Source of the DNA: a virus
Lineage: Duplodnaviria; Caudoviricetes
IMG/VR virus record: IMGVR_UViG_3300028370_000001
Coordinates: 1-57,902 of that record
Reading direction: 5' to 3' (one strand)
Length of the DNA: 57,902 nucleotides
Shown: in pieces, positions 1 through 57,902 of the stretch
How positions within the stretch are numbered: the first letter of the stretch is position 1
Layout of the letters: each line of letters begins with the position of its first letter
Program-made: the position numbers and the translations under genes
The notes under the pieces: generated by a model
Databases searched by the model: none
The model's input: the letters and a program-made list of their open reading frames with translations, nothing else
What the model was told of the DNA's origin: nothing

Positions 1-127
1 CCACCGAGGGTAGCGCCCGGTTCCGCAGGTTGTGTGTAAATGCAGTGATCGGTTGACATGTCAAAGTTGGACAGGATTGCAAAACCGCAATTTCGACGCT
101 GCCCTGCCAAGGGCACAATCTGCACGC
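1..127. repeat. Terminal overlap, copy 1 (circular assembly)
   Basis: 1-127 is identical to 57776-57902; 127 nt is a common assembler k-mer size and it lies mid-gene. Confidence 0.95.
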
Positions 128-1280
128 TACTACCAATGGTGATACTGCTGTCAATTCGCAGAAATCCGGTGAGGTTGATACTCCCGGTAAACCTAGTAAA
201 GATGTGGTTTAGCTGGGCCGCAGTGTCAGGCTGTGACGCCATGATAGTACCGACTGTGGCAGGGGGTGAAAATCTAAACTCATGTTTTTCTATACGTCGA
301 GGTTCTAGACCCCAATGTTCGAAAAACGCATTTTGCTGTGTATCAGGTTCCCACCCAGACATGTCGGGGATTAGTGTAGATGAAGCTACACGGCGCACAC
401 CAATCAACTCACCCTGAGGTGTAACCCAAGAGATATGCTGTACGGTAGAGGGTAGTTCTGGAATAGCTGTAAGTGCAGCAGCTCTACTGGCGTAAGGTGC
501 TCCAGAAAAATCACCATTTACCAGAAAACTACCGCTGGTATTTACTCTTACGTGCCCCGCACCTACGTTTGATAGGAATAAATCCCCGTTTGTACCGGGA
601 GCACGCCCTAAACGCGCGCCAAAAGCACCCGACAGAGCCTCACCGTATGAATGAAAGTCTATGAATGACGGTCGATCACCGCTACCGTAGAGGCCTAAGT
701 TAAGACTCGAAAGACCTTCGCTTCGAAGGGATTGCAGGTTCAGCGTAGTTCGCATCTCTTCCGCGTCTGCATCGCCTACGAGAGTTTTACCAAAGGAACT
801 AATAGTTGTGTTAGGAGGGAGAGTAAGAGTCTTGATGTCTACGTCTACTTCTGAGTCCATAAGAGCACCAGCAGCAGCTACGTTAGCTGTGTCTGTGACA
901 TCAGCAGAGGCTTCAACTAGGTCAAGCTTAGAGCCGTCAGCAGCTACGTCCCTTCCGTCAACTGTCCCACCAACCACAATGTTTGTTGTAATATTGAGGT
1001 CGTCAACATAAGCTGTCCTCCAGCGTACTGCTGTTTTACCTAGGTCATACGTGCTGTCAGTCTTAGGGGAAAAGTCACTTGGCCCCCCTACAAAGTCTTG
1101 AACAGGACCAAACACAGTAATAGCTCCACCTTCTGACGGAGTACCATTGTGTGTGTGTCCTGTCGAAGCTACAAAAGCAGCGAGGATAGCATCGAACTCA
1201 CCGTCTAGGTCAGTGGCATTGATGACACCTCCGTTCGCAATGTTATTTGTTGTGTCGTTTCTAACGTAACCAGTTCCCAT
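1..1280 (-). CDS. Tail fiber/tailspike, N-terminal part (continues across the junction into 57775..56191; ~954 aa total)
   Basis: ATG at 1280 (MGTGYVRNDTTNNIANGGVINATDLDGEFDAI..GHTHNG); in frame with the 56191..57900 ORF through the overlap. Confidence 0.85.
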   Translation of the reverse strand, partial: MGTGYVRNDTTNNIANGGVINATDLDGEFDAILAAFVASTGHTHNGTPSEGGAITVFGPVQDFVGGPSDFSPKTDSTYDLGKTAVRWRTAYVDDLNITTNIVVGGTVDGRDVAADGSKLDLVEASADVTDTANVAAAGALMDSEVDVDIKTLTLPPNTTISSFGKTLVGDADAEEMRTTLNLQSLRSEGLSSLNLGLYGSGDRPSFIDFHSYGEALSGAFGARLGRAPGTNGDLFLSNVGAGHVRVNTSGSFLVNGDFSGAPYASRAAALTAIPELPSTVQHISWVTPQGELIGVRRVASSTLIPDMSGWEPDTQQNAFFEHWGLEPRRIEKHEFRFSPPATVGTIMASQPDTAAQLNHIFTRFTGSINLTGFLRIDSSITIGSSVQIVPLAGQRRNCGFAILSNFDMSTDHCIYTQPAEPGATLG

Positions 1281-1281
1281 T

Positions 1282-3246
1282 TTATTTCCTGTCTTCATTT
1301 GAGTATTCAAGTATTGCTGTGTCTAGTACAAAAGGAGGTCCACCTTCAAACTCGTACTGTAAACTTACTGTAAAAAAAGAACCCACTACTCCCTTTTTTA
1401 CAGAGGTGTCAGGGTTACCACCGTAAGTGTCTACACCGTATATAGCTGCACCGTACTTTGAGAAAAACCCCCCACCTACTAACGGGAGTGATACAGGTTG
1501 TATCTTTCCTGGTTTATTAAAGTCGTACCTCAAAGTGAGAGTACCAGACACAGAACCCTCAGGGTCAAAGTATGTGTCCACCTTATAGGCTGTCTTACGA
1601 ATAGCAGGATCAGATACAGCCATAAAGGGTGTGTAGTAAAAACTTACAATAGGTTCACCATCAAATGTACTCCCAGACTCTAAAAGGTATACGTGTTCAT
1701 CGTCGTTACTAAACAAAGAAACCTCTGCATCCGCTACGTATGTAGACGAAGACCTGTAAGCTTTAATACCCTGAGAGGTTCCCCAGTTTATACTCTGTGA
1801 GTTCTGGTCTAGGAACTGAACACCTATGTAGCTTACAGAGTTTTCTTTACTTAAGTTTCGTTTATACTTAAAGATACGGTACTGGTTCTTCTCTCTAATA
1901 ACAGTTGAGGTGTACTCAGCAGAGGTTTCGATGTAGGACACTACGTCTTTTTGTATTTGGCGTGATGCCGACGAAAGGTTAAAGTCGCCAATACGTTCAG
2001 TAGCACCAAGAAACCTAATACCGTCTGGCCCTAGAAAAATTACATCACCACCGACTTCTTGTACCGTATCACCTGCTACGCACCCTAAGTCATTTGTTAC
2101 AGAGGTTAGTGTAAAGTCAGACTGGCTTGCACCAAGGAGTTTACGTATATCTGTTTGAGAGAAGTTAATTAGCTGCTCTCTAAAGGTAATTAACCCTGAG
2201 CAACTAGAGGGTAACCTATAACTCCCTGCTCCGTTAGCACTCGCGAAGTCTTCTTCTGCAAAAGGAGCACTGTAAGATACTAGGTCCTCTTTAGCAAAGA
2301 AGAGATGGTTCTTAAACTCCTCCACAAACTGAGCACCTGTAAGGTCAGAAACACCTTGTATCTTTTTATAAGTAGAGTTCGTAAAGACAACTGGGTTATT
2401 AGTTGAGTCTACCATAGCAGTCTTAAATGTACCGTCAAAGTTAAACTCTTTGAACCTTGCTCTTGTTCCTCCTGTGTGGGAAGAACTTAGAAATGTAACA
2501 GCGGCGTTGTCTGCTGGTGAGGACGCAAGAGCAGGTGCAATAGTTAGGGTAGCTGTTCCAGAAGAAACAGTGGGTAACTCTGTTACAGTGTATACAAGCT
2601 CTACCCCGTCTATACTAAAGGTGTCGCCTACTTGAGGTACTGAAACAACATCATCAACAGACAGTGTTGTACCTGACTGTGAACCAGAAGAAACAAGGGG
2701 GGAGCCATAAGTTGGGGTGTTTACCTTAGTCCAACCTAAGCCACCACTACGCCATACTGCGCCACCCCTGAGGACGTAAGCAACCTTATCTGCTGCTGAG
2801 TAGTACACACCTTCAATGCGTGACTGACCAAGGGTAAACGTAACCACAGCTTTATCCGCAGGGCTAGAGTCTAGTGCAGGTGTGATTGTTAAAGTAGCTG
2901 ACTTGTTGGCAGAACTAAAAGACACAGCTGTAACCGTGTACGTCCCTGTAACTCCTGCTACAGTGAATGTGTCACCTTTAGAAGGGGACTCATGTGCGTC
3001 TGCTACTAAGAACGAAGTACCAGTTTGACCAGAGCCTTGAGCTACCACAGAACCGTACGCAGGCACAGGGTTAGCGTCATACTTAGTGAAGCCATTGATA
3101 CGACGGTAACCACCCTGAGTAGACGGCTCAAAGTTCTGTAAGAGACGTGCTGACCCAGGCATCTTTAGACCTTGCTGTAACCTCGATAGGTTAGAGACAA
3201 GGCCCCCAGAGAGTTCAACAGGAAATGTTTCCCAGCGAATTGGCAT
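1282..3246 (-). CDS. Tail tubular protein B/nozzle-like protein with a duplicated beta-rich insertion
   Basis: 654 aa, between adaptor and tail fiber; two copies of GDTF(T/S)xxGV..ATLTIxPALxSSPADxAxVTF. Confidence 0.65.
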   Translation of the reverse strand: MPIRWETFPVELSGGLVSNLSRLQQGLKMPGSARLLQNFEPSTQGGYRRINGFTKYDANPVPAYGSVVAQGSGQTGTSFLVADAHESPSKGDTFTVAGVTGTYTVTAVSFSSANKSATLTITPALDSSPADKAVVTFTLGQSRIEGVYYSAADKVAYVLRGGAVWRSGGLGWTKVNTPTYGSPLVSSGSQSGTTLSVDDVVSVPQVGDTFSIDGVELVYTVTELPTVSSGTATLTIAPALASSPADNAAVTFLSSSHTGGTRARFKEFNFDGTFKTAMVDSTNNPVVFTNSTYKKIQGVSDLTGAQFVEEFKNHLFFAKEDLVSYSAPFAEEDFASANGAGSYRLPSSCSGLITFREQLINFSQTDIRKLLGASQSDFTLTSVTNDLGCVAGDTVQEVGGDVIFLGPDGIRFLGATERIGDFNLSSASRQIQKDVVSYIETSAEYTSTVIREKNQYRIFKYKRNLSKENSVSYIGVQFLDQNSQSINWGTSQGIKAYRSSSTYVADAEVSLFSNDDEHVYLLESGSTFDGEPIVSFYYTPFMAVSDPAIRKTAYKVDTYFDPEGSVSGTLTLRYDFNKPGKIQPVSLPLVGGGFFSKYGAAIYGVDTYGGNPDTSVKKGVVGSFFTVSLQYEFEGGPPFVLDTAILEYSNEDRK

Positions 3247-3962
3247 TAAAAGTTCCCTGTAGCTGCTCGTCTTGTTTCTATTCTTGTGTCACGTACATCT
3301 TCGTAACGGTTAATGTACACCTTACGCATCTGCTCAATCTGGTTAGCAAACTTAGCGGAAGCTCTGTCTTGACTCTCGGTATCTGATTGGAAGTTGTATA
3401 CGTAAAGAGAAGCACCCTCAGTGATAATGTGACGGAACGCAGGGGGCAGAGAAGGTACGTCACTAAAGAGAATAAGGTCTACTGGCAGTGCGTAGTACTC
3501 GAAGACAACATCGTACGCTTCATCAGGAGAGGGGTAAAGAACAAACTCCTGGTTAGGTGTTCGGATTACTTTACGTGGTACACTTCTGATACTAGTGTCT
3601 ACTGTGTTGTATTCATCGTCGATGTGCTTATGGAGGTACTGTTCGTAGTCCATTTGACCTAGGTGTACTGTTGGGTTACCAAAGGTGTTGTTACGTTTAA
3701 TACGAAAGACATTAAAGTCAACAGACTTAGCATTAGTTGGGTAGGGATAACGCATAACCCCAGGGGATAAAGTTTGTTCTTCTTCGATAAAGTTAAACGG
3801 CCAGTTAAATTCTTGCTGGTTTACAGTACGAATAGCACTGTTTACTCCCTCTTTAACAACAGAGTAGACCCCGGTTGCAGAGGCAAGAGTGGTTGCTGTA
3901 AGAGGAGTTTCATTAAAACGGCCAAGCACATCATTAACAAGACCAAGGTAGTTGTAGGCCAT
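3246..3962 (-). CDS. Head-tail adaptor (tail tubular protein A-like)
   Basis: 238 aa, NYLGLVNDVL..FNE N-terminus, WPF and LYPSPD motifs, position. Confidence 0.65.
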   Translation of the reverse strand: MAYNYLGLVNDVLGRFNETPLTATTLASATGVYSVVKEGVNSAIRTVNQQEFNWPFNFIEEEQTLSPGVMRYPYPTNAKSVDFNVFRIKRNNTFGNPTVHLGQMDYEQYLHKHIDDEYNTVDTSIRSVPRKVIRTPNQEFVLYPSPDEAYDVVFEYYALPVDLILFSDVPSLPPAFRHIITEGASLYVYNFQSDTESQDRASAKFANQIEQMRKVYINRYEDVRDTRIETRRAATGNF

Positions 3963-4283
3963 CTACTGCTCCCTAATTGGAAAGTTAATCTTACGTTCAC
4001 TTATCAAACTGCTAGTCCCAAATGTTATCCGGCAAGTAACTACATAAGAGGAGTTGTTAGCTCCCCCTGAGAAAACACCTCGTGCCACTGTATTGGAGTT
4101 AGAACCACCCTCGAAGGTCAACCCATTTACAGTAGTCCCTGCTACTACACTGGTCTTAACTCCAGCTGCATCCTTGATAAACCAAGCTACTGCTGAGATC
4201 GTATCACTTCCAAGGAAACGAGACCAGTCTACTGAGTAGTCTAGCCTTGCGTCAGGGTCCTTAGGGGGCCATTTTAAACTCAC
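3963..4283 (-). CDS. Virion structural protein (fiber adaptor-like)
   Basis: KDPDARLDYSVDW motif typical of small phage beta-sandwich adaptors. Confidence 0.55.
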   Translation of the reverse strand: MSLKWPPKDPDARLDYSVDWSRFLGSDTISAVAWFIKDAAGVKTSVVAGTTVNGLTFEGGSNSNTVARGVFSGGANNSSYVVTCRITFGTSSLISERKINFPIREQ

Positions 4284-4918
4284 GCTGCGTTCCTTCTTGT
4301 GGATACCATTGCACTTCTATTCTCTTGGTCTACCCTTACACTACGAGTGACTTCGTTAGGTTCAGCAGTGACCAGTGCCTGCCGGTTTTCTTCGTCTACG
4401 TAGACAACTGTTCCTAGGTTTTTCCCAGTCATACTAATTATAACATAAGAGGCTCCTACTGTCGAGATACTTTCTGTATCTATCTCTCTTCGTAGTGTTC
4501 GTACACCAGAGACAGCTACGGTTGAAGAACTAAGAACACTGACGTCTCTACGTAAAATACGCGCCGCAGAGGTTGAGAGAGTAGATTCGCTATCTATCCC
4601 CACCTTTCTCCTAAGAGTACGCGCCGCAGAGGTTGAGAAGCTGGAAGCACTTACGATACTTACGGCCCTAAGAAGCTCTTTAATGAACAGGGCTGTAACG
4701 TTGGACGAACCAGCGACAGAGGCAGACCTGTTTAGTGTTCTTACCGCAGAGGCAGTGACAGAGGACTGGCTAGAGATAGACGCAACTCTATTCTGAGTTA
4801 CAAAGGGCAGGGCTTGTACAGAAGAAACACTTGAAATGCTACTTGACCTGTTGAAAGTCCGAATAACATCGTAAGTATCTTGACCGTATCTTCCTAGCCC
4901 GTATACACCTCTAGCCAT
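4280..4918 (-). CDS. Ser-rich repeat virion protein
   Basis: ~20-aa repeats; DNA 21-mer TACGCGCCGCAGAGGTTGAGA repeated at 60-bp spacing (4558, 4618). Confidence 0.55.
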   Translation of the reverse strand: MARGVYGLGRYGQDTYDVIRTFNRSSSISSVSSVQALPFVTQNRVASISSQSSVTASAVRTLNRSASVAGSSNVTALFIKELLRAVSIVSASSFSTSAARTLRRKVGIDSESTLSTSAARILRRDVSVLSSSTVAVSGVRTLRREIDTESISTVGASYVIISMTGKNLGTVVYVDEENRQALVTAEPNEVTRSVRVDQENRSAMVSTRRNAA

Positions 4919-4928
4919 TTTGAGTACC

Positions 4929-5312
4929 TTAGGTTAGTGAAATATCTACACCACCAATTGGGAATGTGATCGTGTCTCCATTAGCGACGACAGCCGAAGT
5001 GATACCGTCCCAGGCGAGCATGTTACCGCCTGTCGCCGCATCAAAGATACCAATAGCAACAACAGTACCGAAGCTACCACCAGAGGCAGTAAAGGTTTCT
5101 GCACTTGTATTAGTAATCGACCCACCAGATGAAGCACTAAAGGCTACAGCCTGACGTGAGTAACCATTACCAGATACCTCGGTACCTCCTCCAGCGTCCG
5201 AAGGTGTAGCGGTAAACAAAGCTAAGTGTACAGTTGTCGAAGTAGGTGTGCCTGTATTACGGAAGACGTAGTTTAGAACAGCGTCCTCAAGGTAGTTTGT
5301 AAAGCTTGACAT
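4929..5312 (-). CDS. Virion structural protein (fiber/decoration-like)
   Basis: LALFTATPSDAGGGTEVSGNGYSRQ motif common in phage structural proteins. Confidence 0.6.
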   Translation of the reverse strand: MSSFTNYLEDAVLNYVFRNTGTPTSTTVHLALFTATPSDAGGGTEVSGNGYSRQAVAFSASSGGSITNTSAETFTASGGSFGTVVAIGIFDAATGGNMLAWDGITSAVVANGDTITFPIGGVDISLT

Positions 5313-5390
5313 GTGTTTATTTCTTTCTATGGGAGGGCACTATAAAAGTTAAACTGCCCCCGTGGTTACACAGGGACAGTCAGGTAGTTC

Positions 5391-5879
5391 TTAAGCGAGA
5401 GTGTCGCGGTCTACTTCACTAGCACCTTTGATACCCGTAGCAGTAACATCCATCAACATGGCATACACACGGATAATACCAGACGTATCTGGAGTAGTAC
5501 CAATTAGCAGCATGTCTATAGTGTCTCCAGCGCCAAAGACGACAGGGACAGCAGTGTTAGCCATAACGGAGTATGCGCCAACAGCAGCACCAGTAATAGC
5601 ACCCCCATCGACAAAGGCGTCTACATTACCACCAGTGATACCCAGATCAAAAGTACCAGCGGTACCCCCGGCTGGAGCAGTCTTAATTTCTGTACCCGCG
5701 AAGAGTACAGCGTTACCAGGAGAAACAGTGATAGCCTGGATGATGTCACCCGCAGCAAGGGCAGAACCCTTAGCGGTAGCAGCAGCAGCAAGGTCAATCT
5801 CAACCTCTACAAGGTAAGGCTTGCGGGAGGGGTTACCCTTGCCCCCGACTGCCTTAGCTAGAGTTGTTACGGTAGCCAT
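5391..5879 (-). CDS. Capsid decoration/minor capsid protein
   Basis: Ala/Gly-rich 162 aa directly after the capsid gene; RBS AAGGA. Confidence 0.6.
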   Translation of the reverse strand: MATVTTLAKAVGGKGNPSRKPYLVEVEIDLAAAATAKGSALAAGDIIQAITVSPGNAVLFAGTEIKTAPAGGTAGTFDLGITGGNVDAFVDGGAITGAAVGAYSVMANTAVPVVFGAGDTIDMLLIGTTPDTSGIIRVYAMLMDVTATGIKGASEVDRDTLA

Positions 5880-5969
5880 AAGTTAGTTCCTTTATTGTTG
5901 ACTCTCATAAAGAGAGGTAATCTTTACTCTATCGAGTAATGAAATTACTCATTGTTTTCAGAGACTTAC

Positions 5970-7043
5970 CTATGCGATGTTGTACTTGGCATTCACAAGA
6001 GCTTCTGGGCGCAAGATTTTACGACCATAGAGGTGCATACCACGGACAATGTCAGCAAAGCTGTCTTGGTCACGGTAAGTCTCTGTCTTGTTGATCTGCT
6101 CAGCAGTAGCGACAGCAGAGTCATGTCCGGCAACAATCACACCGTAGTTGGCGTTCTGGTTAGTAGTACCAACAGTACCAGGACCAGTGCCTACATTAGG
6201 CAGGTTGTTAGAGACGTAGACTCGGAAGCCATTCCAGTTGCTCAGAACGAGACCGTTACGAAGAGCACCGGAGTCACCGAAGTCAGCATTGAGGAAACGA
6301 GAATCTTCGTCCATCAGTACTTCCATCATGACTGGGTCGATGACCAACCAACGTCCACCTTTTTCAACGTTCTGTTGGTCCAGCAAGCGACCCATGCGGT
6401 TGATAACCATAACAGGAGAAGCAGTTGCAGTAGGCAGAGCAGTAGCACCAGGCAAACGAGCAGCTACAGGGATGGAGTGATCACCAGCAGAAGCAGTTGT
6501 GATGTTGCCAAAAGAACCCTTAGTCAGCTTCATCGAAGCCAAAAGTTCGTCTGTACCAGCGGTAGAAACAGCTTTGGTACCGTTTACAGTGGTGTTTACT
6601 TCGTCAGCGTTGACGTGGTTAGCAGACTGAGCGTAACCGGAGAGGTAGCCCAAGACTTCTTGGTCGTGGTTATCAGCCAAGCGGTAAGCCGCACGGTTAG
6701 TAGCCAAGTCCATGAAGTTAACGTGGGAGTGAGCAGTCTCAATGTCGTCACACTTGAAGGCAAAATAGTTAGCCTTGTCGATGACCAGAGAGAAGTCCTC
6801 GTCGTCGAGGTCTTGAGCAGCAACCTGTGTGCCGCGCTTGTACTCACTTACAGAAATCTCTGGCTCTTTGATGATACGAACCGTATCGCCTTGAGCAGCG
6901 ATCTCACCGAAGTAGTCAGAGTTGGTTACGTCTCCAACTACTGTAGCCTTACGGAATGCAAGTTGTACTTTCTTTGAGTAAATTACGGAGCTAAAGTTCC
7001 CGTTGGGAAGATTACCATGCCCGCCTGTTGATGGAAAAGCCAT
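5970..7043 (-). CDS. Major capsid protein
   Basis: MAFPSTGGHGNLPNGNFSSVIYSKKVQLAFRK.., C-terminal DIVRGMHLYGRKILRPEAL; ATG 7043 with AAGGA RBS; resembles HMO-2011-type capsids (recall). Confidence 0.9.
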   Translation of the reverse strand: MAFPSTGGHGNLPNGNFSSVIYSKKVQLAFRKATVVGDVTNSDYFGEIAAQGDTVRIIKEPEISVSEYKRGTQVAAQDLDDEDFSLVIDKANYFAFKCDDIETAHSHVNFMDLATNRAAYRLADNHDQEVLGYLSGYAQSANHVNADEVNTTVNGTKAVSTAGTDELLASMKLTKGSFGNITTASAGDHSIPVAARLPGATALPTATASPVMVINRMGRLLDQQNVEKGGRWLVIDPVMMEVLMDEDSRFLNADFGDSGALRNGLVLSNWNGFRVYVSNNLPNVGTGPGTVGTTNQNANYGVIVAGHDSAVATAEQINKTETYRDQDSFADIVRGMHLYGRKILRPEALVNAKYNIA

Positions 7044-7086
7044 ATCATTATCCTTTGTGTTAGGCTTGAATAGCTGTCTGTTTTCC

Positions 7087-7246
7087 AAGAGGCTGACGTT
7101 TTCAGAGGTGTGTCACTTCCCGCTAAGGAGGATCAAGGCTCTTACTTTATCAGGTAGTTCTTCTACTCACGTTTAAGCTTATAGTGTTACGAATGTCGGG
7201 TATCAAGGTGAAGGTGTCAGTTACCTGGGCTTCATTCTCGATACCC
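7087..7246 (-). ncRNA. Structured 5' leader of capsid mRNA (two long hairpins, three GCC/NNACC internal loops)
   Basis: Pairings read directly; GUAA tetraloop and a G-U pair favour the minus-strand RNA. Confidence 0.6.
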
Positions 7247-7249
7247 TTA

Positions 7250-7277
7250 GTTATACTCTAACTCGTTTAAATGTCAA
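7250..7277 (-). promoter_or_regulatory. Sigma70-like promoter for capsid operon
   Basis: TTGACA-N16-TATAAC. Confidence 0.65.
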
Positions 7278-7280
7278 CAG

Positions 7281-8174
7281 TTACTTTGACATATCGTACT
7301 TAAAGTTTCCTGTAGCCATCGCTTCCATGATTGCTTGTTCATTCTTAGCGTACCACTTGTCTGACTCACGGTAAACTTGAGACTCAGAGAACTTCTTACC
7401 GGTTCCTTCAGCATCAATCTTAGGTGTCGTTCCTTTAGACTGTACATCTAAGGCAGCATCCTTGGCGTTCTGCTTCTTAGCAGCGGGCGTAAGGTTGTTA
7501 TCCATCTTGTATAAGTCGATCACACGGATGACAGCCTTGGAGTCGTCTTGGTTGTCATACAGTGCGTTCTTAATCCAGTCTGATTGCTCATCAACCCAGT
7601 CATGGAAAGAGTCAGCTTCCTTCAGGGTATCGAAGTCAGAGTGAGCCTTACGTATTTCAATCTCTGCCTTACTACGTTTAGTCTCGTAGTTGAGGTCATC
7701 AAGTTCTTTAAACCGAGAGTCAGTCTGCTCAAACATTTCCTTAGCTTTACGCTGGGCAATAGTCTCAACGATACCAGCAATGTCAGGATACTTTGAGGCC
7801 CAAGCTTCAATGTCTTCGTCTGACTTAGGAGGAGCAATACCTTTAGCACCACCTTCCTTTAGAGCATTGAGTTCAGCTTTGTGTTTAGCTTCTTGTTCCT
7901 GTTGGTAACGACGTAGATCACCATAACGCTTCTTGAAGGTAGATTCCTCTTTAGAGAGTTTAGTCTCCTCTTTGGTGTCCTCTACTTTTACCTCGGGGGT
8001 TTCTGCCCCTTCCTCAATAACTTCTTCCTCAGTACTGTCTTCTTTACCTTCGGACTTCATGAGTTCTTCAAGTTCTTTCTCGTCAGCTTCCATACGTTTA
8101 CGATTGCTTCGGTTGTCATACCGAGGGTTAATCATTACGGACTTAGCTTGCTCGCGTACCATTTCGTTAGCCAT
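7281..8174 (-). CDS. Capsid scaffolding protein
   Basis: Acidic coiled-coil 297 aa just upstream of capsid; FKKRYGDLRR motif; RBS GGAG. Confidence 0.75.
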   Translation of the reverse strand: MANEMVREQAKSVMINPRYDNRSNRKRMEADEKELEELMKSEGKEDSTEEEVIEEGAETPEVKVEDTKEETKLSKEESTFKKRYGDLRRYQQEQEAKHKAELNALKEGGAKGIAPPKSDEDIEAWASKYPDIAGIVETIAQRKAKEMFEQTDSRFKELDDLNYETKRSKAEIEIRKAHSDFDTLKEADSFHDWVDEQSDWIKNALYDNQDDSKAVIRVIDLYKMDNNLTPAAKKQNAKDAALDVQSKGTTPKIDAEGTGKKFSESQVYRESDKWYAKNEQAIMEAMATGNFKYDMSK

Positions 8175-8229
8175 TTGTAGTTCTCCAGTTGGGGCCGCTT
8201 ATAGCGGGTTGCCATTAAGTTGTTGTAGT

Positions 8230-10764
8230 TTACTTCTTGTTTGTTCGTTTACTTACAAGACCACCTTTGTTACGTCCTTGTGGCCGTGCCCGTGGTCTTG
8301 CTGATGTGGTCGGGGCGTTAGCTGTAACTCCTGCTGCATCTGCTGCCCTATTGTTTCTGGCTATACGGTCGTTTCGCTGACCAGCGTCCTCACTGCTGCT
8401 CCCCATATCAAATTGAACTGTGTCCCCTTGAGAAGGTCTTCCACTGTCACCACCAGCCTTAACGTCGTAAACAGGATTAGACCTAGAAAAGGTTCCTACT
8501 CCTTGGCTGTTGGTGTAAGGAGCTGTCCTTTGACCCGTAGTTCGCCTTGCGTTTACGTTGAGTGACTCCATATAATTCTCGAAGATACCCTCGCCGTCAG
8601 ATATGTCTTTTGAAAGCCTACCCGCAAGACCGAAGTTTCCTCGTGCTTCGTCAGCCATAGCCATCAAACGATCAGAAGACTCTTGGTCACCAATCTGTGA
8701 GTAGTACCGAGCAGCAGCACTCACTTCAGCAATGTCACGCATCCCTACAGCTGCCCTAGCAGCCCCACCTAGGAGACCACCTACTGCCGTTATACCTCGG
8801 TTAGCAAATCTGTCCTTTAGTTTGTCTTCAGCCCATGTCGAAACAGACTCAGTGTCTGTAAAGTCTAGGGTACCAAGGGGATTACCAAAGGCACCCGGCC
8901 CTTCTCCTGAACCAGCACTGATTCCTCTAGTACCCCTAGCATCTCCAGGAGTATTTCTTTCACGACTGCTACCGGTGTTACTAACTGCATTTTGAACTAC
9001 TAAAGGTGTCTCAGAGAAACCAGCTGGGATAGCCTGAGCAGGCTCACCGTTTATAAAGAGAATCATCTGACTAGTTCCACCGGGACCAAAGTATTCCTTG
9101 TAGGTGTAAGCAGAAGAACGCATAAGCTGATCCGCTAGACCAGGAGTATTCCAAGAGGCAGGGTTAAACGTCGGTTGGTTTACAAGACCACCCTCAGCCA
9201 TCATAGGGAGTTCCTCTGTTACGAGGGGTCCTTGTGTCTCCATGGTGTCATCTACAGGTTCACCCCCTACACGCCCATCTTGCTCCATGTCCAGCATACC
9301 CTGCTTAGCCTTAGTACGAAGCTTCTCAAAGAAGTTCACCCCAAAGAACTTTAGGACATCAGCAGGAATAACATACTCACCTTCAGACAACATCGCAGGG
9401 ATATCATCTCTTACATTCTCAGGTGTAGAGCCAGGGGGTACTTCGTTTCCACTAACAGGGTCACGTTCTACAGGACCACCTGCAGCCATAGTCTTAGGGT
9501 TTTTACTATAGTCCACTTTAATTCCTTTAGGTGTTGTGTTGACCTCTGCTAGCTTCTCAGTACCGGAGATGTCTACACTGTTATCCTCTGCAAACTGTCT
9601 CTCAAACTCGAGCGTACTCATCTTGTGCTTACCCACAAACTCTACCTCAGTCATCTTACCAGCAGAAGCTAAGAAGTAATCACTCATAGCATTCTTAGAG
9701 ACTAGACCTCCTTCTGCGTAGCCTTCAGGGCTAGACACAAGACCTCCGTTAGAAAAAGATATGTCTGGTGAAGCAGAGCTGTAAGTCCCAGCAGGACCTT
9801 GCATAGTAGACTTAATTGTGTCAGGATTAAAAATAACCACTTCGTTAATACCTTTTGATGGGGAGAAGGATTGTATCCCTTGAAAACCCTCTTCTTCAAG
9901 AATCGGTCTTAGGACGTTTTGTCCCCACCCCGTGTTTTTCCCTTGGCTATCTTTGAACAGGTCACTTACACTTACGTTTCGACCTTCTTCTAAACTTTCT
10001 AGTACCTCTGTTAAGTGAGGAGTCATGCTCTCTGTAGGAACCTCACTAAGGGATGACATAACTTTGCTTCGCACAACGTCGTCTAACAGTGCCTCATCTG
10101 TGAAAACCTCAGCTACATTTGTGTATACAGGAAACACTTGGCCGCCCATCTTCGCATCCGAAGGGTCAGTAAACCCTCTGTTTAAACTCATAGCATAATC
10201 AGAGGCATCTTTAGAGGAGTCTGTAAGGTACACCCCAGCTCCATAGTCTCCTGTGCTAGAAGGAGAAAGGTTAACTCCTTCAAAGTTTCTGGTGTCTCCT
10301 CTTAGAGTACCAGACATACCATGGTACAAAGGTGTCTGTTCATCTCCTATTTTAAAAAAAGAACCCTCCCCCCACGCTTCTAGTCCACTCGTTTCTGGGC
10401 GAATACGGATGTTACCTCCGAGAGAACCTAGGGCATTAGGGTCTACCTCTACACGTTTAAATCTCTCTACTGCTTCCCGTGCTCCTTTACTAATAAGTTT
10501 AGAAGCTGCATCACCCACTCCAGGAATAAGACCCACGACAGTAGCTCCGCCTAAAGCCCCAACAAGCCACCAGTTTGGGTCTTCTTTTTGTGTCTCTTCG
10601 TAGACCTCTTTTGCAGCCATAGCGTCACCGAGGATAGGTGTCATCTCAGCAATAAATTTAGCAGCCCCCTTTAGGGTGGGGCCACTGGTGTTTGGTCCCT
10701 GCTCTACCCGTCCTCTGTTTCTGTTTTGGATTCTAGGGCTAACCAAGTTTTTATCTTCATCCAT
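8230..10764 (-). CDS. Multidomain (polyvalent-like) virion protein with putative ADP-ribosyltransferase-like domain
   Basis: LYHG..GAGVYLT..GQVFPVY..EVVIFNPDTIKS; DDIPAMLSEGEYV; five xxxGG(L/P)V motifs. Confidence 0.55.
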   Translation of the reverse strand: MDEDKNLVSPRIQNRNRGRVEQGPNTSGPTLKGAAKFIAEMTPILGDAMAAKEVYEETQKEDPNWWLVGALGGATVVGLIPGVGDAASKLISKGAREAVERFKRVEVDPNALGSLGGNIRIRPETSGLEAWGEGSFFKIGDEQTPLYHGMSGTLRGDTRNFEGVNLSPSSTGDYGAGVYLTDSSKDASDYAMSLNRGFTDPSDAKMGGQVFPVYTNVAEVFTDEALLDDVVRSKVMSSLSEVPTESMTPHLTEVLESLEEGRNVSVSDLFKDSQGKNTGWGQNVLRPILEEEGFQGIQSFSPSKGINEVVIFNPDTIKSTMQGPAGTYSSASPDISFSNGGLVSSPEGYAEGGLVSKNAMSDYFLASAGKMTEVEFVGKHKMSTLEFERQFAEDNSVDISGTEKLAEVNTTPKGIKVDYSKNPKTMAAGGPVERDPVSGNEVPPGSTPENVRDDIPAMLSEGEYVIPADVLKFFGVNFFEKLRTKAKQGMLDMEQDGRVGGEPVDDTMETQGPLVTEELPMMAEGGLVNQPTFNPASWNTPGLADQLMRSSAYTYKEYFGPGGTSQMILFINGEPAQAIPAGFSETPLVVQNAVSNTGSSRERNTPGDARGTRGISAGSGEGPGAFGNPLGTLDFTDTESVSTWAEDKLKDRFANRGITAVGGLLGGAARAAVGMRDIAEVSAAARYYSQIGDQESSDRLMAMADEARGNFGLAGRLSKDISDGEGIFENYMESLNVNARRTTGQRTAPYTNSQGVGTFSRSNPVYDVKAGGDSGRPSQGDTVQFDMGSSSEDAGQRNDRIARNNRAADAAGVTANAPTTSARPRARPQGRNKGGLVSKRTNKK

Positions 10765-10945
10765 TGACTTGCTCCCTTAGTTGCTTCAACCTACGTAAGG
10801 CATCTATCGCCCCTTGTGCCCTGTAGACATCCTCAATAAGAGTAGACTTTTCCAACTTACTTTGAGTCTGTCTAATACGGGAATCAAGCTCTCTTAGAAA
10901 ATCATCATACAGTAACTTGTCGTTAACAAAAGGTTTTAGGTTCAT
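10757..10945 (-). CDS. Small protein after portal
   Basis: 62 aa, YRAQGAIDALRRL; overlaps both neighbours' start/stop. Confidence 0.65.
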   Translation of the reverse strand: MNLKPFVNDKLLYDDFLRELDSRIRQTQSKLEKSTLIEDVYRAQGAIDALRRLKQLREQVNG

Positions 10946-13032
10946 TGTTCAGCACCCTCCCCTGTGTTGCCTGAGAACCCAGGGGTACCTGGGGCTGGCA
11001 CAGCGCCTGTACCAACGTTACCCCCACCAGCTCCGGTAGGGTCCATAGGGGCAGACCCCTCAGGGCCACCAGGACCCCCTTGTGGAGCCTGTGGTGCTGC
11101 TTGTGGGTTGGCTGCTTGGAACGTCTTAAGCATCTCAGCCTGTACAGCCGCACGTTGCATAGAGTTTGTTACTTTATCAGGATCAAGATCGAGAGACTTA
11201 GCAATCTCACGGATGATGTAATCCAACTTAGCAAAAGGTGCAAGCACAGGGTTCTGTACAAGACCAAGCAACTGCATCAAACGCTGGCTACGTACTTCGT
11301 TAGCCATGAGTGAAGAAGTACCAGCAGCTTTAACCTCAAGATCACCCTGAATCTCTGGGTCAAAGTCAAACTGCATGTTGAAGGAGAAGAGAGCTTTACC
11401 GAGAGGACCAAGCAGGTAGTCGTCGAAGTTCTGGACCACGGTACGGATACCGCCGTTAGCAGCAGACATCAACATAGAGATACCTGAGGCTGTACGACCA
11501 ACACCAGAAATACCCGTCTGCCCGTGAGCAAACGAAGGGAAGCCAGTAGACTCATCAGAGAGCTGACGGGCTTTATCGAACATTTGCATGTTCTCGTTAG
11601 ATACGTTAGGGAACTTGGTCCCAAAGATAGCCTGCCCTGGGGCACCAGCCTGACGCCTAAACACTTTACCAGGGTACACCTTTAGGTCTTGACCTGGTGT
11701 CAAAGCAGACTCGTCTATCTCAATAAGCAGGTTGCCTGAGAGAGCAGCATTGTCCACAGCCATACGCATGAAGCCGTTCATCAATGTCTGAGTGTCGTCC
11801 ATGTTTTCTGCAAGACCTACACCCCAAAGGCTGTAAGGGTTCATCTCGTAAGGGACAGCGTAGTAGGGGATGATCGCAGGAGTAAACGGGTTAACGACAA
11901 GACGAAGGACACGTCCATGACATACCCAGATGTTTACGTTAACTTCGTCTACATCGTCAAGGTTGTCAGGGATATCTACATCGTGGTCTTCTAGGATTTC
12001 ACGATCAATGTTACCCCAGAACTCTAAGACTTCGTAACGTTCAGTACGGGAGTCTTGAGCGTCGTCGTCCATGACCTGCTCCCAGTCTTCCTTGATATAG
12101 TTGGGACCCCACTCTAGTGCAAGAGCAATCTCTTCTTTACGAAAGTAAGGACGTTTGTTCAGACCACGTAGCTTAGGGCCTGACATCTTATGACGTTCAA
12201 CGAACCATTCAGCTTCATCCATGTTTGCGGCGTCTGGGTCAGGGTAGCCGTTCCAGATGGATACGTGGGAGACCTTAGGGACAGTCTTGATCAGAGGCTT
12301 GTAGTTGCCCTCCTCATCCCACTTAGGATACTCTTTGTTCTCTGTAAACGGACCCTTCATCAAACCTGTACCAAAGAGGGCACACTCGAAAGCAGCAGCC
12401 CGCAGGTGCTTCTTAGCACGAGACTCCTCTAGTTGGTCGTGAATTTTCTTCTCCATCTTCTTAGCTGCAATCTCTGCAGGATGAAATGTAACCTGAGTAG
12501 GAGATGTACCTGGGCCAGCTTTGAGTTTGTCCTTAATAGGATCAAGCTCGTCACTCATACTACCTAGGCGACGTAGGAAGTCATCGGTGGTCTCACCAGG
12601 ATTTACCTTAGGGTACTCAAACTCTTTCTCAGCTGTGGCCACCTCATCGTTAGTCTCAAGGTGGACTGTGTCCTCTACTCCATCAGGAAGAGTAGTAGGG
12701 TCAATGGTCAAAGGGAACCTAGCGGAGCCAAGCAAGACATCAGTAATCTGACCATAGGCTGCTGTCACCTTGGTCTTAGTTACTTTAACGAATACCTTAG
12801 ACTTCTCTGTTTCTAAGAACTGTACTTCAGGGCCGTAGAGGCCACGATAGTTCCTGTAAGCCCTGAGCCAACGGTGCTCCTCGGTTTCACGAGCAGTAGA
12901 AGCTTTGCTAAACCGTTCTTGTACGTAGAGAGCAATAGTGCCTGAAGGGTTATCTGTCTCGTCTTCTTCTTCACGGTCATCCAGGGCAGTCATGTCTTCC
13001 TGATCCATGTTGTTCTCGAAGTCGTCTTCCAT
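10942..13032 (-). CDS. Portal protein
   Basis: 696 aa after terminase; TASGISML-type motif, Pro/Gly-rich tail. Confidence 0.85.
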   Translation of the reverse strand: MEDDFENNMDQEDMTALDDREEEDETDNPSGTIALYVQERFSKASTARETEEHRWLRAYRNYRGLYGPEVQFLETEKSKVFVKVTKTKVTAAYGQITDVLLGSARFPLTIDPTTLPDGVEDTVHLETNDEVATAEKEFEYPKVNPGETTDDFLRRLGSMSDELDPIKDKLKAGPGTSPTQVTFHPAEIAAKKMEKKIHDQLEESRAKKHLRAAAFECALFGTGLMKGPFTENKEYPKWDEEGNYKPLIKTVPKVSHVSIWNGYPDPDAANMDEAEWFVERHKMSGPKLRGLNKRPYFRKEEIALALEWGPNYIKEDWEQVMDDDAQDSRTERYEVLEFWGNIDREILEDHDVDIPDNLDDVDEVNVNIWVCHGRVLRLVVNPFTPAIIPYYAVPYEMNPYSLWGVGLAENMDDTQTLMNGFMRMAVDNAALSGNLLIEIDESALTPGQDLKVYPGKVFRRQAGAPGQAIFGTKFPNVSNENMQMFDKARQLSDESTGFPSFAHGQTGISGVGRTASGISMLMSAANGGIRTVVQNFDDYLLGPLGKALFSFNMQFDFDPEIQGDLEVKAAGTSSLMANEVRSQRLMQLLGLVQNPVLAPFAKLDYIIREIAKSLDLDPDKVTNSMQRAAVQAEMLKTFQAANPQAAPQAPQGGPGGPEGSAPMDPTGAGGGNVGTGAVPAPGTPGFSGNTGEGAEQ

Positions 13033-13041
13033 GTGTATTCC

Positions 13042-13575
13042 TTAATAACCTGAGTCGTAAGAGTTGTTCTTCGACAAGTTGTCTGTGGCTTTAATGATGT
13101 GTAGGTTATCTGCTACGTGCAGGCCTGAGACGTTAGTACCCTGAAGTGGAATCCTGTGGTCAACGTGGTATGCCTCACCCTTGAGCCTACTTATAGCTGA
13201 GCAAAGCTTGTAAATTAACTTTATCTTCGTATGGTCAGCCCAGGTGGGTGTTCGTTGGAGTACCGCTGCTCTTCGCTTAGCTACTCTTGCAGCTCCACTA
13301 CCACCCCTGTCCCGTAACCTTGCTGTCTCGTTAACTCGCTCTCTGTTGTCTTTCTTCCACGTGCTGTTTTGTGCTCGTTCCATGTACTTTTCTTTATTAT
13401 CTTGGTAGTGCTTTACACCTGCTTTGGACTTACGTTCTTTGTTACCTCTGTTCCACTCTGTTGATCTAGTCCTTGAACAAGGTTTGCAAGTATAAGCTTT
13501 ACCAAGGGGAAAACTCTTTACATTGTAAAAGCAATCAAGACTCTTTTCCTCTTTACATCGATTGCATATCCTCAT
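13042..13575 (-). CDS. HNH homing endonuclease
   Basis: CxxC..CxxC N-terminus; HVDHRIPLQG..SGLHVADNL..N. Confidence 0.85.
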   Translation of the reverse strand: MRICNRCKEEKSLDCFYNVKSFPLGKAYTCKPCSRTRSTEWNRGNKERKSKAGVKHYQDNKEKYMERAQNSTWKKDNRERVNETARLRDRGGSGAARVAKRRAAVLQRTPTWADHTKIKLIYKLCSAISRLKGEAYHVDHRIPLQGTNVSGLHVADNLHIIKATDNLSKNNSYDSGY

Positions 13576-13576
13576 G

Positions 13577-15172
13577 TCAGTATCCCATAACGCTGTCTGA
13601 TGGTGTGTATGGCTCTTGAATAGGTGAGTCTAAGTAGCCGCTCTGAGGTCTCGTCATAACACCGTAGCGGAAGGCGTCGTAGAGGTGGTCTTCTGAGTTA
13701 GTATCTACGTCCTCTGAGTTTCGTTTGTCGAGAGGTATGAGAGGGAGCTGCTCGATAGTTTTCTTACAGCTGCTAAAGAAGACTACTCTTGGTTCCTCTG
13801 TGTCTGGGTCTACTTGAAGTCTGCGGTGTATCTCGTTCTTACCGGAAACCCTAGAGCCTGCACTCCTGTCTGCTGGTCTCCAACGGCAACCCTTAACAAT
13901 CATTCTCTCAGCGATACTAGGACCAGTGTCTCCTCGTTTGTGCCAAAGGGATGAGTCGAGAACACCGTAGCGTATCTTCTCTCCTCTCTCTAGCTCAAGG
14001 ACCATGTCGGCTAAGTCCTCAGCAAGGACCTTACTAGCGTACAGTTCACGGTAGACTATAAGCTTTTCATCGAGTGGGTCTACAGCAAACCAAAGAATCC
14101 CTGTGTAAGATGAATACCCGTAATCTGCAGCGCGGAACTTAGTCCAGTTGTCTGGTATAGAGTAAGGCTCCACAACGTGTATCTTGCGGTTGAACTCAGG
14201 GAAAGCAGCACCTTCAGCAATGTCCCAGTCTCCTTCTAAAAGTTGTCGCCGTAGATGCTCCGGCATAGACAGTAGGTTAGCTTCGTACATACCATCGTCT
14301 GCGAGGTATGGGTTGTCAAACAAGGTGGCAGGAATAAACCTGCGCTTTAGCATTGGTGTTCCTACTAGGTCGTTTGCAACAGCGTAAGTAGACGTGCTAG
14401 GCCATACTAGTGTGTCACCAGTTTCATGGTCAGCAGCCCAGAATGCTTCGTTATACGGTGCTGGGTCGATAAACATCTTCTTAACCCAAGCGTGACCTGA
14501 GCCACCAGGGTTAGAAGTAGCTCGTTGTATTAACGGCAGGTTAGAACCTTTAGCTGTACGGAGACGAGTACGCATATAGTTCCAAGCGTAGGGTGTAGGC
14601 CACTGTGTTAGCTCGTCAAAGCCAATCCAGTTGAAGGCCTGCCCTTGGTAACGCTGTACGTCGTCGTCTTTGTCTAGATAGGACATCCATAGTGTTGCAC
14701 CACTAGGCATGATCCAGGTTTTTTCCCTCTCAAGGAACTTTGCACCAGGAACAGCCTTAGGGTAGAGGTCTTTGGAGACGGAGATCAGTTCTCTTAGCTC
14801 TTCTGTAGAGCGACGAACCAGAAGCATGTTAGCTTTAGGGTTATTGAAGTAACGAACAGGGTCAGCCACCATCGCGTAGCTCTTACCACCTCCAGCTGCC
14901 CCACCGTAGAGCACTTCTTGTTCTGATGACGCTAGGAAGTCCTCTTGTGGTCCAGGGTTAGCCTCAAATATTACTGAGGTAGCCTTCTTAACGTCTACAT
15001 CAGGGGCTTTAACTCTAGCAGGGACCTTAATCGGTTGAGCAGGTACTGTTGCCTGCGGTTTCTCTTCGACCGAGGCTTCTTTCTTCGATGTGTTGGGCTT
15101 TTTCACACGCTTCTTTGTAGCATCGGGCGAGGTAGCGGTAGTTTGCAGATTCTTTCGTACGTTGTTGCTCAC
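13577..15172 (-). CDS. terL: Terminase large subunit (start uncertain)
   Basis: Walker A YGGAAGGGKS, Walker B IGFDE, ATSNPGG, nuclease DYGY..EDHLYDAFRY. Confidence 0.93.
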   Translation of the reverse strand: MSNNVRKNLQTTATSPDATKKRVKKPNTSKKEASVEEKPQATVPAQPIKVPARVKAPDVDVKKATSVIFEANPGPQEDFLASSEQEVLYGGAAGGGKSYAMVADPVRYFNNPKANMLLVRRSTEELRELISVSKDLYPKAVPGAKFLEREKTWIMPSGATLWMSYLDKDDDVQRYQGQAFNWIGFDELTQWPTPYAWNYMRTRLRTAKGSNLPLIQRATSNPGGSGHAWVKKMFIDPAPYNEAFWAADHETGDTLVWPSTSTYAVANDLVGTPMLKRRFIPATLFDNPYLADDGMYEANLLSMPEHLRRQLLEGDWDIAEGAAFPEFNRKIHVVEPYSIPDNWTKFRAADYGYSSYTGILWFAVDPLDEKLIVYRELYASKVLAEDLADMVLELERGEKIRYGVLDSSLWHKRGDTGPSIAERMIVKGCRWRPADRSAGSRVSGKNEIHRRLQVDPDTEEPRVVFFSSCKKTIEQLPLIPLDKRNSEDVDTNSEDHLYDAFRYGVMTRPQSGYLDSPIQEPYTPSDSVMGY

Positions 15173-15452
15173 TTTTTACCCTTGTCATAAGTCCTGAGTG
15201 AGAGATGTAGCGCCCACTGTTTGTGCTTAACCAGTTAGCTACGTCACGGTAGCTGTACTGTTTTAAGAAACCTTTAGCTTTCTCCATTAAAAGAAGTTCT
15301 TCTTCAATAGGCAAGAGGATATCTTTATCTTCTGGGTCTTGCTCGTATCCAAAGGGTACCACTCTCCCTATCCGTACCACGGGTAGAAACCTGTAGCCGT
15401 CTGGACCTAGAGAAGGCTTAGGTAACTTAAACTCTGTTGTTATTTTAGCCAT
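15027..15452 (-). CDS. Putative DNA-binding protein (recombinase C-terminal-like HTH)
   Basis: VPFGY..SYRDVANWL..ISHSGL; RBS AAGGAGG. Confidence 0.6.
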   Translation of the reverse strand: MAKITTEFKLPKPSLGPDGYRFLPVVRIGRVVPFGYEQDPEDKDILLPIEEELLLMEKAKGFLKQYSYRDVANWLSTNSGRYISHSGLMTRVKSEQQRTKESANYRYLARCYKEACEKAQHIEERSLGRRETAGNSTCSTD

Positions 15453-15473
15453 CTACGCCTCCTTTGTCAAGCA

Positions 15474-15830
15474 TTAAATCTTAGGTGGCAGGATAAAGAT
15501 AGGAGACTCAGCCTTAATCTCTACTTTGTCAGCACCCTTGTGACCAGCACGGTCAAGGAAGTCTTTAGCAGCCGCCATCTTCTCTTTGTTACCAAGATCA
15601 GTAGGAGACTCCATCACAGACTTCATAGCCCAAGCAGCCTGAACCCCAGTGGAGACAAGAAACTTCTTAGTAAGTTCTGCAATTTCATTCTCTAGTGCGT
15701 TAACTACAGTGGAGGAGGATACCTTGTCAGCGTAACCTGCTAGTTGTTTAGCTTTAACAAAGCTACCCTCGGCTTCCTCAAAGAGGACATCAAGGAAAGT
15801 CTGTTGCATCTCTGTTAGTTCTCGTGCCAT
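15474..15830 (-). CDS. Putative terminase small subunit
   Basis: LTEMQQTFL..AKQLAGY N-terminal HTH; AAKDFLDRAG. Confidence 0.6.
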   Translation of the reverse strand: MARELTEMQQTFLDVLFEEAEGSFVKAKQLAGYADKVSSSTVVNALENEIAELTKKFLVSTGVQAAWAMKSVMESPTDLGNKEKMAAAKDFLDRAGHKGADKVEIKAESPIFILPPKI

Positions 15831-15831
15831 A

Positions 15832-16086
15832 CTATTTCCTTTTCTTAGCAGTCTTAGCTGCGATCTTCTTAGGCTGCGCAACGTGTTGCTTACCCGCCTT
15901 GGTGCCCTTACGCTTAGCTGCGGAGGTAGCTGCGTACTCTTTGTCTGTGAGAGCAGCTCTGGCTTTCTTAGGTAGGTACCGTTCTCCTGTGGCCTTCTTA
16001 CCCTGGGTAGAGTTCTTACCGCTCTTGGTGCCCCAGTCCTCCTTAGTCCACTTGGTGAGGTCCTTCTGGCTCCTTGCTTTTACCAT
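15832..16086 (-). CDS. Small basic protein
   Basis: 84 aa, very Lys-rich, coupled stop/start. Confidence 0.65.
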   Translation of the reverse strand: MVKARSQKDLTKWTKEDWGTKSGKNSTQGKKATGERYLPKKARAALTDKEYAATSAAKRKGTKAGKQHVAQPKKIAAKTAKKRK

Positions 16087-16265
16087 TACTTGTAGCTCCC
16101 ACCCTTAGCCTTATACTGCTTAGCAACCATCTGTGCTTTACGGGCGGACCACTGCCCAGCGTTACCGCCTTTAGAACCTGCCTTGATAGAAGCGACAAGG
16201 TTCTTGCGCATCGTAGGTTTGGTGTAGTTACCTGCGGCGTTAACCGTGCTCTTCTTCTTAGCCAT
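16086..16265 (-). CDS. Small basic protein (59 aa, not in ORF track)
   Basis: MAKKKSTVNAAGNYTKPTMRK..GQWSARKAQMVAKQYKAKGGSYK; TAATG coupling. Confidence 0.7.
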   Translation of the reverse strand: MAKKKSTVNAAGNYTKPTMRKNLVASIKAGSKGGNAGQWSARKAQMVAKQYKAKGGSYK

Positions 16266-16268
16266 TAT

Positions 16269-16367
16269 TTACCGACCCATACTATTTGCAAGTAAGACGA
16301 GGAACACTGCGCCTAACACGAGGGCTACTGCTACTACAGTCCCTACTACTGTGAGAAACGTACCCAT
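16269..16367 (-). CDS. 32-aa single-TM peptide
   Basis: MGTFLTVVGTVVAVALVLGAVFLVLLANSMGR; TAATG coupling. Confidence 0.5.
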   Translation of the reverse strand: MGTFLTVVGTVVAVALVLGAVFLVLLANSMGR

Positions 16368-16510
16368 TATTTCTTCCCCTTCTTGGCTGGAGCTTTACCC
16401 ATCTTCTTAGTAGCACCCTTAGCGCAGCCGCTAGTCATACCACCTTTAGCCATACCCTTAGGTTTGGCTTTAGCTTCCTTGTCCATCATTTCTTTCATCT
16501 TCTTGTTCAT
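16367..16510 (-). CDS. 47-aa Lys-rich peptide with MAKGGM motif
   Basis: MNKKMKEMMDKEAKAKPKGMAKGGMT..; RBS AAGGA. Confidence 0.6.
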   Translation of the reverse strand: MNKKMKEMMDKEAKAKPKGMAKGGMTSGCAKGATKKMGKAPAKKGKK

Positions 16511-17082
16511 AGTTTGGTTCCTTTGTTTAAGTATGTGTAGGCTCTATTAATGTGTTCTTTAAACTCTTCAAAAGACATGTCACTCTTAGCTCGGTTACAG
16601 TACTTGCAACAAGGCACACAGTTGTCAGGTGAGTACCCTAGTGAGCTGTCTACGCGGTCAACACCGCTAAACTTAATTGTGTACTTACTCCAGTCTCGAC
16701 CAGGGGAATCTTTTTGTAAGCTATGTGCGTTTTCAAAGTAGTTTAACTCCTGCGGCTCTAACCCGCAGTACGTACAGTCTTGCTGGGTAAGATCGTTAAA
16801 CTCCTCGTAAGACAGTTCAAAGTTAAAACCCCTTTTTACCGCTCCGCTTTTGTAGGAGTGCAGTCTCGAGTTTAACATGCGGCGTTGTTCTTTGGTGTTG
16901 CCCTCTTTGTCTGTACCGCAGCCACAAGTGTTTTGATTTAAGATTGCAGGATATTTCCAGAAACGTCTTTCGTCACCACAAAGACACTCCACAATCCATG
17001 TTTTATTTTTCCCAACAAGCTCAGTCCGTGTAAGCTTAAAACTACCTACAGTCTCACCAGGAACGGCTTGGTTACTTTCCAT
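16507..17082 (-). CDS. HNH-family homing endonuclease
   Basis: CTYCG..GVDRVDSSLGYSPDNCVPCCKYCNRAK; ATG 17082 overlaps upstream stop. Confidence 0.75.
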   Translation of the reverse strand: MESNQAVPGETVGSFKLTRTELVGKNKTWIVECLCGDERRFWKYPAILNQNTCGCGTDKEGNTKEQRRMLNSRLHSYKSGAVKRGFNFELSYEEFNDLTQQDCTYCGLEPQELNYFENAHSLQKDSPGRDWSKYTIKFSGVDRVDSSLGYSPDNCVPCCKYCNRAKSDMSFEEFKEHINRAYTYLNKGTKL

Positions 17083-17354
17083 CAGCAGTCCCAAGCCTTC
17101 CGACTCCAGTAGTTAGCTGAGAGCTTACTAGACTTACCTTTGATACCACCAGAGCGGGCACAGTAACTCTTCTTACGATTTGGTTGGTCCTTCTTGATCG
17201 TCATCTTGGGGTCCCCAAAGCGAACAAGCTTAACTGTATCTCCTTCTTTAGCAAGTACTGCCATCTTCTTGTTAGCTCCTGGCGTCTTCTTTGGTTTGTT
17301 GTAACCGTCAAACTTAACACCCCCTCGGGTGAGCTTATCTGTTCCCTTAGCCAT
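17082..17354 (-). CDS. Small basic protein
   Basis: KLVRFGDP..RKKSYCARS..SANYWSRKAW. Confidence 0.7.
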   Translation of the reverse strand: MAKGTDKLTRGGVKFDGYNKPKKTPGANKKMAVLAKEGDTVKLVRFGDPKMTIKKDQPNRKKSYCARSGGIKGKSSKLSANYWSRKAWDC

Positions 17355-17746
17355 TACTTCTTGTTCCTTTTAAACAGTGACCTGACGTACCTGCTAACCT
17401 CCCCAGGAGAAGGGAGTAACCAGCCAAGGACCAGTAGCAGCAGGACCCAGGGTGGTATGTTCTGCACAGTGACGTTGTCTATTGCCCCAGCCTTAACACC
17501 CTTGTCAGCAGTCTGCGTTATGTCTCTGGCGTTTGGTCTGACTATCTGTTGTTCGTTGGAAGTCCTAAGGCCCACTGTTTGCTCGTTTTCCTGACCAAGC
17601 TGGGTGTTTGCTGCTACGTTAGGGCCACCCCCTGTTAAAAGACTAAGAGGGCTAAGGCTTGAACAACTTGTCAGAGTCATCAATCCGCTTAAGACCAAAG
17701 GCCACAGCAGCGTAAGTCGTAACAGGCCAGATGATAGTTTGAACAA
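17354..17746 (-). CDS. Putative unimolecular spanin
   Basis: Lipobox LTSC near N-terminus plus C-terminal TM (PWVLLLLVLGWLL); in lysis cassette; start uncertain. Confidence 0.6.
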   Translation of the reverse strand: MFKLSSGLLRLTLLWPLVLSGLMTLTSCSSLSPLSLLTGGGPNVAANTQLGQENEQTVGLRTSNEQQIVRPNARDITQTADKGVKAGAIDNVTVQNIPPWVLLLLVLGWLLPSPGEVSRYVRSLFKRNKK

Positions 17747-17834
17747 GGGGTACGTTCTCCATGTAAATTGACCAACATAAGACAGAAAGCAGAACGGCAG
17801 CTGACTCTCGGGACCATGTTTTATTGATGAACAT
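17652..17834 (-). CDS. Putative holin
   Basis: 60 aa, two hydrophobic segments, charged C-terminus. Confidence 0.45.
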   Translation of the reverse strand: MFINKTWSRESAAVLLSVLCWSIYMENVPLVQTIIWPVTTYAAVAFGLKRIDDSDKLFKP

Positions 17835-18078
17835 TTTCTAGTATGCCTTTTATTGACTTGATGTTTTCGTCGATACGGCCAAGGGTTACTTCTTGCCTCT
17901 GGACTACACTGTTAACTGCTGTAATGTTATCTTTGTTTTCCTGGATGTTCCCAGTGTTGGTAGCAACAGTACCCGCTAGGTCAGTTAGGAACACTACAAG
18001 AATAATAGTTTGGATGACGATTGAAAAGATAAGTGTGATAGGGATAGTCTTCGAAAGGTGCCATGATTCGTTAGCCAT
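17821..18078 (-). CDS. Membrane protein (holin/antiholin-like)
   Basis: N-terminal TM plus coiled coil, next to endolysin. Confidence 0.5.
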   Translation of the reverse strand: MANESWHLSKTIPITLIFSIVIQTIILVVFLTDLAGTVATNTGNIQENKDNITAVNSVVQRQEVTLGRIDENIKSIKGILENVHQ

Positions 18079-18650
18079 TACTTCTTCACCTTGTTCTTAA
18101 ACTTATTCCACCAGGTGGTAAAAGGGTGTTCTTTCTTAACTTTAACCTGCCCGTACTTAATCTCTTGGAGTTCTTTCTGGTAGGCTCTAGCAACTTCCCT
18201 GATTTCACGCATCTTGTCTGCACCGTTGATGATACGTCGAGCGTTCATGTAGTCTGTGCCTTGAGCGTTGATGTAGTCACCGAGACCCTTGCCAGTGAAC
18301 CAACCTTCTCGGCTACCAAGAACGAGTATCTTTGCGGACACCCAAGGTTCCATAACGGAGTCAGGGTCAGTAGTGAGGTCTAGGCCAAGCTCACGGCCAG
18401 CTTTAATGTAGTTGTCTTCCCATGTAAGCTGAACGTATCCTCGCCCATACCAAGGCCAGTAACGTAGGTTCTTCTTTCGCCATGTAGAAGCATTGCGCAC
18501 CCAGTAAGCTTCTTTAACTGGTTTCATCGTGTGTGCTGTTTCCCACCATGCGGTGGCTAAGACGTAAGCAGCTTGGTCCAAAGAAAGACCGTAGACTTGG
18601 CACTCCTTTAGAATAATCTGAGTGTCGCCAAGGTTTAAGTTAATCTTCAT
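18078..18650 (-). CDS. Endolysin, GH19/lysozyme-like
   Basis: AYVLATAWWET, YGRGYVQLTWEDNY, ARRIING. Confidence 0.85.
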   Translation of the reverse strand: MKINLNLGDTQIILKECQVYGLSLDQAAYVLATAWWETAHTMKPVKEAYWVRNASTWRKKNLRYWPWYGRGYVQLTWEDNYIKAGRELGLDLTTDPDSVMEPWVSAKILVLGSREGWFTGKGLGDYINAQGTDYMNARRIINGADKMREIREVARAYQKELQEIKYGQVKVKKEHPFTTWWNKFKNKVKK

Positions 18651-18879
18651 CCCACTCTCTTCTCATATTAGGTTTATAGCAGTCGCTGGGCTTGAGGAAT
18701 CCCTCTTTACGCATAGCCCATTCTACGTGGTCAAGGGAGTATGACACCCCAGTGTCTTGACGTATGGCCTCCCGTACGTAGAAGACATCAGACATAGGGA
18801 TATGCACTCTCTCAGGGTTGTCTGAGTCCAGAAGGTTCTTGTAAAACTCTTCAATGACATTCTCACTTTTGTAGTACAT
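18640..18879 (-). CDS. Hypothetical protein, first gene of late arm
   Basis: 79 aa with AGGAAG RBS downstream of promoter. Confidence 0.7.
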   Translation of the reverse strand: MYYKSENVIEEFYKNLLDSDNPERVHIPMSDVFYVREAIRQDTGVSYSLDHVEWAMRKEGFLKPSDCYKPNMRREWDED

Positions 18880-18892
18880 ATTCTTCTTCCTA

Positions 18893-18920
18893 GTTATATT
18901 TATTTAGGGACACTTGTCAA
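18893..18920 (-). promoter_or_regulatory. Sigma70-like late promoter
   Basis: TTGACA-N16-TATAAC, same geometry as capsid promoter. Confidence 0.6.
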
Positions 18921-18960
18921 CCGTTACTTCGTCTTTGATGACAAGAAAGGTTTTACCTCC

Positions 18961-19106
18961 TACCCTAAGTATAAAACCCTAAGTATAAACTAAGAGTCTT
19001 TTATAGTTTAGAGGAGTATACCTAAGTATAAGACCTTAAGTATACCCTGTTATACTACATGTATACTTATAGTATATAATATAGTGCATGTAGCCCCGGT
19101 TGTCAA
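18961..19106 (-). repeat. AT-rich repeat element A with leftward promoter
   Basis: CC(T)TAAGTATA x4; TTGACA-N17-TATATT at 19106-19078. Confidence 0.6.
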
Positions 19107-19441
19107 GGGGTACCCAGGGTTTATTTACCTTAATGTAGCTTTTCCTCTAAGTACTTACCACTAAAGTTCCTTACACTGGTCACTTCACACTCTCATAAGC
19201 CTAGGAGTACCCAGGGTTCTGTCCTTATCTTGTCATTTAGAGGACCAACCTTCCTACACCACATCAAATTACCACACTAATCCCTTGGTTTACACCATAA
19301 AAGACTAACCGTTGTACTACAAGTATATACTACAAGTGTTAACTGCTCCAAAGTACTTACCAATATGTAAAAATACCCCCCGCTGTCAAAGGGCGTATAT
19401 AAATAACGTACGGCCCCCCGGTGGCCCCTGCACCCCTAGCT

Positions 19442-19467
19442 TGAACGTGGTTCATGAACGTGGTTCA
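19442..19467. repeat. Tandem 13-bp palindrome TGAACGTGGTTCA x2
   Basis: Direct reading; operator-like. Confidence 0.75.
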
Positions 19468-19494
19468 CAGGATAAATAACACCATTCTACTAGC

Positions 19495-19507
19495 TAAACC
19501 ATTGATA
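19495..19507. promoter_or_regulatory. IHF consensus site
   Basis: TAA-ACCA-TTGATA matches YAANNNNTTGATW. Confidence 0.45.
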
Positions 19508-19583
19508 TAACACGATAGTTTACACAATTAGTCATCGTGTATGTCCTTTTTGTCACACCTAGTGGGGTATCTGAGTACCGTTG

Positions 19584-19598
19584 TGTTATATCATAACA
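19584..19598. promoter_or_regulatory. Zur box-like palindrome
   Basis: TGTTAT-ATC-ATAACA. Confidence 0.5.
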
Positions 19599-19751
19599 GT
19601 ATGCATCACGTGGGCTAGCGCCATGTAACCATAACGCAACACTGCTGTGCCATTTATACCACATACATCCTCACAGCCACACAGAGGGCCGCTACAAGCC
19701 CTTCTTACGTTTTACCTAGGGTCAGGTCACTAAAACTCAGGTTGACGATTT

Positions 19752-19819
19752 GTTCACCCCTTGTTCTACTTTGTTCACCCCTTGTTCTACTTTGTTCACC
19801 CCTTGTTCTGGTTACGTTC
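19752..19819. promoter_or_regulatory. Array of four alphaproteobacterial LexA boxes within a 21-bp tandem repeat
   Basis: GTTC-N7-GTTC at 19752, 19773, 19794, 19805. Confidence 0.65.
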
Positions 19820-19826
19820 CTCAGCC

Positions 19827-19863
19827 ATGCTCTGAGCGCATAGCTCTTATGCAATCTTAGCAC
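19827..19863. promoter_or_regulatory. Tandem LysR-type (T-N11-A) sites
   Basis: ATGC-N7-GCAT and ATGC-N7-GCAC, 22 bp apart. Confidence 0.35.
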
Positions 19864-20263
19864 TGGTCATTCTGCTGCACAATTCCTAACATACTTAGGG
19901 ATTCTTTACGTGATAAATGTTACAAACGCTGTAATATTTCGTGATTTGCTAGGTAGTCGGTTTCATGACCTTAATGTCTTACGAAACGACCACCGGTAGA
20001 CGGTCCACTTAGTCTCCACGTTCTTTATATTTCCACCCTGTTCAGGGTTCCCTTTGTCCTAGGGGTCGCGCCTCACTAGCGCATGGACACATACAAGGGT
20101 CGCAAGACTTTCCCCTAGGGGTTCACTTGGCCCGCTTCACATTTTCAACAGTGTGCACAGTGTCTGATAGGTGTGATGTAGTGTCACCTGTAAAAAAGTT
20201 TCGGCTAAGACCCGACTACTCAGACAAGCGTTAGCTATAAGCATTTATTGCAATGGGTTCCCC

Positions 20264-20281
20264 TTGTCATAATAGTGTCAA
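20264..20281 (+). promoter_or_regulatory. Pho box-like direct repeat
   Basis: TTGTCAT-AATA-GTGTCAA, 11-bp period. Confidence 0.4.
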
Positions 20282-20551
20282 TTTACCTTTTAAAGGTCGG
20301 TTGCCTGTTATGCTTTGACCCATAGTCGATAGGTGCGCGATAAGTCTAACCTAGGGATATATGCGTGAACGCAACGGGCTAACCCCTAAACGCTTTACGT
20401 GATGAGACAATACAACTAAACACGACTTAATGAGGGGTCCAAAACCCTAACACTGCCCTAACAGGTGGTGTTTTTTACGTTGTGTTTTAGTTGTGTCTTA
20501 TGGAGTGTTACACGGTGTAGCATTCCTTGGATACAACTAAAGGTGTATAAA

Positions 20552-21085
20552 ATGACTACTTTTACTTTCAAGATGGATGATGCTCAGATTATCGCTGGTA
20601 TTAAAAGCGTTGGACAACGTTCTAAGTCTATTCGCGTTGACATCCAGAAACTTGCGGTGTCAATCACACTAAACTGGGCGAAGGCTGGGGCAGCAAATAT
20701 TGCTGCTGAACGTATGACTGACCTACTGAATAATATGGACCCAAGCCATAAACAGAAGCTAGTAAATTGGTGTGACTCTTTTTGCGGGTTTTCTTTGGTG
20801 GATAACAAAGATGGTGAAAAGGTGTTTGCCTATAGCCGAACAAAAATGAGTGAGAAGCAATGGGGTGAGGCGAAAGCTGCCAACCTGTTTGACTTCACAC
20901 CTGACTTGCCGCCTGTTGCCTTCAACTTCAAGGCTAAGTTTGCACAGTTGATTGCTGCTGCTGAAAAGCGTAGCGCCGTGACTGATGCGACGAAGCGTAA
21001 CGCAGATGATGATATCCCTGCTGAGCTGGTGGCCAGTGCTAAGGCACTGCTCGCTGCAATGCCAGAGGTTGAACCTGACTTCTAA
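20552..21085 (+). CDS. Hypothetical early protein (first gene of plus arm)
   Basis: ATG 20552 after AAGGTG; followed by terminator. Confidence 0.75.
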   Translation: MTTFTFKMDDAQIIAGIKSVGQRSKSIRVDIQKLAVSITLNWAKAGAANIAAERMTDLLNNMDPSHKQKLVNWCDSFCGFSLVDNKDGEKVFAYSRTKMSEKQWGEAKAANLFDFTPDLPPVAFNFKAKFAQLIAAAEKRSAVTDATKRNADDDIPAELVASAKALLAAMPEVEPDF

Positions 21086-21110
21086 AGACGGATCAAATGA
21101 TTTAACTGTA

Positions 21111-21145
21111 AGCACCCTGTAAGGTTATACTTATGGGGTGTTTCT
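21111..21145 (+). terminator. Intrinsic terminator
   Basis: AGCACCCTGTAAG-loop-CTTATGGGGTGTT then TTCT. Confidence 0.55.
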
Positions 21146-21153
21146 ATGTCTGG

Positions 21154-21189
21154 TTAAGCGTAGCTTAACTGTAATTAACCTACGGTTAA
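21154..21189. promoter_or_regulatory. Two tandem CtrA boxes
   Basis: TTAA-N7-TTAA at 21154-21168 and 21175-21189. Confidence 0.55.
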
Positions 21190-21362
21190 TGCTAATCATG
21201 GGGAGAAAAACTATGGTCGTCAATAAGGAAGTGTTGTGAAGGTGTATACTATGGTAAACATAGTCACTGGTAAGGTGGTGCTTGAGACCTGCACACTTGA
21301 TGATTGGATACGTCACGAGAATAGAAACGTGATGGAATTGAAACCTAAGAAAGGATAACCCA

Positions 21363-21455
21363 ATGCTACGTACCTTCCTCACTGACACCCTTGGTATTAT
21401 GTCCATTGCTACTATGGTGTATGTACTACCGTTTATAGCTTATGGGTTGCAGTAG
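21363..21455 (+). CDS. 30-aa hydrophobic peptide
   Basis: MLRTFLTDTLGIMSIATMVYVLPFIAYGLQ; RBS AAGGA. Confidence 0.5.
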   Translation: MLRTFLTDTLGIMSIATMVYVLPFIAYGLQ

Positions 21456-21694
21456 TTTACTGCGCCAAGCGTCCGGCTTCCTAAGGCAAGACCAAGGACG
21501 GTAAACCCTCTGGTGTCTGGAGTCTAGACTTTGGATGACGGCGGGGTAGCTAGCGTAGCAGCGGCTGTTATGGGCCTTACCTTACTGTTTGTGTACGTAG
21601 GACCCATGATGCCTGAAGATGGTGCCGTGGTGCCTCTCGCTGGGAGTGTCACACCCTGTCAGGACAACGTAACCCCTCAACTAGGAGAGTAACA

Positions 21695-21883
21695 ATGGAA
21701 AACTCTGTACTTATCAGCGTCAACACAGCTGAACGTCTTGCTAAGCGGGTACCACGAGCGATGGGTACAGTAGTTATCCGTCGTGTCTACAAAAGGTTTG
21801 CCCACCAAGGCTACTCACTTGTGGTCAATGGCAAGCCTCTCAATGAACGAGCGATGTCTTTGCTCAGCAACGAACAACGTTAG
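21695..21883 (+). CDS. Hypothetical protein
   Basis: RBS AGGAG. Confidence 0.65.
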   Translation: MENSVLISVNTAERLAKRVPRAMGTVVIRRVYKRFAHQGYSLVVNGKPLNERAMSLLSNEQR

Positions 21884-21938
21884 GGTATACTATGAAATAT
21901 AAGCTTACCAAGAAGCAAGTAAGGTACCAGTTAAACTA

Positions 21939-22045
21939 ACCTAGGGTATATACTCTAAGTATCTACTCTTCTAAACCCTTAAATACCTTAAGTATACTTA
22001 GGGTATAATAAGATACACTAAAAGAAACTTAAGTCAAGGAGAAAG
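21939..22045. repeat. AT-rich repeat element B
   Basis: Homologous to 28139-28262; leftward TTGACT-N16-TATCTT. Confidence 0.7.
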
Positions 22046-22047
22046 TT

Positions 22048-22443
22048 ATGCTAGAGTTTGTGCTCTTTGCTATCGACGACGGACACAACTTACACAAGCG
22101 CAAGAAGTTTATGCACTACGTGGATACTCTCCGTGCCATGGGTAAAGCATCTACGGTGCACCTTTGTGTTGGTAAGTATAAGGGGAATCTTGAAGGCTCT
22201 TACCTTATGCTCTCAAAAGACTATGACAACCACATACAAGGGCGTGAGTATGTCAAGTATCAAGAGAGTGTACTCAGGGTACCTGGTGACACTCGACAGC
22301 CCTGTGTGCTTGAGTTCTCTGATGGAAGTTCTATCGTAGCTGGAGGTATGTCACAAGTGTCCCCTGAAGCAGCAATGAAACTTGATAGTTGGACCTACGT
22401 AGAGGAGACAGGTAAGTACTTTACCTGTGGTTCCTTTGTTTAG
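22048..22443 (+). CDS. Hypothetical protein
   Basis: RBS AAGGAG. Confidence 0.75.
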   Translation: MLEFVLFAIDDGHNLHKRKKFMHYVDTLRAMGKASTVHLCVGKYKGNLEGSYLMLSKDYDNHIQGREYVKYQESVLRVPGDTRQPCVLEFSDGSSIVAGGMSQVSPEAAMKLDSWTYVEETGKYFTCGSFV

Positions 22444-22657
22444 TGTGGGTGACAGGGTACAGTGTGGAGATGGCAATGAAGTATTCACAGTCACTGCTGT
22501 TACTGACGCTCCACCCCGGGTAAGCTTAGGTGGTACCCGCGACCATTGGTATCCCTCACGTATATTCACTCTAGTAACCCCTGTTGCTCCTGTCAAGCCT
22601 AAACTAACAGGTATGGCTCAGTTCCTAAAGGATACGGAGGATAAATATGTCACGTAA
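22427..22657 (+). CDS. Small SH3/KOW-like protein, paralog of 28266..28475
   Basis: FSVGDRV; C-terminal KPKLTGMAQFLKDTE. Confidence 0.6.
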   Translation: MVPLFSVGDRVQCGDGNEVFTVTAVTDAPPRVSLGGTRDHWYPSRIFTLVTPVAPVKPKLTGMAQFLKDTEDKYVT

Positions 22658-22952
22658 AGTACTAGGTATCACTGCTCACTTCCGTAGACAAGACGGTAAA
22701 CCAGAGCTTGATATGGAGAAGATCAACCCTGACTGGTCCTACGCCCTTGATAATCCCCGGAGTACCCTATGTAGCTCCTCCTTAAACACACTCCTAGAGA
22801 CAGGAAAAGGATTATCAAGAGCCTTTACATGGTCATCTACTCCTCAAGGGAGGGGGTACTGGTCTCGTCTCTGTGAAAACGGTGACGGGTGTGCTATCCT
22901 CTCGGAGGAAGACAAGGAGTATACCCGCTATCTCATGAGGGAGCACACCTAA
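22647..22952 (+). CDS. Hypothetical protein
   Basis: RBS GGAGG; AFTWSSTPQGRGYW. Confidence 0.7.
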   Translation: MSRKVLGITAHFRRQDGKPELDMEKINPDWSYALDNPRSTLCSSSLNTLLETGKGLSRAFTWSSTPQGRGYWSRLCENGDGCAILSEEDKEYTRYLMREHT

Positions 22953-22997
22953 TGAATTACAATGAGTTTATGCGTAAGCTAGACGGAAGGAAATCAA

Positions 22998-23954
22998 ATG
23001 ACACTACTAATCGTACGACGGAGACGCCTCGGGCACTCGACTTGCAAGGCATTATCAGGTTTGCTATCAGACTTGGGCACTCCGAACAAAGTTTGGCGCA
23101 ACGACCAAACGTTCCCGACCTCCGAGAGGCTAGCTTCTGGGCAGGGTTTGACGGGTATCGTGCGTTGGGGGTGTACGGCGACGGTACCACGATCTTCTAC
23201 TGCTCGGGTGCCTGTTATAAACTTAGCCTCGGGGATACACCAAGTGAACAACAAGACCCAGTTCCTCCTGAAGCTACAAGAGAGTATGCTGGATCAGACG
23301 GGCTTGCTTCCCGTGTTGACTAGTATGAACGTATCTATGGGTGCAGGTTCCGGTGGGACACAAGTGACAGATGGCAACCAACAGTGGGTAGTGAGACCCC
23401 ACCAGCACAGCCAAGGGAGGAACCTAGAGGTGTTAACTCAATCGCAACTGAGCACGAGACTCGCACAAGGGAGTCTGAACGGGCACTATGCGAGACCCTT
23501 AATCGAGAAGAAAGCAGAGTACAGGGTTTACGTGGTGAATGGGAGGGTTGTGAACGTAGCTCAGAAGACCCCTGGTGATCCCTCTTCAGTAGCATGGAAC
23601 GTGGCTCAAGGTGGGAGGTTTGACAACCTACGCTGGGGTGACTGGCCTATGAAGGTGGTTGACCTTGCTTGTCGTGTCTTCCCTCACACAGGGTTGAACA
23701 TCACAGGTATTGACATCATGGTTGACCACGATGATGAGGCGTGGTTCATCGAGGCTAACTCCGCCCCCTCACTGCCCTTCAACTCCGATGGGTCCACTAC
23801 CTACCGCCAAGAGTGTATTGCAAAAGCGATACACTACACACTGACAGTTAACAAGGACATGATTGATGCCGAAACAAACAACGGGTGGCGGGGCTACGTA
23901 CATCCAGCAATCTGGTCAACGACGAGAGAAAGCGAAGCAAGGGTTCAAAGCTAA
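22998..23954 (+). CDS. ATP-grasp ligase (RimK-like)
   Basis: EYRVYV, WNVAQGG, GIDIM, FIEANSAP. Confidence 0.85.
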   Translation: MTLLIVRRRRLGHSTCKALSGLLSDLGTPNKVWRNDQTFPTSERLASGQGLTGIVRWGCTATVPRSSTARVPVINLASGIHQVNNKTQFLLKLQESMLDQTGLLPVLTSMNVSMGAGSGGTQVTDGNQQWVVRPHQHSQGRNLEVLTQSQLSTRLAQGSLNGHYARPLIEKKAEYRVYVVNGRVVNVAQKTPGDPSSVAWNVAQGGRFDNLRWGDWPMKVVDLACRVFPHTGLNITGIDIMVDHDDEAWFIEANSAPSLPFNSDGSTTYRQECIAKAIHYTLTVNKDMIDAETNNGWRGYVHPAIWSTTRESEARVQS

Positions 23955-24339
23955 CCCTCGGGTCTTTGTCTACGGAACACTCAAGGAAGGGTACGGTAAC
24001 AACCGTTTGCTTTCTCACTCGAAGTTCCTTGGCGCTGCTCAAAGTGTCGGTAACTTCGTGCTTGGTAACGTAGGTTTTCCCTATGCTTTCCCTTCTGACG
24101 CAGTGCCAGAGCAGTACAAAAAGCTTTGCTTCCCTGTGGTGGGTGAGCTTTATGAGGCTGACAGTGTAGAATCTTTCCTCAGCCTTGACTTCCTAGAGGG
24201 TTACCCCTCTCACTACGACAGGCGTATCACAATGTTTGACAATGACGTCAACGCTTGGATGTACGTTCAACCTGACTGGTACAACGCACGGTATTGTGAT
24301 GCGTGTACCTTAGAGAATGGAGTTTGGTCATGGCCTTGA
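23866..24339 (+). CDS. Gamma-glutamylcyclotransferase (AIG2-like)
   Basis: VFVYGTLK..N, GELYE, LDFLEGYPSHYDR; start uncertain, overlaps upstream gene by ~90 nt. Confidence 0.85.
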   Translation: MPKQTTGGGATYIQQSGQRREKAKQGFKANPRVFVYGTLKEGYGNNRLLSHSKFLGAAQSVGNFVLGNVGFPYAFPSDAVPEQYKKLCFPVVGELYEADSVESFLSLDFLEGYPSHYDRRITMFDNDVNAWMYVQPDWYNARYCDACTLENGVWSWP

Positions 24340-25205
24340 CACTAGACCGGAGCGGAAGCTTCCCTCGTGTTGCTACAAAACGTAAGACAAAAGTTTCTGT
24401 TGGCTTCGAGTGGGAGGTACCAGCAGACATAGAGGAACCAGAGTGTACCTGTTGTGAGGAAGGATACATAGACGAGGATGGTAATCGAGAGGAATACTGT
24501 TCATACTGTTGCGGGGAAGACGGCTCTAGGGTAGACCTCAACCGTGTGACAAAAGACTTCATTGAGACACACGGTTTCCGTACTCACATTGAGTGCGGCG
24601 GTACAGAGTTTGCATCTCCTGTGTTTGGTAATATCACAACAGCACGTAGGGTTGCTGGTCTCCTTAAAGGTGTGGCCTTACAGGACCGTGCCCTTGGCCC
24701 AGAGGTGGCTGACTACAATGCCTGCGGTATACACGTTCACACAGGACACACTGACTGGAACAAAGGGGTTGGTTATGAGTACTCTACTGACGTAGAGTCT
24801 GTCTATGCGCAGGTTGTCTCTATGCTAAACCGTAAGAGTTCTGCTGCTTTTGTGCTGGAGTTTTCTGGGCGGGAGAATGGTAACACACATTACCTTACTC
24901 AAGCTGTGTCTTCTTGCTGGGACTATACTGAGGGTGTTACCACACCAACGAGAGAGCAGCTCTCCTACATGAGATGTATGAAAATGGTTCGTCCCAATTG
25001 TTTTGGAAGAATAGGCACTGTTGAGTATCGTCTGTGGGATGCTGCTGAAGACAGGTTGATCCCTGCTATTGAATTTGCCCATGCCTGCACGACCTTCATC
25101 ACTCGACGTAAGGATATCCCTTACCTCAAAGAGTTTAAACTGTGGCTTGACAGGCAGTCAGGGTACAAAGTTTTGAAACAAGACAACGCTTGGCGTTTAC
25201 TCTAA
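24330..25205 (+). CDS. Amidoligase (COOH-NH2 ligase) with Cys-rich insertion
   Basis: GFEWE, EFASP, CGIHVH, TVEYR. Confidence 0.8.
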   Translation: MALTLDRSGSFPRVATKRKTKVSVGFEWEVPADIEEPECTCCEEGYIDEDGNREEYCSYCCGEDGSRVDLNRVTKDFIETHGFRTHIECGGTEFASPVFGNITTARRVAGLLKGVALQDRALGPEVADYNACGIHVHTGHTDWNKGVGYEYSTDVESVYAQVVSMLNRKSSAAFVLEFSGRENGNTHYLTQAVSSCWDYTEGVTTPTREQLSYMRCMKMVRPNCFGRIGTVEYRLWDAAEDRLIPAIEFAHACTTFITRRKDIPYLKEFKLWLDRQSGYKVLKQDNAWRLL

Positions 25206-25215
25206 GGAAAACCAC

Positions 25216-26502
25216 ATGACCTATGTAACACTCAAACTCGATAACTGCTTCCTCGTGTCAACAGTAAGGGATGACTGGGTACGGATTGATGGCTCACCCA
25301 TTGCACCATACACTGATCGTTGGTTTCAGGACCCGGCGTTCATTGCCTCTCTTGCGACCAACACTTGGGGCTCTGTTATAGCTTTCGTAAAGAAGAACGA
25401 AGATGAACTAAGAGCGGGCATCTACACGGGATACTTTATCTCTGACCTGCTATCCACCCCGGAAGAGGTTCTCTCTAAGCCGGTGGTCAAAGTAAACCTA
25501 GGAAATATAAGGGACTCTACTTCGGTGCTCTTCACAGAACCTCAGGGGGGTGCAAAACCGTATGTACAGTATGATGGTTTCTCCAAGCAACCTAACTTTC
25601 CTCTGACAAAGAGGAGCACTGCGGTCTTCTTAAACGTATACTCCTCAGCCTACGTACGGGGTTTGAACAGTACCATGACAGCCGTTCGTACCCCTTCTCA
25701 GGTTATGAACTACACGTATCGTCCTGACTACAAGTTCATGGCTATGCCTAAGGAAAAGACAGAGTGTTTCTTTGGTCTTGAGCTGGAGGTTAACTCAAGG
25801 ATTCCTTGGGACGATGTCTACCGCACAATGACAGAGGTCTTCCCTGTCCAAGAACCATTCATCTTTGCTAAGTCTGACTCCAGTATTAGCGGAGATTTTC
25901 TTAACAGTTACGAGATTGTCTCACACCCTATGTCACCCCGGCGTATGCGGGCCGAGTTCAGAATCCTGTTTACCAAACTTGAGAGACTCCTTAAGGAGAA
26001 GAACATGGTATGGGAAGAGAACTTTGACATGGTAACTAAGAGTACAGGTATACACGTCCATGTCTCTAAGACAGCGTTCACTCCTTTGTCTCGGACACAC
26101 ATGAAGAAGTTCATGCTCTTATGGAACACTTCAGGCTCGACGGTCTCCTCATTCACGTCTCAACTTGCCTGCCGTGAGACTAAAGGCAACCACTACATCA
26201 AACCTGCTGAGAGTTACCGTGGTCGTTCCCTTGCTTGGATGCTTCGGGAAGGTAAGAATAGTGAGCGTTACGCAGCCTGTAACGAGACACGGGAAACTGT
26301 TGAGGTCCGTGTCTTTCGTGGTCAACCTTGTCTCAAAGCTGTGTGTCACGCTATCGACACAACAGAAGCTATGCTCAAGTTTACTGAGCAGGCGTCGATG
26401 TCTCAACTGAACCGTCGCTTCCCTACCGCTTTCAAGTCTTGGTTGGGTAAACAGAACAAGAACTCTTATCGTTCCTTGAAGGAGACTCTCAAATGTGCTT
26501 AA
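25216..26502 (+). CDS. Second amidoligase
   Basis: FGLELE, KSDSSI, EIVSHP, TGIHVHVS, RY..N, TVEVRVFRG. Confidence 0.85.
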   Translation: MTYVTLKLDNCFLVSTVRDDWVRIDGSPIAPYTDRWFQDPAFIASLATNTWGSVIAFVKKNEDELRAGIYTGYFISDLLSTPEEVLSKPVVKVNLGNIRDSTSVLFTEPQGGAKPYVQYDGFSKQPNFPLTKRSTAVFLNVYSSAYVRGLNSTMTAVRTPSQVMNYTYRPDYKFMAMPKEKTECFFGLELEVNSRIPWDDVYRTMTEVFPVQEPFIFAKSDSSISGDFLNSYEIVSHPMSPRRMRAEFRILFTKLERLLKEKNMVWEENFDMVTKSTGIHVHVSKTAFTPLSRTHMKKFMLLWNTSGSTVSSFTSQLACRETKGNHYIKPAESYRGRSLAWMLREGKNSERYAACNETRETVEVRVFRGQPCLKAVCHAIDTTEAMLKFTEQASMSQLNRRFPTAFKSWLGKQNKNSYRSLKETLKCA

Positions 26503-27500
26503 TCATAACACGAGAACCTAACGTCACTCTTGACAAAGTGAAGTTTGACACAGCTGTGTTGAACAACCCCGATGGCTGGGGTATCTCTGTACCTGACATG
26601 GAGGGACAGCTCTACACTACACGGAGTGTCACTACTGACAAGGAAGAACTCTATGATCTCTTGCACGGAGAGTTCAAGGGTGACCGCCTACTCCTTCACC
26701 TCCGGTACACTACCGCTGGTGACACAGTGTTACGTAACTCTCACCCCTTCCCTGTGCTTGAAATGGGTACGCATGGTGTTGACATGCGTGTAGCACACAA
26801 TGGGACGCTCACTAAGTGGTCTCCTCCCGTTGCTGGGGCAGGTAGCTGGGAGTCTGACACTCGTCGCTTTGTACGAGGCTATGTGCGTCCCCTTATGGAG
26901 CGTATGATTAGGGGGCACTCCAGTGAGGACGTTCTGTCTGACCCCTTCGTCGATACTTTACTCGACAACCAGCTCACCAGTGCGTCTGTCCTTGCGTTCA
27001 TTGATGGGTATGGCAACACAAGCGTCGTTAATGCTAAGGGTAACGGTGGTTTCACTGACGATGAAGGGACCTACTTTAGCAACAAGTACTCCCATGACCC
27101 AGGCCACCGTGTGCCTACCCCTGTGACTCACGGAGGTTCGTACAAGCCTATGGGAAAGAAGACTGGGACGACTACTACTACGGGTCGTCCCGCTACTGGG
27201 ACGAAGGCTACTGTGGCCAAGAAGTACTTCACTGATTGCGTCACTCAATCCTTTATGGAGAAGTATGAGGTGGATGACCCAGCTGATCTTGCTCTAATGT
27301 CGGATGAGACTATCCAAGTACTCGTAGAGGATGAGCCTGAAGATGCTATCCTTCTTATCAAAGAACTCTTGGCTCTGCACTATCGTGAGTGTCGTGCTGT
27401 CACCTCTCTGGTAAACAATGGAGCACTTAAAGATAAGCAGATCAAAGACTTACAAGACAAACTTAATGTAAAGGCGGTGCTCTCATGCCCAACCTCCTAA
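26493..27500 (+). CDS. Class II glutamine amidotransferase
   Basis: N-terminal MC, NPDGWG, HLRYTT, NSHPF, AHNGTL, SDT. Confidence 0.9.
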   Translation: MCLIITREPNVTLDKVKFDTAVLNNPDGWGISVPDMEGQLYTTRSVTTDKEELYDLLHGEFKGDRLLLHLRYTTAGDTVLRNSHPFPVLEMGTHGVDMRVAHNGTLTKWSPPVAGAGSWESDTRRFVRGYVRPLMERMIRGHSSEDVLSDPFVDTLLDNQLTSASVLAFIDGYGNTSVVNAKGNGGFTDDEGTYFSNKYSHDPGHRVPTPVTHGGSYKPMGKKTGTTTTTGRPATGTKATVAKKYFTDCVTQSFMEKYEVDDPADLALMSDETIQVLVEDEPEDAILLIKELLALHYRECRAVTSLVNNGALKDKQIKDLQDKLNVKAVLSCPTS

Positions 27501-28144
27501 CCTTTGAACCTAAGACTAAACCAGAGGAAACAGCTAAGGAATATGCTAACTCTTTCGTTGACTACCTCAATGAAGACGTCTCGTTCTCTAACACACCTGA
27601 CTTGCCTGTCCTACGGTATGCTAAGATCATCCCTGTCTTTATCTGGGATGAACTCAAGACCTACAAAGGTCTAGCCGAGGCAGCAAACATCACACATGAT
27701 ATGCACGAGACAGATCAGTACCTTGTACACAGTAAGCAGAAGTATCTTCCGTTCATCAATGCCGCTGACAAGCCGGGGTCTCATCACGACATGCTCTTGC
27801 CTTCCAGCCCTGAGTGGACTAAGGGTTTCAAGGTTAACCCTATGAAGAACATCCCCACTCGACACTTAGCGGGACGCATCATCCACGTAAACCTTGAGGC
27901 TATCCAGTCTCTCGATCGCTACTACTACAACACTTCTTTCCACGTACGTCACAAGGCTTTGTTCTGCCGCCCTCAAGGTGCGCAAGAAGAGCTGAGTGCT
28001 TGGCTGTACACTGTGCCCACTCGTAACATCACTAAGTACCTTCCTCATGAGAACACCTACGAGATGCTACGGGGCTTCAGACCTAAGCAGTGCTCAAGTA
28101 ACATGGGTGGCCCTTACACAAGTACGCACCAACGTCCAACCTAA
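27485..28144 (+). CDS. Hypothetical protein, possibly degenerate GGCT fold
   Basis: PVFIWDELK, LDRYY..R, AWLY echo the GGCT pattern. Confidence 0.5.
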   Translation: MPNLLTFEPKTKPEETAKEYANSFVDYLNEDVSFSNTPDLPVLRYAKIIPVFIWDELKTYKGLAEAANITHDMHETDQYLVHSKQKYLPFINAADKPGSHHDMLLPSSPEWTKGFKVNPMKNIPTRHLAGRIIHVNLEAIQSLDRYYYNTSFHVRHKALFCRPQGAQEELSAWLYTVPTRNITKYLPHENTYEMLRGFRPKQCSSNMGGPYTSTHQRPT

Positions 28145-28262
28145 GGTATATACTCTAGGCACTATACCCTGAGTGTTATACTCTTCTAAACCTTTAAATA
28201 CTTAGGGTATATACTTAAGGTATAATAAGATAGCAGACTTCTTTTGTAAGTCAAGGAGAAAA
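28139..28262. repeat. AT-rich repeat element C
   Basis: Homologous to element B; leftward TTGACT-N16-TATCTT. Confidence 0.7.
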
Positions 28263-28265
28263 GAT

Positions 28266-28475
28266 ATGTTTCAAGTAGGAGACGAGGTAAGAAACTATTC
28301 CACAATCTACACTGTCGTGGGGGTGGTAGGTAACCGTGTAAGTGTCATTGATGAACAGGGTCAAAACACGGGGGGCACCTTCTCTATGTCTTCGTTTACC
28401 CTAGCCAAACCTAGACTAACAGGTATGACACAGTTCCTCAAAGATACGGAGAAGAAGTATGAAACACTTAGCTAA
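28266..28475 (+). CDS. Small SH3/KOW-like protein, paralog of 22427..22657
   Basis: FQVGDEV; KPRLTGMTQFLKDTE; RBS AAGGAG. Confidence 0.7.
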   Translation: MFQVGDEVRNYSTIYTVVGVVGNRVSVIDEQGQNTGGTFSMSSFTLAKPRLTGMTQFLKDTEKKYETLS

Positions 28476-28674
28476 GGTATACTCTGGTGGCTCAGGTACT
28501 CTTGTCATGGTCGCCCCCTACGACCTGATGTGTGACGCAGTAAACTTCTGTGACATAAACTCTAGAGCAGGAGACAGGTGTGTGGTGAGAGAGGGGTACG
28601 AGTCCTTGACAGGTACCGAAGAGTACACTACTATTGTAACTTGGATAAAAGAAAAGGAGAACAAGTATGTCTGA
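28459..28674 (+). CDS. Hypothetical protein
   Basis: RBS GGAG, overlapping chain. Confidence 0.6.
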   Translation: MKHLAKVYSGGSGTLVMVAPYDLMCDAVNFCDINSRAGDRCVVREGYESLTGTEEYTTIVTWIKEKENKYV

Positions 28675-28855
28675 CATGGAACCTACAAGATTAAACACCT
28701 ACACTATCGAGAGTATAAACCTACGTATCAAGCACGGGGTGACAGCTCAAACACTGCGCGATGAAGGTGTATGGGAGGGGCACATCAGCATGGCTCTGCA
28801 CCTAGCAGACAAACCTTCTGCTGAAGAGCACCTTGCCTACCAAGAGGAGGGCTAA
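28667..28855 (+). CDS. Hypothetical protein
   Basis: RBS AAGGAG. Confidence 0.65.
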   Translation: MSDMEPTRLNTYTIESINLRIKHGVTAQTLRDEGVWEGHISMALHLADKPSAEEHLAYQEEG

Positions 28856-28891
28856 GATGGACGGAGCGTTGACACCCCTCAGTCTAGACGT

Positions 28892-29989
28892 ATGAAGTAT
28901 GTCAAAGAGTACACAGCTAACGGTAAGAAAGTATGGCGGTTCAACTGCCCAAAGGATGTAGCTGCTGCTGGGGTTACCAAGTCTCAGACCTTCGAGGATG
29001 GACGCATAGCTCGCTTTGAGTTACCACGGTTAGTCCTCCTCGTTGGACAGTACCGCAAGGGTGACATCAAGGAAGGCACGGTGGGTGTGCACTCTCTCAT
29101 GGTTCACCTGCTCAACCACTATTTACGTACTGATTACTTCAGGCAGCTGGCTGGTTCCTCTCAGAAACAATACGAGTCTGTCTTAGGATTATGTCTCTCC
29201 ACTAGCGTCGGCAGCAAGACCTTTGGTGACATCAAGGTGACAGAGGTAGACGCTAAGCTATGCCGTGACCTCTACACTAAGTGGACCGAGCAAGGGTCTG
29301 TCTCCACAGCTAACACCAAGGCACGTATCTTGTCAGTGTTGTTGAACTACGCAGTGAGCATTGAGCTACTCGTTAACAACCCAATGGCTAAGGTACGGAA
29401 GCTGAAGCATGAACCTACCACACGTATATGGACACAAGGAGAGGTAGAGAAGTTGCTTGAGGTAGGGTACCAAGGGTTTGCCCTAAGGAACATCGCCCTG
29501 CTAGCTCACATGTGCTATGAGTACGCACAGAGGCCTGTTGATATCTCCCTTCTTACATGGGAGCAGGTAGACTTTGATACTAACTGTATCACTATACGTC
29601 AGACTAAGCGTGGTGCTACTGTCCACCTCCCTATTGAAGAACCACTGTGTACCATGCTGTTAACACAACAAGACGAGTGGGGTTTCCAAAAGTATGTCGT
29701 CCCTCACCAGACGCCAAGAGGTTCAGTGTACCACCCGATGAGCAGAGCAGAGATGAACACACAGTTTGTTACTCTCCGGGACACAGCAGGACTGCACCCC
29801 GATCTACAACTGGGCCTGCTACGTAAGACCGCTATATCGGAGTTGGTTCAGGCTGGAGTTGACGCGGTAGGTATCATGCAAGTTACAGGGCATAAGAGCA
29901 TACAGAGTTTAAACCCCTACATGGTCAACACCTTAAAAGGTTCTTCGTCAGCGTTGTCAGCAAGGACAGGTAGGAAGACACCTAAGTAA
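28892..29989 (+). CDS. int: Tyrosine recombinase/integrase
   Basis: QRPVDI (R), QTKRG (K), LLRKT, VTGHKS..NPY. Confidence 0.85.
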   Translation: MKYVKEYTANGKKVWRFNCPKDVAAAGVTKSQTFEDGRIARFELPRLVLLVGQYRKGDIKEGTVGVHSLMVHLLNHYLRTDYFRQLAGSSQKQYESVLGLCLSTSVGSKTFGDIKVTEVDAKLCRDLYTKWTEQGSVSTANTKARILSVLLNYAVSIELLVNNPMAKVRKLKHEPTTRIWTQGEVEKLLEVGYQGFALRNIALLAHMCYEYAQRPVDISLLTWEQVDFDTNCITIRQTKRGATVHLPIEEPLCTMLLTQQDEWGFQKYVVPHQTPRGSVYHPMSRAEMNTQFVTLRDTAGLHPDLQLGLLRKTAISELVQAGVDAVGIMQVTGHKSIQSLNPYMVNTLKGSSSALSARTGRKTPK

Positions 29990-29991
29990 TC

Positions 29992-30020
29992 TTGACTTTA
30001 TAACAGTCTTACTGTATAAC
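29992..30020 (+). promoter_or_regulatory. Sigma70-like promoter
   Basis: TTGACT-N17-TATAAC. Confidence 0.6.
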
Positions 30021-30049
30021 TAGGGAGACCTACTATATAGGAGAACAGT

Positions 30050-30553
30050 ATGGATAGTAAAGTTTGTCTAACATGTAAAGAAGAGTTACCAGTAGACAGT
30101 TTCTACACACGCAAGTATTCAAAAGACTCAGGCTCAGTTCCCTTTGGGGAGTGTAAGACGTGCGCTAATGTGAGGGCTACTAAAAATAGAAAGAGCAGAC
30201 GTGCTAAAAAACCTAAAGAGTTCTACGAAAAGGAACGTAACTACGGTAAGAAACACTACGCAGCTAACAGAGACGTATACAGGAGCCAAAACCTCAAGTC
30301 ACTTTACGGGATAACACTTGAAGACTGGTACAGAATGTATGAGGAGCAAGACGGTAAGTGTGACATCTGTCAGAAAGACTTCCCTAAGGAAAGACAGAGG
30401 TGTAACTCTAAGTCTCTTGCTGTCGATCACTGCCACGACACAGGTAAGGTTAGGTCTTTACTCTGTGTGAACTGCAACATGGCTATCGGAGGTCTACGAC
30501 ACGATGAAAGTTTAGTTAAGAAAGCTCTTGCGTACTTAGTAAAACATAAATAA
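30050..30553 (+). CDS. Endonuclease VII-like homing endonuclease
   Basis: YGITLE..Q.GKCDIC..LAVDHCHDTGKVRSLLCVNCN. Confidence 0.9.
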   Translation: MDSKVCLTCKEELPVDSFYTRKYSKDSGSVPFGECKTCANVRATKNRKSRRAKKPKEFYEKERNYGKKHYAANRDVYRSQNLKSLYGITLEDWYRMYEEQDGKCDICQKDFPKERQRCNSKSLAVDHCHDTGKVRSLLCVNCNMAIGGLRHDESLVKKALAYLVKHK

Positions 30554-30563
30554 GGAAAGAACT

Positions 30564-30803
30564 ATGGAAATTATCATCTCTATCATCATCATCTGGCTTA
30601 CTCTTGGAGCTTTACATCTGCCTCTAACCAAGTACTGGTGGACAGATGTCCTCGACTACACTAAGGAAGACCAGCGTTTTGTTAGATGGGCTGTCCTTCT
30701 TGGGCCTTTTGCTTTAATATCAGGTATGATTCTTGTCTTACCTCTCTTTTTAAAACCTCGCTTTGAAGACCGCACTATCATTACAAAGCGGAGAACAAAA
30801 TGA
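30564..30803 (+). CDS. Membrane protein (2 TM)
   Basis: Two hydrophobic segments; RBS AAGGA. Confidence 0.65.
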   Translation: MEIIISIIIIWLTLGALHLPLTKYWWTDVLDYTKEDQRFVRWAVLLGPFALISGMILVLPLFLKPRFEDRTIITKRRTK

Positions 30804-30985
30804 CTGACCTTGATAAGAAAAGACTACTGCTCCTTGCCTCAGGGAGTGCCGACCACAAGAGACACTACTCAAAATACTGTGAGTTGTCACGAGAGGGGTT
30901 GACAAGTTGGGCTTTAGGTCATGCGTACCTCACACTGACTGGTCAGCGAGAGTTAGAAAGATTGCAAGGAGAACAAGATGACTAA
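30800..30985 (+). CDS. Hypothetical protein
   Basis: RBS GGAG, ATGA overlap. Confidence 0.6.
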   Translation: MTDLDKKRLLLLASGSADHKRHYSKYCELSREGLTSWALGHAYLTLTGQRELERLQGEQDD

Positions 30986-31394
30986 TGTAAAAGATGAAGC
31001 TCTGGAAGTATTCATGTTAAATAATACAACAGAAGACACACCCTGCCGCAGCCTTATAACAAAAGCATTCAAAGAGGGATGGAAGGCACGTAAGAAATCT
31101 GAGTACGAGGAAACAGAGTACATCCGCAAGGATACCTACGGCGCAGTGGTTGCTGACCTTGAGGAAGTAAGGGAAGAGTTAACCTGGGAATATGACACAG
31201 GTCACCTTATAAGATCAGCCGCAGACCGTATCACCGAACAGGCGGCTGAGATTGAACGGCTGCGCGATGCTTTGAACCGCATCGTTTCAGCGTCTGATTA
31301 TTACTGTAGAGAAAACACCGATCATGAAGCGATGACACTCGCCTATGCCCACAAATCGACAGGACACATCGCCCGCGCCGGTCTCAAGGAGTAA
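30978..31394 (+). CDS. Hypothetical protein
   Basis: RBS AAGGAG; AADRI..EIERLR coiled coil. Confidence 0.65.
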   Translation: MTNVKDEALEVFMLNNTTEDTPCRSLITKAFKEGWKARKKSEYEETEYIRKDTYGAVVADLEEVREELTWEYDTGHLIRSAADRITEQAAEIERLRDALNRIVSASDYYCRENTDHEAMTLAYAHKSTGHIARAGLKE

Positions 31395-31395
31395 T

Positions 31396-33978
31396 ATGAA
31401 ACAAAGCACACCCCCAATTAAGACACACCGTACCTGCCCCTCGTGTGGTGCAGGGGGTAGCTACTCAGTGTGGGCTAACGGTGCTGGCTATTGCCACTCC
31501 TGTGACAAGTCCTCACGAGGCGAAGCTACCCATGAGAAACAAGTAGAACGAAAGGAACCAAGCCCTATGACAACAGACCTAACCCTTAAGTACCACCCTA
31601 TGCGAGGCGTAGATGGTGACGTAGAGAAGTTCTACGGGGTACAGACAGGTATGTCTGAGAGTGGTGACCCAGTCACCAGAGTATACCCTTACCCTCACCG
31701 ACCCAAGACACGTATCCTACCCAAAGACTTCTCTAAGAACTATGGGTTTACCAACGATTACCTCTTTGGTATGGACAAGTTTAACGCAGGTAGCTCTAAG
31801 TACCTGACGATTACTGAAGGGGAGGAAGATGCTCTTGCTGCTTACCAACTGTTAGGCAAGACTTTCCCTGTTGTATCCCTACCTTCTGCTGGTTCAGTCA
31901 AGTCTGTCCTCCAGAATAAAGAAGCATACAACTACATCAAAGCTTTCTCTGCTATCATCCTCGCTACTGATAACGACGAGGCAGGTAACAAGAGTGCAGA
32001 GATTCTCCAACGTGCATTCCCAGGACGGTGCTACCGTGTGAACATGTCTACCCACAAGGATGCCTCGGCATACCTACAGGCTGGTCACGGTTCAGACTTC
32101 AAGTATGCTTGGATCAATCGTCAGAAGTACGTACCTGACAATGTGTTCAACACGACAGACCAGTTCGAGAAGATTATCCGTGACGACAAAGGCTCTATGT
32201 ATATCCCAACAGGTATCAAAGACCTTGACTCACGGTTGCTTGGGCTTATGCAGGGTCACTTTACTGTGTTTACTGCACCAGAGGGCGTTGGCAAGCAACT
32301 ACCGAACACGACCCTTATACCTACACCTACTGGGTTTCAGACTATGGGAGGGTTAAAATTGGGGGATGAGGTTGTAGGTGGTGATGGTAAACCAACTAAA
32401 ATTACGTACATCACGGAGACACAGCACAACGTACCTTGCTTTGAGCTTACGTTTTCTGACGGCACAACGCAGGTAGCTGGTGGCCCACACAGGTGGGGTG
32501 TTGTTAACACTGACGGCAAGTATAAGGTTAAGACTACTGACGAGATTATTGAGGAAGGCGTAACCCGTGGAGACGGTGTAGCATTGTACTCTGTCCCTAT
32601 CTGTCAACCTCTTGTCCTGCCTACTGCTGATCTAGTCCTCGATCCTTACTCATTTGGACTTTGGCTTGGGGATGGAAACTCCTGCAGCCGTGGTATTACA
32701 GTGGGGTACACTGACCGAGAAGTCTTTGAGACTCTTACTGATGTTGAAAGATGTGTAGAGTATCCAGCAGGTGTGACTTACTACTTGAATACACTAAGCC
32801 ATAAAGACCTTGTGTCTGAAGGAGTCTTAAAGAATAAACATATCCCAGAGGACTACCTTCGGGGTTCTATTGAACAACGTACCCGTCTATTGCACGGTAT
32901 GATGGATAGCGACGGGGGCACACAGGGTTCTGGTTGTGAGTTCTATACTTCAAGTGCCCAGCTACGGGATGACTTCCTTGAGCTTGCCCGTAGTCTTGGC
33001 TACAAGTGTCGAGTACGTTCTAAGCAGAGTAAACTGTACGGTGTCCCTAAGAAGATAGCATACACTGTTTGGTTCTTAGCTCACGGTGATCGACCCATCT
33101 TTAAGTATCCCCGTAAACAGGATAAGGTTGTCTACTGTAAGACACGACGAGCAACACACAAGACTATCCGAAGCATTGTACCTGTGGAATCAGTACCTTC
33201 ACGTTGCTTGACAGTTGACAATGAGGATCACTTGTTCCTCTGTGGTGAGGCCTATACTGTGACGCATAACACAGAGCTTATGCGTAAGCTGGAGTATAAC
33301 CTCTTGGCTAACCACCCTACTATTCCTATCGCTATCATGCACCTTGAGGAAACAAAGAAGCGTAGTCTCCTAGGTCTTGCATCATATTTCTTAAACAAAG
33401 ATGTGACACTACAGGACACAGAGACAATCACTAACGATAGGGGTGACGAGGAGATTGTATACCTCCCGAGTTACAAGGGTACCTCAGAGGACGAAGTGCT
33501 ACAGGCTATCAAAGAGTTTACTGATCGTGAAAACTTCTATCAGTTTACCCTAAGTGTAGACGATGACCCTATGTCTATCCTCGAACAGATCAGGTACTTT
33601 GCTGAGGTGTGTGGCTGTCGGTACGTGTTCTTTGAACCTATCCAAGACCTAGCCTACTCACGGCAGAGTGAATCAAGTATCGAGGGATGGCTCAGTGAGC
33701 TGTCTACTAAGCTTGCCCGTCTTGCCACTGAGCTAGGGGTAGGTATCGTGTCTATTGCTCACGAGAATGACGATGGGCAGATACGTGACTGCCGTATGAT
33801 TGGTAAGCGAGCCAGTGTTGTCATCAAGTTAAGCCGTGATAAGCTTGCCGCTGATGAGGAGACTAAGAACACAACACAGCTTCTTGTAGATAAGAACCGA
33901 CCCGTCGGGCCAACAGGCTTCGGAGGTATGCTAGAATTTCACCCCGAATCTTTCACACTTTCAGAAAAGGAATTTTAG
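31396..33978 (+). CDS. T7 gp4-like primase-helicase (intein-containing)
   Basis: Zn finger CPSCG..YCHSC, TOPRIM ITEGEEDA/DNDEAG, Walker A APEGVGK|T, KNR; RBS AAGGAG. Confidence 0.95.
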   Translation: MKQSTPPIKTHRTCPSCGAGGSYSVWANGAGYCHSCDKSSRGEATHEKQVERKEPSPMTTDLTLKYHPMRGVDGDVEKFYGVQTGMSESGDPVTRVYPYPHRPKTRILPKDFSKNYGFTNDYLFGMDKFNAGSSKYLTITEGEEDALAAYQLLGKTFPVVSLPSAGSVKSVLQNKEAYNYIKAFSAIILATDNDEAGNKSAEILQRAFPGRCYRVNMSTHKDASAYLQAGHGSDFKYAWINRQKYVPDNVFNTTDQFEKIIRDDKGSMYIPTGIKDLDSRLLGLMQGHFTVFTAPEGVGKQLPNTTLIPTPTGFQTMGGLKLGDEVVGGDGKPTKITYITETQHNVPCFELTFSDGTTQVAGGPHRWGVVNTDGKYKVKTTDEIIEEGVTRGDGVALYSVPICQPLVLPTADLVLDPYSFGLWLGDGNSCSRGITVGYTDREVFETLTDVERCVEYPAGVTYYLNTLSHKDLVSEGVLKNKHIPEDYLRGSIEQRTRLLHGMMDSDGGTQGSGCEFYTSSAQLRDDFLELARSLGYKCRVRSKQSKLYGVPKKIAYTVWFLAHGDRPIFKYPRKQDKVVYCKTRRATHKTIRSIVPVESVPSRCLTVDNEDHLFLCGEAYTVTHNTELMRKLEYNLLANHPTIPIAIMHLEETKKRSLLGLASYFLNKDVTLQDTETITNDRGDEEIVYLPSYKGTSEDEVLQAIKEFTDRENFYQFTLSVDDDPMSILEQIRYFAEVCGCRYVFFEPIQDLAYSRQSESSIEGWLSELSTKLARLATELGVGIVSIAHENDDGQIRDCRMIGKRASVVIKLSRDKLAADEETKNTTQLLVDKNRPVGPTGFGGMLEFHPESFTLSEKEF
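32296..33270 (+). mobile_element. Class 3 intein (325 aa) with LAGLIDADG endonuclease
   Basis: GK|QLP..HRW..RCLTV..VTHN|T; FGLWLGDG and LHGMMDSDGG motifs. Confidence 0.93.
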
Positions 33979-33979
33979 A

Positions 33980-34510
33980 ATGTGTAAAGAAAGTGTACCT
34001 TCGGAAAAACAACTCTTGCTGATGATTAAAAACTTTAGGTTAGAGGAGGATGGCAAGCTTTACTGGAAAGTATCCCCAGTGCACAACGCAACTGTAGGTT
34101 CTGAAGCAGGTACGTATAGAAAGGGTTACAGGTCTGTTAAGATTAAAGGTACGCAGTTTTACACACACAGAGTAGTGTGGTACTTGAGGTACAGCGAATG
34201 GCCAAGTGACCAGATTGATCACATAAACGGTGTAAAGGATGACAACAGAGTAGAAAATCTAAGAGTGGTGTCGCCGGGTTTAAACCAAAGGTCTTACTGC
34301 AAGCCCAGAGGAGGGTACTCGAAGTACCGAGGAGTTTCTTATCATAAAAGTATGTCTAAGTGGATAGCCCAGGTAAGGTATGAAGGTAAACTCCTATACT
34401 TAGGTGCCTACGACAGCGATAAAAAAGCAGCTCTAAGGTATAACGAAGCCGCCTTAGAACTGGGGTTTAACAAAGAGGCTTTAAACATGCTATCAGAGAA
34501 GGAGTTCTAA
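33980..34510 (+). CDS. HNH homing endonuclease with AP2-like domain
   Basis: HRVVW..IDHINGVKDDNRVENLR; SKYRGVS..YLGAY..AALRYN. Confidence 0.9.
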   Translation: MCKESVPSEKQLLLMIKNFRLEEDGKLYWKVSPVHNATVGSEAGTYRKGYRSVKIKGTQFYTHRVVWYLRYSEWPSDQIDHINGVKDDNRVENLRVVSPGLNQRSYCKPRGGYSKYRGVSYHKSMSKWIAQVRYEGKLLYLGAYDSDKKAALRYNEAALELGFNKEALNMLSEKEF

Positions 34511-34665
34511 TGGACAACTACCCACAGAAACCACCCAGCTTAACCGCCTACCTAAACATTCGTAAAGTAAAATGCTTTGGGTATAAAGTGGGCGACCTCT
34601 CAACGATGACTGTTTACTGGAACCCCACCACGTGTAAACAAGAAATAGGTTTTGTAAAGGAGTAG
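34510..34665 (+). CDS. Hypothetical 51-aa protein
   Basis: TAATG coupling, RBS AAGGAG. Confidence 0.5.
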   Translation: MDNYPQKPPSLTAYLNIRKVKCFGYKVGDLSTMTVYWNPTTCKQEIGFVKE

Positions 34666-34668
34666 GAC

Positions 34669-36881
34669 ATGACCCTAGTAGTAGTCTCGGATTGCGAAAC
34701 AGATGGGCTAGACCCTGACAACCTGTGGTGTGTGGTCAATAAAGAACTTGGAGCTAAGTCCTACAAAACGTGGGACTTCAACTCAGGGTATGAAACCTTC
34801 ATTGACTACGCAAAGACAGTAGACCGCTGGGTATTCCACAACGGTATAAGCTATGATGGTCCCGTGATAAACAAACTACTCGGGTCCACCGTGATTGATC
34901 CCTTTAAAATCTGTGATACTTTTGTTGTGTCCCGCCTTGTTAACTACATGGGGTACAACGGTCACGGACTAGATGAGATCGGTATCTCCCTTGGGCAGCC
35001 TAAGACAGTCTTCAATGACTGGGAGAAGTACACACCAGAGATGTTGTCCTACTGTAAGGATGACGTAGACCTAGGCACAAAGATATACAATAAGTACAAG
35101 AAGTATATCGACGACCCTGCTTGGGCTATGTCTATGGAGACTGAGCACCGGATGGCTATGTTGTGTAAGAAGATGCACGACAATGGTTTCAAGTTCAACC
35201 TTCAGTTAGCTAACGAAGTCCTACCTCAGATACAAGACAGACTTGACGAACTTAGCGCAGGGATGCAACGTGCTTTCCCACCTGAGCTTAAGGAGGTTCA
35301 CCGTATCCAGTACCGTACTAAGGCAGACGGTGAGCTCTACGCTACCACAGCTAACGCTATGGATAACTTCCCTAAGACTGTGATCGACGGTGATGAGCTG
35401 GTGTGTTTCGATTGGGTATCGTTTAACCCTGGGTCACACCTGGATCGTATCGATAAACTCTGGGATGCAGGGTGGAGCCCTACTGAGAAGTCTAAGGCAC
35501 ACTATAAGTTCTCTCAACGGGGTGCAGTAGGTGACAAGTGGGGTAAGAAAGTCCTTACTCAGGAGACGTATGACGCTAAGAAGGAAGAGTTCGAACACTA
35601 CGGCTGGACGGTAAGCGATGAGAACCTTGAGACACTCCCAAGCACAGCCCCTCAGGGTGCTCGTGACCTTGCTGAGTGGTTGTGCCTCAACGGTAGACTA
35701 AAGCCACTAGAGGAGCGTATCAGGGAGTGTGAGAGGGACGGACGTATCCGCACTAACTTCTGGCATATCGGGGCATGGACCCACCGTATGTCCCACTCGT
35801 CTCCTAACCTAGCTAATATCTCCTCACCATTTCAGGGGGAAGTAGTCACTGCTGTTGACCTTGTTAAGGAGAGGTTCGACGGTCAACTACGTGCTATGTT
35901 TACAGTGGACGAAGGCAACTGGCTAGTAGGTACAGACGCTGAGTCTATCCAGCTACGTATCCTAGCTCACTACCTAAAGAACGACGAGTACGTTAAGGCT
36001 ATCACTGAAGGGAGGAAAGAAGATGGAACAGATATCCACAACGTTAACCGTGCAGCACTCGGACTTGAGCACCTTACTCGGGACCACGCCAAAACTTTTA
36101 TCTTAAAGCTAGGATAACTTAGGGGTAACCCTTCGATTAAAACCTCGTGAACTCAGGGGAGGCCTCTAGTAGGTAATCCTGAGCCAAGCTAAGTAAACAA
36201 AAAGCTATTGATTACTTAGAAGGTGCAACGACTATCGAAAGCACATCGAAAGATGGAAGTTAGTAGAGTACACCCAAGTGGGTGGAAGCGCGAGGCTCCT
36301 GCTGTAAGCAGGATGATGATATAGTCTAGTCTATGCGGCGACGTGTAGCAGTTCATAAGAGAACGGGCTGAGCTTAACGAACTCAGTTGAATAAAAACGA
36401 TGCTTGGCTACTCGGAGCAGGAAACGGCAAGGTCGCTAGAATCTTGGGCTGTACAACACGACAGGCGAAGGGGGCGGTGGATTCTTTCGTTGACCGTACC
36501 AAGGGACTTGGGAAACTTAAATCAGGACTTATCCGTAGGGATGCAGCCCGAGGTTTCTTTGAAGGTTTCGACGGTAGAAAAGTTATCTGTCCCTCAGAGT
36601 ACTTAATGTTAGCAGGTTATCTGCAGAATGGAGAGGCTGTAATCATGAAGAGAGCCAACTGGCTATGGGACAAGTGGTGCACAGAGGATGGCTTGAACTT
36701 CAAGCAAGTCAATCTTGTTCACGATGAATTTCAAACAGAAGTTTGTGGGACGTATGAAGAGGCAGAAAGAGTAGGTTACCTGCAGTGTAAATCTCTTGTA
36801 GCTACAGGAGAAGAACTCGGATTGTTTTGCCCCATGTCTGGTGAGACACGTATAGGGAGGTCTTGGCTTGAAACCCACTGA
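34669..36881 (+). CDS. polA: DNA polymerase family A, spliced (exons 34669-36103 and 36400-36881; 638 aa)
   Basis: Exo DCETDGL; motif A DAESIQLR; motif B KTFI-Y-AWLLGAG restored by splicing; motif C VHDE. Confidence 0.93.
36104..36399 (+). ncRNA. Group I intron without ORF (296 nt)
   Basis: 5' exon ends in U, intron ends in G; P1 TTATCT/GGATAA; core AACTCAGGG/AATCCTGAG; P7 GACTA/TAGTC. Confidence 0.92.
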
Positions 36882-37284
36882 TAAACGGTGTAAGCATTGT
36901 AAGAAGTATAAACCAGCAACCTTTGACTTCTTCTTTAGGAAAAAATCTGCTAAGGATGGTTACGCCACAGACTGTAAAGTGTGTCACGTAGCTAAGAACA
37001 AGGCAAACCCCAGCTTTGTAACACAACAGAGAAAGTCATGGTTAAAAACTAAGTATGGCATCACCCTTGAGGACTACGATAGGATGTACAAAAAACAGGA
37101 AGGACTATGCGGATGTTGTGGTGAGCCTAATAAAGAGACCTACCTCTGCGTTGATCACTGTCACTCTACTAAAGAAGTAAGAGGTTTGTTATGTCGTATG
37201 TGTAACAAGAGTATTGGCAGCCTTGGAGACACAGTTGAAGGACTGCAGAAAGCTATAGACTACCTAGAGAAACACACACACTAA
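36868..37284 (+). CDS. Endonuclease VII-like homing endonuclease
   Basis: KYGITLEDY..CGCC..VDHCHSTKEVRGLLCRMCN. Confidence 0.88.
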   Translation: MKPTDKRCKHCKKYKPATFDFFFRKKSAKDGYATDCKVCHVAKNKANPSFVTQQRKSWLKTKYGITLEDYDRMYKKQEGLCGCCGEPNKETYLCVDHCHSTKEVRGLLCRMCNKSIGSLGDTVEGLQKAIDYLEKHTH

Positions 37285-37292
37285 GGAGAACA
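37276..37292 (+). repeat. 17-bp direct repeat ACACACTAAGGAGAACA (second copy 37843-37859)
   Basis: Exact match flanking the RNA ligase gene. Confidence 0.85.
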
Positions 37293-37294
37293 CA

Positions 37295-37843
37295 ATGGAA
37301 TTTAACTATGAAGATAGCGGTGTAGAATTTAAGTCTTGGCCTAAGATACCGAGGGACAAAGGTAACATCATCACTATTACTGAAAAGATTGACGGTACAA
37401 ACGCTTGTGTTATTGTGCAAGACGGAGAACTTGTAGGTATTCAATCACGTAACCGTTTGATTAAACCTGGTGATGATAACATGGGGTTTGCCTCCTGGGT
37501 TATGCAGAACAAGGAGGGACTAGAGAGCCTTGGTGACGGGTATCACTATGGTGAGTGGGCTGGTCCTGGTATCCAGAAGAATCCTCATATGTTGGAGAAC
37601 AAGACGTTCTACTTGTTCAACACATTCAGACCACACGAGTCTCTACCTGAGTGTGTCCAACAGGTTGGTATCTTGTACCAAGGTGTGTACTCTAAGGAGA
37701 TTATAGAGGACTGCATGAGTACCCTTTGGTCTTGTGCTGGTTCTGCAGGTTACATCCCAGAAGGAGTTATCGTTTACTTTCATGACACACGCACCTACAT
37801 GAAGGATACCTTTGCAAACCGTAAGGGCAAATGGAACTCTTAA
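37295..37843 (+). CDS. RNA ligase (Rnl2-like adenylation domain)
   Basis: TEKIDGTN, QSRNR, YGEWAG, EGVIV. Confidence 0.8.
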   Translation: MEFNYEDSGVEFKSWPKIPRDKGNIITITEKIDGTNACVIVQDGELVGIQSRNRLIKPGDDNMGFASWVMQNKEGLESLGDGYHYGEWAGPGIQKNPHMLENKTFYLFNTFRPHESLPECVQQVGILYQGVYSKEIIEDCMSTLWSCAGSAGYIPEGVIVYFHDTRTYMKDTFANRKGKWNS

Positions 37844-37861
37844 CACACTAAGGAGAACAAG

Positions 37862-38032
37862 GTGACACACGAGGATAGACTACAAAAAGCTAGGCTAGAC
37901 TGGGACAAAGCTTATGACGCTATTGATGTCCCCTACTTTGAGGGCTACGAAGAGCTACACAAGGAATACCTCAGAGCTAGTAGGGTTTTATCAGAATGCA
38001 AAGCTTTATACTTGACACAACCCCAAGACTAA
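37862..38032 (+). CDS. Hypothetical 56-aa protein
   Basis: GTG after AAGGAG RBS. Confidence 0.45.
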   Translation: MTHEDRLQKARLDWDKAYDAIDVPYFEGYEELHKEYLRASRVLSECKALYLTQPQD

Positions 38033-38040
38033 CTTACTAT
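38012..38040 (+). promoter_or_regulatory. Sigma70-like promoter
   Basis: TTGACA-N17-TACTAT. Confidence 0.7.
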
Positions 38041-38078
38041 TAACGTATGGAAACAAAGATAGCTATAAGGATTAACAC

Positions 38079-38525
38079 ATGGCATCCACTACTCAATACA
38101 TCACAGGCACAGCAATGTGGGCAAAAGTATTCGCTCATAACAAAGACAAGAACGAAGACTTCCACGGACCAGGGGGTGCCTACGTTGTAGACCTCATCGT
38201 TGACAAGGAAGAGCTTGATAGTTTCGTATCTACTGGTGCTCGTACTACACCTAAAACTACCGATGAAGGTATGTCCATCAAGTTCAAACGTAAGCATACT
38301 CACCCCACTATCCCTGCCTTTGGTGGTCCACCTCAGGTTGTTGATGCAGACAAGCAAGCATGGGACGGTACCTTGATTGGCAACGGTTCTACACTTGAGA
38401 TTGCATACACAGTGTACGACACTAAGCTTGGTAAAGGTACTCGCATGGAAGGTGTTCGAGTTATTGAACACATCGAGTTACCACCTATGGAAGGTGACTC
38501 TGGTGTTGCCAAGCTGCCGTTCTAA
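38079..38525 (+). CDS. Single-stranded DNA-binding protein (T7 gp2.5-like)
   Basis: WAKVF, LIGNGS, C-terminal LPF; own promoter. Confidence 0.7.
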   Translation: MASTTQYITGTAMWAKVFAHNKDKNEDFHGPGGAYVVDLIVDKEELDSFVSTGARTTPKTTDEGMSIKFKRKHTHPTIPAFGGPPQVVDADKQAWDGTLIGNGSTLEIAYTVYDTKLGKGTRMEGVRVIEHIELPPMEGDSGVAKLPF

Positions 38526-38713
38526 TGGAGAAAATAATCCTAGACTGCGGTCCAGAACTAATGGGGGCGGCGTTAAACGCTGTCTTCCAAGTCCAACTCC
38601 AGAACCCTGACCAACAGGTAGGCTCTGAGTTTGCTATCAACACACAGGTTAACGGTGTCTCAATGGATGTCATTCGTAACCTCAACTCATACACAATTAG
38701 GGAACCATACTAA
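38525..38713 (+). CDS. Hypothetical protein
   Basis: TAATG coupling. Confidence 0.55.
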   Translation: MEKIILDCGPELMGAALNAVFQVQLQNPDQQVGSEFAINTQVNGVSMDVIRNLNSYTIREPY

Positions 38714-38979
38714 TGACTAATAAACCAAGCTATGCAGCACAGATGATGATGCAACTAGACACCACTGTAACACTACGCCTTATCACGGTACTGGAGGATA
38801 TCGAGGCAGGTAACGACCCTGCTCACATCCCCTTCTATGACTCCCTCAATGAGACCTTGTCCTTCATGCTTAAGCCTGCGGAGCTAGAGCGATTGTCTAC
38901 CCGTGATATTAACCCTGCGTGGCTCACTACTGTGGCTAACCAAGTTGAAGACGCAGAGGTGGTCACTGAGGATGTCTAA
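38713..38979 (+). CDS. Hypothetical protein
   Basis: TAATG coupling. Confidence 0.6.
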   Translation: MTNKPSYAAQMMMQLDTTVTLRLITVLEDIEAGNDPAHIPFYDSLNETLSFMLKPAELERLSTRDINPAWLTTVANQVEDAEVVTEDV

Positions 38980-39844
38980 AGATATCTCAACACTTATCCC
39001 TGATATCATGAAGGTGGTTGACGGGGAAGGGGGGTGGGACGAGACGATCACTAAGTACCTTGCAGATACAATCTCTGAGGTAGCTAGTGAACGTTTCGGT
39101 GGTGTACCGGAGAAGCCTAGGGATACCCTTAGTCTCTCCGGTATCGGCAAACCCTGCGAACGCCAGCTGTGGTCCAAGGTAAACGAGCCTGACCAACAGG
39201 AAGTAATCAACGCTGAACTCAAGGGTACGTTCTTCTATGGTGATCTACTGGAAGCCCTAGTGATTGCCCTTGCTAAGGCAGCAGGCCACGACGTACAAGG
39301 AGAGCAAGATGTTCTCTACGTTAACGGTATCAAGGGTCACCGTGACTGTGTTATTGACGGGTGGCTTGTTGACGTTAAGTCTGCTAGTGACTTCTCCTTC
39401 GAGAAGTTTAAGCGCGGAGACCTAGCCTCTAACGATCCCTTCGGTTACTGCAGTCAGCTCAGCTCCTACCTCTACGCTGGTCAAGACGATCCACTGGTTA
39501 CCGAGAAGAACAAGGCAGCTTTTCTTGTCATCAAGAAGAACCGCTTCGAGTTGTGTCTCGACGTACACGACTTCACTACTCGTCTACCTCACAAGGAGGC
39601 AGAGGTACAGCACAAGAAGGACATGGTACGTGGCCCTATGCCACCCATCCCTGACGTTGCTGCACCTATCCCACAGTCAAAGACTTCACCTAATATGAAG
39701 TTGTCAACGCTGTGTACTTACTGCTTCCGTAAGAAGAAGTGCTACCCTGGTCTACGTACTTTCATGTACTCAGGTGGGCCATCACACCTTACTTACGTAG
39801 GTAAAGAACCACAGGTGCCAGAGATTGACAAGGAGATTTGGTGA
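38972..39844 (+). CDS. PD-(D/E)xK exonuclease (Cas4-like)
   Basis: SLSGIGKPC, GHRDCVIDG..VDVKS, QLSSY, CTYC..C. Confidence 0.8.
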   Translation: MSKDISTLIPDIMKVVDGEGGWDETITKYLADTISEVASERFGGVPEKPRDTLSLSGIGKPCERQLWSKVNEPDQQEVINAELKGTFFYGDLLEALVIALAKAAGHDVQGEQDVLYVNGIKGHRDCVIDGWLVDVKSASDFSFEKFKRGDLASNDPFGYCSQLSSYLYAGQDDPLVTEKNKAAFLVIKKNRFELCLDVHDFTTRLPHKEAEVQHKKDMVRGPMPPIPDVAAPIPQSKTSPNMKLSTLCTYCFRKKKCYPGLRTFMYSGGPSHLTYVGKEPQVPEIDKEIW

Positions 39845-40065
39845 TGAAAGTAGAGTACCAGTACGACCAAGACCCTAGGTACGGATGGGCTTCTATAACT
39901 GTAGACGACAGTAAGCAAGAGCTAATTGTTATGCACAGTACATCCGGTGGGTCTAGAGGTTTTTACTACGATGGTGAGTCTTTTACTCCAACCTGTATTT
40001 GCTCTGCTCACGAACTTTCTGAGTGCGCTTGTGAAGGAGTTAGCTGGGGAGATACGTATGACTAG
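39844..40065 (+). CDS. Hypothetical Cys-containing protein
   Basis: TGATG coupling; CIC..CAC. Confidence 0.55.
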   Translation: MKVEYQYDQDPRYGWASITVDDSKQELIVMHSTSGGSRGFYYDGESFTPTCICSAHELSECACEGVSWGDTYD

Positions 40066-40432
40066 AATAACAACGTCTAGTGCCAAGGCCAAGGGACGAA
40101 AACTTCAAAAGCTTGTACGAGATAAGCTCATAGCTCTGCTTACTCCTCGGGGTATAGTAGAGGATGACGTTAAGTCTACTGGTATGGGGCAAGGAGGAGA
40201 AGACGTACAGCTTTCCCCTGCTGCCCGTAAGTACATGCCAGTTAGCATCGAGTGTAAGAGCTACGCTAAGTTTGCGGTCTACGGTCCTTACGAACAGGCA
40301 GAGAAAGCCTCTGGTTCATACGAACCACTCCTTGTTATCCGAGGAGATAGAAAGAAACCACTCGCTGTTGTATCTCTGGACTACTACCTGTCCCTAGAGG
40401 GATGGCGCATAGTAGGAGAACACGATGAGTAA
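40058..40432 (+). CDS. Holliday junction resolvase-like nuclease
   Basis: SAKAKGRKLQ..GEDV..SIECK. Confidence 0.7.
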   Translation: MTRITTSSAKAKGRKLQKLVRDKLIALLTPRGIVEDDVKSTGMGQGGEDVQLSPAARKYMPVSIECKSYAKFAVYGPYEQAEKASGSYEPLLVIRGDRKKPLAVVSLDYYLSLEGWRIVGEHDE

Positions 40433-41204
40433 AAGTAAAGTCACGCTTGTATTCAGCTGCGCACATGCTGACCCTAGTGCAAGTAACGAACGCTTTGATT
40501 GGTTGGGTAAGTTTATCTACGACCTCAAGCCTGACATGGTTATCGACTTAGGTGACGGTGCAGACATGCGCAGTTTAAACATGTATGACAAAGGAAAACC
40601 CACGGCTATTATAGCCCAGAATTACGAGGCGGATATTGATGTCTACAACGACTCCCAAGAAAGACTCCGACACCAATACCGCTACCACCGCAAAGGGAAA
40701 CCCACATGGATTGGCTTTGAGGGAAACCATGAGCATCGAATCGAAACGGCTCTCTCCTCTGACCCACGTCTTGAGGGATCAAAGTACGGGATTTCCTTTA
40801 GCCATCTTCAAACAGACAAGTACTTCAACGAGTACCACCGGTACGCAAACTCTGCCCCCGCTATCGCTAATTACGATGGTGTGGACTACGCTCACTACTT
40901 TGCTTCTGGTAACTCTGGCCGTGCTTTGTCTGGTATTCACCACGCTTATGGACTCCTCCAGGCTAGAAATGTTTCTTCTACCTGTGGTCATAGTCACCTT
41001 AGGTCTATGTACTTTAAGGATGGTGTTCGTTCTTCGGGGATTATTGCTTCTGTCGTCGGCTGCTACAAAGGGAAAGAAGAATCCTGGGCTGGTCAGTCGA
41101 ACAGTATGTGGGCTAAAGGTGTCATGGTTAAGCGGGAAGTAGAAGACGGTATGTATGACCCACAGTGGGTCTCGATGAAAGCTTTAAAGAAAGAGTACTC
41201 ATGA
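40425..41204 (+). CDS. Calcineurin-like metallophosphoesterase
   Basis: DLGDGAD, GNHEHR, GHSH. Confidence 0.85.
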   Translation: MSKSKVTLVFSCAHADPSASNERFDWLGKFIYDLKPDMVIDLGDGADMRSLNMYDKGKPTAIIAQNYEADIDVYNDSQERLRHQYRYHRKGKPTWIGFEGNHEHRIETALSSDPRLEGSKYGISFSHLQTDKYFNEYHRYANSAPAIANYDGVDYAHYFASGNSGRALSGIHHAYGLLQARNVSSTCGHSHLRSMYFKDGVRSSGIIASVVGCYKGKEESWAGQSNSMWAKGVMVKREVEDGMYDPQWVSMKALKKEYS

Positions 41205-41362
41205 ACATTGAAGTAAACCTAAATCTAACGATTGATCCTGATGCTAACTTCCTAGAGTGTGACGAACAGTCTACCCTAGAGGTGCTGATGGACACCATCA
41301 AGACAGCGTTCTACGAGATTGATGACATCAAGTTAACCTACATCGAACTGGAGAAGACTTGA
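41201..41362 (+). CDS. Small acidic protein
   Basis: ATGA overlap. Confidence 0.55.
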   Translation: MNIEVNLNLTIDPDANFLECDEQSTLEVLMDTIKTAFYEIDDIKLTYIELEKT

Positions 41363-41598
41363 GCCTATGGGTTGAAGTATACGTTGGAAGTAAAAAGAGC
41401 AGGATACTCGTAGCAGAGTCTGTTGCACACAATGTTTCCAACCTAGAGGATACATCTGACTACACTTTTACCAACACAGAGTTTGGAGCAGCACACCTAG
41501 GTATCCCCCCGTCAGAGACTAGGGGTGCAGTCAAAGGACACAACAGGTTATCCTCTGTATGGAAACTTGTACACAAAATCACAGGAGAAACAACATGA
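41359..41598 (+). CDS. Hypothetical protein
   Basis: TTG start after GGAG. Confidence 0.55.
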   Translation: MSLWVEVYVGSKKSRILVAESVAHNVSNLEDTSDYTFTNTEFGAAHLGIPPSETRGAVKGHNRLSSVWKLVHKITGETT

Positions 41599-41966
41599 CA
41601 CAGATGACATTCCTACCCCCCACCATTGCCGACATGGTTGAAGAGTATGCTACTGCTGCTAACCAACCGATACTCAAGGGACGTTATGCTACTGCTATTC
41701 AAGAGGAGTATGGAGAGTGGCGGGACGAAGTAAACGTAAGGGACCACAACCCTAAGGCAGAACTAAAAGAACTCTCTGACTTGGTGTACGTTTGTTATGC
41801 TCGTGCTCGGGAGATGGGTTACAAGTTAGATGAAGCAGTAGCCCTAGTACACAAGAATAACATGGGACGTATGTATCAGCCTGACGGTACGATCTTACGT
41901 AGAGAAGATGGTAAGATTATTAAGAACCCAGAGTATCCTCGAGTATACCTAGGGGACTTAGTATGA
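41595..41966 (+). CDS. MazG-like NTP pyrophosphohydrolase
   Basis: IQEEYGE, KELSDLVYV, VHKNNM, REDGKIIK. Confidence 0.8.
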   Translation: MTQMTFLPPTIADMVEEYATAANQPILKGRYATAIQEEYGEWRDEVNVRDHNPKAELKELSDLVYVCYARAREMGYKLDEAVALVHKNNMGRMYQPDGTILRREDGKIIKNPEYPRVYLGDLV

Positions 41967-42169
41967 GAACTGAGGATATGTCTAAGGTTAGTATTGACAT
42001 AGATGCACTAGACGCTATCACAGTGGAGGGATTAAAAGATATCTACCGACTAGCACACTACTTCGAGGAGACTAAGGAGTGTCTAGCAGTATTAGTAGTC
42101 CTGGAGTACATGCTGTCAACAAAAGATTACAAACAGTTTCTAGATAAACTAGACGAAAAGGAAGTATAG
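41963..42169 (+). CDS. Hypothetical protein
   Basis: Overlapping chain. Confidence 0.55.
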   Translation: MRTEDMSKVSIDIDALDAITVEGLKDIYRLAHYFEETKECLAVLVVLEYMLSTKDYKQFLDKLDEKEV

Positions 42170-42172
42170 TAT

Positions 42173-44074
42173 ATGAGTAACTACCTACCAACAGATTATC
42201 AAACATTCATTGCCACATCTCGCTACAGTCGGTGGCTAGAAGATAAACAACGACGAGAGACATGGGGAGAGACAGTATCCCGTTACATTACTAACGTAAT
42301 TCCAGATGGGTTTGATCATCCAACAACACATCAACTAGAGCAGGCTATCCTGTCTCTCGAAGTGATGCCCAGTATGCGTGGTTTGATGACAGCAGGTGGT
42401 GCTATGGAGCGTGACAACACCTGTCTGTATAACTGCGCGTATACACCAGTAGAGAAGCCAACAGACTTCGACAAGGCTATGTTTATCCTCCTCTGTGGCA
42501 CAGGTGTAGGGTTCTCAGTTGAACGACAGTATGTCTCCAAGCTTCCTACTGTACCTAGTGAGTTTACTCAGAGCTCAGCGACTATCGTTGTGGCTGACAG
42601 TAAGGAAGGCTGGGCCAAAGCTCTCCGTAAAGTTATCAAGGCTCTGTACGAAGGTGTTCTACCCACCTGGGATGTATCCAACGTACGCCCTGCTGGTGCT
42701 AAGCTTAAGACCTTTGGTGGTCGTGCCTCTGGACCTGCTCCTTTGGTTGAGCTCTTCAACTTTGTCACTGCTGTATTCAAGGGGGCACAAGGCCGTAAGC
42801 TCTCCTCTATTGAGTGTCACGACATCATGTGTAAGATTGGTGAAGTGGTAGTAGTCGGGGGTGTTCGTCGCTCTGCAATGATCTCTCTGTCTAACCTGTC
42901 TGATGACCGTATGCGTCACGCTAAGTCAGGTAGCTGGTGGGAGACCTCAGGTCACCGTGCTCTGGCTAACAACTCTGTGTGCTACACTGAGAAGCCTGAC
43001 ATGGAGACATACATTCGTGAGTGGTCTTCCCTAATCGAGAGTAAGTCTGGTGAGCGTGGTGTATTTAACCGTGTGGCTAGTAAGGCTCAGGCAGCTAAGA
43101 ATGGACGACGTGACCCTAACTGGGAGTTTGGTACCAACCCTTGCTCTGAGATTATCCTTCGCCCACGACAATTTTGCAATCTGACGGAGTGTGTCATTCG
43201 TGCAACAGATAGCATTGACGACATCGAACGTAAGGTACGTCTAGCTACTATCCTTGGTACTGTCCAGTCTACCTACACTAGCTTCCCCTACTTGGGTGCT
43301 GAGTGGGAGGCTAACACCAAGGAAGAACGACTGCTTGGTGTATCGCTAACAGGGATCATGGACAACCCGTTGATGACCCTGAAGAACAAAGGACTGGAGA
43401 AGACTCTTGAGCATCTTCGTAGTGTCGCTGTTACTACTAACGCTGAATGGTCTGTTATCCTGGGTGTTCCTCAAAGTACTGCGATCACCTGCGTCAAACC
43501 ATCGGGCACGGTATCTCAGCTTGTGGATAGTGCTTCAGGTATCCATCCTCGCCACAGCGAGTATTATATCCGTACCGTCCGAGGCGATAACAAAGACCCT
43601 CTGACACAGTTCATGGCTGATGCAGGTATCCCAATGGAACCCTGTGTTATGAAGCCTGACACTACGTCAGTCTTTAGCTTCCCTGTTAAGTCTCCTAACA
43701 AGTGCGTCACTCGTGATGACCTCACTGCCGTAGAACAGATGGAGACATGGCTTGCTTACCAACGTCACTGGTGTGAGCACAAACCCTCTATCACTGTCAC
43801 TGTTCGTGATGAGGAGTGGATGGAAGTAGGTGCCTTTGTGTACAAACACTTTGATGAGATGTCAGGTGTATCCTTCTTACCTCACTCTGATCACACATAC
43901 CAGCAAGCTCCATACCAGGAGATTGACAAGGCAACCTACGAGGAAGCATTAGCTCTCATGCCTAAGTCTATCGACTGGACTAAGCTAACAGACTACGAAC
44001 TGGAAGACACTACCAAAGGTTCCAGTACTTTTGCATGTTCTGGCGGCACATGCGAGATTGTGGACTTGACGTAG
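42173..44074 (+). CDS. nrdJ: Class II (B12-dependent) ribonucleotide reductase
   Basis: YNCA, GTGVGFSVE, GGVRRSA, TNPCSEI, VKPSGTVS, C-terminal CSGGTC; no nrdB. Confidence 0.92.
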   Translation: MSNYLPTDYQTFIATSRYSRWLEDKQRRETWGETVSRYITNVIPDGFDHPTTHQLEQAILSLEVMPSMRGLMTAGGAMERDNTCLYNCAYTPVEKPTDFDKAMFILLCGTGVGFSVERQYVSKLPTVPSEFTQSSATIVVADSKEGWAKALRKVIKALYEGVLPTWDVSNVRPAGAKLKTFGGRASGPAPLVELFNFVTAVFKGAQGRKLSSIECHDIMCKIGEVVVVGGVRRSAMISLSNLSDDRMRHAKSGSWWETSGHRALANNSVCYTEKPDMETYIREWSSLIESKSGERGVFNRVASKAQAAKNGRRDPNWEFGTNPCSEIILRPRQFCNLTECVIRATDSIDDIERKVRLATILGTVQSTYTSFPYLGAEWEANTKEERLLGVSLTGIMDNPLMTLKNKGLEKTLEHLRSVAVTTNAEWSVILGVPQSTAITCVKPSGTVSQLVDSASGIHPRHSEYYIRTVRGDNKDPLTQFMADAGIPMEPCVMKPDTTSVFSFPVKSPNKCVTRDDLTAVEQMETWLAYQRHWCEHKPSITVTVRDEEWMEVGAFVYKHFDEMSGVSFLPHSDHTYQQAPYQEIDKATYEEALALMPKSIDWTKLTDYELEDTTKGSSTFACSGGTCEIVDLT

Positions 44075-44094
44075 CCCTCTAAGTACTTTACTAT
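44066..44094 (+). promoter_or_regulatory. Sigma70-like promoter
   Basis: TTGACG-N17-TACTAT. Confidence 0.6.
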
Positions 44095-44100
44095 TACGGT

Positions 44101-44214
44101 ATACCTAGCCTCTGGAATAACCCGGAGGAGATCACTAGGCTAACGCCTTGCTCTGTCTCCTTTGACGAGTGTTTAAACCAAGGTGTGACACCTGAGCATG
44201 TGTAAAAACTGCTC
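44101..44214 (+). ncRNA. Candidate structured RNA/leader with H-type pseudoknot
   Basis: Two hairpins, then ACAC/GTGT crossed with GAGCA/TGCTC. Confidence 0.45.
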
Positions 44215-44245
44215 GCCTAATTGAAACTACATCGAGGAATACACG

Positions 44246-44308
44246 ATGAAAGTAACTTACAAGGATCACATGGGGTCTGACTTACTAGGTAGTCTATGTT
44301 ATAACTAG
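44246..44308 (+). pseudogene. Orphaned original 5' end of thyX
   Basis: MKVTYKDHMGSDL.. with GAGGA RBS mirrors ThyX start MEVKYLEHMGSDL. Confidence 0.8.
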
Positions 44309-44329
44309 ACCATCAGAAGGAGAAGTAAT

Positions 44330-44785
44330 ATGATTTGTCAGGGTTGCAAGGTAGATAAACCAAAAGAAGAGTTCCCCGCTAGAAACGATAGGTCTGGTAG
44401 GTTACGCCCGTACTGTAAAGTGTGCGCTGCTGACGCACAAAGAGCAAGGTACGAAAGCCACAGAACAACTAAACCCTTTAAACACAGGTGTACGAGGGCT
44501 AAAACAAGGGCGGGAAGTCTAGACGTTCCTTTTGACTTAACATCAGAATACCTTGAGAGTATCTGGACAGGCAGGTGCCCTGTTCTAGACCTCCCTTTAA
44601 GCCTGTACACAGACAGAAAAGATGAGCTTGCGGCAGAACTAGACAGGTATCTACCTGAACTAGGGTATGTACAGGGCAATGTAAATTGGCTATCCCGCAA
44701 GGCTAACCGTATTAAAAGCAATAGCTCAATAGAAGTACATGAAAGAATGTTAACCTGGATGAAGGACGTAAGAGATGGAAGTTAA
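44330..44785 (+). CDS. HNH-family homing endonuclease
   Basis: CxxC..CxxC, CPVL, ELDRYLPELGYVQGNVNWLSRKANRIK. Confidence 0.8.
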   Translation: MICQGCKVDKPKEEFPARNDRSGRLRPYCKVCAADAQRARYESHRTTKPFKHRCTRAKTRAGSLDVPFDLTSEYLESIWTGRCPVLDLPLSLYTDRKDELAAELDRYLPELGYVQGNVNWLSRKANRIKSNSSIEVHERMLTWMKDVRDGS

Positions 44786-45623
44786 ATACCTTGAGCATAT
44801 GGGCAGTGATTTGGCCTGTGTTAACGCAGCACGAGTAAGCTTCTCTAGCGAAAGTGACTGGGAATATAACCAGAATGATGCTGGTGTTGATCTTACCGAC
44901 CCAAAGCTAGGCAAGAGAGACACACACCTCATCAAGTTCCTAGCTCGTGGTTGTACCACTAAGGACTGGGAGGAGCTTGTCGAGGAGATCACAACCTGCG
45001 GGGAACGGCAGAGCTTTGATGACTTTGCGTGTTACCCTGTTACAAAAGGAGAGTGCAGGGAGTTAGACAGAGAACTGCGTAAACTGCTCAACCACGTTAA
45101 GCGTATGCCTTGTCACTGGGTACCATTCGCTAACGGTGGTCAGATCAAGTTACACTTCAAGGTTCCACTCTTTGTTGCTCGTCAACTGCAGAAACACACA
45201 GCAGGGTTTAATCCTTGGTCTGAAGTGTCTCGTCGTTACGTAGACAGTGACCCAGAGTTCTATACTCCTGAGGTATGGCGAGGACGTAGTGCTGACAAGA
45301 AGCAGGGGTCTTCTGGCGTTGTCGAAGGGATTCTTGAGTTAGAAGACGGCCCTTACTTTACACCAGAAGACGGGTATGGCTTATGTAAAGAAATGTACGA
45401 AATGCTGTTATTAAAGATGGTAGCCCCTGAGCAAGCCCGTATGGTCCTCCCTCAGTCAATGTACACAGAGTTTGTATGGTCAGGTAATCTCTATGCTTGG
45501 GCATCGTTGTACAACACTCGTTCATGGGGCGACAGCCAAGCAGAGACAGCACAGGTAGCGGAGCAGATCAAGGCTATTGTCGAACCATTGTTCCCTGTAA
45601 GCTGGGGGAGTCTTACGCAATGA
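44775..45623 (+). CDS. thyX: FAD-dependent thymidylate synthase
   Basis: VNAARVSF, VARQLQKH, SEVSRRY, PEQARMVLPQSMYT. Confidence 0.92.
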   Translation: MEVKYLEHMGSDLACVNAARVSFSSESDWEYNQNDAGVDLTDPKLGKRDTHLIKFLARGCTTKDWEELVEEITTCGERQSFDDFACYPVTKGECRELDRELRKLLNHVKRMPCHWVPFANGGQIKLHFKVPLFVARQLQKHTAGFNPWSEVSRRYVDSDPEFYTPEVWRGRSADKKQGSSGVVEGILELEDGPYFTPEDGYGLCKEMYEMLLLKMVAPEQARMVLPQSMYTEFVWSGNLYAWASLYNTRSWGDSQAETAQVAEQIKAIVEPLFPVSWGSLTQ

Positions 45624-45781
45624 GCTGGTATGCCTACGAACCTAAGTCTGTCACAGTGTTTGAATCTGATGACGTTAGGGAAACTAAAGTTTTACGAAGT
45701 GACGGAGAGTACTTTAGGCTAGAGACTAAGAAGGAACCTATAGGGTTCTTATTGAAAAGCAAGAAGGAGTTTACACAATGA
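45620..45781 (+). CDS. Hypothetical 53-aa protein
   Basis: ATGA overlap, GGGGAG RBS. Confidence 0.5.
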   Translation: MSWYAYEPKSVTVFESDDVRETKVLRSDGEYFRLETKKEPIGFLLKSKKEFTQ

Positions 45782-46014
45782 GTAAGTACAACCCAGTAAG
45801 TAAACCTTCTCACTACAACCAAGGGGACGGCATCGAGTGTATTACCTATATCAAGCAAGTCCTTGGTCCGGAGGGATTCGTAGCATACTGCCGTGGCAAC
45901 CTCATTAAGTACAACCACCGAGCGATGTACAAAGGTAACCCCACAGAGGACATGGCTAAGGCACAACAGTACCTAGAGTGGGCCAACGAAACACTAAAGG
46001 AGATTTACAAGTAA
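45778..46014 (+). CDS. DUF3310 (SaV/T7 gp1.7-like) protein
   Basis: VSKPSHY..IECI..GNLIKY..KG..EDMAKAQQYL. Confidence 0.85.
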   Translation: MSKYNPVSKPSHYNQGDGIECITYIKQVLGPEGFVAYCRGNLIKYNHRAMYKGNPTEDMAKAQQYLEWANETLKEIYK

Positions 46015-46712
46015 TGGCACAGCAAAAAGCAAAGCCAAAGACTACTCGTGTTGTAACTAAACATGACGCAAACAAGAAGACCATTAGTATCCTACCTAAG
46101 ACTGAGAAGCAAGGAGAATACATCAAGGCTCTCCTAGCGGCAGACCAAGTGGTAGTCTTCGGGCCTAGTGGTACAGGTAAGACCTTTGTTGTGTCATCCA
46201 TTGCTGCCTCTCTCTACCATTCTAAGCAGATCAACAAGATAGTCATCACACGTCCTCACGTAGCTGTGGGTGAAAAGCTTGGGTTCCTGCCTGGCGACCT
46301 TAGGGAGAAGTGTGAGCCTTGGGCTCTGCCAGTCTTAGATGTACTGGACAAGCACCTAGGGAAAGGTACAGTTGACACAGGCATGAAGAACGGCAACCTA
46401 GAGGTTGCACCTATGGCCTTGATGCGTGGCCGTTCCTTTGAGAATGCCTTTATCATCTGTGACGAAGCCCAGAACATTACCTTCCATGAACTTAAGATGT
46501 TACTCACCCGTGTAGGTGAAGGCTCCAAGCTGGTGCTCAACGGTGACATCATGCAGTCTGACCTTAGGGAGGGCGATGGGCTTACTAAGGTACTTGCTCT
46601 TATCAACAAGTACGACATGCCTATCCCCATCATTGAGTTCAGTGTTGGTGATATCGTGCGGAGTAACATGACTAAGATGTGGGTAGAAACGTTTATCAAG
46701 GAAGGTGTATAA
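46014..46712 (+). CDS. phoH: PhoH-like ATPase
   Basis: GPSGTGKT, ITRP, GFLPG, MRGRSF, DEAQN, GDIMQSD. Confidence 0.93.
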   Translation: MAQQKAKPKTTRVVTKHDANKKTISILPKTEKQGEYIKALLAADQVVVFGPSGTGKTFVVSSIAASLYHSKQINKIVITRPHVAVGEKLGFLPGDLREKCEPWALPVLDVLDKHLGKGTVDTGMKNGNLEVAPMALMRGRSFENAFIICDEAQNITFHELKMLLTRVGEGSKLVLNGDIMQSDLREGDGLTKVLALINKYDMPIPIIEFSVGDIVRSNMTKMWVETFIKEGV

Positions 46713-46927
46713 TGTTTAAACCTGAGGAGATACATACCCGTGTTATTGACCAGAGGATAGGAATGGGTATTGGTGGTGTGGATACGGTTATACGTGTGAT
46801 ACACATCCCAAGCGGAATACTTATTGAGGTTCCCCGTGTTTCGTCCTCACAGTACTACGACCGTGAGATTGCAATACAGATGCTGGAGTCTGCTGTAACA
46901 CACCCAAAGTACCGTGAGGAAGTCTGA
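46712..46927 (+). CDS. Mini peptide-release-factor (RF-1 domain)-like protein lacking GGQ
   Basis: DTVIRVIHIPSGILI..SQYYDREIAIQML aligns with RF1 [24 protein letters not shown]. Confidence 0.65.
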   Translation: MFKPEEIHTRVIDQRIGMGIGGVDTVIRVIHIPSGILIEVPRVSSSQYYDREIAIQMLESAVTHPKYREEV

Positions 46928-47163
46928 TGGAAGATGAGTTCTACCTAGAGTGTTGCCCCTTCTGTGGGCCTCAACCAGACGGCATAGACAACGTAGTACT
47001 AGCTGAAACTAAAGACGTACGTGACGACTACGTCCTTGGCTACACAGTGCTCTGTCCTGGGTGTGACTTTGAAATGAGCCATGAGTTTATGGCAGACCTA
47101 CTGGAGAAGTGGAACAACAGGTTCTACCACGATGATAAACCCTTGACACTGGGTAGCGAGTAG
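46927..47163 (+). CDS. Lar-like restriction alleviation zinc-finger protein
   Basis: CPFCG..VLCPGC..EKWNNR. Confidence 0.65.
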   Translation: MEDEFYLECCPFCGPQPDGIDNVVLAETKDVRDDYVLGYTVLCPGCDFEMSHEFMADLLEKWNNRFYHDDKPLTLGSE

Positions 47164-47171
47164 CTTACTAT
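47143..47171 (+). promoter_or_regulatory. Sigma70-like promoter
   Basis: TTGACA-N17-TACTAT. Confidence 0.65.
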
Positions 47172-47201
47172 TACTGTAGTAAAACAAAAGGAAACGACAA
47201 C

Positions 47202-47387
47202 ATGAATACATTCTTGATTAAGTTTGAAATCTTTACTTCACTGGCAGGTTCTAACCAAGTGTTTGAAACCGCACAGGACCTGCTTGGGTCTATAGATGAA
47301 ATCTACGAGCACCTTACTAGAGGTATCGACATGGACGAGCACGGTGTTAGTGACCCTACCGTCGGTAAGTTTGAAGGGATGAACTAA
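47202..47387 (+). CDS. Hypothetical protein
   Basis: RBS AAGGA after promoter. Confidence 0.6.
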   Translation: MNTFLIKFEIFTSLAGSNQVFETAQDLLGSIDEIYEHLTRGIDMDEHGVSDPTVGKFEGMN

Positions 47388-47587
47388 TGGTACTCGGGTA
47401 TATCTTAATCTGCGGTATGGGGCCGCTAGACCCTGGAGCAATCGAGGGTTGCCGTGTCTTCCCCATGCCGTTCTCTACAGTAGCTGAGTGTGAGGAGAGC
47501 CGAGAAAACTTTCTCCTTAGTACTAGCCTGCGTGACCAACACTACGTTGATGACTCAGGTTGCATTGTGATTGGAACTGGAGCGTGA
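47387..47587 (+). CDS. Hypothetical Cys-containing protein
   Basis: TAATG coupling. Confidence 0.6.
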   Translation: MVLGYILICGMGPLDPGAIEGCRVFPMPFSTVAECEESRENFLLSTSLRDQHYVDDSGCIVIGTGA

Positions 47588-47772
47588 ACACATTCAAGCT
47601 AGGTATCAAGCATTTCACAGAGAACAAGTATGACTACTCTCTCTTTGTAGATGGGACAGAAGACAAAAGGAATTACGAACATGGCTACAGCAAAGCTTAC
47701 TTCCGAAAGCTTGACAACGTCAAAGCCCGAGAGGCTCGCTCCCAAGGGCAGACCGAAGGCTCTTACCAATAG
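47584..47772 (+). CDS. Hypothetical protein
   Basis: GTGA overlap, GGAG RBS. Confidence 0.45.
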   Translation: MNTFKLGIKHFTENKYDYSLFVDGTEDKRNYEHGYSKAYFRKLDNVKAREARSQGQTEGSYQ

Positions 47773-47890
47773 AGACTACTTTGCAGGACAGTTTGCTAGT
47801 ATCCTCTTCGATAAGAACTTTGGGGAGATGACCCTAGAGGACATAAAAAAAGAGGCCTACCGTATGGCAGACCTCATGATTGAAGAGTAG
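47681..47890 (+). CDS. Hypothetical protein
   Basis: RDYFAGQ..AYRMAD motif common in phages; AAGGA RBS. Confidence 0.6.
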   Translation: MATAKLTSESLTTSKPERLAPKGRPKALTNRDYFAGQFASILFDKNFGEMTLEDIKKEAYRMADLMIEE

Positions 47891-47894
47891 TACT

Positions 47895-47925
47895 GAGGGG
47901 GAGCCGAAAAGTTCCCCCTCTTTGT
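47895..47925. terminator. Terminator at convergence of the two arms
   Basis: GAGGGGGAGC-CGAAAA-GTTCCCCCTC then TTTGTTT. Confidence 0.8.
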
Positions 47926-47929
47926 TTGT

Positions 47930-50900
47930 CTACCTCTCTAAGGCAGAGTCTCGCGTATCCCTGTGGACATCTTGTACATCTTTAATGCTGTCGTAGAGGA
48001 GTTGTAGCTGAGGTATACTCAGGTCCCCTAGGTCTGCTTCACTTGTCTCAAAGACATCCATCATCTGTTCAAAGGCTTGACGCCCAGAGCCCTTGAGGTT
48101 GTTAATGTTGATGATGAGGTTTGCTTCTGCTCTTGGACCAGAAGGTACAGCTGCAAAAGAATCTTTGATGTCCTTCCTAGCTCTTGTCATAATCTCTCTC
48201 AACATCGCCTCCTTGCCAGCAAGACCCATAGCTTCCCACCTACCATTCTCTAGCACAGTATCAGCGTGGTACTCTAACAGAGGGAATAGGTGTTGCTCAT
48301 AAATCTCCAGCATCTCAGGGTTGTCCCTTGGAAGGTCTACCTGCCATTGGGGTTTACCTATGTCGTTGTAGAGGCGACCGATAGACGAAGTAGGAACCAC
48401 CTCTCGTGAACCAAAGATACGACCGGCGTTAACCCCTATGTTTCTACCGTTAATAGCGTCGTAGTTCTGTGTGTTGTAGGCTTTAGCTATGTCCTCACCT
48501 ACACCAGGGATGTTTTCTAAGCCCACTATACTGTCGACAATCTGGTCAGTGTAACGTAGAGCGTTGTTCAGATGTTTGTTACCGATGTTCCTGGAAGGAG
48601 CAACGTAGTCCTCTCCTTCAGAGAACGCCAAAGCGGTGTTGAGTGGATCGAGGAAACGAGTACCACCTGAAGAGTACATGCCCACAGTGGATGATAAGGA
48701 GACAGTGACTGCATCAATAAGCTCAGCCTCGCCAGAAATTACGTCTGTAAACAACTCCTGTACACCGCCAGCTGCATCACCTAGTCCCCGTGTAACAGAG
48801 GGAAGTGTGAACTTGGCAAGAAACTCTGTAGCAAGAGGGGCAGGTATCACCCCGTCTCCAGGTCGCGTTAGGTGCGCACCCATGCGCCCGATTATCTTCC
48901 AGAAAGACAGAGGGAAGTCATGTAGACGAGAGACTATCCTACCATCAGAGTTACGTTCCTCATGCCAAGCAAGACCATCCTCAAGGTTCTCCATCTCCTT
49001 CAGTGTAGCCACAGCTATAAGACTATAACCAGCAGCAGCCCTGCTAAGTAACTCCATCCTTGACTTACTAGTTTTTGTGTAGGATTTTAAAGCCAGAGAG
49101 ATACCTGTGTGATCTGCCATGAAGACCATAGAGTTGTTGAAGAACTGACCAAAGGGGATCAGAGCACCGAGGACAGGAACGTTACGGGCTTCCTCTAGAA
49201 CGTTAGCTACGAACTCAAGGTTTGTACCGGAGTTACGTTTGCCGTACTTCCGTGCAAAGACGTTACCCAGAGCTTGCTCAACAGCGAGGGCTTCAATCTC
49301 CATAAACTCCTGGTAGCTTGCACCCTTCTGTGGGTCCTTAAGGAGAGTGAAGATATCGGGCCGTTGCATAAACTCATTGTACGACATATTATACTTATTA
49401 CGGATGTTCATGTCCAGGGCGTACATAAACTCCTGTGACTTAGTTAACATATCCTGAGCAGTAACACCGTACATAACCTGCATAGTGTCCATAGCCTTAG
49501 TAACACCTGTCCGTGTGTCAGGAGCATCATCAATGATACGGTTAAGTTTAGTCACCATGTCTCCGTTATCAATACCCCCAGACAGGTAGCTAAACATAGC
49601 CTTCTGCGCCTCCGGACGGTGGGTAAGATAGTCTACAGTCTCCTCCATAGTGCCTTGCGGGTTAACTAGGTTTCTCAACTTGTTGACCTGAGCTTTAAAG
49701 GTATTACCAGCAAGACGACGATACTCAGCAGCACCGATGGCATCACCACCTGCATACCTTAAGACAGAGTAACCCCCGTAGAGAGTGCCCTTGATCATGT
49801 CCACAGTAGACTGCATCGTACTTGCATGGGCCCAACCCACAACGTTAAGCTTTGTAGTAGCTGGGTGGGTAACCAGCATACGAATAAAACCATTCTGGAA
49901 GTTACGGGACCATTGTTTAAAACCACTAGGTCCGTCTAGCTCTTTACTGGTCGTCATGCTCCTAACAGCTGCTGCAACTACTTCGTCATCAGGAGTACCA
50001 TCAGGTATAAAGGCTCTTGACCTCTTAGCAGCTCCAAGGCTACCAAGGACAGAACCAGATACACTAGCTACCTCAGCTCCTTTTGCCATAATCTCGTCAA
50101 GGTCTAAAACCTTACCGTCAGCATTCTGGAAGACACCATCGACTAGAGTCTCAATCTGCCCTCTCCACTCAGAAGGAAAGTTCTCATCTTTAATAACATC
50201 GTTGTACCACCCAGCCCTACGCTGACCTAGCCTAGCGTTTAGAGAGTCGATAGGAATACCAGCGTCGTTAAAGAAACTCTTCAGTCCTCCGTAGAACTTT
50301 GCAAACTCAACAGGGGAGATACCTTCTGCATCAACCCCACGGCCAGCAGCAACCAAGTCCTCAAAAGGAGTGAGAAAGTTACGTAGTGATTGTTGTATAA
50401 CTTCATCTTCTTGTGTCTCTGCTGCACGAGCAGCAGCACCCTCGGCTTCGTCCACACGTTTAAGAGCTTCTTCAAATTTCTCCTCGCCTCTCAAGATGTT
50501 TGTACCAGCAGTGTTGGTAGGACCCCACCCACGGGTCAGTAGAAGACCACCTTGTAGTCCACCCCCTACCACACCACCAAGTGCAGAGATGGCACCCTGA
50601 GTGACGTTGTAGCCCTCCTGACGGCCAACCATACGGTCTACACTCTGGATACCTGCGTCAGCAGCGACACCAGCAGCAGAGTCTAAGGCAGAGCTACCAA
50701 GGATATCCCCCACGGCACGACGACGACCAGCTGTTTGACCAGCCTCAGTTCCTAGCTCCTGGAAGCCTCGGGTCATAACACGGGATTGCGCTTGAGTAGC
50801 AGCCTGAGAAGCTACCTTACGGGTAGCCCCCCTGCTTAAAGCAGCACTAGAGGCAGCCTCACCAGCGCCTCGGGCAACTGCCTTTAAAGCTTGAGTAGCT

Positions 50901-51436
50901 CCACGGGTAGCGGCAGCACCACCTGCTCTACCGAAACCTAGGGACACAGCGTTAACAGGGTCCAGGATAAGAGACCTAGCGTAGTCCCCAACGGCATCAA
51001 GCTTTTCACCAGTAGTAGTGTTCTTATTGAAAGCACCACCTAAGGAGTCCCACAGTTCGTAGGCAGAAGCAGCAGTGGCTCTCCGGTTAACAAGTTCGTC
51101 ACCTTCGCCCCGGTAAAGGTGTTCCATCTCTTTGATGACAGCTATAGAGTTTCCTGAGTTAAACTTACGCATAGTGTTTACATAAGCATCTCTTATTTCC
51201 TCACGAGAGTAGTCCTCTTCGGTCATACCGGAGCGGTCTTCCATATAAGTAGCGGCTCTACTAAACTTGTCTTCGTCTAGTATGTTTGATACAGTGAGTG
51301 GTTCGACAGGGGTAACAGCCCCTGCCATCGACTGGTCACGAAGAGAACTAAAGCGGCTAGTAGTAGGTCTACCTACAGTCTCAGACACAGGGGTTACACC
51401 TATTGACCGTTGACGTAGCTCATTAAATCTTGACAT
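47930..51436 (-). CDS. Large internal virion (ejection) protein
   Basis: 1168 aa, Ala/Gly-rich, last gene of structural arm. Confidence 0.65.
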   Translation of the reverse strand: MSRFNELRQRSIGVTPVSETVGRPTTSRFSSLRDQSMAGAVTPVEPLTVSNILDEDKFSRAATYMEDRSGMTEEDYSREEIRDAYVNTMRKFNSGNSIAVIKEMEHLYRGEGDELVNRRATAASAYELWDSLGGAFNKNTTTGEKLDAVGDYARSLILDPVNAVSLGFGRAGGAAATRGATQALKAVARGAGEAASSAALSRGATRKVASQAATQAQSRVMTRGFQELGTEAGQTAGRRRAVGDILGSSALDSAAGVAADAGIQSVDRMVGRQEGYNVTQGAISALGGVVGGGLQGGLLLTRGWGPTNTAGTNILRGEEKFEEALKRVDEAEGAAARAAETQEDEVIQQSLRNFLTPFEDLVAAGRGVDAEGISPVEFAKFYGGLKSFFNDAGIPIDSLNARLGQRRAGWYNDVIKDENFPSEWRGQIETLVDGVFQNADGKVLDLDEIMAKGAEVASVSGSVLGSLGAAKRSRAFIPDGTPDDEVVAAAVRSMTTSKELDGPSGFKQWSRNFQNGFIRMLVTHPATTKLNVVGWAHASTMQSTVDMIKGTLYGGYSVLRYAGGDAIGAAEYRRLAGNTFKAQVNKLRNLVNPQGTMEETVDYLTHRPEAQKAMFSYLSGGIDNGDMVTKLNRIIDDAPDTRTGVTKAMDTMQVMYGVTAQDMLTKSQEFMYALDMNIRNKYNMSYNEFMQRPDIFTLLKDPQKGASYQEFMEIEALAVEQALGNVFARKYGKRNSGTNLEFVANVLEEARNVPVLGALIPFGQFFNNSMVFMADHTGISLALKSYTKTSKSRMELLSRAAAGYSLIAVATLKEMENLEDGLAWHEERNSDGRIVSRLHDFPLSFWKIIGRMGAHLTRPGDGVIPAPLATEFLAKFTLPSVTRGLGDAAGGVQELFTDVISGEAELIDAVTVSLSSTVGMYSSGGTRFLDPLNTALAFSEGEDYVAPSRNIGNKHLNNALRYTDQIVDSIVGLENIPGVGEDIAKAYNTQNYDAINGRNIGVNAGRIFGSREVVPTSSIGRLYNDIGKPQWQVDLPRDNPEMLEIYEQHLFPLLEYHADTVLENGRWEAMGLAGKEAMLREIMTRARKDIKDSFAAVPSGPRAEANLIININNLKGSGRQAFEQMMDVFETSEADLGDLSIPQLQLLYDSIKDVQDVHRDTRDSALER

Positions 51437-51440
51437 CTAT

Positions 51441-53510
51441 TCACCTTGTATTTGAACTGTTTCGTCGTATGTCCTCGTTAACAAGCAAGTCGTAGTAGCT
51501 GTTAACTAACTGGTTTACACCCGAACCTTCGAGAGAACGAGCAGGGCTTGGAGGACCACCCCTTGCGTCTTGGTTTACGAGGGTATCATAGTATATATTT
51601 ACCAACTCGTCAAGTCCAGACCCTGGGCCTGTGGGAGCTACTCTATTGAAGTCATCATCAAAGTTCTTATCCGCCGGTATACTAACAGGGTCATTCCTGT
51701 CTTCGTTAGGTGCCTGCCACATGGTTGGCTGCGTAGGAGCACGACCAGGTCCTGTTAAAGGATTACGTCTGACTGGTTGACGAAGAGTGTCTAAGAGCAA
51801 AAGCAAAGTCTCTATGTTTTCAGGTACAGTCTCTAGAGTCCTAAGGGTGCCTACAGCAGAAGTAATCAGTTCATCTCTAACGTTTAAGTCTTCTTCACGT
51901 AAAAGAGCAATGAATACCTCCTCAAACTCAGGACTGTTTATCTCCTCTATGTCGGATAGTACAGCAGACACTACAGCAGACTCAGGTCTTTGGTCTGTCT
52001 GGCCCAGTTGATCTGGTCTTAAACGAGGACGCATACTGCTTACTGCTTCTTCAAGGACAGCAAGAGGTTCCTGGCCGGGTCTTGAACGAGGACGCATACC
52101 ACTAGCATCTGTACCTAAGGTAACCGGGGTGTCTTGTTCTACCGGAGCTTTAGCTTCGTAAGTTGATAAAGGTGTGGTGGTTATTACCCTACCAAAGAAA
52201 TCTGTTTGGTCAGGAATGACAGACTTATAAAACTCTAGGTCCGGTGTTTCACTCTCTACGGCCATGTCTGGTGTAACTAGGACAGGCTGTGTACCTCCTT
52301 CAAACAAAACATGGATGCCGAACGAGCCTGGGTGAGCAGCAAAGTAGCTGTCAACAAATTGGTCAATGTTACCCTCAGTAACAGGGATAGCAGGGGTGTC
52401 GAGGGGTAGAGCTTCTACTTCTTTATCAGGTAAACCTGCGGGGTCTCCAGGCACACCACTAGGATCAACAACTGGGTCTCCAGGCACACCACTAGGATCA
52501 ACAACTGGGTCTCCAGGCACACCACTAGGATCAACAACTGGGTCTCCAGGAACACCACTGGCATTCACAGCGCCGTCAGACGTATCCTCTGGAGCTCCTA
52601 GGAGTATTGAGAGAGAGCTAGAGGAGAACCCTTGAAGAGGGTCGAAGAGTCGTGTCCCAAGTGTATCGGCAAGCATAGTCGTGTTAGGACCAGGAGCTAT
52701 ACCTAGGTCGAGAATAGCGTTCAGACGTAGGACCCCATTTAGATCATCAGCCTCTTCAAGACCTTTAATCCGAGCGTTGATAGTCTGTAGTTCACCTTCT
52801 TCTAAACCAGGAACTTTGCTAGCTTGCAACTCCTGGATCATACCTTCAAGGTTATAATCATCGTTAACAGTTTGCATGTGCGCTCGGAAGTCAGCAGCTC
52901 TCATAGGCTCAGCAGGAACAGCAGCTGTAAAGTCGTAAGTCACTCCACCTTCGTTAGAACCTTGAGCCTGAATAGGTAGGTTCAGACTAGCCATAATCTG
53001 GTCACCAGTCATACCTCCAACAATCTGTCGGTTGTATACTTCGTTAGACAGAGCTTCATCAACGTTGAGTCCAAGCCACGAACCAATAGACCTACGACGA
53101 GATGTCACTGGGTCTGTATCATTAGGCATAGCTTGGGCAGTAGGTAGGATTGAAGCAAGGATTTCCTCCATAGAGGCCTCGCTACGGTAGTCAGCAGCGA
53201 TAGACATCATATCGTTAAGGTTGTTTCCTGTAATTCTGTTATCATCTTTAGTGTCAGAGTACACCATCATCAACCCTTGGGGGTCCATCTCCAGTGTACC
53301 AAGGACTGTACGCTCATCAGCACCACGGCGGATAAGACTAGTAGCTGCTCGTTCGTAAGCACTACGTTGCTCTTGGATACCAGCTTGACGTTTGAGACCC
53401 TGCTCACGTAGGTATGTACGGTCCTCGTCTACACGAGCACGGATGTATTGCTTCTGATCTGTGATGTCATTATTGAGCTGACCAAAGAACCCTGCTGCTG
53501 AAAACCCCAT
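51441..53510 (-). CDS. Internal virion protein with Pro-rich repeats
   Basis: 689 aa; SGVPGDPVVDP repeats; SxRPRxRP-like motifs. Confidence 0.6.
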   Translation of the reverse strand: MGFSAAGFFGQLNNDITDQKQYIRARVDEDRTYLREQGLKRQAGIQEQRSAYERAATSLIRRGADERTVLGTLEMDPQGLMMVYSDTKDDNRITGNNLNDMMSIAADYRSEASMEEILASILPTAQAMPNDTDPVTSRRRSIGSWLGLNVDEALSNEVYNRQIVGGMTGDQIMASLNLPIQAQGSNEGGVTYDFTAAVPAEPMRAADFRAHMQTVNDDYNLEGMIQELQASKVPGLEEGELQTINARIKGLEEADDLNGVLRLNAILDLGIAPGPNTTMLADTLGTRLFDPLQGFSSSSLSILLGAPEDTSDGAVNASGVPGDPVVDPSGVPGDPVVDPSGVPGDPVVDPSGVPGDPAGLPDKEVEALPLDTPAIPVTEGNIDQFVDSYFAAHPGSFGIHVLFEGGTQPVLVTPDMAVESETPDLEFYKSVIPDQTDFFGRVITTTPLSTYEAKAPVEQDTPVTLGTDASGMRPRSRPGQEPLAVLEEAVSSMRPRLRPDQLGQTDQRPESAVVSAVLSDIEEINSPEFEEVFIALLREEDLNVRDELITSAVGTLRTLETVPENIETLLLLLDTLRQPVRRNPLTGPGRAPTQPTMWQAPNEDRNDPVSIPADKNFDDDFNRVAPTGPGSGLDELVNIYYDTLVNQDARGGPPSPARSLEGSGVNQLVNSYYDLLVNEDIRRNSSNTR
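52441..52559. repeat. 33-bp coding tandem repeat (~3.6 copies)
   Basis: GGGTCTCCAGGCACACCACTAGGATCAACAACT. Confidence 0.9.
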
Positions 53511-54019
53511 TATACTTCCTTCCGTGACATCAAGCCACCACGCTTAGGTTTATCTTCCACCATCATCTCAACCTCAGGCTCAGCCTTCATAGCTGACTCC
53601 GTGTCATCACCTTTGAGTTTACTCTCCTTTAGACCAGAAATAGCACCAGACAAAGCGATACTCTTAAGTACGTCGTCATCGTTATCTTCTTCAAAGAACT
53701 CTTTGAACTCTACATCTTCTTCCTCTAGCAGGTTAACAATGTAGTCTTGGATAACCGGTGCAATCATCATAGAGATGTCAATGCTGTGGATGCCTTGGGC
53801 TACGGCACCTGTGAGCACTAACTCTGTAAGCATGGATACAGGTAAGCCCTGTCCAACACCATCCAGGATACTGTTGAGAACCTTAGGAGTACCAATACGT
53901 GTGAGGTGATGAACGATAGCTTCATCTGGATTAGAAGTCTCAGGTGGTCGCTCCCAAGGTGCGTTCTTAGGTTCGTTCGTTAGAGACTGACCAGGGATCG
54001 GTGCATCAAATTGTTTCAT
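53510..54019 (-). CDS. Putative virion protein
   Basis: FDAPIPGQSLT..PWERPP; in structural operon. Confidence 0.65.
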   Translation of the reverse strand: MKQFDAPIPGQSLTNEPKNAPWERPPETSNPDEAIVHHLTRIGTPKVLNSILDGVGQGLPVSMLTELVLTGAVAQGIHSIDISMMIAPVIQDYIVNLLEEEDVEFKEFFEEDNDDDVLKSIALSGAISGLKESKLKGDDTESAMKAEPEVEMMVEDKPKRGGLMSRKEV

Positions 54020-54831
54020 TTTATAGTTCCAAACATTGTTTGCCCGATAAGCATTGAGTCCTGTGCCGAAGTAAGGTCGTCAAGGAAACCTACGTTGGTT
54101 CCTTCTCCGTAAGCAGCTCGGTTAGCCGCTGTAAAGTTCAACCAGTTCTGCTCTGCATAGTTAGACAAAAGAGGAGTGATGGTGGACTCAAAGGTGTTAA
54201 GGTCTTCACCGTTGTTGTTAAAGGTTCGATACATGTCACTTGGACCAGGATTGTTAGCTGTGCCTGTGACAGCTTGGAACTGGTTACGTGCTTGTACTAC
54301 ACTCGTAACTGTATCACCCCACTGACCGTTCTTAACTCTGTTTAAGATAACGGACATGACAGCAGCTTGCTCATTAGGGTTACTAGACGCCTCAGAGTAT
54401 GTAGTCCGAAGCAGTTGGTCCCACTCAACGTCTGACAGTGGACGACCAAGGTAATCCTCAGCGCCTGTACGTCCGCCAGCTCCACCAGGTCTACCTTGGC
54501 TCTCGTCCCAGCGTGTAGCAGGGCGACGACCACCAGAGTTAGTCTCAATAGGATTCACGTCCATAGCGCCTGTAGTGCTTTGCTCTCTGCTTGCTCTCTC
54601 AGCACGTAAAGCTTCAATCTCCCCAGCCCATGAGTTCACCCTCTCCGCAGGGTTGTACTGCGCTTCCTGTGCTTTACCTGCTCGTTGGAGCGCGCGACTA
54701 GTCTCGTCCTGTGACCTAGCAATTTGACGTTGAGCCAAACCACGACGCTCCTTAGAGGCAGACACGGTGTCTACTCTGTTGTAGTTAGAGTTTCTGCGTG
54801 CACGAAACTGTTTGATTGAGTTCTCGATCAT
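54016..54831 (-). CDS. Virion-associated SleB-like cell wall hydrolase
   Basis: YSEAS..AVMSVILNRV..VVQARNQFQAV. Confidence 0.75.
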   Translation of the reverse strand: MIENSIKQFRARRNSNYNRVDTVSASKERRGLAQRQIARSQDETSRALQRAGKAQEAQYNPAERVNSWAGEIEALRAERASREQSTTGAMDVNPIETNSGGRRPATRWDESQGRPGGAGGRTGAEDYLGRPLSDVEWDQLLRTTYSEASSNPNEQAAVMSVILNRVKNGQWGDTVTSVVQARNQFQAVTGTANNPGPSDMYRTFNNNGEDLNTFESTITPLLSNYAEQNWLNFTAANRAAYGEGTNVGFLDDLTSAQDSMLIGQTMFGTIK

Positions 54832-54841
54832 CTTCTATTCC

Positions 54842-56122
54842 TTATCCAAATAGGAGTCTGCTTGCGATGCTACCTAAGAAAGCACTGGTCTGTCTATCAT
54901 CCGCCATCTCCTCTTGTAGTTTTAGAGCCTCTAGCTGACCTTTATCACCTAGTTTTGCAAGCATGATAGAGTTAGCACGGTCCAGCTGACTTTCAGAACC
55001 TTTGAAAGCAAAGTCCATCAGGTCTCGTTCCCTCTGCCAAATCTGATCAAGAGCTGCACCAGTGATAGCGTTGGTGTTCTTTGTATACTCTAGGTTAGAA
55101 ATGTTCTGAGCAGCAGTACTGGCAGTAGCTACTGTTTGACGCCACTGAGCATTAGACTGAGAAATGACAAGAGAGTTCTGAGCATTAAACTGATCTCTCT
55201 GAGCTGTAATTGTTGTGTTAAACTTCTCCATTGCGTTAGTTTCCCCAGAGTTAAACTGCATAATAGCATTTACCTGAGCAGCATTGAACTGTGAAGCAGA
55301 GGCTTGGAGGTTAGAGAAGAACTGATCTGTTTGATTCTTGCTTGTAGCATTAAACTGAAGGGAAGCATTGGTTGCAGCTTGGTCAGTAAACAAGGAAGCA
55401 AGTCTCTGTTGAGTTTTAAAGATAGTAGTCTGTTGTTCGTTGTTTAGGTTTTGCATCTCAAACTGTGCAGTAGTGTTTGCATCTTGAGAAGCTATACCAA
55501 TGGCTGACTCCATAGCGGCCTGTACGACAGCAGCACCAGCAATACTGGAGGCCCCCATGCCACGAGACTGCATGACACCCATAGCTTGCCGCATTGCCCC
55601 TGAGGCCCACACAGGAGTCTCTCCACCTTCAAAGTCCTGCATTAGTTTAGTGAGCTGACCTTGGACTGTAGCTTTGGCAGAGGGTTCAGCAGTAGCAGCC
55701 TCAACACTATCAATGATGCCTTCTGCCTCAGCGGAAGCAAGAGCAGCTTCCATCGTATTAGTGACAAGAGGTTCAGGTACTTCAGCAGATTTAATATCAA
55801 CAGGAGCTACTGTTTCTGTAGCAGCAACAGGTGCAACCGGAGCTTGACCAATAGCCGTGTCTATAAGTTGACCAGGGGTAATAGCTGTAGTTGCCACAGG
55901 GGTTTGTGCAGCAAGAGTACCTGGGGCGGTATTAGCTTTAACAACCATACCTTGTTGAGCTTGTTGAACCTCCTCCCGTACTACAGCGTTAGCAGCAGTT
56001 TCTTCCTGCTCAGCAGTTTGCAGGTCAATAATCAACTGGTCAACCTGCGGCTGTAGCGACGGGTTAGTCACAAGCTGTGGTGTTAGGGAGTTAAGTTGGG
56101 CCTGAATAGTTGCGACTGACAT
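54842..56122 (-). CDS. Internal virion protein (Gln/Asn/Ala-rich)
   Basis: QFNA repeats, helical composition, position. Confidence 0.6.
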   Translation of the reverse strand: MSVATIQAQLNSLTPQLVTNPSLQPQVDQLIIDLQTAEQEETAANAVVREEVQQAQQGMVVKANTAPGTLAAQTPVATTAITPGQLIDTAIGQAPVAPVAATETVAPVDIKSAEVPEPLVTNTMEAALASAEAEGIIDSVEAATAEPSAKATVQGQLTKLMQDFEGGETPVWASGAMRQAMGVMQSRGMGASSIAGAAVVQAAMESAIGIASQDANTTAQFEMQNLNNEQQTTIFKTQQRLASLFTDQAATNASLQFNATSKNQTDQFFSNLQASASQFNAAQVNAIMQFNSGETNAMEKFNTTITAQRDQFNAQNSLVISQSNAQWRQTVATASTAAQNISNLEYTKNTNAITGAALDQIWQRERDLMDFAFKGSESQLDRANSIMLAKLGDKGQLEALKLQEEMADDRQTSAFLGSIASRLLFG

Positions 56123-56190
56123 TAGCTGTAACCTCTTTGTGACTTAGTATAGTCCATTGTTGCTTTCTTTACAAGAGCTATTAACTAACA

Positions 56191-57902
56191 TTAGCGTACC
56201 ACCTGTACAAAAATGTTCTCTGGGTTTACTGCTGCTCCGGTGTCAGAATTCCTAACGGCAATAACGAATTGAGTAGTTGATATAATTGTTGTACCAAATA
56301 CCGGGAGACCTGTACTTGCGCTGGACGAAACGTTAACCGAATAATTTGCATCAGGCATGGCGGTTGCCATCGTGAATGTAAAGTTACCAATTGCACTTCG
56401 GGATATAGCTAGGTTACCAAACGCTCTTGCTGTGCCATCAACACCGTTAAAGTTACCCCATGCTCTGACACCGTAAACTGGGGCTGAACCTAAAGCTACA
56501 AAAGACGAGCCGTTTATAGAATCAACATTTAACGAGGTAATACTGGCACCAACAAATGACCGACGGTTTACACTCCGAGCGCCTTCGCTTTCGTAGCGCC
56601 CCAACGTCCATGCGGGGTTAAACCCAATGGAGTGTGGAACCATGCGGTTGTTTACACAGTTGTTAAATATGTGATCCGACTGGTAACTGATCGCAACACC
56701 CGCTGTTGTCATTTGCCCTGTATCGCAATTTGTAACCGAAAGCTGCCCTCCTGTTAACTGACGAATGAACGGGTCAGAACGGGTACCTGTAGTAGGCCAT
56801 AGAAACGTTGCCGCGTTAATAGTGAGTTGCCCAGCACCGACAGTAGCAAACGATCCTGTAACTAATTCACTTTGTAGTCTACCTCCGTTAAGACGCAAGA
56901 CTCCATTCAAGAACAAAATCGCGTCTGGTGTACTGGATCGAATATCAGCACCATACATTGTATGATCGCCCCCAGCTACCAGAATAGTTGGCTGGCTTTC
57001 TCCCTCTATCTTGCTGGAATAAAACCCGAGTATCGTCGATTTCCCGCCGCGCAATTCCAGATACGATCCCGGTGCATCCATCGACGCTAGTGCTACTTGG
57101 TATGTAATGTCAGTGGAAGGTATATTATTGCGAGCAGTTACAGCCGTCAGAACGGAGTTAGCCCCCAATGCTCCAGACACTGATCCTGTGATAGTGTCAG
57201 TTGTATTGAATGTACCTGTAGTACCTCTTAGGCGAAGAACCGTTCTTGGCCCCGCTATCACGTCCACTAAGACACCTGTTGCGCCACTGGTTGCTTGGGT
57301 CAGGGTCTCACCCCGAGACAACCACCCTACGTCACCAGTGCATCTCAGTTCTAGTTGTTGTTCGCGTCCGAGAACCATACGAGTCTTGTGGTTCATGATT
57401 CCACTAGCGTTTAGCCCATCAACTTTTTCCCCACGGAAACCTACAGTGCGTCCATCTTCAAAAATAGAACGCAAATTAGGAAAACCAGTGATCTCAAACG
57501 ACCACGAGCGGTTGCCTCTAACCGTTACAAAGTCAAACGCCCCGTCGATAAATAGGCTTTCTCCAAAACAACACAGTTCGTTGTCTTCAAAGACTGTGCC
57601 GCCTGGATTAGAAATCCTAGAGGAGTCCCGCGCGTCGATACCATTGATTGCCCCAACAATTCGCAGTTGTCTAAGGGTGCCTCGCGCGTTGTCTCCGTAT
57701 TGTAGCGCCCACGGATAGCGGATTAGATCATCGCGACTGTCCGGGGAAGAAGGTTGGTCCATGTAAATAGTAAAGCCACCGAGGGTAGCGCCCGGTTCCG
57801 CAGGTTGTGTGTAAATGCAGTGATCGGTTGACATGTCAAAGTTGGACAGGATTGCAAAACCGCAATTTCGACGCTGCCCTGCCAAGGGCACAATCTGCAC
57901 GC
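56191..57902 (-). CDS. Tail fiber/tailspike, C-terminal part (beta-helix-like plus C-terminal domain)
   Basis: Continues from ATG 1280; VRAWGNFNG..AMPDANYSV C-terminal domain. Confidence 0.8.
   Translation of the reverse strand, partial: VQIVPLAGQRRNCGFAILSNFDMSTDHCIYTQPAEPGATLGGFTIYMDQPSSPDSRDDLIRYPWALQYGDNARGTLRQLRIVGAINGIDARDSSRISNPGGTVFEDNELCCFGESLFIDGAFDFVTVRGNRSWSFEITGFPNLRSIFEDGRTVGFRGEKVDGLNASGIMNHKTRMVLGREQQLELRCTGDVGWLSRGETLTQATSGATGVLVDVIAGPRTVLRLRGTTGTFNTTDTITGSVSGALGANSVLTAVTARNNIPSTDITYQVALASMDAPGSYLELRGGKSTILGFYSSKIEGESQPTILVAGGDHTMYGADIRSSTPDAILFLNGVLRLNGGRLQSELVTGSFATVGAGQLTINAATFLWPTTGTRSDPFIRQLTGGQLSVTNCDTGQMTTAGVAISYQSDHIFNNCVNNRMVPHSIGFNPAWTLGRYESEGARSVNRRSFVGASITSLNVDSINGSSFVALGSAPVYGVRAWGNFNGVDGTARAFGNLAISRSAIGNFTFTMATAMPDANYSVNVSSSASTGLPVFGTTIISTTQFVIAVRNSDTGAAVNPENIFVQVVR
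57776..57902. repeat. Terminal overlap, copy 2
   Basis: Identical to 1-127. Confidence 0.95.

Follow-up and report, generated by a model that had tools for sequence, protein, structure and literature searches.

The leaders of the putative scaffolding protein gene and of the major capsid protein gene of this phage share an RNA module in which an invariant 5'-CC-3' lies opposite 3 to 5 nt ending in an invariant AC, between flanking helices of free sequence. Judged from comparison with relatives, this is a selected RNA module with an asymmetric internal loop. It is almost certainly a real structured element and probably a protein-binding control site for the head assembly genes. We propose, with a probability of roughly 0.45, that it would act as a shared operator for one trans-acting protein, likeliest unassembled scaffold, and thereby set the scaffold:capsid ratio. 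The window, i.e., the whole stretch of 57,902 nucleotides analysed, is a complete HMO-2011-type podophage genome, in which the putative scaffold gene is flanked by a portal/844-aa gene and by a capsid gene of P22 type. The putative scaffold protein matches phrog_13678, a family of unknown function; the major capsid protein matches phrog_267, major head protein (E 1e-64), and its HMO-2011 homologue carries the annotation Pfam PF11651, P22 coat. The features discussed below are as follows:

8187..8216, minus strand: scaffold-leader hairpin UGG-CAAC-CCGC(UAUAA)GCGG-CC-CCA, with one copy of the motif
7281..8174, minus strand: putative scaffolding protein gene (297 aa), 3' of that single copy
7250..7277, minus strand: promoter-like element TTGACA(7277-7272)-N16-TATAAC(7255-7250), directly past the scaffold stop codon
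7198..7246, minus strand: hairpin 1 of the capsid leader, a 10-bp base stem plus UGAAG-CC-CAG(GUAA)CUG-ACAC-CUUCA, with one copy
7085..7164, minus strand: HP2 of the capsid leader (hairpin 2, 7162-7087), with two nested, oppositely oriented copies
7154..7158, minus strand: long strand of the outer HP2 copy, AAGA-ACUAC(7158-7154)-CUGA / UCAG-CC(7092-7091)-UCUU
7108..7110, minus strand: long strand of the inner HP2 copy, AGAG-CC(7138-7137) / CAC(7110-7108)-CUCU
7063..7067, minus strand: conserved AAGCC box, past HP2 and ahead of the capsid Shine-Dalgarno (SD) sequence
5970..7043, minus strand: major capsid protein gene, P22-coat type, 3' of the structured leader

A preliminary description of this DNA had reported four copies of one loop motif in the two leaders, and all four were recovered at the same minus-strand coordinates. 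A single genome proves nothing here, because the loose motif arises about 66 times per strand by chance: a scan of the window for CC/NNAC loops with 3+3 bp returned 67 matches on the plus strand and 66 on the minus strand, and a looser scan returned 468 and 499. The stability of the whole leaders is also unremarkable (z -0.75 and 0.09). Since the within-genome pattern is not above chance, the case for the motif rests on relatives. When the leaders of related phages were aligned, both covariation and loop conservation were found: the invariant alignment columns are the loop bases, and the surrounding stems co-vary. The claim that the flanking stems differ and stay paired was thus borne out, with compensatory changes at 23 of 32 pairs in the full capsid leader, 11 of 13 in HP2, and 6 of 7 in the scaffold hairpin.

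In the scaffold leader, the copy reads UGG(8214-8212)-CAAC(8211-8208)-CCGC..GCGG-CC(8194-8193)-CCA(8192-8190) on the minus strand and ends 3 nt ahead of the SD (GGAG, 8186-8183), with the ATG at 8174. Its general form is (G)G-CNAC-stem-loop-stem-CC-CC, 10 to 20 nt ahead of the SD. The minimum free energy (MFE) fold reproduces the motif (-7.8 kcal/mol, z -1.35), and model R2, which describes this hairpin, has its sole window match here (27.4 bits, E 1e-7; runner-up, 11.2 bits). Across the 55 leaders of alignment A2, 99.7% of cells are paired, the 6 pairs with compensatory changes having changed on both sides, and covariation reaches 0.404 against 0.173 in shuffles (0/500 as high) and at most 0.108 in slid controls. 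A set of 46 hairpins of three clades gave 99.1% paired cells and a covariation of 0.753 versus 0.233. As to how the alignments were built, A6 was hand-picked, with double and long-loop forms excluded, and A5 was fitted to its own model. The outer pair switches from G-C to A-U in 2 of the 55 leaders and in 5 of the 46 hairpins, which fits CC in an internal loop rather than in a bulge. The earlier definition of the common loop had also fixed the closing pair (G-CC opposite AC-C). The CC and the AC are indeed constant, but the closing pair is not: it co-varies in relatives as C-G (32), U-A (19), and U-G (4). We also considered whether CCUCU might sequester the SD, but the scaffold copy has CC-CCAA instead, and the idea was abandoned.

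The capsid leader is a structured region of about 200 nt composed of hairpin 1 and the two-motif domain HP2. The loop strands of hairpin 1 lie at 7229-7228 (CC) and 7217-7214 (ACAC); the MFE structure is the proposed fold (z -5.1), and among 59 leaders compensatory changes occur at each of the 6 pairs flanking the motif, and the long-strand AC never varies. Within HP2, each strand of the nested copies reads C(U)AC-helix-CC, which confers dyad symmetry on the domain. Model R1, built on HP2, matches the window once (53 bits, E 4e-13; runner-up, 12.9 bits) and gives one match apiece upstream of the capsid gene in 86 of 88 sources, with 96.9% of cells paired. Taken alone, HP2 is not unusually stable (z 0.02), and its MFE fold lacks the outer AAGA/UCUU stem. 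In the 60 sequences of alignment A4, the outer copy keeps A10 and C11 (the AC of the long strand) invariant, together with G72, C73, and C74 (the partner CC and the G ahead of it). Its sequence stands as first described, although its long strand is of 5 nt rather than of the 4-nt NNAC form. The inner copy had been read as CC opposite ACAC; it is in fact CC opposite CAC (2x3), both conserved, next to a pair that co-varies in two alignments (C-G 52/U-A 7 and C-G 73/U-A 6).

Around HP2, AAAGUCUAAAC/GUUUAGCUUU forms a long-range helix with 80.6% pairing. Further downstream, the region of the AAGCC box has the consensus AAAGCCAAAUAUCA-GGAGGA in 59 leaders and is followed in the window by the capsid SD (AAGGA, 7055-7051) and the ATG (7043-7041). 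No additional R1 or R2 copies were found elsewhere in the window, and a search near its gene starts revealed no further convincing copy of the motif.

The preliminary description had recognised no named family. A search of positions 6500-8800 against Rfam 15 at E<=10 yielded only two weak unrelated matches, both outside the leaders, and at gathering thresholds no leader, rRNA, or ribosomal protein (r-protein) leader family was matched over the whole window. The element is an RNA family not in Rfam. The sole whole-window match at those thresholds is a group I intron at 36094-36348. Among the 8,495 candidate structured RNAs that Fremin et al. 2023 catalogued from IMG/VR, the source of the present sequence too, five lie upstream of a major capsid protein family according to the main text, in which neither "scaffold" nor "HMO" occurs (PMC10690425). 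The covariance models of that study sit in its supplements, and our module may overlap with some of them.

Across many tailed phages from water and soil, the motif follows the family of the scaffold gene, even where protein identity falls to 17-27%. Among the 85 sources anchored on the capsid gene, model R2 matches 66. In 18 of the 19 others, the DNA does not reach far enough upstream, and the last, L003, carries a double form by eye. The model also matches 45 of 50 pelagiphage-type loci, and it has no match in L150 and L151. Since long-loop hairpins of the Aeromonas type escape R2, these loci were scanned by script instead, which detected the motif in 13 of 21 versus 8.9% of shuffles; in these the SD follows directly on the 3' arm (AGA-CC-(C)UAG-AAGGAG). 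Scaffold-leader motifs are present as well in phiM6, RHph_N3_13, CRP-3, MW202701, and Aeromonas phage 1233, and absent upstream of the scaffold homologue of Slicky01. There is usually one copy per scaffold leader; some lineages have two, nested or in tandem. Whether the host is SAR116, Roseobacter, Pelagibacter, Rhizobium, or Aeromonas, the phages carry identical loop bases.

Among the lineages examined, capsid-leader copies are confined to those with a separate long leader for the capsid gene, namely the HMO-2011-type, CRP, and Rhizobium/Sinorhizobium phages. The HMO-2011 and CRP types have three such copies (hairpin 1 plus the two-copy domain) and a TTGACA/TATAAC promoter pattern; in the Rhizobium/Sinorhizobium leader, a two-copy domain was read by eye. 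The capsid spacers of Slicky01 and Aeromonas phage 1233, at 19 and 16 nt, are too short to hold a copy, and the 58-nt spacer of HTVC115P contains none. In pelagiphages and Aeromonas types, the scaffold-leader copy is the only one.

The TTGACA/TATAAC element past the scaffold stop codon would start the capsid transcript, a start site that we infer from sequence. It shows the sigma-70-type arrangement of TTGACA and TATAAT-like hexamers 16-18 nt apart, the sequence pattern of a predicted promoter, and the stems of the capsid leader start merely 3-7 nt past the TATAAC hexamer. The window has two exact TTGACA-N16-TATAAC matches, where 0.00 would be expected, and TTGAC-N-TA.AA. with a variable spacer lies upstream of the capsid gene in 81 of 85 sources. 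An automatic promoter scan missed the element because position 6 of TATAAC is C. The sequencing runs listed as containing the phage are lake and salt-lake DNA runs, with no RNA run among them.

In the mechanism that we propose, the loops would be recognition sites of one trans-acting protein. Next to the SD of scaffold, binding would reduce translation of that gene or shorten mRNA life, and binding in the capsid leader would tie capsid output to the same signal, so that the head proteins would be kept in ratio. The nested dyad of HP2 would suit a dimeric binder. A single protein fits because invariant loops stand beside co-varying stems, one site is adjacent to an SD, the motif is linked to the scaffold family, and capsid copies occur only with a long leader. 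Simple occlusion of the ribosome fails for the capsid-leader copies, which are 60-190 nt from the SD. Taken by itself, the suggestion that the module is a protein operator has, on the sequence patterns, about an even chance of being right.

Unassembled scaffold is favored as the binder by analogy with P22. Autoregulation of the P22 scaffolding protein gene was reportedly described by Casjens and Adams in 1985 and by Wyckoff and Casjens in 1985. As here, P22 has a head module of P22-type coat and scaffold, and the feedback exerted by unassembled scaffold after transcription is the function that we propose for our phage. P22 scaffold is termed "autogenously regulated" in the accessible part of one source (PMC5529062), and the accessible text of the P22 literature, for an autoregulation dating from the 1980s, names no RNA target. 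Unlike in the window, only 13 nt separate portal and scaffold in P22, whose scaffold and coat genes overlap at their junction, and by eye no CC/NNAC hairpin is present.

The scaffold protein itself has neither a Pfam family nor a sequence relative in the PDB. Its structure model (pLDDT 79.9) is all-alpha, with helices of 35 and 48 residues, and Foldseek returned no match at E<=0.001, hence no known RNA-binding or solved fold. At the start of a long helix lies a basic block, KKRY-DLRR in the window, of which R83, Y84, and D86 are invariant among 54 homologues and K81, K82, and L87 are at least 90% conserved; R88 and R89 are invariant only among 8 close relatives. Contacts with capsid or portal are an equally good explanation of this block. 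That scaffold is the binder, an idea borrowed from P22, is possible but doubtful. A more specific version, in which scaffold dimers would bind the dyad sites via the KKRY-DLRR helix, stop their own translation, and tune capsid mRNA as one switch for the scaffold:coat ratio from pelagiphages to Aeromonas phages, is a still more tentative extension of that analogy.

The identity of the loop bases across phages of alpha- and gammaproteobacteria is also compatible with a partner common to all hosts, for instance the ribosome or an RNase. Recognition by 30S, a ribosomal protein, or another conserved RNA-binding protein would make the module a translation enhancer or standby site rather than a feedback operator. 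We consider this unlikely, although the scaffold proteins of these phages are down at 17-27% identity and both head genes need very high expression. Moreover, HP2 bears between its two copies a loop-E-like AGUA/GAA stretch reminiscent of rRNA, the loop E or sarcin-ricin (bulged-G) consensus being AGUA opposite GAA beside a helix. The motif nevertheless follows one gene family and not expression level: no copy precedes the other highly expressed late genes of the window, and no rRNA or r-protein leader family of Rfam was matched.

The preliminary description had likened the loops to C-loops, motifs in which base triples are built from two non-Watson-Crick pairs across the strands. C-loops, of which 16S h15 and a viroid C-loop bound by VIRP1 are examples, have a long strand that usually begins with C, three core bases, and 0-2 inserted bases in the short strand, as outlined in the accessible text of two sources (PMC4551918, PMC9516175), the latter of which treats some of them as protein recognition sites. 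The label holds for the asymmetric internal loop with co-varying Watson-Crick helices on both sides, and for the inner HP2 copy, whose CAC opposite CC fits a 3-nt long strand with 0-2 inserts (PMC4551918). It agrees less well with the long strand of most relatives, which is CUAC (4 nt), or with CAAC, ACAC, and ACUAC in the window; constancy is seen in the two final bases (AC) and not in the first, and the CC of the short strand is invariant.

A protein-independent architectural or stability module, whose C-loop-like loops would set helix twist and whose 5' hairpins would form a compact, nuclease-resistant cap that lengthens mRNA life and leaves the SD free, seems to us rather improbable. The very stable hairpin 1 so close to the TATAAC hexamer, the long-range helix around HP2, and the description of C-loops as architectural (PMC4551918) speak for it. 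The invariant CC is unexpected under such a role, since the short-strand inserts of C-loops bulge out and vary from 0 to 2, as the same source has it in its accessible part, and the scaffold hairpin is weak and internal to a polycistronic message. Stability alone also does not account for the same loop in two leaders and many lineages.

Processing by a host or phage endoribonuclease, by which scaffold and capsid messages with hairpin-protected ends would be cut from the low-copy portal message, has a low probability. The sites do lie at boundaries of low and high demand (between the portal/844-aa gene and scaffold, and again between scaffold and capsid), and T7 internal-loop hairpins are used in this way. 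Against this, RNase III sites span about two helical turns, far more than the 3+4-5 bp of the scaffold hairpin (about 18 bp are paired in hairpin 1), the enzyme is not known to need fixed loop bases, and the capsid leader already possesses a promoter-like element of its own. An RNA like put or nut, by which RNA polymerase would be altered to run through late terminators, is very improbable despite the position of hairpins 1 and 2 directly after a promoter and the terminator-like hairpin downstream (5381-5352), because the scaffold copies abut the SD with no promoter pattern in front, unlike the paired stem-loops right after the promoter of HK022 put, are the sole copies in pelagiphage and Aeromonas types, and because the leaders behind the window's two other TATAAC promoters are short and unstructured.

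Operators of the kind favored here, for one protein acting on both head genes, have precedents. Structural or abundant phage proteins repress translation at or near the ribosome binding site (RBS) at the MS2 coat/replicase hairpin and at T4 RegA sites, and r-protein leader operators and CsrA-type leaders use multiple short elements in the 5' leader to set partner stoichiometry. As in phage translational operators, of which the T4 gp32 pseudoknot is another case (PMC10690425), the proposed element is small and lies near or at the RBS, but one module is common to two genes, with at most three copies per leader and dyad symmetry. It differs from r-protein and CsrA leaders in being phage-borne and in matching no Rfam r-protein leader family, and the scaffold has no sequence match among solved structures.

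If the proposal holds, one RNA-protein switch would report the state of head assembly and set the scaffold:coat ratio across a wide lineage. As a candidate operator, the module is sharply delimited and conserved across many phages, and it yields mutational predictions that set loop bases against stems. It is present in the highly abundant HMO-2011-type phages and pelagiphages of marine waters as well as in phages of culturable hosts (Sinorhizobium phiM6, Rhizobium RHph_N3_13, and Aeromonas phage 1233), which makes it testable at the bench, and such a compact dyad RNA may be useful as part of a protein-RNA pair.

The centre of HP2 follows the consensus ..AAGUA-(U/C)AGG..CCUA-GAAAA.. in most leaders, the clade of HMO-2011, CRP-1, and L064 being different. 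Its apex is variable, and a kissing-loop role may be imagined for the apex loops, which are palindromic (GGCC, GCGC, and GAUC).

The leaders of the putative scaffold and capsid genes carry an asymmetric RNA internal loop (CC on the short strand opposite 3-5 nt ending in AC), a structured RNA module under selection. The module is linked to the scaffold gene, adjoining the Shine-Dalgarno (SD) sequence of that gene, and is also found in the capsid leader in every examined lineage whose capsid gene has its own long leader. The complete 57,902-bp virus record is flanked by direct terminal repeats and, by DNA and protein matches, groups with the HMO-2011-type podophages, among them Puniceispirillum phage HMO-2011 and Roseobacter phages CRP-1, CRP-9 and CRP-13. 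Four of its genes follow this order:

Gene order around the capsid gene of the window.
10942-13032, minus strand: portal gene, first
8230-10764, minus strand: 844-aa gene, between portal and scaffold
7281-8174, minus strand: 297-aa gene (putative scaffold), third
5970-7043, minus strand: P22-coat-type capsid gene, last of the four

The 844-aa product weakly matches ART-PolyVal, the ADP-ribosyltransferase of polyvalent proteins, at a score below threshold (26.8 bits versus a cut-off of 31.2).

Re-reading the window confirmed all four motif copies of the preliminary description: one in the scaffold hairpin (8187-8216), one in capsid-leader hairpin 1 (7198-7246) and two nested in hairpin 2 (HP2, 7085-7164). 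Folded alone, hairpin 1 and the scaffold hairpin adopt the proposed structures as minimum free energy folds (z -5.1 and -1.35, respectively); neither HP2 alone (z 0.02) nor the entire leaders are exceptionally stable. Since a loose rule (CC opposite NNAC, 3+3 bp) matches 67 and 66 times on the window's two strands, four copies within one genome are no evidence on their own.

ORF calling worked in 73 sources, and 55 distinct scaffold leaders (alignment A2) were kept after exclusion of loci (L numbers) with bad ORF calls (L006, L037, L046), six whose upstream DNA was shorter than 100 nt, duplicates and two, taken out by hand, with miscalled start codons (L013, L031). All 55 read (A/U)(G/A)G-C(U/A/C/G)AC-stem-loop-stem-CC-C(C/U)A, and the SD follows after 10-20 nt. 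The stems of this hairpin stay paired (99.7% of cells, with compensatory changes in 6/7 pairs), and covariation scores were above shuffles for this hairpin (0.404 versus 0.173) and for the capsid leader. The supposedly fixed G-CC/AC-C had to be abandoned, because the loop-adjacent pair co-varies (C-G in 32 leaders, U-A in 19, U-G in 4). The outer pair changes from G-C to A-U in two sequences, which supports reading the CC as part of an internal loop rather than a bulge. A covariance model of this hairpin (R2), was built from 46 hand-picked single hairpins (A6). Its single match in the window scores 27.4 bits (next best, 11.2), and 66/85 sources also have one match each. In 18 of the 19 misses the capsid match begins at position <=1,223; since the site lies ~1,150-1,280 nt upstream, these loci cannot contain it. 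The last, L003, has a double form, read by eye.

The scaffold-capsid spacer of 226-328 nt is kept in all four named relatives examined. With the 80 IMG/VR loci retrieved by the capsid protein (78-89% identity), 81 capsid leaders were obtained, 76 of them distinct; alignment A1 comprises the window and 58 distinct leaders of <=240 nt, 17 longer ones being excluded.

Capsid-leader consensus (A1).
5' end: TATAAC-TA
Hairpin 1: variable lower stem bearing AAAG-CC-UC(loop)GA-CUAC-CUUU
Between hairpin 1 and HP2: AAAGUCUAAAC
HP2: AAGA-(N)CUAC-CUG..AAGUA-UAGG-CC-C[variable apex]G-CAC-CCUA-GAAAA..CAG-CC-UCUU
3' of HP2: GUUUAGCUU, then AAGCCAAAUAUCA-GGAGGA-AUG

In this alignment, 88.2% of the cells of a 32-pair structure are paired versus 78.7% in shuffles, 23/32 pairs show both-side changes, and the covariation score is 0.293 versus 0.131 (0/500 shuffles as high; slid controls <=0.101). 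A long-range helix (80.6% paired) is conserved more than co-varying, and weak within the clade to which the window belongs. The HP2 model, R1, scores 53 bits at its single match in the window, where the next best reaches 12.9, and has one match upstream of the capsid gene in 86/88 sources (misses, L042 and L085); alignment A5, fitted to this same model, has 96.9% of cells paired and 11/13 compensatory pairs.

The transcription start of the capsid leader is predicted from a promoter pattern, TTGAC-N15-19-TA.AA., present upstream of the capsid gene in 81/85 sources (misses: L035, and L025, L050 and L061, whose upstream DNA is shorter than 140 nt). The exact form TTGACA-N-TATAAC occurs only twice in the window (0.00 expected); the leaders at the second exact site (18893-18920, minus) and at a variant (29992-30020, plus) are short and unstructured. 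Both are predicted promoters of the same TTGAC(A/T)-N-TATAAC-TAGG type: one heads the late block on the minus strand, and the other lies within the plus-strand block. Promoters of this phage may in general carry the TATAAC-TA-GG signature.

The constant parts of the motif are the short-strand CC and the AC at the 3' end of the 3-5-nt long strand; all paired positions are free to vary. In double scaffold leaders, HP2 and the phiM6 counterpart of HP2, two copies face each other, with 5'-C(U)AC-helix-CC-3' on each strand. The intervening helix measures 5-7 bp in double scaffold leaders and ~12 positions, including an AGUA/GAA stretch, in HP2. A tblastn search with the scaffold returned 24 phage records, including Pelagibacter, Sinorhizobium, Rhizobium, Pseudoalteromonas and Aeromonas phages.

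Leaders of individual phages, parsed by eye.
HTVC115P: scaffold leader GG-CUAC-UUUGC(AAUAC)GCAAA-CC-CC plus a second hairpin upstream; capsid spacer 58 nt, no motif
phiM6, RHph_N3_13, CRP-3, MW202701: scaffold leader of double nested form; capsid leader with dyad two-copy domains (CRP-3 also hairpin 1)
Aeromonas phage 1233 (25% identity): scaffold leader UAG-ACAC-CGUACA(UCC)UGUACG-CC-CUA-GAGGAAAC..AUG; capsid spacer 16 nt
Slicky01: scaffold leader without the motif; capsid spacer 19 nt

R2 matches 45/50 IMG/VR loci retrieved by the pelagiphage scaffold; L149, L152 and L165 lack upstream DNA, and L150 and L151 are true misses. Six loci (L144-L148 and L160) carry two tandem copies each. None of the loci retrieved by the Aeromonas-phage scaffold matches R2, owing to their long loops. 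A script rule for this type, requiring 3+3 bp, a short strand of CC or AC and a start codon within 25 nt, found the motif in 13/21 loci versus 8.9% of shuffles. The Aeromonas-type form is CUAG-(N)NAC-UCU..AGA-CC-(C)UAG-AAGGAG; its 3' arm therefore touches the SD. A stricter scan run earlier gave 27/48 distinct upstream regions versus 7.3% of shuffles.

The 297-aa product has a match in phrog_13678, annotated as of unknown function, and none in Pfam. We call it a putative scaffold on account of where it lies, of a charged, all-alpha model (helices 75-109 and 130-177; mean pLDDT, 79.9) and of homologues occupying the same position in other phages. The family's basic block reads KKRY-DLRR in the window; in it, R83, Y84 and D86 are invariant and K81, K82 and L87 at least 90% conserved among 54 homologues; R88 and R89 are invariant only among eight close relatives.

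We rate the motif as a cis-regulatory leader element, probably a protein operator. A single protein would read the loops, and the dyad form of facing copies suggests a dimer. Free scaffold would be the natural candidate, given this basic block and the precedent of P22, whose scaffold is described as autogenously regulated (PMC5529062). Recognition by a host partner or a translation enhancer role is unlikely, and a protein-free architectural or stability role marginally more so; a nuclease processing site is improbable, and antitermination can be largely set aside. The label C-loop suits the motif in part only. No named family had been recognised in these leader elements, and Rfam likewise returned none. 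Titles and abstracts from a literature search on HMO-2011 RNA motifs or secondary structure describe no RNA element. The main text of a catalogue of 8,495 IMG/VR candidate RNAs mentions five that precede a capsid family and no scaffold-linked motif (PMC10690425).

Several further observations concern the capsid region. The HP2 apex (e.g., L018 2466-2557; window 7113-7135) is variable and often terminates in a palindromic loop (GGCC, GCGC, GAUC); in the window's clade it contains GAUCCUCCUUA, which resembles the 3' end of 16S rRNA. At 5381-5391 (minus), just before a terminator-like hairpin (5381-5352), an 11-mer from the 5' strand of HP2, GAACUACCUGA, occurs again, which could be by chance (about 0.03 expected). 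Upstream of the 162-aa gene after the capsid, 5884-5925 (minus) reads AAGA-UUAC-CUCUC(UUUAU)GAGAG-UC; its long strand and stem are motif-like, yet UC replaces CC and the outer helix is absent, and chance or decay of a former copy may account for it. In CRP-9 (L002), the capsid start is annotated at 2291, inside the conserved AUCAUGGAGGA box, the SD region; this annotation probably begins too early, since the aligned start in relatives is ~15 nt downstream. In the freshwater relative MW202701.1 (L086), an HNH endonuclease gene (1755-2324) separates hairpin 1 from HP2 as an insertion in the capsid leader, with its stop codon in the HP2 5' strand, so this linker tolerates a 570-nt insertion. Elsewhere in the window, a group I intron (Rfam RF00028, 36094-36348, plus; 83.8 bits, E 7e-20), flanked by ORFs 34669-36117 and 36387-36881, probably interrupts a replication-module gene.

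Follow-up and report, generated by a model that had tools for sequence, protein, structure and literature searches.

The window analysed in this work, i.e. the whole stretch of 57,902 nucleotides (the complete genome of an HMO-2011-type podophage from lake water, in a record of 57,902 bp), contains between its two divergent gene arms a control region of 1,672 bp without a convincing ORF in the ORF lists (18880..20551). The right half of this divergent region, which is the feature studied here, carries an array of GTTC-N7-GTTC boxes in the form of the alphaproteobacterial SOS/LexA operator. The same box is enriched in the homologous regions of related phages, specifically with the 7-bp spacer and at clustered positions, and it occurs in the same form in the lexA promoters of sampled hosts. 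In the best reading of these data, host LexA probably operates the control region, which IHF would bend.

The window exhibits the features that define the HMO-2011-type group: the capsid/packaging module, a family-A DNA polymerase split over two ORFs (34669-36117 and 36387-36881) and a divergent two-arm genome of ~55 kb. Its capsid protein is 70-81% identical to those of the isolates (79-81% for CRP-9 and CRP-13), and its primase-helicase is only 31-33% identical to those of CRP-9 and CRP-13, with CRP-4 and ICBM2 as the closest matches. The available text of PMC8528129 describes the HMO-2011-type capsid/packaging module as inherited across different replication modules. For the large terminase, the match is to the T4-type N-terminal family, which is uninformative on cohesive ends. 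The cultured relatives listed all infect SAR116 or Roseobacter strains; capsid-gene matches in genome bins bear inconsistent labels (Blastopirellula, Bacteroidetes, Rhodovulum, Marivivens) and provide no host name for the lake phage. At the junction of the two arms, the annotated genes of five isolates (CRP-9, CRP-13, CRP-1, HMO-2011 and CRP-345) are likewise separated by ~0.5-1.25 kb; in four of them the distance is ~0.9-1.25 kb. A blastn search with 18800-21300 found no match among phage records, and Rfam searches of 18700-21400 returned chance-level matches only, all far below the gathering scores. The available texts of two papers on the group (PMC9038755, PMC8528129) make no mention of intergenic regions or promoters, LexA has no match in the text of PMC9038755, and in the literature searched we found no statement on LexA-box control in HMO-2011-type phages.

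The gene-free region is flanked by a minus arm with lysis, packaging and structural genes and a plus arm with early and replication genes, and the cumulative GC skew reaches its lowest value at 19-20 kb. On the left, CCTAAGTATA(A) repeats (TACTTARGG on the minus strand, 18962..19048) represent a candidate phage promoter/operator motif: TACTTARGG occurs nine times in the genome against 1.73 expected, none of 100 shuffles reaches nine, and eight of the nine copies are intergenic. They are followed by a leftward sigma-70-like promoter TTGACA-17-TATATT (19078..19106, minus strand; 11/12 matches, a consensus match only) and by a family-conserved C-rich DNA element on the plus strand (19369..19440), with the order AAAAA..CCCC..CTGTCA..TATA..C-run..TGGCCC..GC..CCCC. 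To the right of it lie the tandem palindrome TGAACGTGGTTCA x2 (19442..19467, plus strand; the two copies are 100% identical), an exact IHF-consensus site (WATCAANNNNTTR on the minus strand, 19495..19507) ~55 bp from the C-rich element, the perfect palindrome TGTTATATCATAACA, i.e. TGTTAT-ATC-ATAACA (19584..19598), and the plus-strand array of seven (T)GTTC half-sites forming four GTTC-N7-GTTC boxes (19749..19819), abutted by a TTGACG hexamer (19741-19746). An ATGC-N7-GCAT palindrome at 19827 and its degenerate copy ATGC-N7-GCAC at 19849, 22 bp apart, occupy 19827..19863. The closest relative, L160, has a ~90% identical counterpart of a 60-bp plus-strand block (19890..19949) that is a candidate for a rightward promoter region and contains CATACTTAGGG (the TACTTARGG motif in rightward orientation) and CTTTACGTGAT, the latter found again at 20393. 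Further right, a pho-box-like TGTCA-N6-TGTCA (20265..20280, plus strand) partly overlaps a dispersed 17-mer repeat (20045, 20255), and a terminator-like hairpin of 9 pairs followed by a T-run (20449..20478, plus strand) lies 74 bp ahead of the first plus-arm start codon; a z-score of -2.9 was obtained for the folding of 19900-20480. The first plus-arm gene (20552..21085, plus strand) encodes a protein of 177 aa (phrog_1448, no assigned function) with no relatives in viral contigs and only four weak tblastn matches in phage records.

Every motif named in the sequence-only reading is thus present at its place, and the dense control region that it described is real. Most of the boxes that it put at the start of the plus arm do lie in the gene-free stretch, but the TTAA-N7-TTAA pair follows the first plus-arm gene.

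The four boxes of the array start at 19752, 19773, 19794 and 19805, the spacings between the seven GTTC half-sites are 11, 10, 11, 10, 11 and 11 bp, and three of the boxes derive from one 21-bp sequence repeated three times in tandem (19749-19811). Over the whole 57.9-kb genome, the GTTC-N7-GTTC count of four compares with a dinucleotide-shuffle expectation of 2.09, and 17 of 100 shuffles reach four. The motif numbers in this single genome are not above chance; only the clustering is unusual, in that all four GTTC-N7-GTTC boxes, two TTAA-N7-TTAA boxes and one palindrome fall in or beside one gene-free region. The evidence that some of the motifs exceed chance is that of the relatives. L160 retains the array, with nine half-sites at 10-11-bp spacing and spacer sequences that differ, despite a BLAST identity of only 69% across the matched sequence (19752-19949).

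An exact GTTC-N7-GTTC box is present in 42 of 95 non-redundant homologous regions and absent as an exact box from the other 53, and the box density in control regions is 20-110 times that in the rest of the same contigs. The first set of regions comprised 67 contigs together with the window, CRP-9 and CRP-13; 17 of these 70 were dropped, as they extended less than 500 bp rightward from the C-rich element, and 27 non-redundant regions were obtained. They contain 29 boxes in 14 regions (34.6 kb in total) against 1.1 expected from shuffles and two boxes in the remaining 265 kb of the same loci. Written as GAAC-N7-GAAC, the box ranks first by total and ties for first by regions among 136 tetramer-N7-tetramer classes. 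The enrichment is specific to N7, with 29 boxes at this spacing and at most five at any other from N3 to N12, and the GTTC tetramer alone is not enriched (7.1 per kb vs 7.8). The second, independent set was assembled with the HMO-2011-proper form of the element; after 28 of 121 loci had been dropped as too short, it comprised 68 regions (among the matches listed), with 46 boxes in 28 of them against a shuffle mean of 2.4 (maximum 7) and 13 boxes in 528 kb. Again N7 accounts for 46 occurrences and the other spacings for 0-3 each, and 32 of the 46 boxes lie at +300 to +399. In ten whole genomes, 12 boxes were found in 13 kb of control regions versus 11 in the other 520 kb. An apparent depletion of the box outside control regions, strong in the partial loci (2 in 265 kb), shrank in the whole genomes, where the 11 occurrences at N7 in 520 kb compare with 12-37 for other spacings, and it is not used as evidence here.

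The distribution of the box is uneven: zero to two boxes are the rule among the relatives, the maximum is four, and the isolates CRP-13, CRP-1, HMO-2011 and CRP-345 have no exact GTTC-N7-GTTC box. At least seven unrelated sequence contexts share the 4+7+4 core, which is found in two subgroups that differ in their replication modules, and the 7-bp spacer is kept even where the boxes stand 29-47 bp apart, out of helical phase.

GTTCN7GTTC is the Caulobacter SOS box according to Table 1 of PMC9578287 and the available text of a preprint (10.1101/2025.01.26.634973). Among the host lexA upstream regions that we sampled, from alphaproteobacteria of the Rhodobacteraceae type, 29 of 30 contain GAAC-N7-GAAC; the sample consists of the family that includes a Marivivens-labelled genome (G007) plus a Rhodovulum-labelled one (G006) and may not include the host of the lake phage. 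Many of these regions have three half-sites 11 bp apart, and three or more half-sites at this distance are frequent in host promoters and phages alike, as is a T ahead of each GTTC. At the non-core positions, the phage sites outscore single-GTTC controls in all 10,000 resamplings, with a mean score of -3.9 bits against a host matrix built from lexA promoters only. Because this score is negative, the likeness to the host operators is one of the core and the flanking T only. Unlike the host lexA promoters, the phage sites have A/T-rich spacers without 'TA' after the first half-site, and the window has seven half-sites, more than any of the host lexA promoters that we saw. The assignment of the GTTC boxes to alphaproteobacterial LexA in the sequence-only reading is supported as a prediction, in that the array has the operator geometry and recurs family-wide with strict N7 spacing, to which GTTC richness as such does not contribute.

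The second component of the proposed control region is the C-rich element with its IHF-type site. The sequence-only reading noted a C-run block; it is a conserved element and not a local oddity, as its pattern was found in 67 viral contigs and a variant form in at least 120 more, i.e. in at least 187. An alignment of 32 copies yields 0 predicted RNA pairs, which indicates that the element is conserved as primary sequence, and the interpretation of it as a hairpin or small RNA was dropped. A G-quadruplex in the C-run became less plausible as well, with several relatives having a G-run in its place. For WATCAANNNNTTR, which we take to be the IHF consensus, the window genome contains two matches against a shuffle expectation of 1.43. 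In the relatives it is enriched about threefold (13/27 regions vs 4.7 expected, 33/68 vs 10.9), and in seven of the 27 regions it lies at +91 to +132. The predicted IHF site recurs at the homologous place, at a conserved distance, which supports this part of the sequence-only reading.

Most of the other labels did not withstand comparison. TGTTAT-N3-ATAACA occurs once in the window genome (0.19 expected, with up to one mismatch), and the shorter GTTAT-N3-ATAAC was found in 6/27 regions of the first set (0.19 expected), at recurring positions, and in only 2/68 of the second; this palindrome recurs in one subgroup only. Its identification as a Zur box found no support, as its geometry differs from that of the Paracoccus Zur sites, which according to Table 7 of PMC5387054 have a 15-bp motif of the form GTAATGTAATAACAT with abutting half-sites and no 3-5-bp gap. 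The TTAA-N7-TTAA sites at 21154 and 21175 (genome count 2 vs 1.03 from shuffles), read earlier as CtrA boxes, are arms of two perfect 17-bp palindromes, GTTAAGC-GTA-GCTTAAC and ATTAACC-TAC-GGTTAAT, on a 42-bp insertion (21150..21191). In the L160 alignment the flanks are ~95% identical and the insert is absent, so these sites hold no conserved regulatory position; 21151-21237 is missing from a minor contig form of runs X8 and X9. Most CtrA-type matches in relatives of the first set are by-products of CTTAAGTA repeats located left of the C-rich element. The TGTCA-N6-TGTCA site was found in 1/27 (the window only) and 2/68 related regions and does not qualify as a PhoB box, i.e. two 7-bp direct repeats with an 11-bp period that recur in relatives. 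The tandem palindrome TGAACGTGGTTCA x2 is likewise confined to the window (1/27), with unrelated sequence in its place in L160. L160 retains the first ATGC-N7-GCAT copy but not its spacer sequence; otherwise the motif is near shuffle expectation (3/27, 3/68), and the T-N11-A class of LysR-type motifs is too degenerate for the dyad to be assigned to it, which leaves that label without support. Every relative carries extra repeat sets of its own at the same place (GTTTAA-N3-4-TTAAAC, TTGTGATCACAA, AGGTTGCA and others). Enrichment over shuffled background is absent from the window genome alone and present in relatives for GTTC-N7-GTTC and IHF; of the boxes expected in related phages these two were found, the ATAACA palindrome in one subgroup, and the CtrA-like, PhoB-like and tandem-palindrome sites are confined to the window or are by-products. 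A motif list from a single genome can mislead: two of eight motif classes held up on comparison.

The layout is common to the relatives, with a phage-specific operator set 200-400 bp from the C-rich element. From left to right, the control region would consist of leftward promoter-like repeats, the ~72-bp C-rich element, an IHF-type bending site some tens of bp further on, and the operators. We infer that host LexA dimers bind on one helix face of the array, next to or overlapping the site where rightward (early) transcription begins, and repress the early promoter, so that early expression would follow the host SOS state. As regards the promoter itself, 11/42 regions have a -10-like TATA[AT][AT] no more than 30 nt left of their first box (3.1 expected), and 10/35 have TA[CT]ACCC within 40 nt on this side (0.7 expected). 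In the window, no rightward sigma-70-like promoter of the E. coli-type consensus was found in the gene-free region, TTGACG-17-TCTACT being a weak reading of one, and for this reason no overlap of operator and promoter is seen there.

For members with an integrase, the lysis/lysogeny choice may likewise depend on the SOS state. The early ORFs that were scanned yielded no repressor-like domain, in line with the earlier remark that a recognisable repressor is missing. The tentative suggestion that host LexA, together with IHF, is the main brake on the early promoter of HMO-2011-type phages goes further, and we regard it as possible rather than probable; DNA damage (UV) in cells of SAR116, Roseobacter and related alphaproteobacteria would then directly decide whether an infecting or resident genome is silent or lytic. 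CTXphi, the Bacillus phage GIL01 and the tum gene of coliphage 186 are reported to be cases in which the switch of a temperate phage uses host LexA directly, and GIL01 is said to have no classical CI-type repressor. The phages considered here resemble them in having (predicted) host SOS operators in a phage control region. They differ in that relatives bear the boxes irrespective of whether an integrase is present, in that the operator is of the alphaproteobacterial direct-repeat type and in that the carriers are abundant aquatic podophages. A link of the boxes to lysogeny genes was considered and rejected, with an integrase homologue in three of five box-bearing and four of five box-free whole genomes.

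Iterons and the operators of OmpR-family regulators also typically consist of direct repeats in helical phase, and the phased GTTC array might instead bind a phage-encoded protein, as the iterons of an origin or as regulator operators, with its LexA-box likeness a coincidence of the short core. Iteron-type origins such as lambda ori and those of plasmids have direct repeats of ~21 bp, two helical turns apart, as do the three repeats in the window; the relatives' own repeat sets at the same place would also fit, as would the GC-skew minimum, which is no evidence of an origin on its own because the switch of gene orientation coincides with it. Three observations make us consider this explanation rather unlikely. 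The conserved unit is not a 21-mer but the 11-bp-spaced pair, whose 4+7+4 core recurs in unrelated contexts and across different replication modules; the strict N7, retained even by out-of-phase boxes, resembles a site for a dimer; and neither an initiator gene with matching distribution was found in the ten whole genomes nor any window ORF present in all four compared box-bearing genomes yet missing from the five box-free ones.

A comparably doubtful alternative is that this is a packaging or terminus region, in which the C-rich element would serve as the recognition or cutting site of the terminase, IHF would bend the DNA and the repeats would bind the small terminase subunit; part of 19300-19880 could then be a direct terminal repeat and the first DNA to enter the cell. 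In lambda, the cos region consists of cosN and of cosB, where terminase sites and the IHF site I1 are located. The region studied here similarly has a conserved core element, an IHF-type site and then phage-specific repeats near the packaging-gene arm, but its terminase genes are ~4-5 kb away. The inheritance of the element with the capsid/packaging module across different replication modules speaks for such a role, as does the fixed distance of the IHF consensus. Data on genome ends come from assembled contigs, which cannot show the ends of molecules: unitig depth over 19441-19778 exceeds that of the flanks 2.9-fold and 2.5-fold in runs X8 and X9 and ~2.2-2.8-fold in the low-depth runs X10 and X11. 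However, the raised stretch coincides with branch points to variant sequences (19441, 19531 and 19890), so that a module common to co-occurring phages explains it equally well. The 'terminal repeats' of the window and three relatives (107-127 bp) are consistent with k-mer overlaps of the assembler, and in three of these four cases they are found at a distance from the element. Packaging would also leave unexplained why so many repeats have the exact form of an SOS box.

The idea that the region is a sponge, like that of an entry ratchet, is speculation. With the multiplication of the phage genome, the boxes would titrate host repressors, mainly LexA, and so turn on the SOS regulon of the host to the phage's advantage instead of regulating a phage promoter; four LexA-type boxes in the window genome (up to four in relatives), multiplied by copy number, could conceivably approach the repressor pool. 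The available text of PMC12753301 reports induction of SOS genes in another marine alphaproteobacterium infected by an unrelated pelagiphage. Such a function is nevertheless improbable, given that the majority of relatives have no more than two boxes, that the boxes stand at a fixed place beside promoter-like elements, as operators do, and that the other factors proposed to be 'sponged' found no support. Least probable by far is that every box is a chance occurrence of a short consensus, chosen post hoc from a large repertoire, in a repeat-rich non-coding stretch: this would fit the genome-wide counts in the window and stands for the PhoB-, LysR- and CtrA-like sites, but is contradicted for the LexA-type and IHF-type sites, the former by N7-specific enrichment in two independent sets (29 vs 1.1 and 46 vs 2.4).

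HMO-2011-type phages are among the most abundant marine phage groups, occur also in lakes and infect dominant marine alphaproteobacteria. For these phages, the C-rich element with its IHF site offers a handle on the packaging site or genome ends of the group. A family-conserved (predicted) SOS-type operator could explain the silence of integrase-bearing members without a recognisable repressor, and it would provide a concrete link between sunlight and DNA damage on the one hand and phage activity in surface waters on the other.

Between the leftward gene arm, which starts at 18879 with lysis, packaging and structural genes and wraps around to 47930, and the rightward arm, which begins at 20552, the ORF lists of the window contain no convincing reading frame (18880-20551). 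The sequence-only reading took the mostly gene-free stretch at the start of the plus arm (19411-21189) for a control region crowded with boxes for different host transcription factors, and every motif it listed is present where it was placed. Box numbers in this genome are another matter, as none of the motif counts stands out above shuffled sequence. In the whole window GTTC-N7-GTTC, the alphaproteobacterial SOS/LexA-operator form (GAAC-N7-GAAC on the other strand), occurs 4 times vs 2.09 expected (17/100 shuffles reach 4), TTAA-N7-TTAA twice vs 1.03, the IHF consensus twice vs 1.43, and the palindrome TGTTAT-N3-ATAACA, with at most one mismatch, once vs 0.19. Seven GTTC half-sites (19752, 19763, 19773, 19784, 19794, 19805 and 19816; spacing 11, 10, 11, 10, 11 and 11 bp) make up the four N7 boxes, three of which derive from a 21-bp tandem repeat in three copies. 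Clustering is the only notable motif feature to emerge from the single genome.

The comparison with related phages is more informative. Set 1 was drawn from a pool of 70 loci, all oriented on a conserved C-rich element (window 19369-19440, from which distances are counted); 17 loci reaching less than 500 bp rightward of the element were dropped, and the other 53 yielded 27 regions after removal of near-duplicates. Counted from +0 to +1300, these regions (34.6 kb) contain 29 GTTC/GAAC-N7 boxes in 14/27 cases, vs 1.1 expected from shuffling and 2 in 265 kb of the same loci outside the control regions. Among 136 tetramer-N7-tetramer classes this class ranks first by total and ties for first by region count; N7 accounts for 29 boxes and each other spacing from N3 to N12 for at most 5, and the GTTC tetramer alone shows no enrichment in the set 1 control regions. 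Set 2, an independent collection based on the HMO-2011 form of the element (121 loci, 28 dropped as too short, 68 regions), has 46 boxes in 28/68 regions vs 13 in 528 kb elsewhere (shuffles: mean 2.4, maximum 7), with 0-3 boxes at other spacings and 32/46 boxes at +300 to +399. In ten whole genomes, the control regions (13 kb) contain 12 boxes vs 11 in 520 kb. At least seven sequence contexts without relation to one another harbour the boxes, which are arranged either in pairs separated by 29-47 bp, often opposed, or in series of three or four with common half-sites. In L160, the closest relative found, nine GTTC half-sites are retained with a spacing of 10-11 bp, and the spacers differ from those of the window.

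The other proposed host-factor boxes fared unequally in the same comparison. The IHF consensus is enriched in both sets (set 1: 13/27 regions vs 4.7 expected, with no more than 10 in any of 200 shuffles; set 2: 33/68 vs 10.9, shuffle maximum 17) and lies at +91 to +132 in 7/27 set 1 regions, the window site being at +126, which supports a predicted IHF-type site at a recurring distance from the element. The PhoB-like TGTCA-N6-TGTCA and the TGAACGTGGTTCA x2 tandem palindrome each occur in only 1/27 set 1 regions. GTTAT-N3-ATAAC is found in 6/27 set 1 regions, at recurring positions (-41 to -55 and +195 to +216), and in only 2/68 of set 2; the label Zur does not suit it for an alphaproteobacterial host, because the half-sites of Paracoccus Zur sites, as listed in Table 7 of PMC5387054, abut. 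The TTAA-N7-TTAA pair corresponds to two perfect palindromes of 17 bp each, carried by a 42-bp insert that is missing from L160 and whose area is skipped by a minor contig form in two public runs, while CtrA-type matches in set 1 lie mostly within CTTAAGTA repeats left of the element. ATGC-N7-GCAT is kept in L160 and elsewhere occurs at expectation.

The C-rich element is the sole piece of the junction region conserved at the DNA level between the window and its relatives. In the cultured phages CRP-9, CRP-13, CRP-1, HMO-2011 and CRP-345, the annotated genes flanking the corresponding junction are ~0.5-1.25 kb apart (~0.9-1.25 kb in four of the five). A degenerate pattern of the element matched 67 viral contigs, with ~3 expected by chance according to our own estimate, and the HMO-2011 form was found in at least 120 further contigs. 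The alignment of 32 non-redundant copies reveals invariant AAAA, CCCC, CTGTCA and TATA, followed by a C-run (a G-run in some) and TGGCCC-N-GC; it yields no predicted pair of a consensus RNA structure. The element is always accompanied by the HMO-2011-type capsid module, while the replication modules vary (see also PMC8528129); this association hints that its role may lie in packaging, in late functions or at the genome ends, and not with the replication proteins. Many relatives (e.g. L105, L106 and L137) carry an inverted repeat GTTAACCAC-N9-13-GTGGTTAAC ~20-60 bp left of the element, of which the window retains one arm only, GTGTTAAC at 19336-19343.

The region may also bear on the genome ends. 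In assemblies of public runs containing window DNA, unitig depth over 19441-19778 is 2.9x and 2.5x that of the flanks (high-depth runs X8 and X9), and contig depth over ~19290-19690 is 2.2-2.8x in two low-depth runs (X10 and X11). The raised depth around 19080-19880 could reflect a module common to co-occurring phages, or it could represent a terminal repeat. Taken with branch points to variant sequence at 19441, 19531, 19890, 21070 and 21483, it points either to a swarm of mosaic relatives living side by side or to such a repeat; the first three branch points favour, or are at least compatible with, the common module. L160 is a mosaic: it shares 95% identity with the window across 19255-19441, and immediately rightward the two are unrelated. 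The terminal repeat of the window (127 bp) has the size of an assembler overlap.

The window, an entire virus record (57,902 bp), complete by record class, with lake water metagenomes as the recorded source of the public runs, fits the HMO-2011-type group by its portal, large terminase, split family-A DNA polymerase, ribonucleotide reductase, thymidylate synthase and tyrosine integrase (28892-29989). Its primase-helicase is closest to that of an oyster-associated metagenomic phage (51% identity), followed by CRP-4 (46%) and Lentibacter phage ICBM2 (42%), with only 31-33% identity to CRP-9 and to CRP-13; this 877-aa protein (31345-33978) contains, between its Toprim and DnaB-like parts, an insert matching the homing-endonuclease and LAGLIDADG families that looks intein-like. 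Consecutive early-arm genes (22048-27500) encode SAM-lyase-like, ATP-grasp, gamma-glutamyl cyclotransferase-like and class-II glutamine amidotransferase-like proteins, which may constitute an anti-restriction or modification cluster. A 33-bp tandem repeat (52441-52559, 3.6 copies, 98% identity) lies within a 689-aa minus-strand ORF (51441-53510). Between the packaging and lysis genes, a 195-aa ORF (16507-17094, minus strand) weakly resembles HNH endonucleases, with an E of 0.0035 that falls short of the family cut-off; in some phages, cohesive-end packaging goes with an HNH gene adjoining the terminase.

The untranslated sequence before the first plus-arm gene (19900-20480) folds better than shuffles (z = -2.9), and a terminator-like hairpin with a T-run (20449-20478) lies 74 bp before the start codon; the untranslated sequence may act as a leader or as an early RNA without coding function. 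No relative compared matches ~19950-20551. In CRP-1, HMO-2011 and CRP-345, inspection by eye revealed a conserved stretch that precedes the first plus-arm gene by ~150-250 bp and may be a small structured RNA; it has small hairpins whose stems (ggtatcgaagatacc, gtaatcgtagattac, gcaatcttagattgc) vary by phage while pairing is kept.

Candidate promoter signals accompany the boxes in relatives. In 11/42 regions (vs 3.1 expected) a -10-like TATA[AT][AT] is found no more than 30 nt left of the first box, and TA[CT]ACCC no more than 40 nt left of it in 10/35 (vs 0.7), a placement that fits operators just downstream of a putative rightward start. The string TATACCCC, the same as this TA[CT]ACCC, also lies within many copies of the C-rich element. 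At the box array of the window neither motif is present, a TTGACG hexamer alone adjoining it, and a promoter scan found no rightward promoter in the gene-free region. Separately, TACTTARGG occurs nine times in the window vs 1.73 expected (0/100 shuffles reach 9), at 18963-19042 (minus strand), 19892 (plus), 21986-22003, 28199-28220 (plus) and 31584 (minus). Eight of the nine copies are intergenic; the control-region copies and the pair 28199/28212 follow local transcription, and 21986/21995 form an inverted pair. The motif is a candidate phage promoter or operator. In relatives, the control region's left half is taken up by related CTTAAGTA repeats.

As to the protein that would bind the boxes, Table 1 of PMC9578287 and the preprint 10.1101/2025.01.26.634973 list GTTCN7GTTC as the SOS box of Caulobacter. 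Among 41 genomes from the family of a Marivivens-labelled genome, lexA matches were found in 38; GAAC-N7-GAAC precedes lexA in 29/30 upstream regions examined (29 of the 30 loci from this family, plus one other), many with three half-sites 11 bp apart. A T before each GTTC is common to host and phage sites. At non-core positions phage sites score above single-GTTC controls in 10,000/10,000 resamplings with a mean of still -3.9 bits, so that the likeness is limited to the core and the flanking T. PMC9038755 gave no hit for LexA, and we found no statement in print of LexA-type control of HMO-2011-type phages in the texts consulted. A simple lysogeny device is disfavoured by the lack of a link to the integrase, which is present in 3/5 box-bearing vs 4/5 box-free whole genomes and in 13/36 records. 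The idea of a dedicated phage binder is weakened in this small sample, since none of the window ORFs of at least 40 aa occurs in each of the other four whole genomes with boxes while missing from the five without. The sequence-only interpretation is partly supported: the LexA-type control region and the IHF-type site are retained, the Zur, CtrA and PhoB labels are not. We lean slightly towards host LexA as the protein that would bind the boxes, and the best-supported reading of the control region is that LexA-type boxes are the main operators in the window phage, beside a family-wide element with an IHF-type site.
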